DNA of 44,288 bases from Rhodospirillales bacterium (GTDB lineage: Bacteria > Vulcanimicrobiota > Vulcanimicrobiia > Vulcanimicrobiales > Vulcanimicrobiaceae): assembly GCA_025359485.1 (NCBI GenBank), contig JANYGA010000291.1:1-44288 (forward strand). The letters are read 5' to 3'. The translations under genes and the position numbers were made by a program. Each line of letters opens with the position of its first letter. Positions within the stretch are counted from its first letter, which is position 1. Under the pieces are notes generated by a model. That model worked only from the letters and a program-made list of their open reading frames with translations, searched no databases and had not been told where the DNA came from. Below are positions 1 to 44,288 of the stretch, in pieces.

Positions 1-764
1 GCCCAGGCGCGCCGTGCTCTCAAAGAGCGTGCGGTGAACTCGGTAGGCAAGCGAACGACTGTAGGCCGCGAGCGACGCGCGCACGACGACGGCTTCGAAT
101 TCGTTGAACGATCCCTCCGAAGCGAGATCGTGTCGCGCGAAAAGAATGCCGCGCGCGAGTTCGGGATCGAAGCGAGCTCCATCGGCGCGCCGCTCGATGT
201 AGCGCGAGAGATCGCTCGCCCCACCCGCCGCCTCGTATCGATGTTCGATGCCCGCGAGAGCGTCGGAGCGGAGCACGCCGGACTTGGCATCCGCGAGGCC
301 GCTATCGGTCGCTTCGGTCGCATAGATTCGCGCACGCGAAAGCAACTTCGCTTCGGCGAGCAAGATCGCAACGCAGTACGCATCGAACGCATTGCCCGCG
401 ACCCAGATCCGGAAATACGGATAGGTTCGTAAGCGCGGAAACACGTCGCTGACGAGCGTTGCATACATGCTCGTATCGCGAAAGGGCACGAACGGCGATG
501 TCGAGAGCGCGCAGACGAACGCTTCGAGCGCGGCGGCATCGTGCACGACGCGATCGAGCAGGCCCGTGATCGTGTGCGTCGCCTCTGCGCGCACGCGTTC
601 GGTGATGCGACGCTTGAGCAATGTCGGCGCGTACTCGCGGAAATCGTATCCCGAAAGCCGCACGACGCCGTCGAGTAGCAGCGCGATCTCGATATCGGCA
701 ACGGACGTGCGCGCGTCGGTCGCTTCGGGCGACGCACGGATCGGATCGGCCGAGTCGTGCACGA

Positions 765-768
<4 letters not shown>
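1..768 (-). CDS. CheR-type methyltransferase-like protein; the C-terminal end runs off the left edge of the window
   Basis: This frame is absent from the supplied ORF track because it has no stop codon inside the window. My translation of the minus strand from 768 down to 1 is uninterrupted: [171 protein letters not shown].. It is collinear with CheR landmarks: the N-terminal 'Y.F..Y....L.RRI..R' helix region, 'T.FFR', 'R.WSAxxSTGEEPYS', 'I.ATDI', 'F..HNL' and 'FD.I.CRNVLIYF'. The GTG at 766-768 overlaps the TGA (765-767) of the upstream kinase as GTGA. Confidence 0.6.
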
Positions 769-6479
<5,711 letters not shown>

Positions 6480-6488
6480 AGCGAGCGC

Positions 6489-6504
6489 CCGAGACTAGTC
6501 TCGG
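6489..6504. promoter_or_regulatory. Perfect 16-bp palindrome CCGAGACTAGTCTCGG in the divergent promoter / 5' UTR region
   Basis: The sequence equals its own reverse complement. It lies 10 nt upstream of the first ATG (6479) of the poly-HAMP kinase, inside the 206-bp divergent intergenic region 6480-6685. It could be a dimeric regulator operator or a 5' UTR hairpin. Confidence 0.3.
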
Positions 6505-6685
6505 CGTTGCGAATTGCGACGTCCATACCCTTAAAATTTCTCTGCCACATCCCTCGCGGCACGAGCGTCTTCGGCGGAGGCGTTGAAAGCGTGCGTTTAA
6601 AACCCGATGACCGAGGGTAGCCACGCTTGGGAGGGTCGCGACGTCGGCACACGCTAACATCGAACTACAACACCAGCGGCTCGCA

Positions 6686-8149
6686 TTGACGGTCCGCTTT
6701 TTCAAACTCGTGACGCGCGAACTCGCCGATACGGGCGACCTACCCGGCGCTCTGGGTCGCATTGCCGAGCAATGCGTTCCCACGCTCTTCGATTCGCTGT
6801 ATATCGAAGCACGCCAGGGAAATGGCTGGCCCGCAGTCGTCGTCGATCGGGGCACGCATGGCGCCGAGGTCGAGCACTTCGCGCTCGAGTCCGATAGCGA
6901 AGATTTCGGCACGATCGAGGCGACTCGCGCGAGCGATCGCCCCTTCGATGACATCGATCGCGAAATCGTTGCAGATCTCGCGACCCGCCTCGGACACGCG
7001 CTCGCCGTCGCACAGTCTCTCGCTCGCGAACAGCACGTCGCCCAAACGCTCCAGCGCGCGTTGCTGCCCGAAACGCTCCCACAAGGGCGGATCGCCGCGA
7101 GCGCGACGTATCTCCCCGGCTCGCACGAAGCGATCGTCGGCGGCGATTGGTACGACGTCTTCGACCTTCCCGATGGCCGAACGGCTTTTTCGATCGGCGA
7201 CGTCGCCGGGCACGGCCTCAATGCCGCGGTGATCATGGGCGAGGTCCGCCAAGCTTTCCGCGCCGCTGCCGTCAATCCAAAATCGCCGTCACTCGTCCTC
7301 GAACGCGCGAACACGATCGTGAACATGCGCGAAGATACCGCGATCGTTACCGCGATCTTCGGTATTCTCGATCGTTCGACGTCGACGGTCACCTACGCCG
7401 TCGCGGGCCATCCCGCGCCGATCCTCGCAACGCGCAACGGCGTCGCGCAAATTTTGCCCGCTCGCGGCATTCCGCTCGGCGTCGCCGACAGCGTCTTGAC
7501 GCACGATTGGACGTTCACGCTTCCGCCGGGTTCGCTCTTCACGCTTTACACCGACGGCCTGATCGAACATTCGCGCGATGTCGAAGCGGGCGAACACGAA
7601 TTACTCGATGCGATTCGCGCGGAGATCGTCTCACCGGGCGACGATCCGGCAAAGGGCATCGTCGGACGCATCTTCGCCAATCGCGAAAACGCCGACGACG
7701 TTGCCGCACTCGTCCTCTCCGTGGAGGACGACGCGCCCGAACGATTCCACTTCGATTTCTCGGCGCTTCCGCTCGCCGTGCCGCTGTTGCGGCGTTCGCT
7801 CGCGCATTTTCTCGCACAGCAGGGCGTCAACGAAAACGATCGTTACGCAATCCTCCTCGCGGTCGGTGAAGCGGCGGCCAATGCCGTCGAGCATGCCTAC
7901 CTTATCGATCCCGGGCTCGTGAGCGTCCGAGCCGAACGCGACGGCGACACGCTCGTCGTCGACGTCAACGACGGCGGTCGTTGGAAACCGGTCGAACGTC
8001 GTGACGAACGCGGCCGAGGCATCAAAATCATGCGCGCGCTCATGGACCGCATCGAGATTCGCACGATGCAGGCCGAAACCAACGTCCGGCTGACCGTCCG
8101 ATTACCGCTCGGCGCCGAGACGCCAGCCGCGCTCAAACCAAGCCGGTAA
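6686..8149 (+). CDS. GAF-like / PP2C (SpoIIE-type) serine phosphatase fused to an RsbW-like anti-sigma-factor kinase (HATPase_c_2) domain
   Basis: PP2C/SpoIIE motifs are 'GGDWYDVFDL', 'FSIGDVAGHGLNAAVIMG', 'VAGHPAPIL' and 'LYTDGLIEH'. The C-terminal GHKL-type boxes are 'VGEAAANAVEHAY', 'VDVNDGGRW' and 'ERGRGIKIMRALMD'. The ORF-track start is a TTG and is uncertain. The gene is transcribed divergently from the poly-HAMP kinase. Confidence 0.85.
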   Translation: MTVRFFKLVTRELADTGDLPGALGRIAEQCVPTLFDSLYIEARQGNGWPAVVVDRGTHGAEVEHFALESDSEDFGTIEATRASDRPFDDIDREIVADLATRLGHALAVAQSLAREQHVAQTLQRALLPETLPQGRIAASATYLPGSHEAIVGGDWYDVFDLPDGRTAFSIGDVAGHGLNAAVIMGEVRQAFRAAAVNPKSPSLVLERANTIVNMREDTAIVTAIFGILDRSTSTVTYAVAGHPAPILATRNGVAQILPARGIPLGVADSVLTHDWTFTLPPGSLFTLYTDGLIEHSRDVEAGEHELLDAIRAEIVSPGDDPAKGIVGRIFANRENADDVAALVLSVEDDAPERFHFDFSALPLAVPLLRRSLAHFLAQQGVNENDRYAILLAVGEAAANAVEHAYLIDPGLVSVRAERDGDTLVVDVNDGGRWKPVERRDERGRGIKIMRALMDRIEIRTMQAETNVRLTVRLPLGAETPAALKPSR

Positions 8150-9053
8150 ACCCGCGCGGCACCATCACGCGGAGCGCCCGCGCGTCGACGGAAAACGTCA
8201 CGGGCGTTTCGCCGAATGCTTCGCCATCGATGTCGAGATATTGTTTGGGCGACGTCGTCACGGTAATCTCCGGCGCCGAAAAATACTCCGCGTCGGCAAG
8301 CGTCGTCTGCCGATGCCGATGGAATGCGACGAACATGCGCGCGATCTCCCACCGCGAACAGCCGCTGGTCGTAAAGAGGGCGAGTTCGCCATCGACGATG
8401 GTCGCATCGGGTAAGATCGGCGTAAACCCGAAGAAGCGGCCGTTCGCGATGATGATCTGATGCGTTCGAACGCGCGCGTCGTTGTGACCCCATTTCACGT
8501 GGGCGTCGAAGGAGCTACTACGAAGTAACGGGCCGACACCGGCGACCGCATACGCGAGTGGCCCGAGCAGCTTCTTCGAGATATTCGACGTCTTGCGCGA
8601 GATCGTCGACGACAATCCGATCGTGGCGAAATTCGCGAAGTGTCGTCCGTTGACGATGCCGAGATCGACCTTCGCGACGCTGCCGTTGACGATCGCATCG
8701 ACGGCGTTCTCGAGCGTCGCCGGTGCGATGCCGAGCGTTTGCGCGAAGCTGTTCCCGGTTCCCAGGGGCAAAACGCCGAGCACGCTCTCAGAATGGGCGA
8801 ATGCGCCGACCACCGACGTCATCGATCCATCGCCACCCGCCACCAGAATGTACCTCTGACCGTCGGCAATCGCTCCCTTCACCCGCGCCATCATATCTTC
8901 GCCGCGCTCCACCGTATGTGAAGCGACGACGCGTACGCCGCGTTGTTGGAGGAGGTCGATGGCCTGGGCATACTTCGATGCGGTCTTGCGTGAGTGCAGA
9001 TTCCCGACGACGACGACGGATTTGGTTTCGGTGTCGGCGTTGGTTGCGGTCAT
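8133..9053 (-). CDS. Diacylglycerol-kinase-family lipid kinase (YegS/BmrU-like)
   Basis: Motifs 'ILVAGGDGSMTSVV' and 'LGVLPLGTGNSFAQTLG' are typical of the DAGK catalytic domain. The length (306 aa) fits. The 3' end overlaps the convergent gene 6686-8149 by 17 nt. Confidence 0.85.
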   Translation of the reverse strand: MTATNADTETKSVVVVGNLHSRKTASKYAQAIDLLQQRGVRVVASHTVERGEDMMARVKGAIADGQRYILVAGGDGSMTSVVGAFAHSESVLGVLPLGTGNSFAQTLGIAPATLENAVDAIVNGSVAKVDLGIVNGRHFANFATIGLSSTISRKTSNISKKLLGPLAYAVAGVGPLLRSSSFDAHVKWGHNDARVRTHQIIIANGRFFGFTPILPDATIVDGELALFTTSGCSRWEIARMFVAFHRHRQTTLADAEYFSAPEITVTTSPKQYLDIDGEAFGETPVTFSVDARALRVMVPRGFTGLV

Positions 9054-9101
9054 GGTCGAGATGCTACCCGCATCTGCAGGCGCGCAACCCCGCCGGCCAC
9101 G

Positions 9102-9371
9102 TTAGTTATACGATTGCCGGACCCGCGCCAGCATCATCCGATCGCTCGCGACGCGACCGTTGCTCAAAAGTACCGTAACTCCACAATCGGGATACGCGTC
9201 GCGAAAGCGCAGACGCTTCCAATCGGCGACCGTATGACGTTCGCGCGCGCGACGTTCGTACGTACGCTTATAACTCTTCATCTTTATCGGCTGGGTCGTC
9301 ATAGCCGCGATGTCGACGGCGAATCCTTCGAGTTCTTGGATTTCGGATTGAATCTTTTCGATGCTTGGCAT
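9102..9371 (-). CDS. Hypothetical small protein (89 aa)
   Basis: This is the only protein-like ORF in a locally AT-richer patch (about 9054-9459). It has a helical-looking N-terminus 'EKIQSEIQELEGF' and a basic middle 'KMKSYKRTYERRARER'. I recognise no family and see no clear Shine-Dalgarno sequence. Confidence 0.35.
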   Translation of the reverse strand: MPSIEKIQSEIQELEGFAVDIAAMTTQPIKMKSYKRTYERRARERHTVADWKRLRFRDAYPDCGVTVLLSNGRVASDRMMLARVRQSYN

Positions 9372-9459
9372 GGTGAGCGACTCATTAAGCTACCGGAACA
9401 CATCAGCCCTTTATTTTACGCGAAGTCGATGGTCATTCTGACTATTGTCTAATTAACGA

Positions 9460-10854
9460 TTAGCTGGCAAATGTGTCGGCGACGTCATCGAGCCGTTTAT
9501 CGAGTGCCGTACGAACTTCGTCGCGAAGAGCGTCGCCGGGAAAGCGCGCGATTGCGGGCTCGAAAAATGCGAGCGCCAGCATTCGCTCCGCGCGGCCGCG
9601 CGAGATGCCCCGCGTTCGTACGTAAAAGAGTTGCTCTTCGTCGAGCGAGCCGATCGTAGCGGCGTGCGCGGCTGCGATATCGTTCGTCGCAATCTCGAGC
9701 GACGGTATGGCCTCGACGTACGCATCACGCGATAACACGAGCCCATCGATGCGCAAGGCAGCGTCCGAGCGATGCGCGCCGGTGCCGATCGTGACGTCGC
9801 CGAAAATACGACCGACGCCGCGATCGATCGCGGCGGCGCGAACGATGCTCTGCGAGATGCTCCGTGCGCCGACGTGTTGCGAGGCGATACGCAGATCGAC
9901 GTTCCCGAAGCCACGTGCGAACGCGAGCTCGTTTAACTCGACGGTTGCAGCTTCGCCCGCGAGGTCGCTCGCAACCGACGAACGCACGAGCGCGCCGCCG
10001 AGCTCGGCGAGATGCCACGCGATTGTCGCACCGTTCGCGCAACGCGCCGCACGCGACACGATCATGCGCGCGCCATCGTCGATCTCTTGAACGACGACGT
10101 AATCGACGCGCGCGCCGGCCGCGATTTCGATTTCCACGGTGCCGCACACGAATGCTTCGACGTTCCCGACGTGTCGCTCGACGATCGTCGCGCGCGCGTT
10201 CGCACCGATGCGGATCACGCTCTGCGGAAAGATCGCTTGCGGCGCGCCGGGTGCACCCGTCCAGACGATTTGGATCGGTGCATCGAGCGCGACACCCGAC
10301 GGCACGTCGATATATGCGCCACAATTTTGAAACGCCGTCGCGAGTGCGATGAAGCGATCGTCTTCGATGCGAGCGATGCGACCGAGGAGATCGCGCGAGG
10401 CCCCGCTGCGCGCGGCGTCGGCGAGCGCGACGATCGTGAGCCGACCGTCGCCTCGTGCGAGTGTCGGTTGCAGATAGGTACTCCCGGCATGAACGATGCC
10501 GCCGACGTTTGCGACGGCGAGCGATGGCGCGTCGCCCGCGATGCCGATTGCGGGCATCGGGCGCGCCTCGGGTAAGGCTGCGACGCGGGTGCGACCAGAT
10601 GACCAAAAGATGTCATCGAAATCGAGATCCTCGTAATCGTGGCGAAACCGCACGTGACGCGAAGCACGCTTACGCGCGAGATCGAGATAGCTCGCGAGTC
10701 CCGCGCGTCGCTGGGCAATCGATACCGCACCGCCACCGGCAGCTCCGATGTCGTCGAGTTCGTCGATGACGAAATCGAGCATCGCAACCGTCGGCGAAAA
10801 GGGGATCGATTCCGTACGAGATGCAGCCATGTCGAAGGCTGCGCGTTGCACCAC
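9460..10854 (-). CDS. sufD: SufD-family Fe-S cluster assembly protein (SufB/SufD fold)
   Basis: The C-terminal signature 'AAHAATIGSLDEEQLFYVRTRGISRGRAERMLALAFFEPAI' is characteristic of SufB/SufD, and the SufB-type 'P.EFA.E' tail is absent. The true start is probably internal (MAASRT.. or MLDFV..). No sufB, sufC or sufS gene is adjacent. Confidence 0.7.
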   Translation of the reverse strand: MVQRAAFDMAASRTESIPFSPTVAMLDFVIDELDDIGAAGGGAVSIAQRRAGLASYLDLARKRASRHVRFRHDYEDLDFDDIFWSSGRTRVAALPEARPMPAIGIAGDAPSLAVANVGGIVHAGSTYLQPTLARGDGRLTIVALADAARSGASRDLLGRIARIEDDRFIALATAFQNCGAYIDVPSGVALDAPIQIVWTGAPGAPQAIFPQSVIRIGANARATIVERHVGNVEAFVCGTVEIEIAAGARVDYVVVQEIDDGARMIVSRAARCANGATIAWHLAELGGALVRSSVASDLAGEAATVELNELAFARGFGNVDLRIASQHVGARSISQSIVRAAAIDRGVGRIFGDVTIGTGAHRSDAALRIDGLVLSRDAYVEAIPSLEIATNDIAAAHAATIGSLDEEQLFYVRTRGISRGRAERMLALAFFEPAIARFPGDALRDEVRTALDKRLDDVADTFAS

Positions 10855-10941
10855 GCTCGCACGATCTCCCGTTTACGCAAAATTTACAGATAAATCGCGC
10901 GGAACCTCATCCATAACGTCATCACGATCGTCTTACGCGGC

Positions 10942-12390
10942 ATGCGGCCCCATGCATCGGACGACGAGCCGACGTCCTCGTACGTCGACTCGCTCGCGTA
11001 CGCCGCACCGTCGATCGCCCAGCGGCGTATCGCAACGGTCGCTGTCATCGTGGCGATCGTCACGTTCCTTGGTGCGATCCCCTTCGCGAACGTCCAACTT
11101 CCGCGCAGTACCGCCTTCTTACCATCGGTGAGCGCGCTCGCCGCTTTCGGTACGTTGCTCACCGCCTTGATCTTAGGTTCGCAGTATCGTGCGGCACGCT
11201 ATCCGCCGCTCGCCTTTCTCGCTCTTGCCTATGCGATCGAGTCGATGCTCGTGGTCGTCACCGTCATCACGTTGCCCCACCTCTTCGCGAACACGCCGGT
11301 GCTCGGATCGGGACCGCAAAGCGCCGCGTGGCTCTATCCGGCATGGCACTGCATCTATTTTGCGTGCTTGGCCGCGTATGCCGTATCGAGTAAGCGAATG
11401 CGCGGCGATGAGAAGATCGTCGCGTGGAACCGGCGTTTCGTCTTGGTCTTTTCCATCGCAAGTGCGTTCGCCGTTCTCGCAATCCTCGCCGTGACGATCT
11501 TTCGAGGCGGCGTGCTCCCACCGATCGTCCTTGCGAACGGACACTTCTCGTCGATCGCGACGCGCGTCGTCGTTCCGGCGCTTCTGCTCATGAATGCGGC
11601 ACTGCTCTTCATCTTCATCCGCGGAACGCGCCTATCGAAGATGGTCGACCTGTGGATCGTCGTAACGCTCGTCGCGCTCGCGTGCGAGACCATGCTCGCG
11701 GGCGTCTTCGGCGGTGGGCGCTACACGGTTGGCTGGTACGTCGCGCGCATCGAATGGTGTGTCGCATCGGTCGCTTTTCCGATCGCACTGGTCATGCAGA
11801 TGAGTCGGATCATCGCCGGACTCTCGACGGCGAATCGGTCGCTCGCCGTCGCATCCGATACCGACAGCCTCACCGGGCTGCACAATCGGCGCGGCTTCGA
11901 CGTTCGTTTTAAAACGCGCGTCTTCGCATCGGCTCGCGCGGGGAGACCGACGTCGCTCCTCATCATCGATGTCGATGAATTTAAGCCCTTTAACGATACG
12001 TTCGGACATCCCCGCGGCGATGTGGCGCTCCGGGCGGTCGCCAAGGTATTGCAACACGCGATCTCACCGCCGCTCGATTTCGCTTCACGGATCGGCGGCG
12101 AAGAGTTCGCGATCGTGCTTCCGAACATTAGTGCCGATGGTGCGATGGCCCGCGCCGAGCAAATTCGGAGCTCCGTCGAAGCACTCGCGATCGCGCAATA
12201 CCCCGGATGCGCGCCCGGCCGCTTGACGGTGAGCATCGGCGTTGCGTCGACACCTGGCGTGATCGGCGAGAAGCACCAGGATCTGATGACGCGTGCCGAT
12301 CACGCCCTCTACATCGCCAAGCGGTCGGGGCGGAATCGAACGCATCTCGCCGATTCGCACCCACGGGCGTTGGAAGAAACCGCGTCGTGA
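10942..12390 (+). CDS. Integral-membrane diguanylate cyclase: N-terminal multi-TM (MASE-like) sensor plus GGDEF domain
   Basis: About 280 aa are hydrophobic with about 7-8 TM segments ('GSQYRAARYPPLAFLALAY', 'QSAAWLYPAWH'). The GGDEF domain follows: 'DSLTGLHNRRGF', 'LLIIDVDEFKPFNDTFGHPRGD', active site 'RIGGEEFAIVLPN' and 'ALYIAKRSGRNR'. Confidence 0.9.
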   Translation: MRPHASDDEPTSSYVDSLAYAAPSIAQRRIATVAVIVAIVTFLGAIPFANVQLPRSTAFLPSVSALAAFGTLLTALILGSQYRAARYPPLAFLALAYAIESMLVVVTVITLPHLFANTPVLGSGPQSAAWLYPAWHCIYFACLAAYAVSSKRMRGDEKIVAWNRRFVLVFSIASAFAVLAILAVTIFRGGVLPPIVLANGHFSSIATRVVVPALLLMNAALLFIFIRGTRLSKMVDLWIVVTLVALACETMLAGVFGGGRYTVGWYVARIEWCVASVAFPIALVMQMSRIIAGLSTANRSLAVASDTDSLTGLHNRRGFDVRFKTRVFASARAGRPTSLLIIDVDEFKPFNDTFGHPRGDVALRAVAKVLQHAISPPLDFASRIGGEEFAIVLPNISADGAMARAEQIRSSVEALAIAQYPGCAPGRLTVSIGVASTPGVIGEKHQDLMTRADHALYIAKRSGRNRTHLADSHPRALEETAS

Positions 12391-12433
12391 GCAACGAGGC
12401 GAGAAGCCTTTCGGTAAAATTATGCGGAGGCTT

Positions 12434-12462
12434 TTGACAAGAACCTCATAACGGCAGCGAAT
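12434..12462 (+). promoter_or_regulatory. Candidate sigma70-type promoter for the second diguanylate cyclase gene
   Basis: A perfect TTGACA lies at 12434-12439, followed by a 17-nt spacer and a weak -10 GCGAAT at 12457-12462, about 19 nt before the ATG at 12481. An imperfect hairpin (gaagcct..aggcttt, 12403-12434) followed by T residues precedes it. The E. coli consensus may not apply to this organism. Confidence 0.2.
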
Positions 12463-12480
12463 TGGACCGTTAATCGCTAC

Positions 12481-13932
12481 ATGCGGCACCTTTCATCGAA
12501 TGATGCGCGGCCTTCGGCATATGTCGACACGTTCGCGTATGCCGCGCCGTCGACGGCCCAGCGGCGTCTCGCGACGTTCGCCGCGGGTTCGGTGCTCGGA
12601 GCGCTCGTTTGCGCCGTTCCTTTCGCAAGCATCGCTCTGCCAGTGGTGCCCGCGTTCTTACCGGTCATCAGCGCGATTGCCGTTTTCGGCGCGTTGCTGA
12701 CGGCGCTCATTCTCGGTTCGCAATATCGGGCAACGCAATACCCGCCGCTTGCGTTTTTGGCGCTCGCCTACGGTGCGCAATCCCTCATGGTCCTCGCGTA
12801 TCTCTTGGTTTTTCCCAATCTCATCCCGGGCGTGCATCTCCTAGGTTCGGGTGCGCAATCGGCAGCATGGCTATACCCCGCATGGCACTTCATGTTTTTC
12901 GCCTGTCTCGGAGCCTATGCCATCTCGAGTGCGAAGATGCGCTTTGACGATTCGCACGTCGCACGCAATCGCCGGATCGTCGCGCTTATCGGCGCTTCGA
13001 CGGCAGTCGCCGTCGCCGTGATTCTCTTCGCTTTGGTGCGTTGGAGCGACGCGCTTCCCATCATCGTCCTCGCGAGCGGGCAATTCACATTTTCCACGAC
13101 GCATTTCCTCGAACCGGCCCTGCTCTTCGTCAACGCCGGGCTTCTCATCGTCCTCGTTCGCGGGACGAAATTGCGCAAAGTCGTCGACATCTGGATCGCC
13201 GTCACACTCGTAGCCTTCTTTTGCGATATACTTCTGGCAGGCGTCCTCGGCGTCGGGCGCTTTACCGTGGGCTGGTATTCAGCGCGCTTCGAATGGTGCT
13301 TCGCGTCGATCGCCTTTCCGATCGCGCTCGTCACTCAGATGAGTAAGATCATCGCCGGCCTCTCGACAGCGAATCGCTCGCTCGAGGTCGTCTCCGATAC
13401 AGATTCGCTGACGTCACTGCACAATCGGCGCAGCTTCGACGCCCGCTTTCAGAAAGAGATTCTTCTCTCCACGCGTGAGGGAAAGCCGATCTCGCTCCTC
13501 ATCATCGACGTCGATGAATTCAAACTCTTTAACGACACGTTCGGCCACCCCGAAGGCGACACGGCGCTCAAAGCCGTCGCCGGCGTCTTCGGGCGCGCGA
13601 TCTCACCACCGCGCGATTTCGCAGCGCGCATCGGCGGTGAAGAATTTGCAATCGTTCTCCCCAACACGAGTATCGAGGGAGCGTTCACCTTCGCCGAATT
13701 CGTCCGCGAAAACGTCGCCGCGCTCGCAATCAAACAACATCCCGAATCTGTCGCTGGTCGCATGACGGTCAGCATCGGCGTCGCGTCATCGCAGGCGCCG
13801 GGCTCAGGAAAATACGCCGATCTGATGGCTCGTGCCGACAAGGCCCTCTACTCCGCCAAACGTGCGGGGCGTAATCGCACGCATTTGGCGGGCTCCGATC
13901 GTCCGCGAGCGCTCGAAGGAACCGCTTCATGA
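12481..13932 (+). CDS. Integral-membrane diguanylate cyclase, a tandem paralogue of 10942-12390
   Basis: It is collinear with the upstream gene over its full length. Shared strings are 'YAAPS.AQRR', 'GSQYRA.QYPPLAFLALAY', 'QSAAWLYPAWH', 'LSTANRSL', 'LLIIDVDEFK.FNDTFGHP.GD', 'RIGGEEFAIVLPN' and 'GRNRTHLA'. Confidence 0.9.
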   Translation: MRHLSSNDARPSAYVDTFAYAAPSTAQRRLATFAAGSVLGALVCAVPFASIALPVVPAFLPVISAIAVFGALLTALILGSQYRATQYPPLAFLALAYGAQSLMVLAYLLVFPNLIPGVHLLGSGAQSAAWLYPAWHFMFFACLGAYAISSAKMRFDDSHVARNRRIVALIGASTAVAVAVILFALVRWSDALPIIVLASGQFTFSTTHFLEPALLFVNAGLLIVLVRGTKLRKVVDIWIAVTLVAFFCDILLAGVLGVGRFTVGWYSARFEWCFASIAFPIALVTQMSKIIAGLSTANRSLEVVSDTDSLTSLHNRRSFDARFQKEILLSTREGKPISLLIIDVDEFKLFNDTFGHPEGDTALKAVAGVFGRAISPPRDFAARIGGEEFAIVLPNTSIEGAFTFAEFVRENVAALAIKQHPESVAGRMTVSIGVASSQAPGSGKYADLMARADKALYSAKRAGRNRTHLAGSDRPRALEGTAS

Positions 13933-14038
13933 TCGCTGCGATCGAGCCGCTCGGCCACGTCGCCCCGTCGAAAGCCGCTCCCTCGCACGCTAGCGCGCAC
14001 CGGAGCGATTCGAACCGGCGCCGAATGGGCGAGGCCAC

Positions 14039-15049
14039 ATGTTGCTCTTAGGAATCGAGACTTCGTGCGACGATACGGCGACGGCCGTGGTCCGCGATGG
14101 CCGTACGGCGCTCTCCAACGTCTCGACGAATCAAGATGCGTTCCACGCGAAATTCGGCGGCATCGTTCCCGAGATCGCGAGCCGTCAGCATCTCGCGCTT
14201 CTGAGCGCCGCCGTGCAAGACGCGCTCGAACGCGCGAACGTCACGCTCGCCGATCTCGACGGCATTGCGGTCACGGCGGGACCGGGACTCGTCGGCAGCC
14301 TCGTCGTCGGCGTCGCATCGGCGAAAGCGATCGCATACGCGGCGCGCAAACCGCTCTACGCGGTCAATCATCTCCACGGCCATATCTTCGCGCCGTTCAT
14401 CGATTCCGGGATCGAGCCGACGTACCCGTTTCTCGCGCTCTTGGTCTCGGGCGGGCACTCGCAACTCGTCGCCGTGCACGGACCGACCGATCTCCGCATC
14501 GTTGCGAAAACGCGCGACGACGCCGCGGGCGAAGCGTTCGATAAAACGGCGCGCCTTCTCGGGCTGCCCTTTCCCGGTGGCCCCGAGATCGATCGCCTCG
14601 CGCGCGCGGGCGACCCAAAGGCCATCGCCTTCCCGCGTTATCGCGCAACCGGCGACGCACTGGACATGTCGTTTTCCGGAATTAAAACAGCCGTAAAGTA
14701 TTTTCTCGATACCGACGCGGGTCGGGCCACGAGTCACGCCGACATCGCGGCTTCGTTTCAAGCGGCGGTCGTGGACGTGCTCGTCGATCGGCTCGATCGC
14801 GCCTCGCGGCGAGCGCCCTACACGGCCGCCGTCCTCTCGGGTGGCGTCGCTGCCAACTCCGCGCTACAGACCGCATTTCGCGCGTGGGCCGAGCAGCGGG
14901 GCATCGCGTGTGCGATCCCACACATGCGTTTCTGCACCGATAATGCCGCCATGATCGCGGCCGCCGCCGACCGCCAAGGCGAGATCGTGCGATGCGACCC
15001 GCGGACGCTCGCGGCAAATCCCGCGCTGCCCTTCTCCACATTTACATAA
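14039..15049 (+). CDS. tsaD: tRNA N6-adenosine threonylcarbamoyltransferase TsaD (Kae1/Gcp family)
   Basis: The N-terminus is 'MLLLGIETSCDDTATAVV'. The metal site is 'VNHLHGHIFAPF', followed by 'LLVSGGHSQL' and 'GGVAANSALQ'. The length is 336 aa. Confidence 0.95.
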   Translation: MLLLGIETSCDDTATAVVRDGRTALSNVSTNQDAFHAKFGGIVPEIASRQHLALLSAAVQDALERANVTLADLDGIAVTAGPGLVGSLVVGVASAKAIAYAARKPLYAVNHLHGHIFAPFIDSGIEPTYPFLALLVSGGHSQLVAVHGPTDLRIVAKTRDDAAGEAFDKTARLLGLPFPGGPEIDRLARAGDPKAIAFPRYRATGDALDMSFSGIKTAVKYFLDTDAGRATSHADIAASFQAAVVDVLVDRLDRASRRAPYTAAVLSGGVAANSALQTAFRAWAEQRGIACAIPHMRFCTDNAAMIAAAADRQGEIVRCDPRTLAANPALPFSTFT

Positions 15050-15090
15050 CGATCGACCTGTGGAAGCTGTGGATTGAGCACGCTGTAGGG

Positions 15091-16218
15091 CTACGGCCGT
15101 TCGCGCGCCCAACGGCGAATCGCCGTCTCGGTGACGCGCCGTTCGAGTGCATGTAATTCCGTTTCGAGCGCATCGCGGTCGCGATCGACGGCCAAGCGTA
15201 GCGGCGCACGCGCGTAGACCGAGCCACGGTCGACGGCGACGCCGACGCGATGCATCGTCGCCCCGCTCCATCCCAGACCCGCGGCGAGCGCCTCGTCGAA
15301 GGCGTGCGCGCCGCGAAATGCGGGGATGACGGTCCTATCGGGCATCGTGATCGTATCGAGGGCGAAATCATACGGCAGCATCGCGGGATGGATGTTGAGC
15401 GTTTCGGGAAAGCGCGCCAGAAAAATCGCGGGCAAGACGTGCATCCAGCCGAGCAACAGCACGAGATCGGGTGACGTCTGGGCAACCGCGGCGATCACGC
15501 GATCGTCGTATGCGTCGCGCGATTCGTTCGCGCGATCCCAGGCGATGCAGCGCGTCGCGATGCCCGCGGCGTGAGCGCGTTCGAGCGCGTAGGCTTGCGG
15601 CCGATTCGCGACGAGCGTCGTGATGTCGAGTGGGACGCAACCTGCGGTTGCGGCATCGAGCAAGCCTGCGAAATTGCTGCCGTTTCCCGACGCGAGGACC
15701 GTCGTCCGATAACGCCGTTCGGTGCGATCGTCGACGCTTTGGACGAAGCGTGCGTGCGCGTGGCGTTCGAGAAATCCGATCGCGTCCGCGCCGTCGACCG
15801 CGGGGACGAGCGCCTGGCGATAGCCACGCTCGCGCATCGAGAATGCAGCGGCATGCAAGAGCACGCGGCCGATGCCGCGACCGCGCGCCGCGGGCACGAC
15901 GCCGAGCGGACCGACGATCCCGACACCGTCGCGCGCCATCCAAAAGCGGAGGTCGTCGTAGGCAAGTCCGCGTGCGTCGAAGGCCGCAAAGCCGACGAGT
16001 TCGCCCGCTTCGTGCGCGAGCCAAATGCCGCCCGCGGCCGCTTCATACGACGCCGTTCCCCCGAAGCGATCGTCGATCCATGAAAGGACCGTCTCGGGCG
16101 TGCGATGATCGCGACCACAGTAGATGCCGCGCTCGCGATCGAGCGCCTCGATCTCGTGGTGGACGTCGTCTTGAGCGAAGAGGGTGTCGTCGAGATCGAT
16201 CAGCAGATGGCTACGCAT
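15091..16218 (-). CDS. purN: GNAT acetyltransferase-like domain fused to phosphoribosylglycinamide formyltransferase (PurN)
   Basis: The N-terminal ~170 aa carry GNAT motif A 'GPLGVVPAARGRGIGRVLLHAAAFSMRERGY'. The C-terminal ~200 aa are PurN: 'TTVLASGNGSNFAGLLDA', 'DLVLLLGWMHVLP', 'NIHPAMLP' (catalytic N/H) and 'ATMHRVGVAVDRGSV' (Asp). An extra ~15-aa segment 'YDFALDTITMPDRTVIPA' sits between 'HPxxLP' and 'F.G'. The start is 7 nt after the purM stop. Confidence 0.85.
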   Translation of the reverse strand: MRSHLLIDLDDTLFAQDDVHHEIEALDRERGIYCGRDHRTPETVLSWIDDRFGGTASYEAAAGGIWLAHEAGELVGFAAFDARGLAYDDLRFWMARDGVGIVGPLGVVPAARGRGIGRVLLHAAAFSMRERGYRQALVPAVDGADAIGFLERHAHARFVQSVDDRTERRYRTTVLASGNGSNFAGLLDAATAGCVPLDITTLVANRPQAYALERAHAAGIATRCIAWDRANESRDAYDDRVIAAVAQTSPDLVLLLGWMHVLPAIFLARFPETLNIHPAMLPYDFALDTITMPDRTVIPAFRGAHAFDEALAAGLGWSGATMHRVGVAVDRGSVYARAPLRLAVDRDRDALETELHALERRVTETAIRRWARERP

Positions 16219-16225
16219 CCGCGCG

Positions 16226-17317
16226 TTAGGTGCGCGCGGGGTGCACGACCACGGGTGGATCTCCTGCGACGCGTTCTTCCACCCAGCCGATCACGCGCGC
16301 GCCCTGCCACGCCGCCGCCGCTGCCGCGGCTTGCGCGCGCGCAACGATGAGCGTGTAGCCGATGCCCATGTTGAGCGTGCGGTATTTTTCGGCATGTTCG
16401 AGCTTGCCGCGACGCACGAGTTCGGCGATGAGCGGCGGCACGCTCCAGCGCGAAGCTTCGAAGACGGCCTTACACGACGGCGGCAACGTCCGCGGCACGT
16501 TTTCCAGCAGACCGCCGCCCGTGATATGCGCCATCGATTTAATGTCGGCGACGGCTTCGATCGCATGCACCGCCGGTGCGTACGACGGATGCTCGACCAG
16601 GAGTGCGTCGAGCCACGTAACGCCGGGTTCTGCGCCGGGAAGCTGGGCGCGCCACTGGTCGACCGGCACGATCGCGCGCGCGAGCGAGTAGCCGTTGGTA
16701 TGAAGTCCGATCGAGGGAATGCCCACGATCGCATCGCCCGCTTCCACGCGCGCGGGATCGGGCACACGCGCGCGATCGACCATACCGACGATCGTACCCG
16801 CGAGATCGAAGTGACCTTCCTGATAGAGGCCCGGCATCTCCGCGGTTTCCCCGCCTAGAAGTGCGCAGTCATTCACGCGGCAGGCGCGTTGCACGCCCGC
16901 AACGATCTCGGCCGCGACGTCAGGATCGAGCTTGCCGACCGCGAGATAATCTAAAAAGAAGAGCGGCTTTGCGTTGACGACGAGAATGTCGTTGACGCAG
17001 TGGTTAACGAGATCCGCACCGACGCTGCCGTAGCGTTTGGCTTCGGCTGCGATGAGGATCTTCGTCCCAACACCGTCGGCCGACCCGACGAGCGCGCGCG
17101 TCGAATCGCCCGGCATTTCGAAGAGACCACTAAATCCGCCTATGGCGCCGAGCTGGCTCGGATGGCGCCATTGTGACGTCACATCTTTATAACGCGCGAC
17201 CGCGGCATTGCCGGCAGCGATATCGACTCCGGCTCGCGCGTATGCATCGGGGAGGGGCGCGTCGCTCGATGCTCGCAATTCGTCCGGATTCCGCATTCTC
17301 GCAATCCATTCCACCAA
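16226..17317 (-). CDS. purM: Phosphoribosylformylglycinamidine cyclo-ligase (AIR synthetase, PurM)
   Basis: Motifs are 'YARAGVDIAAGNAAV', 'GSADGVGTKILIA', 'VNHCVNDILV' and 'HITGGGLLEN'. The start may be the internal ATG at 17296 (MRNPDEL..). Confidence 0.95.
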   Translation of the reverse strand: MVEWIARMRNPDELRASSDAPLPDAYARAGVDIAAGNAAVARYKDVTSQWRHPSQLGAIGGFSGLFEMPGDSTRALVGSADGVGTKILIAAEAKRYGSVGADLVNHCVNDILVVNAKPLFFLDYLAVGKLDPDVAAEIVAGVQRACRVNDCALLGGETAEMPGLYQEGHFDLAGTIVGMVDRARVPDPARVEAGDAIVGIPSIGLHTNGYSLARAIVPVDQWRAQLPGAEPGVTWLDALLVEHPSYAPAVHAIEAVADIKSMAHITGGGLLENVPRTLPPSCKAVFEASRWSVPPLIAELVRRGKLEHAEKYRTLNMGIGYTLIVARAQAAAAAAAWQGARVIGWVEERVAGDPPVVVHPART

Positions 17318-17331
17318 CTGAAAGGTACGTC

Positions 17332-18870
17332 ATGCAATTCCACGTCACGTCGGGAGCTCCGAGCGCGCTGAGTGCGGGAGCCCTCGTCGTCCCCGTCTTC
17401 GCCGACGGCCGCCTCGATGGCGCCGCGCAAGCCGCGGACTCCGAGCTCGGCGGTGCGATCGCAGACGTCTTGGCATCGGGCGAGATCGCGGGCAAAATCG
17501 GCGAGGTCGTCCTCGTCCACGCGAGCGGTCAGAGCTTCAAACGCGTGCTCGTCGTCGGTCTCGGCAAACGCGAGAAATTCGACATCGCCGGGCTCGCCGC
17601 GTATGCGGGTGCCGCGGTACGGTATCTCGGCAAACGCAAGGTGACGTCGCTCGCAATCGCGCTACCGCTCGAAATCGGCACGCATGCCAATCGCGCTGCC
17701 GCATTCGTGGCCGAAGGCGCCCTTGCGGGCACGATCGATAGCACGACGTATCGGACCGAGCCCGAGAAGCCGATCCTCATCGATACGGTCGCCATCGTCG
17801 CGACCGCGGGCGCACACGAATTCGATCGCGCGGCAATCGAGAGCGGCATCGCGCACGGTGCGATCCTGGGTGAGGCCGTCAACCTCGCGCGCATCCTCGC
17901 GCTCACGCCAGCAAACGACATGACGCCGAAGCACCTCGAAGCGAAAGCAGGCGAGATCGCGAAAGCAACGGGACTGAAGTTTCACGCACTCGACGAAGCA
18001 CAGATGCTCGCCAAGGGCATGGGCTCGATCCTCGGCGTCTCGCGCGGAAGCGACGAAGAAGCGCGCATGATCGTGCTCGAGTACATCGGCGATCCGTCAT
18101 CGTCGGAAAAACTGGCACTCGTCGGCAAGGGCCTCACCTTCGATACCGGCGGCATCTCGATCAAACCCGCGCAAGACATGCACGAAATGAAATACGACAT
18201 GTGCGGCGGCGCGGGCGTCCTCGCGGCGATGTCGGCGATCGGCCAGATCAAGCCGAAGGTCAACGTGATCGGCATCGTTCCCGCAAGTGAGAACATGCCT
18301 GGTTCGCGCGCGATGAAGCCCGGCGACATCTTACGCGCGATGAACGGCAAGACGATCGAAGTCATCAACACCGATGCCGAAGGTCGCCTCATCCTCGCAG
18401 ACGCGCTGTGCTACGCGCGCGAACTCGGCGCGACCAAGATCGTCGATGCCGCAACGCTTACGGGCGCGATCGTGGTCGCGCTCGGCCATAGCGCGACGGG
18501 CACGATGTCCAACGACGACGCGTTCTGCGAGAGCTTCCTCGACGTCGCTAAGACGACGACTGAAAAGTACTGGCATCTCCCGCTCTTCGACGAGTTCTCA
18601 ACCACGGTGAAAAGCGAGATCGCCGATCTGCGCAATTCGACCGGACGCGCCGCGGGCTCGCTCACGGCAGCCGCATTCCTCAAAGCGTTCGTCGGCGAGA
18701 CGCCGTGGATCCATCTCGATATTGCGGGCACCGCATACACCGATAACGAGACCGCGTCGCTTGCGAAGGGGCCGACGGGCTATCCCGTGCGCGCGTTCGT
18801 AGCCCTCGTTGAAGCGATGGCCGAGCAACCCGCGCACGCACGCAACGGCTCGACGCCGGTCGCCGTTTAA
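17332..18870 (+). CDS. pepA: Leucyl aminopeptidase PepA (M17 family)
   Basis: The M17 signature is 'NTDAEGRLILADAL', with 'VGKGLTFDTGGISIKP' and 'MKYDMCGGAGV'. I chose the ATG at 17332 (MQFHVTS..), preceded by gaaagg. The ORF-track start at 17173 would overlap purM on the opposite strand. Confidence 0.95.
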   Translation: MQFHVTSGAPSALSAGALVVPVFADGRLDGAAQAADSELGGAIADVLASGEIAGKIGEVVLVHASGQSFKRVLVVGLGKREKFDIAGLAAYAGAAVRYLGKRKVTSLAIALPLEIGTHANRAAAFVAEGALAGTIDSTTYRTEPEKPILIDTVAIVATAGAHEFDRAAIESGIAHGAILGEAVNLARILALTPANDMTPKHLEAKAGEIAKATGLKFHALDEAQMLAKGMGSILGVSRGSDEEARMIVLEYIGDPSSSEKLALVGKGLTFDTGGISIKPAQDMHEMKYDMCGGAGVLAAMSAIGQIKPKVNVIGIVPASENMPGSRAMKPGDILRAMNGKTIEVINTDAEGRLILADALCYARELGATKIVDAATLTGAIVVALGHSATGTMSNDDAFCESFLDVAKTTTEKYWHLPLFDEFSTTVKSEIADLRNSTGRAAGSLTAAAFLKAFVGETPWIHLDIAGTAYTDNETASLAKGPTGYPVRAFVALVEAMAEQPAHARNGSTPVAV

Positions 18871-18876
18871 GCGCAC

Positions 18877-20919
18877 GTGACCGCACCGTTCGCCAAAGCC
18901 GCTGCACGTGCAGCGGCTTTCGTGTCGACGCTCGCCGTCGTGCTCGCGAGCGCCGCATACGCCGCCCCGCCCGAGCGAACGCTGCATACGTTCGGCTCAC
19001 TTGCGATGTCGCCCGACGGCAAGCGTGTCGCCGCAATCGAAAGCGACGAAGCGCGCATGCTCGGAACGCCCGTGCGCCAACATCTCATCGTGCGTGCGAT
19101 CGGAGACGGCGCCGCACACGAAGTGATGTTGCCGTGCGAGCCGAGCACGGAATGCGTGCCGTCGTACCCGACGTGGTCGCCCAATGGCAAAGCGCTCGTC
19201 TTCGTCCTCAAAACCCCCAAATCGAAGCGGCGTTTTCTCTACAGCGTGACACCCGATGGGTTCGTGCCGAAGAAACTCTTGGCGTTCTCGGGCACGCTCG
19301 CCGAGCCGCGGTTTTCGCGCGGCGGCGAACTCGCCGTGCTCGCGACGCCGAACGCGCGCAAAGAAGTCGGCGCGACGCAGGCGGGCGCGCCGATCGTCGG
19401 TGAGATCGGCGTCGATGAAGACGAGCAACGCATCGGCATCGTCGCACCCGGCGGCAAACTCCGATTTGCCTCACCCGCCGATCTCTACGTCTACGAATAC
19501 GATTGGATGCCGAGCGGCGATACATTCGTCGGCACGGCCGCCCACGGAAACGGCGACAACAACTGGTGGATCGCGAAGCTCTACGCGTTCGACGGAACGA
19601 ACACGACGTCACGCGCGCTCTATACGCCGATCGATGCGAAACAACAGATCGCCGATCCCCGCGTCTCAGCCGATGGAAAATATGTCGCGTTCATCGGCGG
19701 CATCATGAGCGATTTCGGTTCGACCGGCGGCGATCTCTACACGGTGCTCGTCGGTGGCGGAACCGCTACCAACGTGACGCCGGGAGCGCCGCGTTCCATC
19801 CGTTCGATTTCGTGGGATTGCCGTAGTGATGCCGCACGACCGGCGACGCTTCGCGCGACGACGTTGCACGCGGGTGAAACTGCAGTCGAAACCTACAGCA
19901 TCGATGCATCGACCGGCGCCGATCACGATCGGGGCCGGTTGGTCGCACCCGATGCGATGTTGCCGACAACGCTCTGGCACGGTGCGCAATCGATCGGCGC
20001 GGGCGACGGCGCGTTTACGTCGGCGTGCGGTGCCGATATGACGGCGGTCGTGCGTCAAGATTTCGAACATCCGCCCGAAATCGCGGTCGGCAAACTCGGC
20101 GACTGGCACGATCTCACACACGTCAATTCCGCGATCGCTCCCGCCGTGCGAGCGACGAGCGTCACGTGGAAGAGCGACGCGTTCGAAGGCGTGCAGGGCT
20201 GGCTGCTCGCGCCACGCGATCTCGATCCCGCGAAAAAATATCCGCTCATCGTCGACGTTCACGGCGGGCCTTCTGCGGCGAGCGTCCCGCGCTTCGTCGG
20301 CGACGGAACCACGCGCGATTACGTGCGGGACGGCTACTTCGTCTTCTATCCCAACCCACGCGGCAGCTTCGGCAACGGCGAAGCGTTCACGCAAGCCAAC
20401 GTTCGCGATTTCGGCTACGGCGATCTGCGCGATATTCTCGCGGGCGTCGATGCCGTCGAAAAACGTGCACCGATCGACGACGCGCGCCTCGGAATCACGG
20501 GCGGGAGTTACGGCGGTTTCATGACGATGTGGGCGATCACGCAAACCACGCGTTTCAAGGCTGCGGTCGCGGGCGCGGGGCTCTCGAATTGGCAATCGTA
20601 TTACGGCGAGAACGGCATCGACGAATGGATGATTCCGTTCTTCGGATCGAGCGCGTATGAAGACCCGGCCATCTATCGCCGGTCGTCGCCGATCGATTTC
20701 ATCACGCACGCGAAGACGCCGACCTTCGCCTACGTCGGCGAACGCGACGTCGAAACGCCCGCTTCGCAGTCGCTCGAATTCTGGCATGCGTTGCACACGC
20801 TCGGCGTCCCGACGCAACTCGTCATCTATCCGGGCGAAGGCCACGGGATCCGCTTGCCCGCACATCGCGCCGACGTGACGAAACGCTCGCGCGCGTGGTT
20901 CGATACGTATCTGAAATAG
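18877..20919 (+). CDS. Secreted S9-family serine peptidase (acylaminoacyl-peptidase / dipeptidyl-peptidase-like) with an N-terminal beta-propeller
   Basis: The signal-like N-terminus is 'AAFVSTLAVVLASAAYAAP'. TolB-like propeller strings are 'MSPDGKRVAAI', 'WSPNGKALVFV' and 'VSADGKYVAFI'. The catalytic triad contexts are 'ITGGSYGGFMT', 'GERDVETP' and 'PGEGHGI'. Confidence 0.9.
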   Translation: MTAPFAKAAARAAAFVSTLAVVLASAAYAAPPERTLHTFGSLAMSPDGKRVAAIESDEARMLGTPVRQHLIVRAIGDGAAHEVMLPCEPSTECVPSYPTWSPNGKALVFVLKTPKSKRRFLYSVTPDGFVPKKLLAFSGTLAEPRFSRGGELAVLATPNARKEVGATQAGAPIVGEIGVDEDEQRIGIVAPGGKLRFASPADLYVYEYDWMPSGDTFVGTAAHGNGDNNWWIAKLYAFDGTNTTSRALYTPIDAKQQIADPRVSADGKYVAFIGGIMSDFGSTGGDLYTVLVGGGTATNVTPGAPRSIRSISWDCRSDAARPATLRATTLHAGETAVETYSIDASTGADHDRGRLVAPDAMLPTTLWHGAQSIGAGDGAFTSACGADMTAVVRQDFEHPPEIAVGKLGDWHDLTHVNSAIAPAVRATSVTWKSDAFEGVQGWLLAPRDLDPAKKYPLIVDVHGGPSAASVPRFVGDGTTRDYVRDGYFVFYPNPRGSFGNGEAFTQANVRDFGYGDLRDILAGVDAVEKRAPIDDARLGITGGSYGGFMTMWAITQTTRFKAAVAGAGLSNWQSYYGENGIDEWMIPFFGSSAYEDPAIYRRSSPIDFITHAKTPTFAYVGERDVETPASQSLEFWHALHTLGVPTQLVIYPGEGHGIRLPAHRADVTKRSRAWFDTYLK

Positions 20920-21794
20920 TGCCGATCTTCGAAGCGGTGCTCGAACGTGCGACCCGGCGCTATCGTGACGCGACACCCACGCTCGACGCGCTACGCGCGA
21001 CGCTCGTCGCGTGCGGAGCGCTCCCGCCGACCGGGGTGTTCGACAACGATCACGTTGCGTTCCGCACGTTCGGTGTGCCTGGACTCGGGATCGCGGCGAT
21101 CGAAAGACTCGTACGCACGTCGGGATACGAGCGACGCGACGACTTTCGCTTCGAAGCCAAACGTCTCGATGCCACGTGGTTCGCGCCTCCGCTCGCATCG
21201 CTGCCGCGCATCTTCGTCTCCGAACTGCGCGTCGACGAGCTTTCGCCAACCGCGCGACGCCTCGTCGCATCGTACGCCGATGCCGTCGCGCGCGAACGTG
21301 CACGACTGTGCGACCCGCAGGATGCCGATTCGATCGATGCGTTTTTGCAACGCACGCCATGGCCCACGCCCACCTACGCCGCGTACCGCACGCTGCTCGA
21401 CGAGAGCGAGTACGCGGCATGGGTTCTCGCGTTCGGACATATGCTCAACCACCAAACGTTTTCCGTACATACGATGCGAAACGGCTATCATGACATCGAG
21501 ACGCTCGTGGGAGAACTCGGTCGCGCGGGCCACGCGCTCGCCGAGAGCGGTGGCGCGATCAAGACGAGTGCCGACGGGCTGCTACGGCAAGCATCGACAC
21601 GTGCCGACGACATCGCATACGCCTTCGCATGCGGGCGCACCGGACGCATTGCGGGATCGTACGTCGAATTTGCGGAGCGCGGAATCTTTGCAGCCTTTGC
21701 GGATCTGCCACTCGATGCGATCGAACGGCATCATCGTCGCGACGGCTTCGAAACGCAAAACGCCGATCGTATCTTCGAGAGCACCGACCGCTAA
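20895..21794 (+). CDS. DUF1338 family protein (HglS-like 2-oxoadipate dioxygenase/decarboxylase family)
   Basis: 'FDNDHVAFRTFG', 'GHMLNHQTFSVH' and 'LLRQASTRAD..YVEFAER' match my memory of the DUF1338 metal-binding layout. An alternative in-frame GTG at 20919 overlaps the upstream TAG by 1 nt (TAGTG). Confidence 0.7.
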   Translation: MVRYVSEIVPIFEAVLERATRRYRDATPTLDALRATLVACGALPPTGVFDNDHVAFRTFGVPGLGIAAIERLVRTSGYERRDDFRFEAKRLDATWFAPPLASLPRIFVSELRVDELSPTARRLVASYADAVARERARLCDPQDADSIDAFLQRTPWPTPTYAAYRTLLDESEYAAWVLAFGHMLNHQTFSVHTMRNGYHDIETLVGELGRAGHALAESGGAIKTSADGLLRQASTRADDIAYAFACGRTGRIAGSYVEFAERGIFAAFADLPLDAIERHHRRDGFETQNADRIFESTDR

Positions 21795-21834
21795 CCGGGC
21801 AAGCGCATCGTTCGCGCGTGGCGAATGACGCACG

Positions 21835-22174
21835 TTGCTCCGTAAGTCGGCACTCGTGTTCGCCATTGCCCTCACCGCGTTCGCGTCGTTCCCAACGCTC
21901 GTCCGCGCCGAAGATGCGCGCGCCCGCATCCGCGCCGACGCCGTCGCCGACCGCGACGCCGACGCCGGGACCCACGTGACGTACGGCGACGGCATCTATC
22001 GCTCGCACGACGGCGGCAAGACGTGGAATCATCTCGGCCTCGAAAAAACGTACGCCATTTCCAAGATCTCACTCGATCCGCGCAATCCGCAGATCGCTGT
22101 CGTCGCAGCGCTCGGCGATCCGTTCAAAGCTAGTCTCGATTGCGGCATCTATCGCACGATTGATGGCGGCAAGA
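21835..22174 (+). pseudogene. N-terminal fragment of a secreted BNR/Asp-box repeat (sortilin/Ycf48-like) protein
   Basis: The signal peptide is 'MLRKSALVFAIALTAFASFPTLVRAEDA'. One intact Asp-box 'GIYRSHDGGKTWNHLG' follows. The second is broken: 'GIYRTIDGGKTRTK' has lost the W. After that the frame reads non-homologous sequence. Intact family members are much longer. Confidence 0.5.
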
Positions 22175-22263
22175 CGAGGACCAAGACGACCACGATTACC
22201 GAGGTAGAAGGTGAGGAACGTGGCGCCTTGCCGCTCGTTGCGCTTCCCCCTCCCAAGCCGACG

Positions 22264-22591
22264 CGACGCGTCGCCTTCGCGGGTATCGCCGGAGGTGAGC
22301 TCCGACCCTCGAGCGGCTACGCGTTCGTGCGCACGCAACGTCACGCCGCCGCGCTCGCGGAGGCGATTTCTAGCAACGCGCCTATCCGCCATCGCGACCA
22401 ACCGTTATCAGCTTTTGGACGCTGCTCTGCTCGCGATGTTGCGGAGTCGTGTCCTCGCCGCACCGGCGTTCTTCATGAGACTCTTTGCGAACGCCCCGCC
22501 CGATGCGATGGCGCGCTTCCTTTCCGATGACTCGACGGTAGCGGACGACGCACGACTCGTCACCGGTTTACTTCGGCCCACGGCACGGTAA
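22264..22591 (+). pseudogene. Frameshifted 3' remnant of a lycopene cyclase family (CrtY/CrtL-like) gene
   Basis: Frame 1 (22264-22383) reads 'RRVAFAGIAGGELRPSSGYAFVRTQRHAAALAEAI', comparable to the family 'G..G...P.TGY' segment. Frame 2 (22400-22591) reads 'YQLLDAALLAMLRSRVLAAPAFFMRLFANAPPDAMARFLSDDSTVADDARLVTGLLRP', comparable to the CrtY tail '[34 protein letters not shown]'. The N-terminal FAD-binding part is missing, and the frame shifts near 22385-22400. Confidence 0.5.
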
Positions 22592-22597
22592 CGATCT

Positions 22598-22613
22598 CGG
22601 CCGCGAACGGCCG
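22598..22613. terminator. Short GC hairpin between convergent genes (possible bidirectional terminator)
   Basis: The hairpin is cggccg-cgaa-cggccg, a 6-bp GC stem with a 4-nt loop. It lies between the end of the pseudogene region (22591) and the stop of the prolyl oligopeptidase gene (22633). There is no U-tract on either side. Confidence 0.2.
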
Positions 22614-22632
22614 GCGTCGCGAGGCACGGCCG

Positions 22633-24870
22633 TCAGCCCTTGGTCGCAGCGCGTTTCGGCAGCGTGATCGGGATACCGGCGAAGAGCGGGCTGCGGCATT
22701 GCCAGAGCAGGAAGCTAAATTCGTCCGTGATTAGTGCGATCCGTTGCTCGCGCGAAGCGGCGAGGAGCCCGTGTCCCGCATCGTAGTCGACACGCATTAA
22801 AACGGGGCGTCCGCTCGAACTCGCGTGTTGGAGTCGCGTTACGAACTTCGCCACCTGCCACGGCGCCACGCGCGGATCGTTGATGCCGGTGATGCCGATA
22901 ACCGCCGGGTACTTCGTCCCGTTCACGATATGCTGGTACGCATCCATCTTGTAGAGATCGTTGAAGCCGTCCGCCGTGCGCGGGTCGCCGAACTCCGGAA
23001 AGTTGACGGCGCCGTTCGGTTCGGCAATCGAGCGGAGAGCATCCGTGACGCCGACGCCGTCGATTGCGGCCGCGAAGAGTTCGGGATGCTGCGTGATCGC
23101 GCCGCCGACCATGATACCACCCGCGCTCGTGCCTTCGATCGCGAGGTGCGCGGCAGAGGTATATTTATTGGCGATCAGCCAACGCGCGGTTGCGATCGCA
23201 TCGTCGATCGTATGCTGTTTCGTAGGCCCCTTACCGGCAAGGTGCCACGACTCGCCCTTCTCACCGCCGCCGCGAACGTGCGCGACCACGTAAACGCCGC
23301 CCGCGTTCACCCAGGCCAACTGCGAATCCAAGAAATAGGGATCGATGTCGAGGCCGTAGGCGCCGTAGGCTTCGAGGTATGCCGGCGCCGAGCCGTCGAG
23401 TTTCTGCCCGCGCTTCATCGTGATCGAGACGGGCACCATCGCACCGTCTGTGCTCGGGACGCTCACCTCGAGCGAGTCGTACTGCGTGACGTCGATGTTC
23501 GGCGGTTTGACGATGCCGGTGTCGCCGAGGCCGCCGCTCGCGTCGAGGGTGTCGATCTGTTTCGGTTTCACCCACGACACGAGTCCGACGATGGCGCCGT
23601 CGACGCGCCGATCGACGGCGAACTCTTCGAGCGTCCCGCTAAACGGAAGCGCGACGTCGGCGATCGGGCCGAGCGCTCCGCTCGGCGTGAACGGCAGTTT
23701 TCGCAAACGGGCGAGGCCGCTCTCGATACCGCGCACGTAGAGCGCATCTTTGGCAACGCCGACCTGCTGGACGACCGTCGAGCTTTCCGGAACGACGACG
23801 CGTGCCGTTGCCGCGGGGTCGGCTTGGCGCAGATCGAGCGCCGTGACCTTAAAGCTCAGCGCATCCTTGTGCGTCTGTAGGTACAGCGTGTCGCCGCGAA
23901 CGTCGAAGCCCACCACGGCGTCGCCGACATCGACGATCTTCCGCCAGGGAATCGATCCGCCCGCGAGCACCGCGCTCGCGGGCGCGGCGTACACGGTAAT
24001 TTCGTTTTGGACGCCGTGCGCGATCGTGCCCAGCGCGAACGTGCTCCCGAGCGGAAAGATGACGGCCGGCTGATCGATCGGAACGAACGGTACCTTCGAA
24101 TCGACTCCGCTACCGAAGACGACCGGATCGTTACCTGTCGCACCGAGGACGTGCTCGTACGTGCGCGCGTTGAGTTCGCGTTCCGCTTCGTGACCGGGCT
24201 GTAGCGCGATTGCGGGCGGATTATTGTAGTAGAGCGCCTTCCCATCGGGGCTCCAGGATGTGACGCCGAACCAGGTATGCTGCAAGGCGTCCGGAGCCGG
24301 CGTACCGGTCGCGACGTCGATGATGCGCGTGAACGTCTCGAACTCGGCGCCACCCGGCACCAGACTCACCGCAACCTTCGACGCATCGGGCGTGGGCAGC
24401 ACTTCCGAGATCGAAAGATGTGCTTTCGATCCGATCTGCTTTCCGAAGGCGTCCGGGTCGAGCAACAAGCGCGACGTCCCCTTGTCCGTGCGCACCATGA
24501 GGCGCGCATCGTTGGCTCCGGCCGGACGCTCGAGATAAAATATTCTGTCGGCGCTGCGAACGACACCGCCGACGGTGGTGCCGGCATCGACCAGCCGTGC
24601 GATATCGGCTTGCAATCGTTCGCGGCCCGGTCGGAGTTGGCCGAGTACGGCCTTCGTGTAATTCGCCTGCGACTTAAAGTAGGAGCGCACCGCCGGACTC
24701 TTCAAATCCTCGAGCCGCCGATACGGATCGGTCAACGTGCGGCCGCCCGGGTAACGATCGGCGACCCTTCCGGCTACGGCGGTTGGCGGTCCCGCCGGCC
24801 AGGAAACCGTTGCGATGGCGACCGCCCCGGTGGACGCGATCAAGACAGCGGTTATCGCAGAACGAAGCAT
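22633..24870 (-). CDS. Prolyl oligopeptidase (S9A family), probably secreted
   Basis: The S9A N-terminal signature is 'DPYRRLEDLKSPAVRSYFKSQANYT'. The catalytic contexts are 'IEGTSAGGIMVG', 'GINDPRVAPWQ' and 'DYDAGHGL'. I chose the ATG at 24870 (MLRSAITAVLIASTGAVAIATVS, signal-like) rather than the ORF-track start at 24981. Confidence 0.9.
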   Translation of the reverse strand: MLRSAITAVLIASTGAVAIATVSWPAGPPTAVAGRVADRYPGGRTLTDPYRRLEDLKSPAVRSYFKSQANYTKAVLGQLRPGRERLQADIARLVDAGTTVGGVVRSADRIFYLERPAGANDARLMVRTDKGTSRLLLDPDAFGKQIGSKAHLSISEVLPTPDASKVAVSLVPGGAEFETFTRIIDVATGTPAPDALQHTWFGVTSWSPDGKALYYNNPPAIALQPGHEAERELNARTYEHVLGATGNDPVVFGSGVDSKVPFVPIDQPAVIFPLGSTFALGTIAHGVQNEITVYAAPASAVLAGGSIPWRKIVDVGDAVVGFDVRGDTLYLQTHKDALSFKVTALDLRQADPAATARVVVPESSTVVQQVGVAKDALYVRGIESGLARLRKLPFTPSGALGPIADVALPFSGTLEEFAVDRRVDGAIVGLVSWVKPKQIDTLDASGGLGDTGIVKPPNIDVTQYDSLEVSVPSTDGAMVPVSITMKRGQKLDGSAPAYLEAYGAYGLDIDPYFLDSQLAWVNAGGVYVVAHVRGGGEKGESWHLAGKGPTKQHTIDDAIATARWLIANKYTSAAHLAIEGTSAGGIMVGGAITQHPELFAAAIDGVGVTDALRSIAEPNGAVNFPEFGDPRTADGFNDLYKMDAYQHIVNGTKYPAVIGITGINDPRVAPWQVAKFVTRLQHASSSGRPVLMRVDYDAGHGLLAASREQRIALITDEFSFLLWQCRSPLFAGIPITLPKRAATKG

Positions 24871-25119
24871 CGCCCGGTGTTGTACGGGGACGTTCACCTT
24901 TCTTGCCCAGCCGTGAGCCTCCAACGAGCGCCGGCCGGTATGCGCGCGCTTAGCGCGAAAGTCGCTTTCGGTTTTTCTCACTGGCGACGGTCGCGAAGCT
25001 CGTCCCCCGAATCGAGGAGGTGGTCCGGCGGCGCGCTAGTCGAGCGCGGGAGTTGCTCAGGGTTCCAAGCCCCTACGACGAGGGGTGATTTTGCGTCGTC
25101 CGCGGGAAAGAGCTTATCC

Positions 25120-28100
25120 ATGGATTCGGCTCTCGATCGCAATGCGAGCATGCGCGACCGCATCGAGTCGTTCGGCTGGGCGTCGACATCGATGGGGCCG
25201 CGGGAAACGTGGCCCGAGAGCTTACTGACCGTCCTATCCCTCGCCCTCAACACGTCGTTCGCGATGATGATCATGTGGGGGCCGGACCTCGTTCAGATTT
25301 ATAACGAGGGGTACGTCCCGATCCTCGGCGATAAACACCCCGCCTCGCTCGGTCAGGGTGCGGAAGCGTGCTGGAACGACATTTGGAATTCCGTCGGCCC
25401 GATGTTACGCGGGGTCTACGATCGCGGCGAGCCCGTCTATTATGAAAACTTACCGCTTCAGATGCAGCGACACGGCGGTTACGAAGAGGCGTTCTTTACG
25501 TTTTCGTATTCGCCGATTTACGATGGCGGCGTCGTCGCGGGGATCATCTGCGTCGTAAGCGAGACGACGGCGCACGTCTTACGCGAACGCGAATTTGCCG
25601 AACGCGCGACCGCGCTCGCCGAACTCGATCGCGCGAAGACCGAATTCTTTAGCAACGTCAGTCACGAGTTTCGCACACCGCTGACGCTCATGCTCGGGCC
25701 GCTCGACGAATTGCGGCGCGACGTCGAGCCGCGCAACGCGCCGCTCGTCGATATGACGAAACGCAACGCGCTCCGACTGCTCAAGCTCGTCAATACGTTG
25801 CTCGAGTTCGCGCGCATCGAAGCGGGCCGCGTCGATCCGCTCTATCAGCCGACCGATCTCGGCGCGTTCACGCGGGAACTCGCGAACGTCTTCCGGCCGG
25901 CCGTCGAAAGCAGCGGCCTCCGCTTCGACGTCCGCGTGGAGCCCGTCGGCACCGTCGCGATCGATCGCAATATGTGGGAGCGCATCGTTTTCAATCTGCT
26001 CTCGAACGCGCTCAAATTTACCATCGACGGTTCGATCTCGCTCGAATTCCGCGCGACGAATGGCGAGATCCGTCTCGATGTTCGCGATACCGGGAGCGGC
26101 ATCGCCCCAGACGACCTCGCGAACGTCTTCGAACGTTTCCATCGCGCCCGGAACGCACCGGCATCGCGTTCGCACGAAGGAAGCGGCATCGGGCTCGCGC
26201 TCGTGCAAGAACTCGTCCGGCTCCACGACGGCACGATCGCGGTCGAAAGCGAGCTCGGCATCGGAACGACGTTCTCGATCGCGTTGCCGAGCGTGCCTTT
26301 GACCGCGGCGACGGGCGACGCCGACGAATTCGCCCTCGCCGCCGCACCGACGCTCGCCGCGCAGTATCTCGCGGAAGTCGAGGCGCTCGCGCAGCCGCTC
26401 GGCGGCACGTCGCACGTCGGCGACGATGCTCCAACCGCATCTCGCGAGCCAAAGCGTCAACGGCTCGGGTCGATCTTACTCGCGGATGACAATGCCGATC
26501 TGCGCGCGTTCGTCTCGCGCGTGCTTTCACCGCATCACGACGTCACGCTGGCGAAAAATGGACGGGAAGCGCTCGAAATCGCGCGCGCGCGTCGCTTCGA
26601 TCTCATCATCAGCGACGTGATGATGCCCGAACTTGACGGATTCGGTCTGCTCGACGCGTTGCGCGCGGAACCCGCCACGAGCCGCACGCCGTTCATCATG
26701 CTCTCCGCGCGCGCCGGCGAAGAGGCCGCGGTCGGCGCCCTCGCACGCGGAGCCGACGATTATCTCATGAAGCCGTTTTCATCCGACGATTTGCTCGGCC
26801 GCGTCGACGCGCATCTCAACGCCGCGACCTTACGCGAGAAGGTCATCGCCGATCTGCGCGAGAGCGAAGAACGATTCCGCGCGCTCACCGCATCGATGCC
26901 GCACATCGTCGTGGAAAGCAACGGCTTCGGCAACCTCGTCTACGCGAGCGACGCGTTCGCCGCGTACACGGGACGTCCGATATCCCGCGCGCTCGGCGAC
27001 GGGTGGATGAGTTTCATGCATCACGACGACCGGCCGGAAGCCGTCGTCTCCTGGAACCGTTCGATGGAGACGGGTGACCCCTTCATCGCGGAATTCCGCT
27101 ATCGACGCGCCGACGGTACGTACCGCTGGCACGTCGCGCACGTCCTCGCGCAGCATGGTGCCGACGGCGCGCTCGTGCGGTGGACGGGCACGATTACCGA
27201 TCGCCACGAAGCGCGAACCGCGATCGACGAGCGCGAGGCGCTCGCGCGTGCCAGTCGTTCCCTCTCGGAATCGCTAGATCTCGCGACGACGCTGCGTACC
27301 GTCGCGAAGGTCGCCGTTCCGCGCTTCGCCGACTGGGTGCAGATTGATCTGCGCACCGAACACGGCACCATCGAGACGGTCGCGATCGCTCACGGAGAGG
27401 CCGCGAAAAACGCGTTCGCGCAATCCTTCGTGGGGCGCGAGCACATCAATGTGGAGGCCGACGTCGGTAGTCCCTTCGTGATCCGGACCGGTCAACATTA
27501 TCTCGTCGAATCGTTTCCGATGGAAGCTCTCGAAAGCGCGGTACTCGACGAAGAAACGCGCGCCATGTACCGCAAACTCGGCCTCGTTTCCGCGATTGCC
27601 GTACCGCTCGTCGCGAACGATCGAACCCTCGGCGCGTTGTCGGCCGTCTATTCGGAATCGGGTCGCCATTACACGCACGAAGATCTGCCGTTGCTCGAAG
27701 AGCTCGGCCGGCGCGCCGGCCTCGCGATCGAAAACGCCAGCGCCTTCCAACGCGAGCACCGCGTCGCCGACTCGTTCCAACACGCATCGTTGCCCAACGC
27801 ACTGCCGACCGTTCGCGGGTTGCGATTCGACGCGATCTATTCGCCCGGTAGCGCCGAAGCGCTCGTCGGCGGCGATTGGTACGATGCCGTCCGACTCTTC
27901 GACGGCCGCATCGTCATTTCGATCGGCGACGTGCTCGGAAGCGGGCTCGATGCGGCCGTCACGATGGGGAACGTGCGCCAGATCATTCGCGGCATCGCGC
28001 AGGTGCACGCCGATCCCGCGCTCATGCTCGATGCCGCCGATCGCGCGCTACGTCTCGAACACGATTCGAAATTCGTCACCGCGTTCGTCGCCGTGCTCGA

Positions 28101-28869
28101 CCCGATCGCGGGCACGCTCGCGTACGCCTCGGCGGGCCATCCGCCGCCCATCTTGCGCCATCCCGACGGTCGCATCGAAGCGCTCGGCGACGGCGGCCTC
28201 CCGCTCGGCCTGCGCGATTCGCGCGATCTCGGCGACGGACGCAGCGTCGACATCACGCGCGGATCGCAATTGGTGCTCTATACCGATGGCCTGACAGAAT
28301 CGTCGCGGGATGCCCTCGCCGGCGAGGAGCGGTTACGAGAGATCGTCGCGGGCGGCGCGTTCTTGGAGGCCGAGCGGCCGGCCCACTTTATTCGCGAAAC
28401 GTTTCTCGGCGGAAAACGCGGCACGGACGACATCGCGATCCTCGTCATCGGTATCGACGCCGATCCGACGGCCGACACCGACGCGAGTGACGTCCAGCAT
28501 TGGGTCTTCGACGTTCTGGACGTGCGCGCGGCCCGAGCGGCTCGCACCGAATTTCGGACGGCGCTCGCGGCGCGGAAGATCGACGCGCAACGCGCGCACG
28601 CAGCCGAACTCGTCTTCGGCGAACTCGTCGGGAACGTCGCGCGTTACGCACCCGGGAGCGTGCGCGTTTCGATCGATTGGACGACGGTGCCGCCCGTGCT
28701 CCACGTGATCGACGATGGTCCGGGTTTCCAACATCTCGCCCTCCTCCCAAACGACGTTTACAGCGAGTCCGGCCGCGGACTCTATCTCGTCTCCACCCTC
28801 ACTCGCGACTTCCACGTTGCCAAACGCCCACGCGGTGGCAGCCACGCCCGCGCCGTCCTCGCGGTCTAA
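25120..28869 (+). CDS. Multidomain megasensor: PAS-like, HisKA-HATPase_c, receiver, PAS, GAF, PP2C (SpoIIE) and an RsbW-like kinase domain
   Basis: I chose the ATG at 25120 (MDSALDRNASMRDRIESFGWASTSMGPRETWPESL). The ORF-track start at 24277 lies antisense inside the peptidase gene. Domain evidence in order: N-terminal PAS-like 'MIMWGPDLVQIYNEGYVPILG..FFTFSYSPIYD'; H-box 'FFSNVSHEFRTPLTL'; 'LLSNALKFT', 'VRDTGSGI' and 'GSGIGLALV'; receiver 'ILLADDN..DLIISDVMMPELDG..DDYLMKPF'; PAS 'EERFRALTASMPHIV..'; GAF; PP2C 'VGGDWYDAV', 'ISIGDVLGSGLDAAV', 'SAGHPPPIL' and 'LYTDGLTES'; C-terminal GHKL boxes 'GELVGNVARYA', 'HVIDDGPGF' and 'ESGRGLYLV'. Confidence 0.9.
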   Translation: MDSALDRNASMRDRIESFGWASTSMGPRETWPESLLTVLSLALNTSFAMMIMWGPDLVQIYNEGYVPILGDKHPASLGQGAEACWNDIWNSVGPMLRGVYDRGEPVYYENLPLQMQRHGGYEEAFFTFSYSPIYDGGVVAGIICVVSETTAHVLREREFAERATALAELDRAKTEFFSNVSHEFRTPLTLMLGPLDELRRDVEPRNAPLVDMTKRNALRLLKLVNTLLEFARIEAGRVDPLYQPTDLGAFTRELANVFRPAVESSGLRFDVRVEPVGTVAIDRNMWERIVFNLLSNALKFTIDGSISLEFRATNGEIRLDVRDTGSGIAPDDLANVFERFHRARNAPASRSHEGSGIGLALVQELVRLHDGTIAVESELGIGTTFSIALPSVPLTAATGDADEFALAAAPTLAAQYLAEVEALAQPLGGTSHVGDDAPTASREPKRQRLGSILLADDNADLRAFVSRVLSPHHDVTLAKNGREALEIARARRFDLIISDVMMPELDGFGLLDALRAEPATSRTPFIMLSARAGEEAAVGALARGADDYLMKPFSSDDLLGRVDAHLNAATLREKVIADLRESEERFRALTASMPHIVVESNGFGNLVYASDAFAAYTGRPISRALGDGWMSFMHHDDRPEAVVSWNRSMETGDPFIAEFRYRRADGTYRWHVAHVLAQHGADGALVRWTGTITDRHEARTAIDEREALARASRSLSESLDLATTLRTVAKVAVPRFADWVQIDLRTEHGTIETVAIAHGEAAKNAFAQSFVGREHINVEADVGSPFVIRTGQHYLVESFPMEALESAVLDEETRAMYRKLGLVSAIAVPLVANDRTLGALSAVYSESGRHYTHEDLPLLEELGRRAGLAIENASAFQREHRVADSFQHASLPNALPTVRGLRFDAIYSPGSAEALVGGDWYDAVRLFDGRIVISIGDVLGSGLDAAVTMGNVRQIIRGIAQVHADPALMLDAADRALRLEHDSKFVTAFVAVLDPIAGTLAYASAGHPPPILRHPDGRIEALGDGGLPLGLRDSRDLGDGRSVDITRGSQLVLYTDGLTESSRDALAGEERLREIVAGGAFLEAERPAHFIRETFLGGKRGTDDIAILVIGIDADPTADTDASDVQHWVFDVLDVRAARAARTEFRTALAARKIDAQRAHAAELVFGELVGNVARYAPGSVRVSIDWTTVPPVLHVIDDGPGFQHLALLPNDVYSESGRGLYLVSTLTRDFHVAKRPRGGSHARAVLAV

Positions 28870-28936
28870 TTCGTGGAACGACGCACCTCGCTCGAAGCGG
28901 ACGGCGATTTTCAAATCGTGGCCGATCGATCCGCAG

Positions 28937-29335
28937 ATGATTTGGGTCACGCGAGCCGATGGATATCACGAACGCTATAACCGTCGCTGGTACGAATACG
29001 CAACGCTCGTCGCACGATCCGATGCGCGCTCCGTTGGCGCACGCGACGTGCTCGAAACGGCCGCCCACGAAGCGGCGATTCTCAGTTCCAATCCGATCAA
29101 TGGCCAAGATAACGACTTCTCGCGCGACCTCTTACGCGAGCGCGTGCAATCGCTTCTCAACAGCGCGTCGCTCCACGTCCCGACGGGTCACGCCGCGTTC
29201 GTACGCGACCGCATTCCCCCACTCCAGACGGTGCTGCGCGACGCGGGCCTCTCACCGATCGATCTCGCCGCCGAACCGCTTAAAGCGAAGCCTGGTGAAT
29301 ATCGCGACGAACACGCCGCTCGGCGCGGTGACTAG
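28937..29335 (+). CDS. Hypothetical protein with a PAS-beginning-like N-terminus (possibly a domain remnant)
   Basis: This is the only protein-like frame in 28870-29280. 'QMIWVTRADGYHERYNRRWYEYATL' resembles the first strands of sensor PAS domains ('IW.A.PDG...Y.N.RW.EYTG'), but the rest does not continue the PAS pattern. The 3' end overlaps the convergent ORF 29280-29936 by 56 nt. Confidence 0.3.
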   Translation: MIWVTRADGYHERYNRRWYEYATLVARSDARSVGARDVLETAAHEAAILSSNPINGQDNDFSRDLLRERVQSLLNSASLHVPTGHAAFVRDRIPPLQTVLRDAGLSPIDLAAEPLKAKPGEYRDEHAARRGD

Positions 29336-29936
29336 CGACGACCGGCGTGCCCACGCGTGCGCGGCCGCGCTCGCTCGCATCGGCGATGAGGCGGTTCGAA
29401 ACGGCTTGTGCGAGCTCGTCGACACCGGTTTCGAGCGTGAGGAAGTCACCCTTGTAGCCGAGGTCGTAGGGTCCATTGATACGGCCCGTCGCGACGTCGA
29501 CGATCGAGACTTCCGAGCCCCAAATCATCGAGAGCGCGCGCGTCACCGACCCGTACACGACGGTATCGGCGTGCACCGCGCGACCGATCTTGCGCGCGCA
29601 CGCGGCATCGTCACACGCGCGATAGGGCGACTCCTGATCGATGCCGGCCGCCGCGAGTGCCTTCGCGACACGGTTCGGCGCGATGCGCGTCCCGCCGTCG
29701 CGCGAGCGGATGCCACGCGCGATCGCATCGCCGTACGTCGTGCGTTCGACCTTGCTCGCGAAGACTTGATACGGCACGCCCGTATCGCCCGCCACGAGCG
29801 GAAGCATCGCATACGAGCTCGCGTTCGTCTGCGCGACGGCAGGCGTAACTGCAAAAGACACGATCGCGCTAAACGCGAGCGCCATCGCGAGCGCATTTGT
29901 GCGAACGCGCGTCGGGCATCGGAGAAGTCGATTCAT
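29280..29936 (-). CDS. Secreted hypothetical protein (TolB-N / LpoB-like small domain suspected)
   Basis: I chose the ATG at 29936. The signal peptide is 'MNRLLRCPTRVRTNALAMALAFSAIVSFAVTPAVAQT'. The pattern 'CDDAACARKIGRAVHADTVVYGSV..VSIVDVATG' resembles small periplasmic regulator domains. The start overlaps the stop of the DUF5522 ORF as ATGA. Confidence 0.6.
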   Translation of the reverse strand: MNRLLRCPTRVRTNALAMALAFSAIVSFAVTPAVAQTNASSYAMLPLVAGDTGVPYQVFASKVERTTYGDAIARGIRSRDGGTRIAPNRVAKALAAAGIDQESPYRACDDAACARKIGRAVHADTVVYGSVTRALSMIWGSEVSIVDVATGRINGPYDLGYKGDFLTLETGVDELAQAVSNRLIADASERGRARVGTPVVASHRAERRVRRDIHQASL

Positions 29937-30118
29937 GACACCTCCTTTACCCACGATTCGGGCATTCCTACTTCCGTCGGACTCGGAACGTTGACATGGC
30001 TGTAAGGACAATGTCGGCAGCGATTCCCGCAACACGTTCCGCGGCGTAAATGATAGGCCGCGGTGAAAACGAGGAAGCCGTTTTCCACGTAAAACTCGTC
30101 GTCCGACATCGCGCCCAC
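29933..30118 (-). CDS. Small cysteine-rich protein, DUF5522-like ('CCG..C.HCPY' motif)
   Basis: The 61-aa sequence is 'FLVFTAAYHLRRGTCCGNRCRHCPYSH'. It starts 8 nt after the purF stop and overlaps the next gene by 4 nt. Confidence 0.65.
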   Translation of the reverse strand: MGAMSDDEFYVENGFLVFTAAYHLRRGTCCGNRCRHCPYSHVNVPSPTEVGMPESWVKEVS

Positions 30119-30126
30119 GCCGCGAA

Positions 30127-31557
30127 TTATCGCGCGGCGGTCGCGAGAACGGCCGGCCCGTTGTAGGTTTCGGGATATTCACCCGTGAGGCAGCCCATGC
30201 ACATCTGACCGCGTTTGCGTGCGATCGCATCGAGCAATCCCTCTTTACTTAAGTACCCGAGCGAATCGGCACCGATCTTCTCACGGATCTCGTCGATCGT
30301 GAAGTTCGCCGCGATCAGTTCGTCGTGTGAGGCCATGTCGACGCCGAGATAACACGGATGGATGATCGGCGGTGACGTGATACGCACGTGCACTTCGCGC
30401 GCGCCCGCGTCGCGTAAGAGTTTCACGATGCGCGGCGTCGTCGTCCCGCGCACGATCGAATCGTCGACGACGACCACACGTTGGCCCGCGAGTAGCTCCA
30501 CGATCGGATTGAACTTGAGTTGCACGCCACGCGCGCGCATTTTTTGATCGGGACTGATGAACGTCCGGCCGATATAACGGTTCTTAATCAATCCTTCGAC
30601 GTACGGCAAACCCGCCTCTTGCGCGTAGCCGATGCCGCCGGGGATCGCACTATCGGGGATCGCCATCACGACGTCGGCATCGACGGGATGCTCGCGCGCG
30701 AGTTGGCGACCCATCGCCATCCGTGCCATGTAGATCGATTTGCCGCTGAGCACCGAATCGGGCCGCGCGAAATAGATGTACTCGAACATGCATAGCGCCT
30801 GCGGCTTGTGGTGCGCCATCTTGTCGTAATGGAGGCCGTCGTTATCGACCCACATGATCTCGCCCGCATCGAGTTCGCGAATGTACTGCGCGCCCACGGT
30901 CGCAAGCGCGCACGACTCCGATGCGAACATGTAGCCGCCACCGGGAAAGCGCCCGTAGCAGAGCGGTCGAACGCCCCAAGGATCGCGGAATGCGTAGAGC
31001 GATTTCTCCGTCGACATCACGATCGAATACGCGCCTTCGGCTCGACCCATCACGTGCCGGATTCGCGCGATCATGTCGGCGCCCGGCGCCTGCACGATCG
31101 CCTTCGCGAGCACTTCGGAATCCGACGTCGCCTGCAACACCGTCGCCGCATCGAGCGTCGAGCGCAGGTCGCCCGTATTGGTGAGATTACCGTTGTGGGA
31201 GACGGTCACGTCGCCGAAATCGGCGTGTTCGAGCAGGGGCTGCGCGTTGACGACCACCGACGACCCCGTCGTGGAATAGCGCGTATGGCCTACCGCAATG
31301 TAGCCCGTCAGGTTTCCGAGTATCTCCTCATCGAAGATACTCGAGATGAGCCCCATCTCGCGATGACAGACGATCGTCGCGCCGTCCGAGACCGCGATGC
31401 CCGCCGATTCTTGGCCGCGATGCTGCAAGGCATAGAGGCCAAAATACGCGTGGCGCGCGACTTCATTTCCGGGTGCGTAGATGCCGACGACCCCGCAAGC
31501 TTCGTGGAGCGTGTCGCCGGCCGGCATCGGCGCCTCGGCATCGTACGACCTAGCCAT
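30127..31557 (-). CDS. purF: Amidophosphoribosyltransferase PurF (Fe-S, propeptide-bearing type)
   Basis: The catalytic Cys context 'HEACGVVGIYA' follows a ~20-aa leader, and the PRPP loop is 'VVVVDDSIVRGTT'. Cys residues align with the B. subtilis 4Fe-4S ligands: 'ALCMFEYIYFARPDS', 'HPCYLGVDM' and 'CMGCLTGEYP'. Confidence 0.95.
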   Translation of the reverse strand: MARSYDAEAPMPAGDTLHEACGVVGIYAPGNEVARHAYFGLYALQHRGQESAGIAVSDGATIVCHREMGLISSIFDEEILGNLTGYIAVGHTRYSTTGSSVVVNAQPLLEHADFGDVTVSHNGNLTNTGDLRSTLDAATVLQATSDSEVLAKAIVQAPGADMIARIRHVMGRAEGAYSIVMSTEKSLYAFRDPWGVRPLCYGRFPGGGYMFASESCALATVGAQYIRELDAGEIMWVDNDGLHYDKMAHHKPQALCMFEYIYFARPDSVLSGKSIYMARMAMGRQLAREHPVDADVVMAIPDSAIPGGIGYAQEAGLPYVEGLIKNRYIGRTFISPDQKMRARGVQLKFNPIVELLAGQRVVVVDDSIVRGTTTPRIVKLLRDAGAREVHVRITSPPIIHPCYLGVDMASHDELIAANFTIDEIREKIGADSLGYLSKEGLLDAIARKRGQMCMGCLTGEYPETYNGPAVLATAAR

Positions 31558-31586
31558 GTGCTAGAGGCAGTACGACGACGACGCGC

Positions 31587-32243
31587 TCAGTCATCTCGGC
31601 TGCGCCCGCCGAATATGGAAAGTAACGCCAAGAAAATGTTGATCGCATCGAGATAGATCGACGTCGCGAGTTCGATCGCGTTCTGGCCACCGCCACCCGC
31701 GCGCACGCGACCGAAATCGACGAGGACGAGCAACGTGAAGACGGCGAGCGTGGCCCACGCGTAGAGGCCGGGATGCAAGAAGTGCGTGAATGCCGAGATC
31801 AAGCCGACGATGAGAAGCCCGATGAGCGCGCCGAACGCGATGCCCGAGAGCTTGCGATAATCGAAGCTGGTAAGGAACACGACCGCACCGAGCACGAGCA
31901 TGCCGAGACCGGTCGTTGCCGCCGCTTGAACGACGACGCCCGAGCCGTCGACGCGAATATAGTGCCCGATCGTCGGCCCGATACCGATGCCCTCGCAAGC
32001 GGTAAAGGCGTAAAACATCAGCATCGAGAGGCCGGGATTGCGGCGCGTCGCCGAAATGCCGATGAGAAACCCGAAACCGACGAGCATCGCGATGAGCGAG
32101 AAACCCGCGGGAAAGCCCTGCGTGAGGTAACTCGTGACCGCGGTGACGAGAAAACCCGCACCGGTGATCCCGAGGACCTGACCGAGCAACGACGCCGAGG
32201 AGACGGTCGGCGCGTCGAATCGCGACTGCTGTTGTCCGTACAT
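31587..32243 (-). CDS. Bax inhibitor-1 / YccA family integral membrane protein
   Basis: The protein is 218 aa with about 7 TM segments, and its layout is typical of the BI-1/YccA family ('LLGQVLGITGAGFLVTAV', 'YAFTACEGIGIGP', C-terminal charged tail 'GGRSRDD'). Confidence 0.85.
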   Translation of the reverse strand: MYGQQQSRFDAPTVSSASLLGQVLGITGAGFLVTAVTSYLTQGFPAGFSLIAMLVGFGFLIGISATRRNPGLSMLMFYAFTACEGIGIGPTIGHYIRVDGSGVVVQAAATTGLGMLVLGAVVFLTSFDYRKLSGIAFGALIGLLIVGLISAFTHFLHPGLYAWATLAVFTLLVLVDFGRVRAGGGGQNAIELATSIYLDAINIFLALLSIFGGRSRDD

Positions 32244-32303
32244 ACGCCTCTCACTACACGCCCGGTCGAGCCCGAGTTTCGCGCCCGCGCCGCGCGCCGA
32301 TCG

Positions 32304-33578
32304 TTACGGTGCGAGTTTGGCGATATCGCTGCGGTAGCTCAAGCGCACGCCGTTGCCGATGCGATGCGCGAGTTCGTCGACGGCCGCATACGCATTCGCA
32401 CGCGCGGCTGCGACGTCGTCGCCGAGCGCACTCACCGTGAGCACGCGCCCGCCGCCCGCATCGACGACCCCGTCGCGCAGCGCCGATGCGCCCCAGAACG
32501 CGACGCGATCGCCCGAGAGCGCGACGTCGGCACTGAGATCGCGAAGCGGCGTGCTGCTGCGCGGATAGTCGGCCGTCGCGAGCACGACGCCGACACACGC
32601 GCCGCCATCGAAGCGCGCGGCATCTTCATCGATCGCGCCGTCGGCAGCCGTTTTGAGTAAGCGCGCGAAATCGCCACGCACGCGCGGCATGAGCACTTGC
32701 GTTTCCGGATCGCCGAATCGCACGTTGAATTCGATGACGTATGGCCCGGTTGCCGTAAGCATCAAGCCGCAATACAGCACGCCGATATACTTTTCGCGAT
32801 CGAGCGCGAGACCGCTCACCACTTTCTCGAGCACGCGCGTGCGAACGACGTCGACGAGATCGTCGGGAAACCCGGCGGGCGGCGAATAGGCGCCCATACC
32901 ACCGGTGTTGGGCCCCGTGTCGCCGTCGCCCGCGCGCTTGTAGTCGCACGCCGATCCGATCGGTACGAACCGTTTGCCGTCGCCAATGGCGAAGATGCTG
33001 ATCTCGCGGCCTTCGAGTCGCTCTTCGAGCAACACGTCGCTTCCGCCACCGGGCACGCCCGCGCCGCCGTACCATTCGCGCAAGACCGAAAGCGCACTCT
33101 GCGCGTCGGGCGTCACGACGACGCCTTTGCCGGCCGCAAGCCCGTCGGCTTTGACGACGCATTCGCCGCGCCACTCCGCAAGCGTTTTCACCGCCGTCGC
33201 GAGTGAATGGACGACGCGCGCTTTGGCCGTCGGAATGCCGTGGCGTTCCATAAAACGTTTCGAATAGATCTTACTCGATTCGAGCCGACCGACCGCGCGA
33301 CCGGGGCCGAACGTCGAAATTTTCGCCTCGCGCAAGCGATCGCCGACACCCGCTGCGATGGCGGTCTCGGGGCCGAGCACGACGAGATCGATCTTCTCCG
33401 CAACCGCGCGCGCGACGAGCGCCTTCCCGTCGGTTGCGTTGATCGGCCAATTCTCGCCGCGCGTCGCGGTGCCCGCGTTTCCGGGTGCCGCGAAGATCGC
33501 ATCGCACGACGGCGATTGCGCGAGACGCCACGAGAGTGCGTCTTCGCGCGCACCGTTACCGACGACGAGGATGCGCAT
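32304..33578 (-). CDS. purD: Phosphoribosylamine-glycine ligase PurD
   Basis: I chose the ATG at 33578 (MRILVVGNGAREDALSWRLAQS). The ORF-track start at 33833 would overlap guaA. ATP-grasp strings include 'VVKADGLAAGKGV' and 'EFNVRFGDPETQ'. Confidence 0.95.
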   Translation of the reverse strand: MRILVVGNGAREDALSWRLAQSPSCDAIFAAPGNAGTATRGENWPINATDGKALVARAVAEKIDLVVLGPETAIAAGVGDRLREAKISTFGPGRAVGRLESSKIYSKRFMERHGIPTAKARVVHSLATAVKTLAEWRGECVVKADGLAAGKGVVVTPDAQSALSVLREWYGGAGVPGGGSDVLLEERLEGREISIFAIGDGKRFVPIGSACDYKRAGDGDTGPNTGGMGAYSPPAGFPDDLVDVVRTRVLEKVVSGLALDREKYIGVLYCGLMLTATGPYVIEFNVRFGDPETQVLMPRVRGDFARLLKTAADGAIDEDAARFDGGACVGVVLATADYPRSSTPLRDLSADVALSGDRVAFWGASALRDGVVDAGGGRVLTVSALGDDVAAARANAYAAVDELAHRIGNGVRLSYRSDIAKLAP

Positions 33579-33586
33579 GTTCGGTC

Positions 33587-35161
33587 CTACTCCCACTCCA
33601 CGGTCGCCGGCGGTTTGGAAGTGATGTCGTAGGCGATCCGGTTGACGCCCGCAACTTCGTTGACGATGCGCGTGCTGATTTTTTCGAGCAACGCATGCGG
33701 CAGACGCGCCCAATCGGCCGTCATCCCATCTTCGCTCGTAATCGCGCGAACCGCGACGAGATTGGCATACGTCCGACCGTCGCCCATCACGCCGACGCTC
33801 TGCAACGGCGTGAGCACCGCGAAGTATTGCCACGGCTTGGGATCGAGCGTTGCCGCTTCGATTTCGTCGGTGACGATTTTATCTGCGGCGCGCACGGTCT
33901 CCACACGATCGGCCGTCACTTCACCGAGCACGCGAACCGCGAGCCCGGGTCCCGGAAACGGCTGGCGTTGGACGATGGCATCGGGAAGGCCGAGCACGCG
34001 GCCGACTTCGCGCACTTCGTCTTTGAAGAGCGCGCGCAACGGCTCGACGAGCGTGAGCGCCATGTGCTCGGGGAGACCGCCGACGTTGTGATGGGATTTG
34101 ATTTTGTGCCCCGCTTTGCTGCCGGGCGTTTTGGATTCGATGACGTCGGGATAGAGCGTGCCCTGCACGAGAAATCCGACATCGGTTAACTTGTTCGCTT
34201 CTTCTTCGAAGATCGCGATGAATTCGTGGCCGATGCGGATGCGTTTTTCTTCGGGATCGATCACGCCCGCGAGACGCGCGAGAAAACGTTCGCGTGCATC
34301 GACGCGTACGACGTCGAGATGGAGCACGTCGCGAAAAGCCGCGACGACCGCATCGCCCTCGTTCGCACGCAAGAGACCCGTATCGACGAAGATACACGTG
34401 AGCTGCGTGCCGACGGCGCGCGCGACGAGCGTCGCAGCGACCGCCGAATCCACGCCACCCGAAAGCGCGCAGATCACGCGACCACCGCCGACTTGCGCTT
34501 TGATGTTCGCGATCGTCGTGTCGACGAACGAATCCATCTTCCAGGCGGCGGCGATTCCCGCAATCTCGTGCAAGAAATTCGCGATGACGGATTTGCCGGC
34601 ATCGGTGTGCACGACTTCGGGATGGAATTGCACGCCGTAGAGTTTGCGCGTCGCATCTCCGATCGCGGCCTGCGCGCATCCCGTCGTGCGCGCGAGCGTC
34701 GCGAAGCCCGGTGGCGGCGCGACGACCGTATCGCCGTGCGACATCCACGCGCGGCTCGTCTGCGCGACGCCCGCGAAGAGCGGCGATTGCGCGACGACTT
34801 CGAGCGTGGCGGCGCCGAATTCGCGATGTTGCGACCGCACGAGCGTGCCGCCGAGTTCGCGCGCCATGAGTTGCATGCCGTAGCAGATGCCGAGCACGGG
34901 AATGCCCGACGAAAAGACGCGCGGATCCACGCCGAGAGCATCGGGTGCGAGCGTACTTTCGGGGCCGCCGGTCAGCACGATTGCGGCTGGCTCGCGAGCG
35001 GAGATCGCCTCCCACGACGCATCGTGGGGCAAGATCTCGGAGTAGACGTCGGCCTCGCGAACGCGACGCGCGATCAACTGACTGTACTGCGCGCCAAAAT
35101 CTAAAATAACGACCGTCGCCGTCCGTACCGGCGCAATCGCGTTGGGTTGGGTCACCATCAC
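33587..35161 (-). CDS. guaA: GMP synthase (glutamine-hydrolysing) GuaA
   Basis: Motifs are '[20 protein letters not shown]', the GATase Cys 'GICYGMQLM', the PP-loop '[10 protein letters not shown]' and the C-terminal 'PPATVEWE'. The start is GTG at 35161 or ATG at 35158. Confidence 0.95.
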
Positions 35162-35267
35162 TTCGGTGGTTCTGCAACGCTCCGAAGCCTTCCCCGACCG
35201 GACTCGAGGCGAGCCTTGAGTCAGGATTCAGGCGAACCTGAATCCAACGCAGGCATCGCTTCGAGCG
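35161..35267. promoter_or_regulatory. Structured RNA-like element (three helices plus an alternative helix) in the guaA / methyltransferase divergent intergenic region
   Basis: The closing helix pairs 35178-35188 (cgctccgaagc) with 35258-35267 (gcttcgagcg): 10 bp with 1 bulge. Hairpin A is 35224-35232 / 35237-35245 (ggattcagg-cgaa-cctgaatcc, 9 perfect bp). Hairpin B is 35203-35209 / 35214-35220 (ctcgagg-cgag-ccttgag, 7 bp). An alternative helix pairs 35161-35166 (cttcgg) with 35182-35187 (ccgaag). It competes with the closing helix and covers the nucleotides immediately 5' of the guaA start codon. Confidence 0.35.
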
Positions 35268-35286
35268 TGTTACAAACGCGGCATGC

Positions 35287-35751
35287 ATGGATAGCGACGA
35301 TCGGCCCGCCGTTTCGGTACCGCCGCCCCTGATCTTCGGCGTGGCACTCGGCATCGGGCTCGCCCTCGGTCGCACACCAAAAGACGCGAGCCCGCGCAGC
35401 CGGATCGTCCGCGCGCTCGGTACGGCCTCGGTCCTCGCGGGAGCCGCACTCGGCATCGCCACGCTCGCGACCCTGCGCGCGGCCGGCACGACGGCGAATC
35501 CATACGGTCGTGCGAGCGCGCTCGTCACGCACGGACCCTTCGTCTGGACGCGCAATCCCGCGTACGTCGGCGCGACCTCGATCTTCGTCGGAGTCGCGAT
35601 GCGCGAGGGCTCGCTTCCCGCGCTCGTGATGTTACCGATCGCGCTCGCACTCGTCGATCACCACGTGGTCGACGCCGAGGAACGCTATCTCGCGCGCACG
35701 TTTGGCGAAACGTACGACGACTACGCGCGCAAAACGCCGCGTTGGTTTTAG
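35287..35751 (+). CDS. Isoprenylcysteine carboxyl methyltransferase (ICMT/PEMT-like) family membrane protein
   Basis: It has several TM segments and the family core 'LVTHGPFVWTRNPAYVGA..' with a C-terminal 'EERYLARTFGETYDDYARKTPRW'. Confidence 0.75.
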   Translation: MDSDDRPAVSVPPPLIFGVALGIGLALGRTPKDASPRSRIVRALGTASVLAGAALGIATLATLRAAGTTANPYGRASALVTHGPFVWTRNPAYVGATSIFVGVAMREGSLPALVMLPIALALVDHHVVDAEERYLARTFGETYDDYARKTPRWF

Positions 35752-35758
35752 GAGACGT

Positions 35759-35968
35759 TCACGGCCCGCGGCGCAAGCGTTCGTCGAAGCCTTCGAAGGC
35801 GGCGTAGAACGCCGAACATGCGACGACCGCGCATGCGAGGGTCCCGACAACCGCGGCCCATACGGGCGCGTACGCAACCGCGATACAAGACCCGATTACG
35901 ACGATCGTGGCGGTGCCCGCAATGATTCGCGTCATGCGCAAAATCGCGCCGCGCCGCTCCGGCGTCAC
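35759..35968 (-). CDS. Hypothetical small membrane protein (two predicted TM helices)
   Basis: The 69-aa protein contains 'IIAGTATIVVIGSCIAVAYAPVWAAVVGTLACAVVACSAFYAAF'. Its GTG start lies 6 nt after the stop of the purP paralogue. No family is recognised. Confidence 0.35.
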   Translation of the reverse strand: MTPERRGAILRMTRIIAGTATIVVIGSCIAVAYAPVWAAVVGTLACAVVACSAFYAAFEGFDERLRRGP

Positions 35969-35974
35969 GCGCGG

Positions 35975-37111
35975 CTAGGTGAGAACGTCGGCCAGTCGAT
36001 CCGCATCGCGTGCCATCACGACTTCCATCGCGATCCGCTCGCCGACGGAGACGTCGCGACCCCAAAGGTAGGCGCTATACGGCGTATAGCGCGTGCCGGG
36101 CGAACCCGGAATGCGCAGCGAGACATCGTACACGACGAACGCTTTGGGCGGCCCGGCTACGATGATGCATTGCAGCGCAAAGGGTCCGATGACACCGGGC
36201 GCATTGGCTTCGCGCGCCGCGACGACGAAACGTTCGCCGATTTCGAAGGCTTTTTCGAGCATCGATTCGGTCAGCGTCGTTGCGATATGCCCAGCTTCTT
36301 CCATTCGAACCGGAATCGAAGCTGCAGCCGCGAGCTGGGACGGTGGTAAACTTTTGAGGCCGTCGAGGTTGGTCTGGCGTCGCGTGTCGGTCCCCAAGAG
36401 TTCGAGTTCGCCGAGCATCGGTGAGTAGAAAAAATTGAGGTTGACGCTCGGCCCGAGCGCATATTCCTCGATGCGCGCGGCGGCGAGCCCCGCAGGCGTC
36501 ACCATTCCGGCTGCGATCATCTTCTGGGCCTGCGCTTCGTAATTCGCGGGGGAATCGCAGAGGAAAAACGCGCGCTCGAAGGTCACGGTCGCGTGCGCGG
36601 CTTTCACCATCACCAAGCGATCGATTTCCGACGGTGATGCGAACGTGCGCGGATAGCGAATGCCCGCGCGTTCGAGGAGATCGTATTGATTTGCGGGTTC
36701 GTCCCGCTCTTCGGCACGCAACAACCTACGGTTCCCAAAGAACGGAATCTGCATTCGGCGCTCGATCTCGTCGTAGGAAAACTTTTCGTGGAGATAGACT
36801 TCGAACGAGCGATTGGCGACGAAGATCGCGTTTGCGTCGAGCAGCTTCGCCTGCACGTCGTCGTCGAGGAGCTTCGCGAACGTTTCGAGATGGAGCGTAG
36901 CATCGACGCACCCGCGCGCGGGCGCTTCGCGTCGTGCGTAATAGGTCGCGTACGTGCGCTCCCGACCGTCGGCCGTCACGATGAGATTGCGCAAGCCTCG
37001 GGCGCGCGCGCCGAAGGCGACGTCGAGCGCGGAATGGCTCCCGACCGAACACAGCGCGAGCGCGGCGCGATCGTAGCGCGCGAGCGCCGCGGCAACGCGA
37101 GGATCCGACAT
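35975..37111 (-). CDS. PurP-family ATP-grasp protein (diverged paralogue of 5-formaminoimidazole-4-carboxamide ribonucleotide synthetase)
   Basis: I chose the ATG at 37111 (MSDPRVAAALARYDRAALALCSVGSHSALDVAFGARARGL). It overlaps the upstream stop as TAATG. It is collinear with the PurP at 38240-39304: 'GSHSAL', 'IPFFGNRRLL', 'EEYALGPSVNLNFFYSP..GELELLGTD.R.QTN' and 'PFALQCII'. Confidence 0.8.
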   Translation of the reverse strand: MSDPRVAAALARYDRAALALCSVGSHSALDVAFGARARGLRNLIVTADGRERTYATYYARREAPARGCVDATLHLETFAKLLDDDVQAKLLDANAIFVANRSFEVYLHEKFSYDEIERRMQIPFFGNRRLLRAEERDEPANQYDLLERAGIRYPRTFASPSEIDRLVMVKAAHATVTFERAFFLCDSPANYEAQAQKMIAAGMVTPAGLAAARIEEYALGPSVNLNFFYSPMLGELELLGTDTRRQTNLDGLKSLPPSQLAAAASIPVRMEEAGHIATTLTESMLEKAFEIGERFVVAAREANAPGVIGPFALQCIIVAGPPKAFVVYDVSLRIPGSPGTRYTPYSAYLWGRDVSVGERIAMEVVMARDADRLADVLT

Positions 37112-38271
37112 TACGACGACGCGAGTTCTTGCGCTTGACGCGAGTTTGCGTATTGCACGAGAAGCGTCGTCTTCAACCGGCCCGCAGCGTCTTTCGTCTT
37201 CTCGGTTTCGACACGCTGCAGCAGACGAAACGCATCGAGCAACGTACCCGGCAACGTATAATCGTGCGGATATTGTTTCTGCCAATCGGCGATGGCGTTC
37301 TCGACCTGCAACGCATCGCTCTCCATCCGATAGCCCCAGCCCTTGTCGAGATATTTATTGATCCGCACGACTTCGTTGCGTACGCCGATCGGCGAAAATT
37401 TGAGGTTGCCGAAATATTCGTCGGCGGGCGCGGTGCGCGTAAGTTTGAGTTCGTGCGGGATCGCGCTCGTTCGACCGATGACTTTGAGATCGGGCGTGTG
37501 CTCGCGCCGATATTCGATCGCGCGCGCCGCCGTCCGGTCGTTGTCGGTAAAGCCGGGATCCGTGAGCGCACTTGCGGCGGTGGCGAACATCTCGCCGTAT
37601 TCTGGATCGGGCACGCGCGTGAGCGGGGTCGCGGGGTCGGCCGCATGTTGGAGCAACGAACTGCGGTACGCGAGATCGTGCGTGAGATTGTATCCTCGCA
37701 CGTCGGCCGTGATGAGTTGTACGAGGGCATCGCCGTCGTGATGGAACGCGTCGGCGTTGGCCTGCGCGTCGGTCTGGGCTTGCGAGGCCAACAGTTTTGG
37801 GTCGTCGCCGAGCGTATTCAGTCGCGCCGCGAGGGACTTCGCCTCGGCTCGATGTTGGGGGTCGCCGTTTTTGCCGACGTACGAGGCCGCCTCCAACACG
37901 TACCACAGCGCCGCGTCGTTGTTCGTGAGGGGATCGTAGTGGAGTTGCGTCGCGACGTCGACGGCGAGGCTCGCGACTTCGCCGTAATTCGGGTCGGTCG
38001 GTCGAAAGAGCGAGTAGGCCCGTCCGGCATCGAAGATCGTCGAGAGGTAGTAGAGCTCGTTTGCAAATGGCCAGTTTTTCGAGGCGCCGGTGTCGTAGGC
38101 CCGACGCATCGTTTGGTACAGCGCTTGAGGATCGGTCTCGATCGCCGCGCGAACCGGCACCATACTCGACACCGAAGAGGCCACGATGAATCCAAGCGCG
38201 GCGACGCCACGCACGACGCGCGTGCGAATCTGCGAAGCGCTACGCAATGCCGGAATCATCGAGCACCGCAT
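37111..38271 (-). CDS. Orphan hypothetical protein with a Sec-type signal peptide, encoded between the two purP genes
   Basis: Its amino-acid composition is natural, whereas the + strand ORF 37129-38301 is an R/G/V-rich shadow. The N-terminus is 'RTRVVRGVAALGFIVASSVSSMVPVRAAIETD'. The mature part has no Cys and I recognise no motif. The start is ambiguous: ATG at 38271 or 38259, or GTG near 38217. The first two overlap the purP 3' end. Confidence 0.6.
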   Translation of the reverse strand: MRCSMIPALRSASQIRTRVVRGVAALGFIVASSVSSMVPVRAAIETDPQALYQTMRRAYDTGASKNWPFANELYYLSTIFDAGRAYSLFRPTDPNYGEVASLAVDVATQLHYDPLTNNDAALWYVLEAASYVGKNGDPQHRAEAKSLAARLNTLGDDPKLLASQAQTDAQANADAFHHDGDALVQLITADVRGYNLTHDLAYRSSLLQHAADPATPLTRVPDPEYGEMFATAASALTDPGFTDNDRTAARAIEYRREHTPDLKVIGRTSAIPHELKLTRTAPADEYFGNLKFSPIGVRNEVVRINKYLDKGWGYRMESDALQVENAIADWQKQYPHDYTLPGTLLDAFRLLQRVETEKTKDAAGRLKTTLLVQYANSRQAQELASS

Positions 38272-39304
38272 GGAGATTGTTCGAGAGTAACGCGTTTTTA
38301 ATCTCGCGTGCGATGCGACGGCCCGTCGACATCGGCTCGCTGTAGTTGAGATACGAATACGGCGATCCATCGATAAATGGATTGGTGCCCGCGACGATGC
38401 GCGCCGAGATCTCCATCACGAAGAACTTCGCTTCGGGAGTGATGATCGTCTCGATGCAGAACGCTCCGAAAAGCCCTTTCTCGCCGCAGATCTCCTGGCT
38501 CACGCGCACCACGTCTTCGCCCATGCGATAGGCTTCGGCGAGCATGGATTCGCGCAAGACCAGCGGCGAGTTGCCGACCACGACGTAGCTCGGATCGATA
38601 TCCATGTGCTCTTGCGCGGCGGCCGGAATGCGACCGAGCGAATCGACGTTGGTTTCGTAACGACGATCCATACTCATGATTTCGAGCTTGCCAGTAAGCG
38701 GCGAATAGAAGTAGTGAATGTAGGCGGGCACGCCGATGATATACTCCTGAAGCATATACTGCTGCGTCAGGTGGCTTCCGCGCGCTTCGAAGTCTTGGGC
38801 GTCGCGAACGAAGAGATAGCCCTTGCCGCCCTGCGCGCCGTACATCTTCACGATGACGGGTCGATCGATTTCGGCTGCGGTGATGAATTGTTGCGGCAAC
38901 GTGAGGTTCGCGCGCGTGAGCCAGTCGCGTTGCTTCTCGCGGCTCGCTTCCCAATCGAGCACGGCCTTATTGCCGAAATACGGTATCTTCATCTTCTTGT
39001 GTTCGTCGAGTGAGAGATACGCGACGAACGAGCCGTGTGGCACGATGATCATCTTGCGCTTCTCGAGCTCGGGCACGAGGTCCATGAACTGCCCGTAGTG
39101 GTCGATGCCGATCACTTCATCGACGAACGCGTACGATCGGTAGAGCCGTTCGGTATCGCGATTGGCGATCGCGAGCGTGCGAAAGCCTTCATCGTGCGCG
39201 CCTTTGAGAATTTGGAGCGCGGAATGCGAGCCGAGCGTCGCGATCGTGTAGAAGTCGCTGGACTTAGCTTGGGCTCCGGTGCGGAGCAGTTCGGGTGCGA
39301 TCAT
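38240..39304 (-). CDS. purP: 5-formaminoimidazole-4-carboxamide-1-beta-D-ribofuranosyl 5'-monophosphate synthetase PurP (archaeal-type, formate- and ATP-dependent)
   Basis: 'YTIATLGSHSALQILKGAHDEGFRTLAI', 'IPYFGNKAVL', 'LQEYIIGVPAYIHYFYSPLTGKLEIMSMDRRYETNVD' and 'GAFCIETII' match the PurP (DUF1246 + DUF1297 ATP-grasp) family. The start overlaps the purS stop as ATGA. Confidence 0.9.
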   Translation of the reverse strand: MIAPELLRTGAQAKSSDFYTIATLGSHSALQILKGAHDEGFRTLAIANRDTERLYRSYAFVDEVIGIDHYGQFMDLVPELEKRKMIIVPHGSFVAYLSLDEHKKMKIPYFGNKAVLDWEASREKQRDWLTRANLTLPQQFITAAEIDRPVIVKMYGAQGGKGYLFVRDAQDFEARGSHLTQQYMLQEYIIGVPAYIHYFYSPLTGKLEIMSMDRRYETNVDSLGRIPAAAQEHMDIDPSYVVVGNSPLVLRESMLAEAYRMGEDVVRVSQEICGEKGLFGAFCIETIITPEAKFFVMEISARIVAGTNPFIDGSPYSYLNYSEPMSTGRRIAREIKNALLSNNLHAVLDDSGIA

Positions 39305-39750
39305 GCAACAGACGCTTTCTGGAACGCGGGATTACAAAGTAGGGTCTCGGTCGCAGCGGCGACCAGATCGACATTGGCGCGCACGCCAGGCGCGCCGTAG
39401 ATGCGCCAGGCGGTAAAACGCTCGAAGGCGCGGACGCCCGGGAGCACGCGGCCGCCCACACGGATGTCGGATGCCGTTTTGGGGCTCGCGAGATCGCCCA
39501 CCCATACTTCACCCGCATCGGGCGTCGCGAGCGCACGGACGCGCATGATGTGTTTGTTGGGATTGAAGAGCGTCTCGGTCGCGCGGACGCGTGTGACGAG
39601 ATCGTTCGCTTCTTCATCTTGCACATCGAAACGGTAGAGATCGGCACGTTCGAGCATCGCGACGCCGACGCCGAGGCGTTGCAAAGTGGCGAGCGCCGTA
39701 CGCGCCTCGTTATCGGGAATGATGAGCGCGACGTCGATGCAGCGAATCAT
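39301..39750 (-). CDS. purS: Internally duplicated PurS (FGAM synthase PurS subunit, two PurS-like halves in one chain)
   Basis: The protein is 149 aa, against about 80 aa for ordinary PurS. Half 1 reads 'VALIIPDNEARTALATLQRLGVGV..RADLYRFDV..TLFNPNKH'. Half 2 reads '..FERFTAWRIYGAPG..LVAAATETLLCNPAFQ'. Both halves end in the PurS-type 'L(L/F).NP' tail. The gene is linked to purQ and purP by ATGA overlaps. Confidence 0.7.
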   Translation of the reverse strand: MIRCIDVALIIPDNEARTALATLQRLGVGVAMLERADLYRFDVQDEEANDLVTRVRATETLFNPNKHIMRVRALATPDAGEVWVGDLASPKTASDIRVGGRVLPGVRAFERFTAWRIYGAPGVRANVDLVAAATETLLCNPAFQKASVA

Positions 39751-40532
39751 CGCAACGCCTTCGCGAGCCCGACGAAGAACGCGATTCCGCCCGACGGTGC
39801 GAGCATCGCGGCCGTATTACGGCGGGCCGCATCGCGCGAGGCGTCGACATGCATGTACGTCCACGCGTCGCGTTCGGGATGCGGCATGATCGCGAGCACG
39901 TTGCCGCGATCGTTGACGAGCGCCGCCGCGCCGAGTGCCGATCCGTTGGGAACATCGGCGTCACTCACGTTGCCGTCACGATCGCAGTAGACGAATGCCA
40001 CGCGTTCGTCGCGTGCGATCGCTTCGAGCACGAGCGGTTGTGCCGCGAGACGACCCTCGCCGTGCGATGCCCACGCCGGGATCACGATTCCCGGCGCCAT
40101 CTCGCGCGTGATCGCGCAGCGCTCGGGTGGAATCGCGAGCTTGACGTGCACGTGCGTCGAACGAAAACGACCGCCGTTTGCGTTCCGTGCGAAGCCCGCT
40201 TGCGCGCGTGCGTGGCCGTCGAGTGCGGGTGCGAGCCCGCTCTCGAGCAAGATCTGCGCGCCGTTGCAGATTCCGAGCACGAACTTGCCCGCCGCGGCGC
40301 CTTCGCGAACCGCGACCATCAGTCGAGCGTGCGCGGCGATCGCACCCGCGCGGACGCGATCTTCGTATGCGAATCCGCCGGGCAGCACGTACGCATCGAA
40401 CGCGCGGACCGCATCGAGATCGGCATTCCAATGCACGAGTTCGGTGTCGAGCCCGACCGCGCGACAGGCGCGAATCGTCTCGTCTTCGGAATTAGTCCCG
40501 GGGAAGGCGAGAACGCCGACGCGCGCGCTCAC
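39747..40532 (-). CDS. purQ: FGAM synthase glutaminase subunit PurQ
   Basis: Motifs are 'VGVLAFPGTNSEDE', 'LPGGFAYEDR', the nucleophile 'GICNGAQIL' and 'IMPHPER'. Confidence 0.95.
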   Translation of the reverse strand: MSARVGVLAFPGTNSEDETIRACRAVGLDTELVHWNADLDAVRAFDAYVLPGGFAYEDRVRAGAIAAHARLMVAVREGAAAGKFVLGICNGAQILLESGLAPALDGHARAQAGFARNANGGRFRSTHVHVKLAIPPERCAITREMAPGIVIPAWASHGEGRLAAQPLVLEAIARDERVAFVYCDRDGNVSDADVPNGSALGAAALVNDRGNVLAIMPHPERDAWTYMHVDASRDAARRNTAAMLAPSGGIAFFVGLAKALR

Positions 40533-42913
40533 GCGGAAATCTCACGAACGGCGACATCGTCGTAAAACGAACGCAACGGTGCGGACCATATTTCGCGCAG
40601 ATGCGCGACCTCCATCGTGTGACCGAACGCCGCGAGCGACGCCTCGCTCGTTACCGTACCGATGCGCGGCCGATGCGTCGGCTCGACACCACACGTTCGT
40701 GCGAGCGCCTCGAATGCGACTGCGTCGGTGACCTCGACGACGAAGCCGCCACACTCACCGAAGAGCGCCTCCGTGTTCCCGACCATACCGAACGTAAAAT
40801 CCGATGGTGCCGTCGTGAACCGCACGCCCAGTCGTGCGCGCGCGGCAAAGGCCATCTCGGCGACCGTCACGAGCATGCCACCATCGGAAACGTCGTGCGC
40901 GGCGACGACGTACCCCGCGCGGTTGGCCGCGTCGAGCAACGCGAGTTCCGCGCGTAACGCCGCGTAATCGACGCGCGCGACGCGCCGATCGTCGAGTGCG
41001 AACGCATCGGCAAACGCACTCGCGCCCAGAGCATCGCTAAAATTGCCCAGATAATAGAGCGCGTGGTCGGCGCCTTTGAGACCGGGCGTCAGCGCGAAGG
41101 CCACATCGTCGAGCGTGCCCACGCACGCGACGATCGGCGACGCCGGAATCGATCTGCCGTTGGCTGCCGTGTTGTAAAGACTCACGTTCCCCGAGACGTA
41201 CGGCACCGCGAGTTCGCGTGCGGCATGCGCGAGACCGGCGATCGCCACGACGAGTTCGCCCATCTGCTCTGGCACTTCGGGGTTGCCGAAGTTGAGACAA
41301 TCGGTCATCGCCGCGGGCTTAGCACCGACCGCCGCGACGTTGCGAATCGATTCGACGACGGCGTTCTCCGCCGCGAGCCGCGCGTCGATCCCGCCGAGCC
41401 GCGGATTGCCGCCCAGACCGAGCGCGCAACCCAGCGGCGCACCGGGCACGGGCACGATGAGGCCCGCATCGCCGTAGCCCGCGGGAATCGCCGTCGTGCC
41501 GCGCACGACGGAATCGAAGCGTTCGTAAATCGGCGCGCGCGAGCAGACGTCGAGATGCGCGAGGATGCGTTCGAGCGTCTGCGGCAACGCGGCGAAATAC
41601 GCGTCGTCGACGCGAGCCGCGGGCTCCGCAATTCCGGGCATCGGCGCGTCTTGCGCGACCGACACCGGGGCCGTCGCACGATCGTAACGGATGCCGTCGG
41701 TGAAGAAATCGAGATCGACATCCATCACGGTCGCACCGCGATGATGCAAGACGTAACGTCGTTCCTTCGTAACCGTACCGATGACCGCCGCACGCGCGCC
41801 ACGCGCGATTTGCGGCAACGAAAACTCTTCGTTGTAGATCGCTAGGAGCGTGGGCGTGAACTCCGGCGGCACGACCCACGTGAGGCGTTCTTGCGTTTCG
41901 CCGACCGCTATGACGGCGGGTGGAAGATGCTCTTGCGACGTCGGGCATTTATCGAGATCGACGATCGCACCGAAGCCGCCGCTCGCGCAAATCTCCGCGG
42001 TACAGCCCATGATGCCGCCGGCGCCGAGATCTTTAAAGCCCACGGTAAAGCCGCGTTCTTTAAGCACGTCGAAGACGCGATACGACGCGCGCATGATGAC
42101 GTTTTTGAGAAACGGATCGGGCACTTGCACCGCGCCCTTGTTCAGTTCGGCATCGTCTTCATCGAGAACCAGCGACGAAAAGGCCGCGCCGCCGAAACCA
42201 CTGCGATCCGTCGCCTTACCGACGAGGACGATATCCCACCCTTCGGCATTCGCGGGTGCTTTCGAATGGATGACATCGGTCGCTTCGAGGATGCCGAGTG
42301 CGACCACGTTGACCAAACAATTATCGCGAAAGCCTTCGTGAAAGAAGACGTCGCCCGCGATATTCGGCACGCCGATCGCGTTGCCGTACGCCGAAATTCC
42401 GTCGACGACGCCCTGCGCCACGTAGCGGCAATGCGGATCGTCGAGCGGCCCGAAACGCAGCGGATCGGCGACGGCGATCACGCGCGCGCCCATACAGAGC
42501 ACGTCGCGGACGATGCCGCCGATGCCGGTCGCCGCGCCTTCGAAGGGCACGACCTGCGATGGGTGATTGTGCGATTCGTGTGCGAAGACGATGCCGTACG
42601 TCTTGCCCTCGAAGTCGCCGAGCCGCACGATGCCCGCATCTTCTTGCGGGCCTTGCAAGACGGTCGGCCCGTCGGTCGGTAAACCGCGGAGATGATGACG
42701 CGAGCTCTTGTACGAGCAATGCTCGCTCCACTGGGCGTCGAAAGCGTGCGCTTCGACAACCGAGGGATCGCGACCGAGCGTCGCCGCGATCGTGCGGATC
42801 TCCAATTGCTTGAGTGCTAAACCTTGGTGGCGCAGCGTGCCTTCGAGCGTCGCATCGTCGACGCCGAGCACGCGGACGATCTCGACGGTCGGCGCGACGG
42901 GCGCGCCCGACAC
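40529..42913 (-). CDS. purL: FGAM synthase subunit PurL (small PurL type)
   Basis: Motifs are 'FDAQWSEHCSYKSS', 'AHESHNHPSQV' and 'DLGAGGI'. I chose the GTG at 42913 (VSGAPVAPTVEIV..), 4 nt after the purC stop. The ORF-track start at 43177 lies inside purC. Confidence 0.95.
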   Translation of the reverse strand: MSGAPVAPTVEIVRVLGVDDATLEGTLRHQGLALKQLEIRTIAATLGRDPSVVEAHAFDAQWSEHCSYKSSRHHLRGLPTDGPTVLQGPQEDAGIVRLGDFEGKTYGIVFAHESHNHPSQVVPFEGAATGIGGIVRDVLCMGARVIAVADPLRFGPLDDPHCRYVAQGVVDGISAYGNAIGVPNIAGDVFFHEGFRDNCLVNVVALGILEATDVIHSKAPANAEGWDIVLVGKATDRSGFGGAAFSSLVLDEDDAELNKGAVQVPDPFLKNVIMRASYRVFDVLKERGFTVGFKDLGAGGIMGCTAEICASGGFGAIVDLDKCPTSQEHLPPAVIAVGETQERLTWVVPPEFTPTLLAIYNEEFSLPQIARGARAAVIGTVTKERRYVLHHRGATVMDVDLDFFTDGIRYDRATAPVSVAQDAPMPGIAEPAARVDDAYFAALPQTLERILAHLDVCSRAPIYERFDSVVRGTTAIPAGYGDAGLIVPVPGAPLGCALGLGGNPRLGGIDARLAAENAVVESIRNVAAVGAKPAAMTDCLNFGNPEVPEQMGELVVAIAGLAHAARELAVPYVSGNVSLYNTAANGRSIPASPIVACVGTLDDVAFALTPGLKGADHALYYLGNFSDALGASAFADAFALDDRRVARVDYAALRAELALLDAANRAGYVVAAHDVSDGGMLVTVAEMAFAARARLGVRFTTAPSDFTFGMVGNTEALFGECGGFVVEVTDAVAFEALARTCGVEPTHRPRIGTVTSEASLAAFGHTMEVAHLREIWSAPLRSFYDDVAVREISA

Positions 42914-42917
42914 CGCG

Positions 42918-44105
42918 TCAGGCAAGGCCGACCGGTGGCCCGGGAGCGTTGATCTGCGCGTCCGCACCGAGCACCGCGGAGCGCGCGTTCGCCTGCACGA
43001 GCAGCACGCGGCCGAACATGACCGTGTCGTCCATCGCGAGCGTCTTCGCAACCACGAGTGCGAGTTCGCTCGCATCGAACTCGGTCGCATCGAACACCGG
43101 CGTCGGCGTCGCGGCCGATAGCATCGCCGCGAGGTGCGGACCCGATGCGACGTAGACGAGTCGCGCGAAGGTCGCATCGAGTTGCTGCACGGCCTGCAAG
43201 ACGTACGCTGGCACGAGATGCGTCGAAACCACGCGACGCAAACTCTGCAAGCCGAACACGTTCGTCTGCGCGATCACGGGATCGAGCAACGCGACGCTCT
43301 GCGCGCCGTCGGCGACGTAGGCGACCATGCCCGACCGCAGCGCCGGAAACGAGCCGACGAGATCGGCGACCGTTTCGTAATTCGCGTGCACGCGCGCAAG
43401 GTCGTCCGGCGTTACCGTTTCGAGATCGCGATACATCTGCTTGTCGAGCATGAGCTCTTCGCGGCCTTGGGGCCATACACGCCACGAATCGTTGTCGATG
43501 ACGTCGGCGATGACGAGATTGCCGCGTCCTTCGCCGCCCGAGAGGCGACCGAATTCGATTTTGAGATCGACGAGGAGCGTCTCGCGGCTACGCCACGCAT
43601 GTGCGAGAATTTCGAAGGTGATGCGCGCGATCTCGCTCATCATGCCGAGCTCTTGCGGCGTCGCGAGCCCGCGATGCACGATGTCGTCGATCTCGATGAG
43701 CGGATCGTGATTGGCGTCGTCTTTGAGGAAAAACTCGACCATGCGCGGGACGAGGATCGCGCCTTTGGCGATGCCGGGCTTGCGTTTGACGAGCGAGCCC
43801 GCGGCGACGCCGCGTACGACGACTTCGATCGGAATCATGTTCGCGCGACGCACGAGCATTTCGTTATCGTCGTCGTCTTCGCCGCCGGAAAGATAGTGCG
43901 TCGGCAACCCGCACAAATTTAATAACCGAAAGACTCGCGCCGTCGTCTTCGCGGCGATGCGGCCCTTACCCGGAAGCTCGTCGCGCCGCGCGCCGTCTCC
44001 CGCCGTGATATTGTCGAGTGCGGTCACGACGAGCGTGTCGGGTTCGCCCGGCTTCTCGTAGAGCACTTTGGTCTTGCCGCGCGCGACTTCGAGACCCTTA
44101 TTCAC
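42918..44105 (-). CDS. purC: SAICAR synthetase (PurC) with a C-terminal ~150-aa degenerate PurE-like (AIR carboxylase fold) domain
   Basis: The N-terminal ~245 aa are PurC ('ARGKTKVLYE', 'LDNITAGDG', 'IPIEVVVRG..AGS', 'LVDLKIEFG'). The C-terminal domain aligns by eye with PurE. 'MVAYVADGAQSV' corresponds to 'VAIVMGSKSDW'. 'RRVVSTHLVP' corresponds to 'VEVVSAHRTP'. 'LVYVASGPHLAAMLSAATPTPVF' corresponds to 'VIIAGAGGAAHLPGMIAAKTLVPVL'. The GTG start at 44105 overlaps the upstream stop. Confidence 0.85.
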   Translation of the reverse strand: MNKGLEVARGKTKVLYEKPGEPDTLVVTALDNITAGDGARRDELPGKGRIAAKTTARVFRLLNLCGLPTHYLSGGEDDDDNEMLVRRANMIPIEVVVRGVAAGSLVKRKPGIAKGAILVPRMVEFFLKDDANHDPLIEIDDIVHRGLATPQELGMMSEIARITFEILAHAWRSRETLLVDLKIEFGRLSGGEGRGNLVIADVIDNDSWRVWPQGREELMLDKQMYRDLETVTPDDLARVHANYETVADLVGSFPALRSGMVAYVADGAQSVALLDPVIAQTNVFGLQSLRRVVSTHLVPAYVLQAVQQLDATFARLVYVASGPHLAAMLSAATPTPVFDATEFDASELALVVAKTLAMDDTVMFGRVLLVQANARSAVLGADAQINAPGPPVGLA

Positions 44106-44288
44106 GTCGCGCTCTCGACGAGTGCGCGCGGTTGCGGGAACGGTGCGAGGGTTTTGATGCGCGCGACGAGGGCTTTGAGGCGGGCAATAATGCCCGGTGC
44201 CACGGCTGCGGGCGCAGCGCCGAAATTCGGCGCCACGGGTGCGAGGCCGAGGCTGGCCGCCGTGCCGTCGCGCGCGGCGTTTTTGTAA
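44102..44288 (-). CDS. C-terminal end of an unidentified upstream gene (5' part lies outside the window)
   Basis: This is not in the ORF track. My translation is ..YKNAARDGTAASLGLAPVAPNFGAAPAAVAPGIIARLKALVARIKTLAPFPQPRALVESAT*. Its TGA overlaps the purC GTG (GTGA). By position it could be another pur gene, but I cannot identify it from 61 residues. Confidence 0.4.
   Translation of the reverse strand, partial: YKNAARDGTAASLGLAPVAPNFGAAPAAVAPGIIARLKALVARIKTLAPFPQPRALVESAT

Follow-up and report, generated by a model that had tools for sequence, protein, structure and literature searches.

A PurP-like gene pair of the archaeal group II and III type in the purine operon of Eremiobacterota, with a gene for a predicted exported protein between its members

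PurP has been regarded as a hallmark of archaea, and purP was absent from the 1,266 bacterial genomes surveyed in 2019 (PMC6486802). In archaea, the proteins of groups II and III always co-occur and their genes are often adjacent (PMC6486802). This pair, which combines cluster Ib with cluster II (group II with group III), has been described in two studies (PMC3261824, PMC6486802), and its representatives PF1517 and PF0421 failed to formylate AICAR in vitro (PMC3261824). Members of cluster II are recognised by a histidine in place of Asn258 and by a 161-165 loop that is two residues longer and contains no glycines (PMC3261824); no structure has been solved for archaeal cluster II / group III. 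We found no literature on PurP in Eremiobacterota, and the text of six supplementary files of the V. alpinus paper makes no mention of purH, purP, purN, or folD.

In the 44,288-nucleotide stretch of DNA analysed here (the window), from a Vulcanimicrobiaceae-like bacterium of the Eremiobacterota, two ORFs, purP1 and purP2, exhibit the two-domain architecture of the PurP family, PF06849 + PF06973, with E-values of 1.7e-32 to 1.6e-65. The presence of DUF1246 and DUF1297 in each bears out their initial annotation as archaeal-type PurP homologues within a bacterial purine operon. PurP1 (DUF1246, E 2.5e-40; DUF1297, E 1.6e-65) has P. furiosus PF1517 as its closest solved structure (PDB code 2r84; E 5e-97, 48% identity) and is 42% identical to MJ0136 of M. 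jannaschii. The HMMER alignment to 2r7k indicates that it retains His27, Ser94, Asn258, Ser266, and Arg314 (M. jannaschii numbering), Asn258 being the residue of the MJ0136-type enzyme that contacts the carboxamide of AICAR. Its P-loop reads AQGGKG, the first basic residue of (K/R)GG(K/R)G being lost, and the motifs 'GAxGGKGY' and 'VVGN' are kept in 50 of the 54 PurP1 orthologues. By these sequence features, PurP1 is a PF1517-like protein of cluster Ib/group II.

PurP2 (DUF1246, E 1.7e-32; DUF1297, E 1.7e-54) is 30-32% identical to PurP1, PF1517, and MJ0136, with values of 30% to PurP1 and 32% to MJ0136. The residues His27, Ser94, Ser266, and Arg314 are retained, a histidine is found in place of Asn258 ('EEAGH'), and the P-loop is replaced by 'AAHATVTFERAFF', which lacks glycine and is two residues longer. 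In the alignment to 2r7k, 'VKAAHATVTFERAFF' occupies the position where MJ0136 exhibits 'VKFPGAR--GGRGYF'. Both His258 and the longer loop without glycine are kept in 78 of 82 PurP2 orthologues. Classified by the published residue diagnostics (PMC3261824), PurP2 is of the archaeal cluster II / group III type, as its sequence displays both signatures. The diverged copy had at first been taken for a new paralogue; the two proteins instead match the archaeal cluster Ib + II pair. Both score far under the NCBIfam equivalog cut-offs for formate--phosphoribosylaminoimidazolecarboxamide ligase (377 bits against 580 for PurP1 and 233 bits against 556 for PurP2), an observation that speaks against the activity proposed below for the pair.

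At least 554 species-level genomes contain relatives of PurP2. Of these, the 80 best-matching all belong to Eremiobacterota save a few records titled with other taxa, which are probably mis-binned contigs. Both purP genes stand at one locus in 54 species representatives, and all the species examined have the pair within the purine operon. Judged from these genes, Eremiobacterota, a soil bacterial phylum, carry a PurP-like pair that has so far been reported only from archaea.

The gene order of the operon is purB-purC-purL-purQ-purS'-purP1-(X)-purP2-guaA-purD-...-purF, where X designates the gene between the two purPs (Table 1). The upstream order of purC, purL, and purQ is kept across 80 species representatives, and the same locus comparison showed the downstream order purP2-guaA-purD-Bax-purF to be conserved. 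Almost every locus has the purS-position gene flanked by purQ and purP1. This gene has no significant family match (the best is PRK05783, E 0.02), and two PurS-like repeats, LFNPNKH and LLCNPAFQ, can be recognised by eye; its position and these repeats suggest that this 149-aa gene probably encodes a tandem PurS that has diverged. Genes without a name that precede purB were considered as enzyme candidates and set aside, one being holA and the rest probably lipoproteins, with a LAGC lipobox seen by eye.

All genes from the purS-like gene to purP2 are read from the minus strand. The purS-like stop and the purP1 start overlap in ATGA (39301-39304), the start ATG of X at 38259 lies 20 nt inside purP1, and the stop of X overlaps the purP2 start in TAATG (37109-37113). 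No internal promoter or terminator separating X from the purPs exceeded the shuffled-sequence level. Given its place immediately after purP1 and the overlap of both its ends with the flanking purP genes, X is probably transcribed together with them and coupled to them in translation, in agreement with the coupling of the ORFs noted at the outset.

Table 1 Features of the locus, with positions in the window.
Feature	Position	Strand	Length and basis
purC with PurE-like C-terminal extension	42918-44105	-	Pfam
purL	40529-42913	-	Pfam
purQ	39747-40532	-	Pfam
purS-position gene, probably diverged tandem PurS	39301..39750	-	149 aa; position and two PurS-like repeats by eye
purP1, PurP-like ATP-grasp protein, PF1517 type (archaeal cluster Ib / group II)	38240..39304	-	354 aa; Pfam DUF1246 + DUF1297
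X, predicted exported all-alpha Cys-free protein, Eremiobacterota-specific	37111..38259	-	382 aa
X, predicted Sec (SPase I) signal peptide, residues 1-38, cleavage V-R-A↓A-I-E-T-D-P	38146..38259	-	Arg, hydrophobic core, and AxA site
X, C-terminal domain, residues 262-382, helical-hairpin TPR-like fold	37114..37476	-	model; invariant APADEYFG...S..G..N...W...YP.D
purP2, PurP-like protein, archaeal cluster II / group III type	35975..37111	-	378 aa; Pfam DUF1246 + DUF1297
guaA	33587-35161	-	Pfam calls for identical contig L001
purD	32304-33578	-	Pfam calls for identical contig L001
Bax1-I membrane protein	31587-32243	-	Pfam calls for identical contig L001
purF	30127-31557	-	Pfam calls for identical contig L001
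purM	16226-17317	-	TIGR00878, 313 bits, above its cut-off
GNAT-PurN fusion, candidate folate-dependent GAR formyltransferase	15091-16218	-	TIGR00639 and Pfam Formyl_trans_N

The initial annotation had reported no purH or purO in the window and had proposed that this lineage may formylate AICAR without folate. The first statement holds: the Pfam scan and the precomputed Pfam calls of the ORFs taken as real genes (in positions 1-30000, those of at least 200 aa) revealed neither gene in the window, the models PF07826, PF02142, and PF01808 (PurO / PurH IMPCH domain) went unmatched in the window, X included, and among the genes called at the loci L001-L005, and E. coli PurH gave only tblastn hits with E>=0.33 over the window and 91 sequences (1.49 Mb, within 10 kb of the cluster). 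Against the second speaks the GNAT-PurN fusion, which scores 126 bits with TIGR00639 (cut-off 150), matches Formyl_trans_N with an E-value of 5e-29, and exhibits both the catalytic N-I-H-P and Asp motifs. Since a candidate PurN-type folate-dependent formyltransferase is encoded in the window, a lack of folate does not explain the use of PurP.

The reading that we favour, with a probability of about 0.6, is that purP1 and purP2 correspond, in bacteria, to the archaeal group II + III pair and form FAICAR, and that X is an envelope passenger. AICAR would be converted to FAICAR by the pair in a formylation that depends on formate and ATP. PurP1 has kept the GGKG P-loop and Asn258 and may be the ATP-grasp catalytic partner, whereas PurP2, with its altered nucleotide loop and His258, may be an obligate partner, possibly helping ring closure to IMP. 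The inactivity of PF1517 and PF0421 in vitro (PMC3261824) counts against assigning AICAR formylation to the pair. A more far-reaching version is put forward tentatively, as a possibility that we do not favour: Eremiobacterota would lack PurH, PurV, PurJ, and PurO, the pair, probably as a heteromer, would perform both AICAR formylation and IMP ring closure, and it would have been acquired from archaea while the folate-dependent PurN was kept. If this were true, the cultivable mesophilic diderm Vulcanimicrobium would give direct access to two questions posed for Crenarchaeota and Thermococci since 2008-2011, the role of non-group-I PurPs and the missing IMP cyclohydrolase.

The inactivity of PF1517 and PF0421 would also fit a pair of ATP-grasp ligases that act on another substrate, whether related to purines or not, and make no FAICAR, with a conventional PurH encoded elsewhere performing steps 9 and 10. 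The co-occurrence of PurH with the PurP pair in Methanosarcinales, the scores under the equivalog cut-offs, and the formyl-folate chemistry suggested by the PurN-like gene are in line with this alternative. Nevertheless, we consider it unlikely, given that His27, Arg314, Ser94, and Ser266 are kept in both proteins and Asn258 in PurP1, that the pair stands within the purine operon throughout the species examined, and that none of the 91 sequences harbours a purH within 10 kb of the cluster.

The protein encoded between the purPs, described initially as an exported orphan free of cysteine, fits that description. X is a real gene, as it has 384 homologues (58-87% identity) and AlphaFold2 models it with confidence (pLDDT 79). 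The homologues are all named hypothetical and lack Pfam domains. It would be 386 aa long if translation started at 38271, contains no Cys, so that the lipoprotein reading was rejected, and matches no Pfam or NCBIfam model even at E<=10. Its N-terminus exhibits R6, R12, R14, and R17, followed by VAALGFIVASSV, with a Kyte-Doolittle peak of 2.0 at residues 19-31, and then V-R-A↓A; on inspection, these correspond to a basic n-region, an h-region of 10-15 residues, and small residues at -3/-1. Of 24 homologues aligned, 22 keep the pattern, as P-A-R-A↓AIETDP, while the underlying sequence varies, and the remaining two are short gene calls starting past the signal region. X is thus predicted to carry a Sec-type SPase I signal peptide, as had been suspected, and would be exported by the Sec pathway into the periplasm of a diderm lineage; V. 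alpinus possesses an outer membrane (PMC9758169).

The model of X comprises 17 helices, residues 1-42 having low pLDDT. A sequence-profile search of the PDB gave no match for X, and a Foldseek search of the PDB with the full-length model gave none at E<0.001 (TM about 0.2). For the C-terminal domain, modelled with a pLDDT of 89, the top Foldseek matches included YbgF/CpoB TPR, BamD, PilW, and designed helical proteins (TM 0.42-0.48, E 0.16-1.1), with no Pfam TPR match at E<=10; the profile, structure-prediction, and structural searches thus yielded no significant sequence or fold relative. As modelled, X is a well-conserved, Eremiobacterota-specific, all-alpha, weakly TPR-like protein, and its most likely role would be that of a helical, TPR-like protein that binds partners or serves as a scaffold in the cell envelope. 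X appears to belong to a secreted-protein family specific to Eremiobacterota: an exhaustive profile search with X retrieved only full-length orthologues and a family of short secreted paralogues, and the C-terminal domain recurs in secreted proteins of 130-460 aa that form over 100 clusters at 50% identity and 226 at 90% identity. The short paralogues adjoin AhpC/Msr or nitrilase-family genes, not purine genes. X was also considered as the missing IMP cyclohydrolase. This was rejected because its signal peptide is conserved, its model is all-alpha and TPR-like, it has no similarity to PurO or PurH, and some lineages with the PurP pair have no X at the locus. X is 39-87% identical across the phylum versus 55-69% for PurC, PurL, and PurQ; this conservation, equal to that of the surrounding purine enzymes, speaks against a passenger.

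X is located directly 3' of purP1, within 0-80 nt, in 49 of the 54 informative species, which is unusually stable for a passenger gene. In the other five, X is missing or replaced at the locus: purP1 and purP2 abut directly in three, an M61 peptidase takes the place of X in the fourth, and other genes do so in the fifth. Both purPs, with about 80% identity, are retained in these lineages, which are scattered in the PurP2+GuaA+PurD tree. The initial annotation had named the absence of X from relatives with both purPs as grounds for giving up the trio as a unit. Such absence is seen at the locus in the five lineages, while the neighbourhood is conserved in the 49.

Other genes are found at the same junction. 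The co-directional order purP1-X-cydA-cydB-purP2, with spacers of at most 20 nt, is seen in at least 20 of 80 species, and in one species a multicopper oxidase follows X. Together with a short X paralogue that precedes AhpC/thioredoxin-like and MsrA genes, this might indicate that X works with the cytochrome bd oxidase or in the redox homeostasis of the periplasm, for instance by aiding assembly or giving protection, an X-cydAB cassette having been inserted in the operon. However, 29 species representatives (34 loci with the window's own contigs), the window lineage included, have X without adjoining cydAB, two loci exhibit cydAB-purP2 with no X within 10 kb upstream, and where the operon is split, X stays with purP1 and cydAB with purP2, which makes such a role improbable. 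That X genuinely assists the PurP pair, supplying or sensing an envelope substrate such as formate or coupling purine synthesis to envelope growth within a single module, is very unlikely despite the overlaps on either side of X and its high conservation immediately 3' of purP1, since X has a signal peptide and the PurPs have none, and X has no enzyme-like or ligand-binding fold match.

The X-less purP pairs, the cydAB, multicopper oxidase, and M61 peptidase genes at the junction, and the non-purine contexts of the X domain leave the accessory module of PurP2 and X, as first envisaged, without support. X is probably a co-transcribed passenger gene and not part of the purine enzymes; it would be a long-resident passenger at an insertion-tolerant junction, with no part in purine catalysis. 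This calls for caution in guilt-by-association annotation, as the overlapping genes of this operon include X, cydAB, a multicopper oxidase, and an M61 peptidase, envelope and respiratory genes which are most likely unrelated to the pathway. The presence of the group II + III pair in the purine operon of a whole bacterial phylum widens the distribution of PurP. It makes available, from mesophilic bacteria, two proteins that in their archaeal form had no activity in vitro, and it bears on the IMP cyclohydrolase of organisms that have only group II and III PurPs.

Among known systems, X comes nearest to the periplasmic TPR-like scaffolds YbgF/CpoB TPR (2xev), BamD (3qky), PilW (2vq2), and YfgM (8zht), which are exported helical-hairpin envelope domains and the best native (non-designed) fold matches to its C-terminal domain, at non-significant scores (E>=0.16, TM 0.42-0.48). 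In contrast to these, X is not matched by any TPR model of Pfam and has no sequence motif in common with them, and its invariant APADEYFG and W...YP.D motifs have no counterpart there. With M. jannaschii PurP (MJ0136; FAICAR synthetase, EC 6.3.4.23; PDB code 2r7k), both PurPs share the fold and domain architecture, the formyl-contacting residues His27 and Arg314, and the phosphate-contacting residues Ser94 and Ser266. MJ0136, however, is a single-copy group I enzyme with a PurO partner, whereas the two copies here are non-group-I and have no purO nearby. The closest counterpart is the archaeal group II + III pair, found as PF1517 and PF0421 in P. furiosus and adjacent in Sulfolobales, Pyrobaculum, and Korarchaeum. 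Here the host is a bacterial phylum, the pair is usually split by the gene of a secreted protein and often by cydAB too, and a PurN-like folate enzyme is also encoded. In both systems, nevertheless, the two proteins are deep paralogues of about 30% identity with DUF1246 and DUF1297 in each copy, one exhibits a GG(K/R)G loop and Asn258 and the other a longer loop without glycine and His258, and their genes are found in the same genomes, in close proximity, with links to purine genes such as purB and guaA.

All genes of the operon region lie on the minus strand, and the gene order called on contigs identical or related to this one is purB-purC-purL-purQ-[149 aa]-purP1-X-purP2 ... guaA-purD-Bax1-I-purF, where X is the 382-aa ORF between the two purP genes. 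The initial annotation had described this region as two PurP genes flanking an exported orphan, and this description is correct: the overlaps read from the raw sequence, the family matches, the lack of cysteine in X and its N-terminal pattern were all confirmed. The source-named homologues of X and PurP2 belong to Vulcanimicrobiaceae, Candidatus Eremiobacteraeota or Baltobacteraceae, and the window is an Eremiobacterota (Vulcanimicrobiota) contig.

The gene at the purS position shows no significant match in Pfam, NCBIfam or PDB; judged by eye, it seems to comprise two diverged PurS-like repeats, and it is kept at 38-54% identity across the phylum. At its C-terminal end, the purC product is extended by ~160 conserved aa that resemble PurE in a weak, degenerate way (E 3e-5 against TIGR01162), with VSTHLVP in place of the SAHRTP of PurE, and the purine cluster contains no purE or purK. 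The high CO2 required by the cultured relative V. alpinus (PMC9758169) might, speculatively, relate to AIR carboxylation. The Bax1-I (BI-1/YccA-like) membrane protein gene, whose placement is kept in most species examined, is another non-purine gene fixed within the purine gene array. The purP2-guaA junction varies too, with a PEMT/ICMT-family methyltransferase gene in the window lineage and a multicopper-oxidase/Zip fusion at the same site in one related locus (L004). The window also encodes a large hybrid sensor kinase and two tandem paralogous diguanylate cyclases.

Features of the window and gene arrangements at the purP1-purP2 junction (L numbers denote related loci compared with the window)
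Feature	Position	Strand	Details
Hybrid sensor kinase	765-6479		1904 aa; nine serial HAMP domains, then GAF, HisKA, HATPase, three receiver domains
MASE4-GGDEF genes	10942-12390, 12481-13932		tandem paralogues
GNAT-PurN fusion	15091-16218		N-terminal GNAT acetyltransferase domain, PurN-like formyltransferase; beside purM
Bax1-I gene	31587-32243		between purD and purF
PEMT/ICMT gene	35287-35751	+	opposite strand, between purP2 and guaA
purP2	35975-37111	-
X stop/purP2 start	37109-37113	-	TAATG overlap
X	37111-38259	-	ATG at 38259, 20 nt inside purP1
purP1	38240-39304	-	stop TAG, 38240-38242
purS-position gene/purP1	39301-39304	-	ATGA overlap
purS-position gene	39301-39750	-	149 aa; between purQ and purP1
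purC	42918-44105		extension 42918-43400
purP1-X-purP2			29/54 species
purP1-X-cydA-cydB-purP2	L054:7661-9981 (cydAB between X and purP2, example)		19/54 species; all co-directional, spacers ~20 nt or less; also L016, L025, L026, L031, L037, L038, L042, L046, L055, L056, L060, L061, L065, L068, L073, L075, L080, L082
purP1-X-multicopper oxidase-purP2	L029:8046-9986		1/54 species; 646-aa secreted oxidase after X
purP1 abutting purP2, without X			3/54 species; L008 (on a 2.5-Mb contig), L009 (3.0-Mb chromosome), L032
Secreted M61-type peptidase replacing X	L071:7980-10004		1/54 species; HEFNH motif, signal peptide
Other genes replacing X	L015		1/54 species; 3 kb, mostly opposite-strand membrane-protein genes

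With regard to the two PurPs, both PurP1 (354 aa) and PurP2 (378 aa) match Pfam DUF1246 and DUF1297 strongly, and match the NCBIfam formate--phosphoribosylaminoimidazolecarboxamide ligase models below the equivalog cut-offs only. According to Brown et al. (2011; PMC3261824) and Cruz et al. (2019; PMC6486802), many archaea possess two purP-like genes, one of cluster Ib/group II and one of cluster II/group III. The two invariably occur together (61 taxa), and in many cases they adjoin each other and are linked to purine genes. Cluster II is distinguished by a His for Asn258 and by a 161-165 loop with two extra residues and without the glycines (PMC3261824), in the numbering of MJ0136, the M. jannaschii FAICAR synthetase. 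PurP1 is closest to the P. furiosus protein PF1517 (E 5e-97, 48% identity, vs 42% for MJ0136) and retains GGKG and Asn258. PurP2 is 30-32% identical to each of PurP1, PF1517 and MJ0136; its segment AAHATVTFERAFF aligns to FPGAR--GGRGYF of MJ0136, position 258 reads GH, and His27, Ser94, Ser266 and Arg314 are retained. As the published cluster II signatures of PurP2 and the PF1517-like signatures of PurP1 are conserved across the phylum, the two proteins are, judged by sequence, the archaeal group II and III pair. PurP2 is thus of the known group III type, and the pair is no novel divergence.

PurP1 and PurP2 would jointly perform the formate- and ATP-dependent formylation of AICAR, PurP1 being the putative nucleotide-binding catalytic subunit and PurP2 a presumed obligate partner, possibly aiding IMP ring closure, as speculated for archaea. 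Archaea with only the group II and III pair have no known IMP cyclohydrolase (PMC3261824, PMC6486802). Alternatively, the pair may not be a FAICAR synthetase, with PurH encoded elsewhere. PF1517 and its P. furiosus counterpart PF0421 were inactive in vitro, and the function of the archaeal pair is unproven (PMC3261824). Moreover, folate-dependent formyl transfer is probably available to the organism, since the PurN part of the GNAT-PurN fusion adjoining purM retains the N-I-H-P motif and the catalytic Asp; this part also has a ~35-aa insertion after the motif. Neither purH nor purO was found in the window, as initially noted, nor any PurH-like sequence in the 1.49 Mb surrounding the cluster in related loci, and we consider this alternative unlikely.

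X gave no family match in Pfam or NCBIfam, even at E<=10. Its N-terminus comprises four Arg, a hydrophobic core and V-R-A/A (slash, cleavage site). The 384 homologues (58-87% identity, dropping to ~40% in more distant families) are all named hypothetical; in the alignment, their N-termini are variable yet always signal-peptide-like, ending P-A-R-A/AIETDP, and the motifs TAPADEYFG, SP.G..NE and DWQ.QYP.D are invariant. The phylum's cultured representative, V. alpinus, possesses an outer membrane (PMC9758169), so a protein with such an N-terminus should be periplasmic or secreted, and X would be exported by Sec with cleavage after Ala38. AlphaFold2 models X as an all-alpha protein of 17 helices (pLDDT 79), and the full-length model has no Foldseek match in the PDB below E 0.01 (TM ~0.2). 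The C-terminal domain (pLDDT 89) weakly resembles the periplasmic TPR-like scaffolds YbgF/CpoB, BamD, PilW and YfgM (TM 0.42-0.48, E>=0.16), and X would serve as a helical scaffold or binding protein of the envelope. Exhaustive profile search returned few full-length X clusters and more than 100 clusters of short secreted proteins sharing only the C-terminal ~105 residues, 226 such clusters being found in a second search. Those with a source name come from Eremiobacterota, Tyrphobacter (Vulcanimicrobiaceae) among them, except for one record titled Candidatus Acidoferrales. Their neighbourhoods are non-purine: one includes AhpC/thioredoxin-like and MsrA genes, another a nitrilase-family gene.

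The window proteins were mapped by tblastn onto 80 species-representative loci, 54 of which carry purP1 and purP2 on one locus and are informative. The proposed trio was conserved in part: purP1-X adjacency holds in 49/54 species, and both purPs are kept without X in 5/54. Where present, X is always directly 3' of purP1, and it is the X-purP2 junction that varies. In at least nine further species, purP2, at times after cydAB, has no purP1 or X within 4-10 kb upstream; cydAB-purP2 without purP1 or X upstream is seen in L018 and L040. On a neighbour-joining tree of PurP2, GuaA and PurD, lineages without X are interspersed with those that have it. This suggests that X was inserted long ago and was then lost or replaced several times independently, both purPs remaining ~80% conserved.

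Given that the junction varies, that X and the PurPs would occupy different compartments and that the paralogues of X lie in non-purine surroundings, the most plausible reading of X is a passenger gene, co-transcribed and long established at a site that tolerates insertions. The purP1 overlap would couple the expression of X to the operon, and its placement there is probably incidental. Against this reading, X matches the neighbouring enzymes in conservation and lies beside purP1 in 91% of informative species; therefore, a functional link to the operon may exist. A link to cytochrome bd or periplasmic redox functions would fit the cydAB and multicopper oxidase arrangements and the AhpC/MsrA neighbourhood, and is doubtful given the direct X-purP2 junction of most informative species. 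That X is a real PurP accessory, or the trio an accessory module as initially proposed, is disfavoured by the same evidence as favours a passenger gene and by the five X-less species, and is improbable. Overall, the initial observation was confirmed and its interpretation is partly supported.

In a pattern scan covering a single genome per species, at least 554 PurP2 relatives were found, the best 80 of which are all from Eremiobacterota, except for a few records titled with other taxa, probably mis-binned contigs. Several species-representative MAGs that bear the operon have record titles naming Rhodospirillales, Janthinobacterium, Acidoferrum/Acidiferrales, Verrucomicrobiia or Binatia (L007, L011, L031, L044, L052, L055, L071), which probably reflects mis-binned contigs or mislabelled MAGs. 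The NCBI and JGI annotations already assign the Eremiobacterota genes to the PurP family, and we found no paper on PurP in this phylum. Should complete genomes prove to lack purH, purO and purJ, a bacterial system could be used to test what the pair does. purP was reported absent from 1,266 bacterial genomes (Cruz et al. 2019, PMC6486802). The solid result is that a pair orthologous in its signatures to the archaeal group II/III PurPs, sited inside a purine operon, occurs phylum-wide in bacteria, annotated in databases and apparently undiscussed in the literature.

Follow-up and report, generated by a model that had tools for sequence, protein, structure and literature searches.

A PAICS-type SAICAR synthetase of Eremiobacterota with a degenerate, PurE-derived C-terminal domain predicted to lack catalysis

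When a bacterial SAICAR synthetase (PurC) is followed in the same chain by a PurE-like tail, does the protein carry both activities of PAICS, or only its architecture? This question is raised by an open reading frame in the window, that is, the whole stretch of 44,288 nucleotides analyzed here, which comes from a soil-dwelling bacterium assigned to the phylum Eremiobacterota. A sequence-only reading had described the frame as a complete PurC fused to a degenerate PurE-like domain. It had left a choice between a divergent active carboxylase or mutase, channeling CAIR to PurC, and a catalytically dead scaffold. The answer favored here, with a probability of roughly 0.7, is that the gene product is a functional PAICS-type SAICAR synthetase with a tail predicted to be without catalysis. 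The gene, its neighbors and the main parts of the protein are as follows.

42918..44105, minus strand: PAICS-type PurC with a degenerate AIRc (PurE-like) domain, whole open reading frame (open reading frame list, PDB sequence matches, AF2 model, Foldseek)
40529..42913, minus strand: purL, adjoining gene (Pfam FGAR-AT_linker, AIRS, AIRS_C)
44102..44288, minus strand: 3' end of the upstream gene, purB by synteny (translation)
43416..44087, minus strand: SAICAR synthetase (PurC) domain, residues 7-230 (Pfam PF01259, SAICAR_synt; Foldseek; invariant residues)
43332..43415, minus strand: linker with a long helix as in PAICS, residues 231-258, helix 233-250 (secondary structure of the model)
42948..43331, minus strand: degenerate AIRc/PurE-derived domain, residues 259-386 (profile against the PDB, Foldseek, secondary structure of the model)

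The frame at 42918-44105 runs without interruption from a GTG start through 395 amino acids to its stop codon. The GTG start of purL lies 4 nt past this stop codon, and the TGA stop of the upstream gene overlaps the GTG start of the purC frame (GTGA). The last ~26 residues of the upstream gene match the ends of upstream frames in related loci, in one of which (L001) the upstream frame carries Lyase_1/ADSL_C. Operon coupling of purB, purC and purL is seen in this bacterial host, and the pur genes of the window comprise purF, purD, purN, purL, purQ, purM, purC, the end of purB, two purP and guaA. Looking up the exact sequence of the window protein returned no entry. The gene matched 195 species genomes, the best 80 of which are labeled Eremiobacterota/Vulcanimicrobiota or are apparently mislabeled bins of this phylum; orthologue counts given below were made over 81 species.

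The PurC domain and the PAICS architecture

The PurC part of the protein is complete, since Pfam SAICAR_synt (PF01259) spans residues 7-230 with E=3.7e-57 and a score of 194 bits (cut-off 20). The TIGR00081 score of 145.5 bits lies under the equivalog cut-off of 189.9, which is consistent with a PAICS-type enzyme rather than a typical bacterial PurC. Comparison with solved PurC structures gave Foldseek TM values of 0.90-0.93 (target-normalised) at an rmsd of ~2 Å. Residues K11, K13, R98, S104, D180, E184, R209, R226 and K222 are invariant in 18 distant PAICS-type proteins (alignment A2). Judging by their spacing, the first eight would correspond to the ATP/CAIR-binding residues of E. coli PurC, namely K11, K13, R94, S100, D175, E179, R199 and R215 (PMC3261824). 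The domain evolves at a dN/dS of ~0.18 and is apparently intact.

PurC is followed by ~165 residues, made up of the linker with its helix (231-258) and the C-terminal domain (259-386). In the linker, L236, Y243, E244, V246 and F253 are invariant among the 81 species. The best PDB sequence matches are the PAICS proteins of Bombyx (4ja0, E=1.8e-57) and human (2h31, E=2.8e-51), aligned over both domains, and the best stand-alone PurC in the PDB is a weaker match (1e-34). A model from a shallow alignment, consisting of sequences at least 79% identical and fragments, reached a pLDDT of only 58 and was replaced by an AF2 model from a broader alignment (pLDDT 93.1, pTM 0.90). This whole-protein model superposes on human PAICS 6yb8_A with TM 0.87/0.83 and an rmsd of 3.0 Å (Foldseek). 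The orientation of the domains in the model may derive from the PAICS sequences present in the alignment. Judged from sequence and model, a single chain is thus composed of an N-terminal SAICAR synthetase, a linker helix and a C-terminal AIRc domain. This is the order of animal PAICS, as the sequence-only reading had proposed.

Descent and decay of the C-terminal domain

Single-sequence searches place the C-terminal domain below the thresholds of both relevant families: 15-18 bits for Pfam AIRC (PF00731; cut-off 30) and 23.6 bits for TIGR01162 (cut-off 149.6). A profile was built from 15 diverse orthologous C-terminal domains, 14 of which match Pfam AIRC, and was run against the PDB. Of its 21 matches, 20 are PurE or PAICS. 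The top match is the AIRc domain of Bombyx PAICS (E=1e-11), spanning the whole domain, and the E-values to stand-alone PurE range from 1e-7 to 1e-2. Foldseek comparison with PurE structures gave TMt values of 0.62-0.74. The profile search and the structure prediction, both suggested earlier as checks of the claimed PurE relationship, accordingly bear it out. A generic Rossmann-like domain unrelated to PurE is ruled out, because the profile matches almost exclusively PurE. On sequence and model, the domain is considered to share both descent and the flavodoxin-like fold with PurE/AIR carboxylase, and its ancestor was most likely a class II PurE.

The relationship does not extend along the whole PurE core, as the sequence-only reading had claimed. 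The domain belongs to the same fold family as stand-alone PurE, both class I (N5-CAIR mutase, E. coli 1QCZ) and class II (T. denticola 3RG8). However, these proteins have five strands, whereas the model of the window domain shows four beta-alpha units and two C-terminal helices, and its catalytic loops are not conserved. The altered sites are located as follows.

43296..43316, minus strand: remnant of the PurE 'GSxSD' nucleotide-binding loop, V-A-D-G-A-Q-S, residues 264-270 (alignments)
43209..43226, minus strand: remnant of the 'SAH[KR]xP' loop, S-T-H-L-V-P, residues 294-299 (alignments, 81 species)
43131..43151, minus strand: remnant of the '70s loop', V-A-S-G-P-H-L, residues 319-325 (alignments)
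43071..43091, minus strand: deletion site, residues 339-345, lacking 'NCPP...SSLRxPSG..TV' and strand beta5 (HMMER against 4ja0, model)
42948..43073, minus strand: C-terminal helices alpha4 and alpha5, residues 345-386 (81-species conservation)

At the deletion site, the HMMER alignment to 4ja0 has a gap of ~24 residues in the query. The missing segment comprises ~24-30 residues of canonical AIRc domains, between beta4 and helix alpha4. Because the 'NCPP...SSLRxPSG' segment is deleted, the fifth strand is gone, which explains the four strands of the model. Of the 48 positions conserved in the 14 canonical AIRc domains used as a reference, 17 fall within deleted segments. Only 11 are kept at a level of at least 75%, all of them in strands or helices: V292, S294, L303, A320, L325, T333, P336, V337, A349, A353 and D382. 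The deleted segment takes part in the subunit contacts of PurE octamers, so that assembly into a PAICS-like octamer cannot be taken for granted.

The strings from which the loops had originally been read, 'ADGAQS' (265-270), 'STHL' (294-297) and 'SGPHLAA' (321-327), are all present as quoted. In the first loop, position 266 is invariantly acidic (D or E in 81/81 species), and positions 267-270 are occupied by G/S, P/A, E/Q/D and a variable residue, respectively. In this loop the HMMER and MAFFT registers differ by one, and neither contains the Ser-Ser-Asp triad. In the second loop, S294 and P299 are invariant. H296 (codon 43218-43220) aligns with the catalytic His303 of human PAICS. The catalytic His is essential and universally conserved in PurE of classes I and II alike, and human PAICS H303Y and E. 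coli PurE H45N/Q/W are inactive variants (PMC9376930). Position 296 is nevertheless His in only 17 of the 81 species and A, S, T or E in the rest. A Lys or Arg occurs at position 297 in 48 of them, and the combination of both (S-x-H-K/R) in none. As read from the alignments, the retained His is confined to the sub-lineage of the window protein. The third loop, canonically AGRSNGLG in class II and AGGAAHLPG in class I, is three residues shorter in the window protein than in class II, and it varies in length and sequence among orthologues. H324 of 'SGPHLAA' was considered as the class I His of 'AAHLPG' and ruled out, since it is His in only 5/81 species. Taken from these alignments, the loss of the catalytic loops and of one strand appears to be phylum-wide in Eremiobacterota.

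The remainder of the domain is maintained. Helices alpha4 and alpha5 are its most conserved stretch, with K354, G365, R366, L369, Q371, R375, S376 and D382 invariant among the 81 species, D360 present in 80 and N373 in 77. The AIRc-derived domain has a dN/dS of ~0.42 and a mean pairwise identity of 54%. It is under purifying but relaxed selection, acting mainly on the strands and C-terminal helices. It is hardly credible that the tail is a functionless, decaying remnant or that the fusion arose from an assembly or frameshift error. The tail does evolve faster than the PurC domain. However, its dN/dS is well under 1, 27 columns are at least 95% conserved in the 81 species, and the frame is intact, at 393-412 amino acids with no stops, in 81 independent genomes. 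The window protein sequence was also found contiguous in four DNA runs, and contigs from RNA-labeled runs cross the domain boundary. An assembly artefact is ruled out by the conservation of the frame in 81 genomes.

Possible roles of the tail and the source of CAIR

Since the catalytic loops and one strand are lost across the phylum, the PurE-like domain is most likely a structural remnant and not an enzyme. With the carboxylase motifs absent or not conserved, the window protein is not predicted to combine both PAICS activities. The preferred reading is a PAICS-type PurC that probably bears a pseudo-AIRc domain in the role of a scaffold. Of the two options left by the sequence-only reading, the dead scaffold is supported by the restricted occurrence of the His, the unconserved loops and the deletion in the active site, and the CAIR-channeling enzyme is unsupported.

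According to this proposal, the starting point would have been a PurC-PurE(II) fusion in a bacterial ancestor, similar to those that CPR bacteria have today. Its carboxylase active site would have been lost as three loops decayed (nucleotide, His/Lys and 70s) and the beta5 segment was deleted, and selection would have maintained what was left, namely four strands and the C-terminal helices. In analogy to the octamer core that AIRc forms in PAICS, the domain would most likely have been kept as a structural module, which could hold PurC domains in an oligomer, stabilize them, or dock them to a partner. Because such a domain would no longer be catalytic, CAIR would have to come from another enzyme. 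This is presumably encoded at a different genomic locus by a canonical purE, which may or may not be accompanied by purK.

The queries used in tblastn searches for purE and purK were five canonical class II AIRc domains and E. coli PurE and PurK (approximate sequences). Across the 1.34 Mb of the window plus 81 related loci, the sole matches were the fused gene's own tail, in agreement with the initial observation that the window holds no stand-alone purE or purK. Neither gene was found within 10 kb of the fused gene in 80 related genomes. Consequently, turning AIR into CAIR is the only step without a candidate in the neighborhood. Neither the Vulcanimicrobium alpinus paper nor that on 'Ca. Lamibacter' lists purE, purK or KO entries in its supplementary material, and a literature search on Eremiobacterota with purine or purE found nothing relevant. 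Because the sole cultured member of the phylum requires yeast extract (PMC9758169), purine prototrophy cannot simply be assumed. The lack of purE and purK in the regions searched counts against a dead scaffold. The same is true of the invariant polar residues that have been kept (R290, S294, Q304, Q308, R315, K354, R366, Q371, R375, S376 and D382), which could mark a new site rather than an interface.

These observations bear on the possibility that the domain has diverged strongly but is still an active enzyme, either AIR carboxylase or N5-CAIR mutase, with a remodeled site that makes CAIR beside PurC. This is improbable. The absence of purE and purK from a nearly complete pur cluster, and from the vicinity of the gene in the 80 genomes, would fit such an enzyme, as would His296 in the window protein, the conserved S294 and 'x-R/K-T-P' context, and purifying selection on the domain. 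A further point in its favor comes from methanobacterial PurE-PurE', in which a purine enzyme carries a fused PurE-like domain that is poorly conserved and may be structural, and the PurE' half, also of low similarity, is required to complement purE and purK mutants (PMC3261824). The partner there is an active PurE, whereas here it is PurC. However, a phylum-wide enzyme would be expected to retain its catalytic residues. Instead, the catalytic His is missing in 64/81 orthologues and stands beside Lys or Arg in none, and the nucleotide loop has its invariant acidic residue without the Ser/Ser/Asp triad. In addition, the 70s loop is variable in length and the 'SSLRxPSG' segment is deleted. It is just as doubtful that Eremiobacterota are without any canonical PurE or PurK and proceed from AIR to CAIR by a new route. 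Such a route might use the remodeled AIRc-derived domain, through non-classical residues such as the invariant R290, S294, Q304, Q308 and R315. It might also rely on a protein encoded elsewhere in the cluster, for instance the second PurP-like ATP-grasp paralogue, whose product the dead domain would hand over to PurC.

Another explanation, unlikely but compatible with a dead domain, is that the tail would co-assemble with, or dock on, the octamer of a separately encoded true PurE, so that PurC is tethered where labile CAIR is made and a non-covalent PAICS-like metabolon results. In PurE and PAICS, strands and C-terminal helices form subunit contacts, and these are the parts that have been kept. 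Invariant polar residues of surface type cluster in helices alpha2 and alpha5, and channeling in PAICS provides a precedent (PMC9376930). However, the regions searched yielded no partner for such docking.

A regulatory role, in which the domain would act allosterically on PurC by binding a different ligand in the old nucleotide pocket, is quite improbable. Pseudoenzyme domains often turn into sensors, and the former 40s loop is surrounded by invariant residues (R290, S294, Q304, Q308 and R315). However, the pocket is partly deleted, and its loops differ in length and sequence among species, which is unexpected for a conserved ligand site.

Parallel cases and implications for PAICS-type enzymes

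Animal PAICS (6YB8/2H31, 4JA0), which is both a SAICAR synthetase and a class II AIR carboxylase, shares with the window protein the domain order, the linker helix and the D..xxGR motif of the C-terminal helices, a pattern common to PAICS. In contrast, the window protein is without the MGSxSD loop, has STHL for SAHK and a shortened AGRSNGL, and has lost the NCPP...SSLRxPSG segment with strand beta5. Its host is also bacterial, with coupling of the gene in a purB-purC-purL operon. Bacterial counterparts are the PurC-PurE(class II) fusions that have canonical motifs, found in Microgenomates/Woykebacteria (OGV95225.1, OGY25244.1; cluster of P0168) and in metagenomes (P0169, P0170, P0179). They have the same architecture, their PurC domains are 47-49% identical to that of the window protein, and the Eremiobacterota clade groups with such bacterial PAICS-type PurCs in a rough NJ tree built on the PurC domain. 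These fusions keep GSxSD, SAHK, AGRSNALG, CPP and SSLRxPSG, none of which is intact in the Eremiobacterota proteins. Because the motifs are kept, they are presumably active carboxylases. They are also the likely model of the ancestor.

A similar decay, with the domain kept after its catalytic motifs were lost, is seen elsewhere. In the choanoflagellates Monosiga brevicollis (XP_001749986.1, P0181) and Barroeca monosierra (P0191), the AIRc-like domain behind PurC is shortened and without the motifs, and the metagenomic proteins P0171, P0175 and P0197 have the same kind of tail. The segment missing in Eremiobacterota is also absent from these tails, and P0171 is the sister of the canonical P0170. 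Since these proteins fall into different clades of the PurC tree, their decay would be independent of that in Eremiobacterota, and their remaining sequence is unlike that of the Eremiobacterota proteins. No studies of the degenerate choanoflagellate and metagenomic proteins were found in the searched literature.

These relationships have consequences for annotation and for the understanding of the enzyme family. Fragments of the gene carry the JGI names 'NCAIR mutase' and 'AIR carboxylase/SAICAR synthase', and such pipeline names could lead metabolic reconstructions to credit Eremiobacterota wrongly with a complete purine pathway. The PAICS architecture, usually regarded as an animal feature, exists in bacteria in two forms: a canonical form in CPR and a phylum-wide form in Eremiobacterota, in which the carboxylase domain is predicted to be dead. 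Because the same decay, with loss of the same segment, appears to have occurred independently in choanoflagellates and other lineages, the structural job of the AIRc domain in PAICS-type enzymes would outlast its catalysis. The proteins described here may therefore serve as natural 'scaffold-only' variants for the study of PAICS assembly and channeling.

The fused gene and the PurE relationship of its tail

The fused gene occupies the following position in the window:
44105 to 42918, minus strand: fused PurC ORF, GTG start, 395 codons

Its GTG start overlaps the TGA stop of the upstream gene (GTGA at 44102-44105), and purL starts at 42913, 4 nt past its stop codon. The final ~26 residues of the upstream gene correspond to the C-termini of ORFs preceding the fused gene in related loci. 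Because the matching ORF in one of these loci (L001) carries Lyase_1/ADSL_C, the upstream gene is identified as purB. The overlap with purB and the 4-nt gap to purL therefore indicate a tightly coupled purB-purC-purL-purQ operon. The purB-like frame resembles purB homologues solely in its last ~26 residues. The ~35 residues closest to the contig end (44183-44288, minus strand) appear unrelated, and this end may be misassembled.

The SAICAR synthetase is complete at residues 7-230 (Pfam, E=3.7e-57), and it retains all residues invariant in PAICS-type and classical PurCs. This half should convert CAIR, Asp and ATP into SAICAR. The C-terminal domain (the tail) is sub-threshold against both PF00731 (15-18 bits, cut-off 30) and TIGR01162 (23.6 bits, cut-off 149.6). 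Four lines of evidence establish that it is truly PurE-like. The best PDB matches of the whole protein are animal PAICS (Bombyx 4ja0, 1.8e-57; human 2h31, 2.8e-51), in a single alignment spanning both domains, versus ~1e-34 at best for stand-alone PurC chains. A profile of 15 diverse orthologous tails, restricted to residues 256-395 to exclude any PurC contribution, matched 21 PDB sequences, 20 of them PurE or PAICS, with the 4ja0 AIRc domain on top (E=1e-11, aligned end to end); Pfam AIRC is matched by 14 of the 15 tails. The AlphaFold2 model of the window protein (pLDDT 93.1, pTM 0.90) superposes on human PAICS 6yb8_A with TM 0.87/0.83 and an rmsd of 3.0 A. Finally, the tail alone retrieves PurE structures at a target-normalised TM of 0.62-0.74. 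Since PAICS sequences were among the 66 in the input alignment of the model, the way its two domains are placed relative to each other may derive from them. The PurC-PurE fusion proposed in the sequence-only reading is confirmed, by profile search and by superposition alike.

Probable catalytic decay and conservation of the tail

Near-identical proteins bear Eremiobacterota (Vulcanimicrobiota) names, which assigns the organism to this phylum. The gene was matched in 195 species-representative genomes; of these, the best 80 carry the label Eremiobacterota/Vulcanimicrobiota or look like bins of the same phylum under a wrong label. The 80 orthologues from these loci and the window protein form the comparison set (81 sequences, 393-412 aa). 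Seven loci (L004, L009, L012, L023, L028, L037 and L067) carry the Eremiobacterota-type gene at 64-83% identity under the labels Rhodospirillales, Alphaproteobacteria, Janthinobacterium, Acidiferrales, Binatia, Limnocylindria or Verrucomicrobiia; these records are probably mislabelled or chimeric bins. In L001 (ERZ25039496 contig_2692, 2.38 Mb), the pur genes are broken into many short gene calls (purC into 2 pieces, purL into 2 or more, purQ into 2), a pattern that frameshift errors in long-read assemblies commonly produce, and the 180-aa 'protein' P0017 is one of these fragments.

The active-site residues of human PAICS (PMC9376930) served as the reference for this set. The catalytic His (H296 in the window protein) is kept in 17 of 81 species and replaced by A, S, T or E in the rest; a Lys/Arg adjoins this position in 48 of 81, and the two never occur together (0/81). 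The G-S-x-S-D loop reads A-D-G-A-Q-S in the window protein. All 81 species have an acidic residue at position 266, and neither alignment register yields the Ser/Ser/Asp triad in the nucleotide loop. The 70s loop, 3 residues shorter in the window protein than in class II, has neither a fixed length nor a fixed sequence in the family. A segment of ~24-30 residues, comprising the class II 'NCPP' and 'SSLRxPSG..TV' motifs and strand beta5, is deleted, so that the model has four strands where the canonical fold has five; the earlier claim of alignment along the whole PurE core is corrected on this point, the core being incomplete. Canonical fused AIRc domains (14 compared) have 48 conserved positions; 17 of them lie in deleted segments and only 11 are retained in at least 75% of Eremiobacterota proteins, all 11 in strands or helices. 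H324 of 'SGPHLAA', a loop quoted in the sequence-only reading, was rejected as the class I His of 'AAHLPG', because just 5 of the 81 species have a His there.

Two options had been put forward for the tail, a divergent active carboxylase or mutase channelling CAIR to PurC and a catalytically dead scaffold. The scarcity of the His, the disappearance of the motif loops and the deleted segment favour the latter. On its residues, the tail is predicted to be unable to bind or carboxylate AIR by the known route, and the probability that it is catalytically dead is estimated at about 0.85.

The tail is more than junk: every one of the 81 genomes has the ORF intact, and across the 81 sequences conservation reaches 95% or more in 27 columns of the tail, including R290, S294, P299, Q304, Q308, F313, K354, D360, G365, R366, L369, Q371, N373, R375, S376 and D382; R315, at 94%, is slightly under this threshold. 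Mean pairwise identity is 54% in the tail and 79% in PurC, and dN/dS is ~0.42 versus ~0.18 (a rough Nei-Gojobori estimate with near-saturated synonymous sites, to be trusted for the contrast only). Contigs from soil runs labelled RNA-Seq, of uncertain library type, span the tail, the purL junction and the PurC-domain boundary, lending weak support to expression of the fused gene.

Throughout the family, the tail preserves its sheet core and both C-terminal helices; the helices share a 'D..xxGR' pattern with PAICS. These are the elements from which the PurE and PAICS oligomers are built, and a structural role is favoured for this reason. The tail could assemble or stabilise the PurC domains or dock to a partner, for instance a PurE encoded separately; that it is a self-assembly scaffold is a slightly better than even proposition. 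Methanobacterial PurE-PurE' proteins, whose second domain was proposed to be structural yet required (PMC3261824), provide a published precedent.

Purine genes of the window

The purine genes and associated ORFs are as follows:
15091-16218, minus strand: GNAT-purN fusion, PurN (Formyl_trans_N) with an N-terminal GNAT acetyltransferase, adjoining purM
16226-17317: purM
30127-31557: purF
32304-33833: purD
33587-35161: guaA
35975-37285, minus strand: purP (DUF1246+DUF1297)
38240-39304, minus strand: purP (DUF1246+DUF1297)
39301-39750, minus strand: PurS-position ORF, 149 aa, between purQ and purP

With purQ, purL, purC and the end of purB, most of the de novo pathway is present. purE, purK and purH were not found within the window, bearing out the earlier remark on stand-alone purE and purK, and in the 80 related genomes neither of these two was found out to 10 kb from the fused gene, where purE and purK were looked for. 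In many bacteria purE lies separate from the other pur genes, and its absence here is compatible with a location elsewhere in the genome. Vulcanimicrobium alpinus, the only cultured member of the phylum, was cultured under 10% CO2 and grows only with yeast extract (PMC9758169); owing to this requirement, its physiology does not settle purine prototrophy.

Two PurP paralogues are located inside this bacterial pur cluster, in a window with no purH. PurP is a formate-dependent FAICAR synthetase, an archaeal-type enzyme. Both copies fall under the equivalog cut-offs of NCBIfam (~556-603 bits), with 377 bits for the copy at 38240-39304 and 232 bits for that at 35975-37285, the latter being more divergent. 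No gene in the cluster accounts for IMP cyclohydrolase. The ORF of up to 419 aa between the purP genes (37111-38370, minus strand) gave no Pfam or NCBIfam match, and L001 has a gene call (234 aa) at the equivalent position. The PurS-position ORF, about twice the length of PurS, has no Pfam match at 1e-5 and a sole match to PRK05783 (15 bits); it could represent a PurS that has diverged or been duplicated. Two other products of the window are very large signalling proteins. The one on the minus strand (765-6479), 1904 aa long, is a hybrid histidine kinase in which 8-9 HAMP repeats are combined with a GAF domain and three receivers; the one on the plus strand (24277-28869), of 1530 aa, has the layout kinase-receiver-PAS-GAF-SpoIIE phosphatase-HATPase_c_2.

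Relatives, history and significance

Among 1.84 billion representative proteins searched, two additional representatives of the family (62-66% identity) were found, followed by two-domain proteins at 32-43%. Canonical two-domain proteins, with GSxSD, SAHK, AGRSNxLG, CPP and SSLRxPSG, include P0168 (Microgenomates/Woykebacteria, CPR), P0169, P0170, P0179 and animal PAICS. Other tails, among them those of Monosiga brevicollis XP_001749986.1 (P0181), Barroeca monosierra (P0191), P0171, P0175 and P0197, are degenerate like that of the window protein, with neither the AIRc catalytic motifs nor the same CPP...SSLRxPSG segment. In a rough neighbour-joining tree of PurC domains, with no support values, the Eremiobacterota clade lies among bacterial PAICS-type PurCs; that group also contains P0168, P0169 and P0179, all canonical fusions, as well as a Thermomicrobiales PurC-PurF. 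Animals and choanoflagellates are placed apart, and degenerate P0171 is sister to canonical P0170. In the simplest history, the ancestor would be a bacterial fusion of PurC and PurE(II); its carboxylase would have decayed in the stem of Eremiobacterota, and comparable decay would have taken place at least twice more in other lineages. Given these degenerate relatives and the position of P0171, carboxylase loss with retention of the domain looks recurrent among PAICS-like proteins, and independent in these cases.

JGI names of the fragments P0009, P0016, P0021 and P0033 read 'NCAIR mutase' or 'AIR carboxylase/SAICAR synthase', and as a result the dead domain may be taken for PurE when pathways are reconstructed automatically. 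The evidence so far does not point to a new mechanism. The finding would become far more interesting if closed genomes of the phylum proved to be without any canonical PurE. The window protein is bacterial, of the PAICS type, and carries a pseudo-AIRc domain conserved across the phylum; it is informative for PAICS evolution and pseudoenzyme biology and is a caution for pathway annotation.
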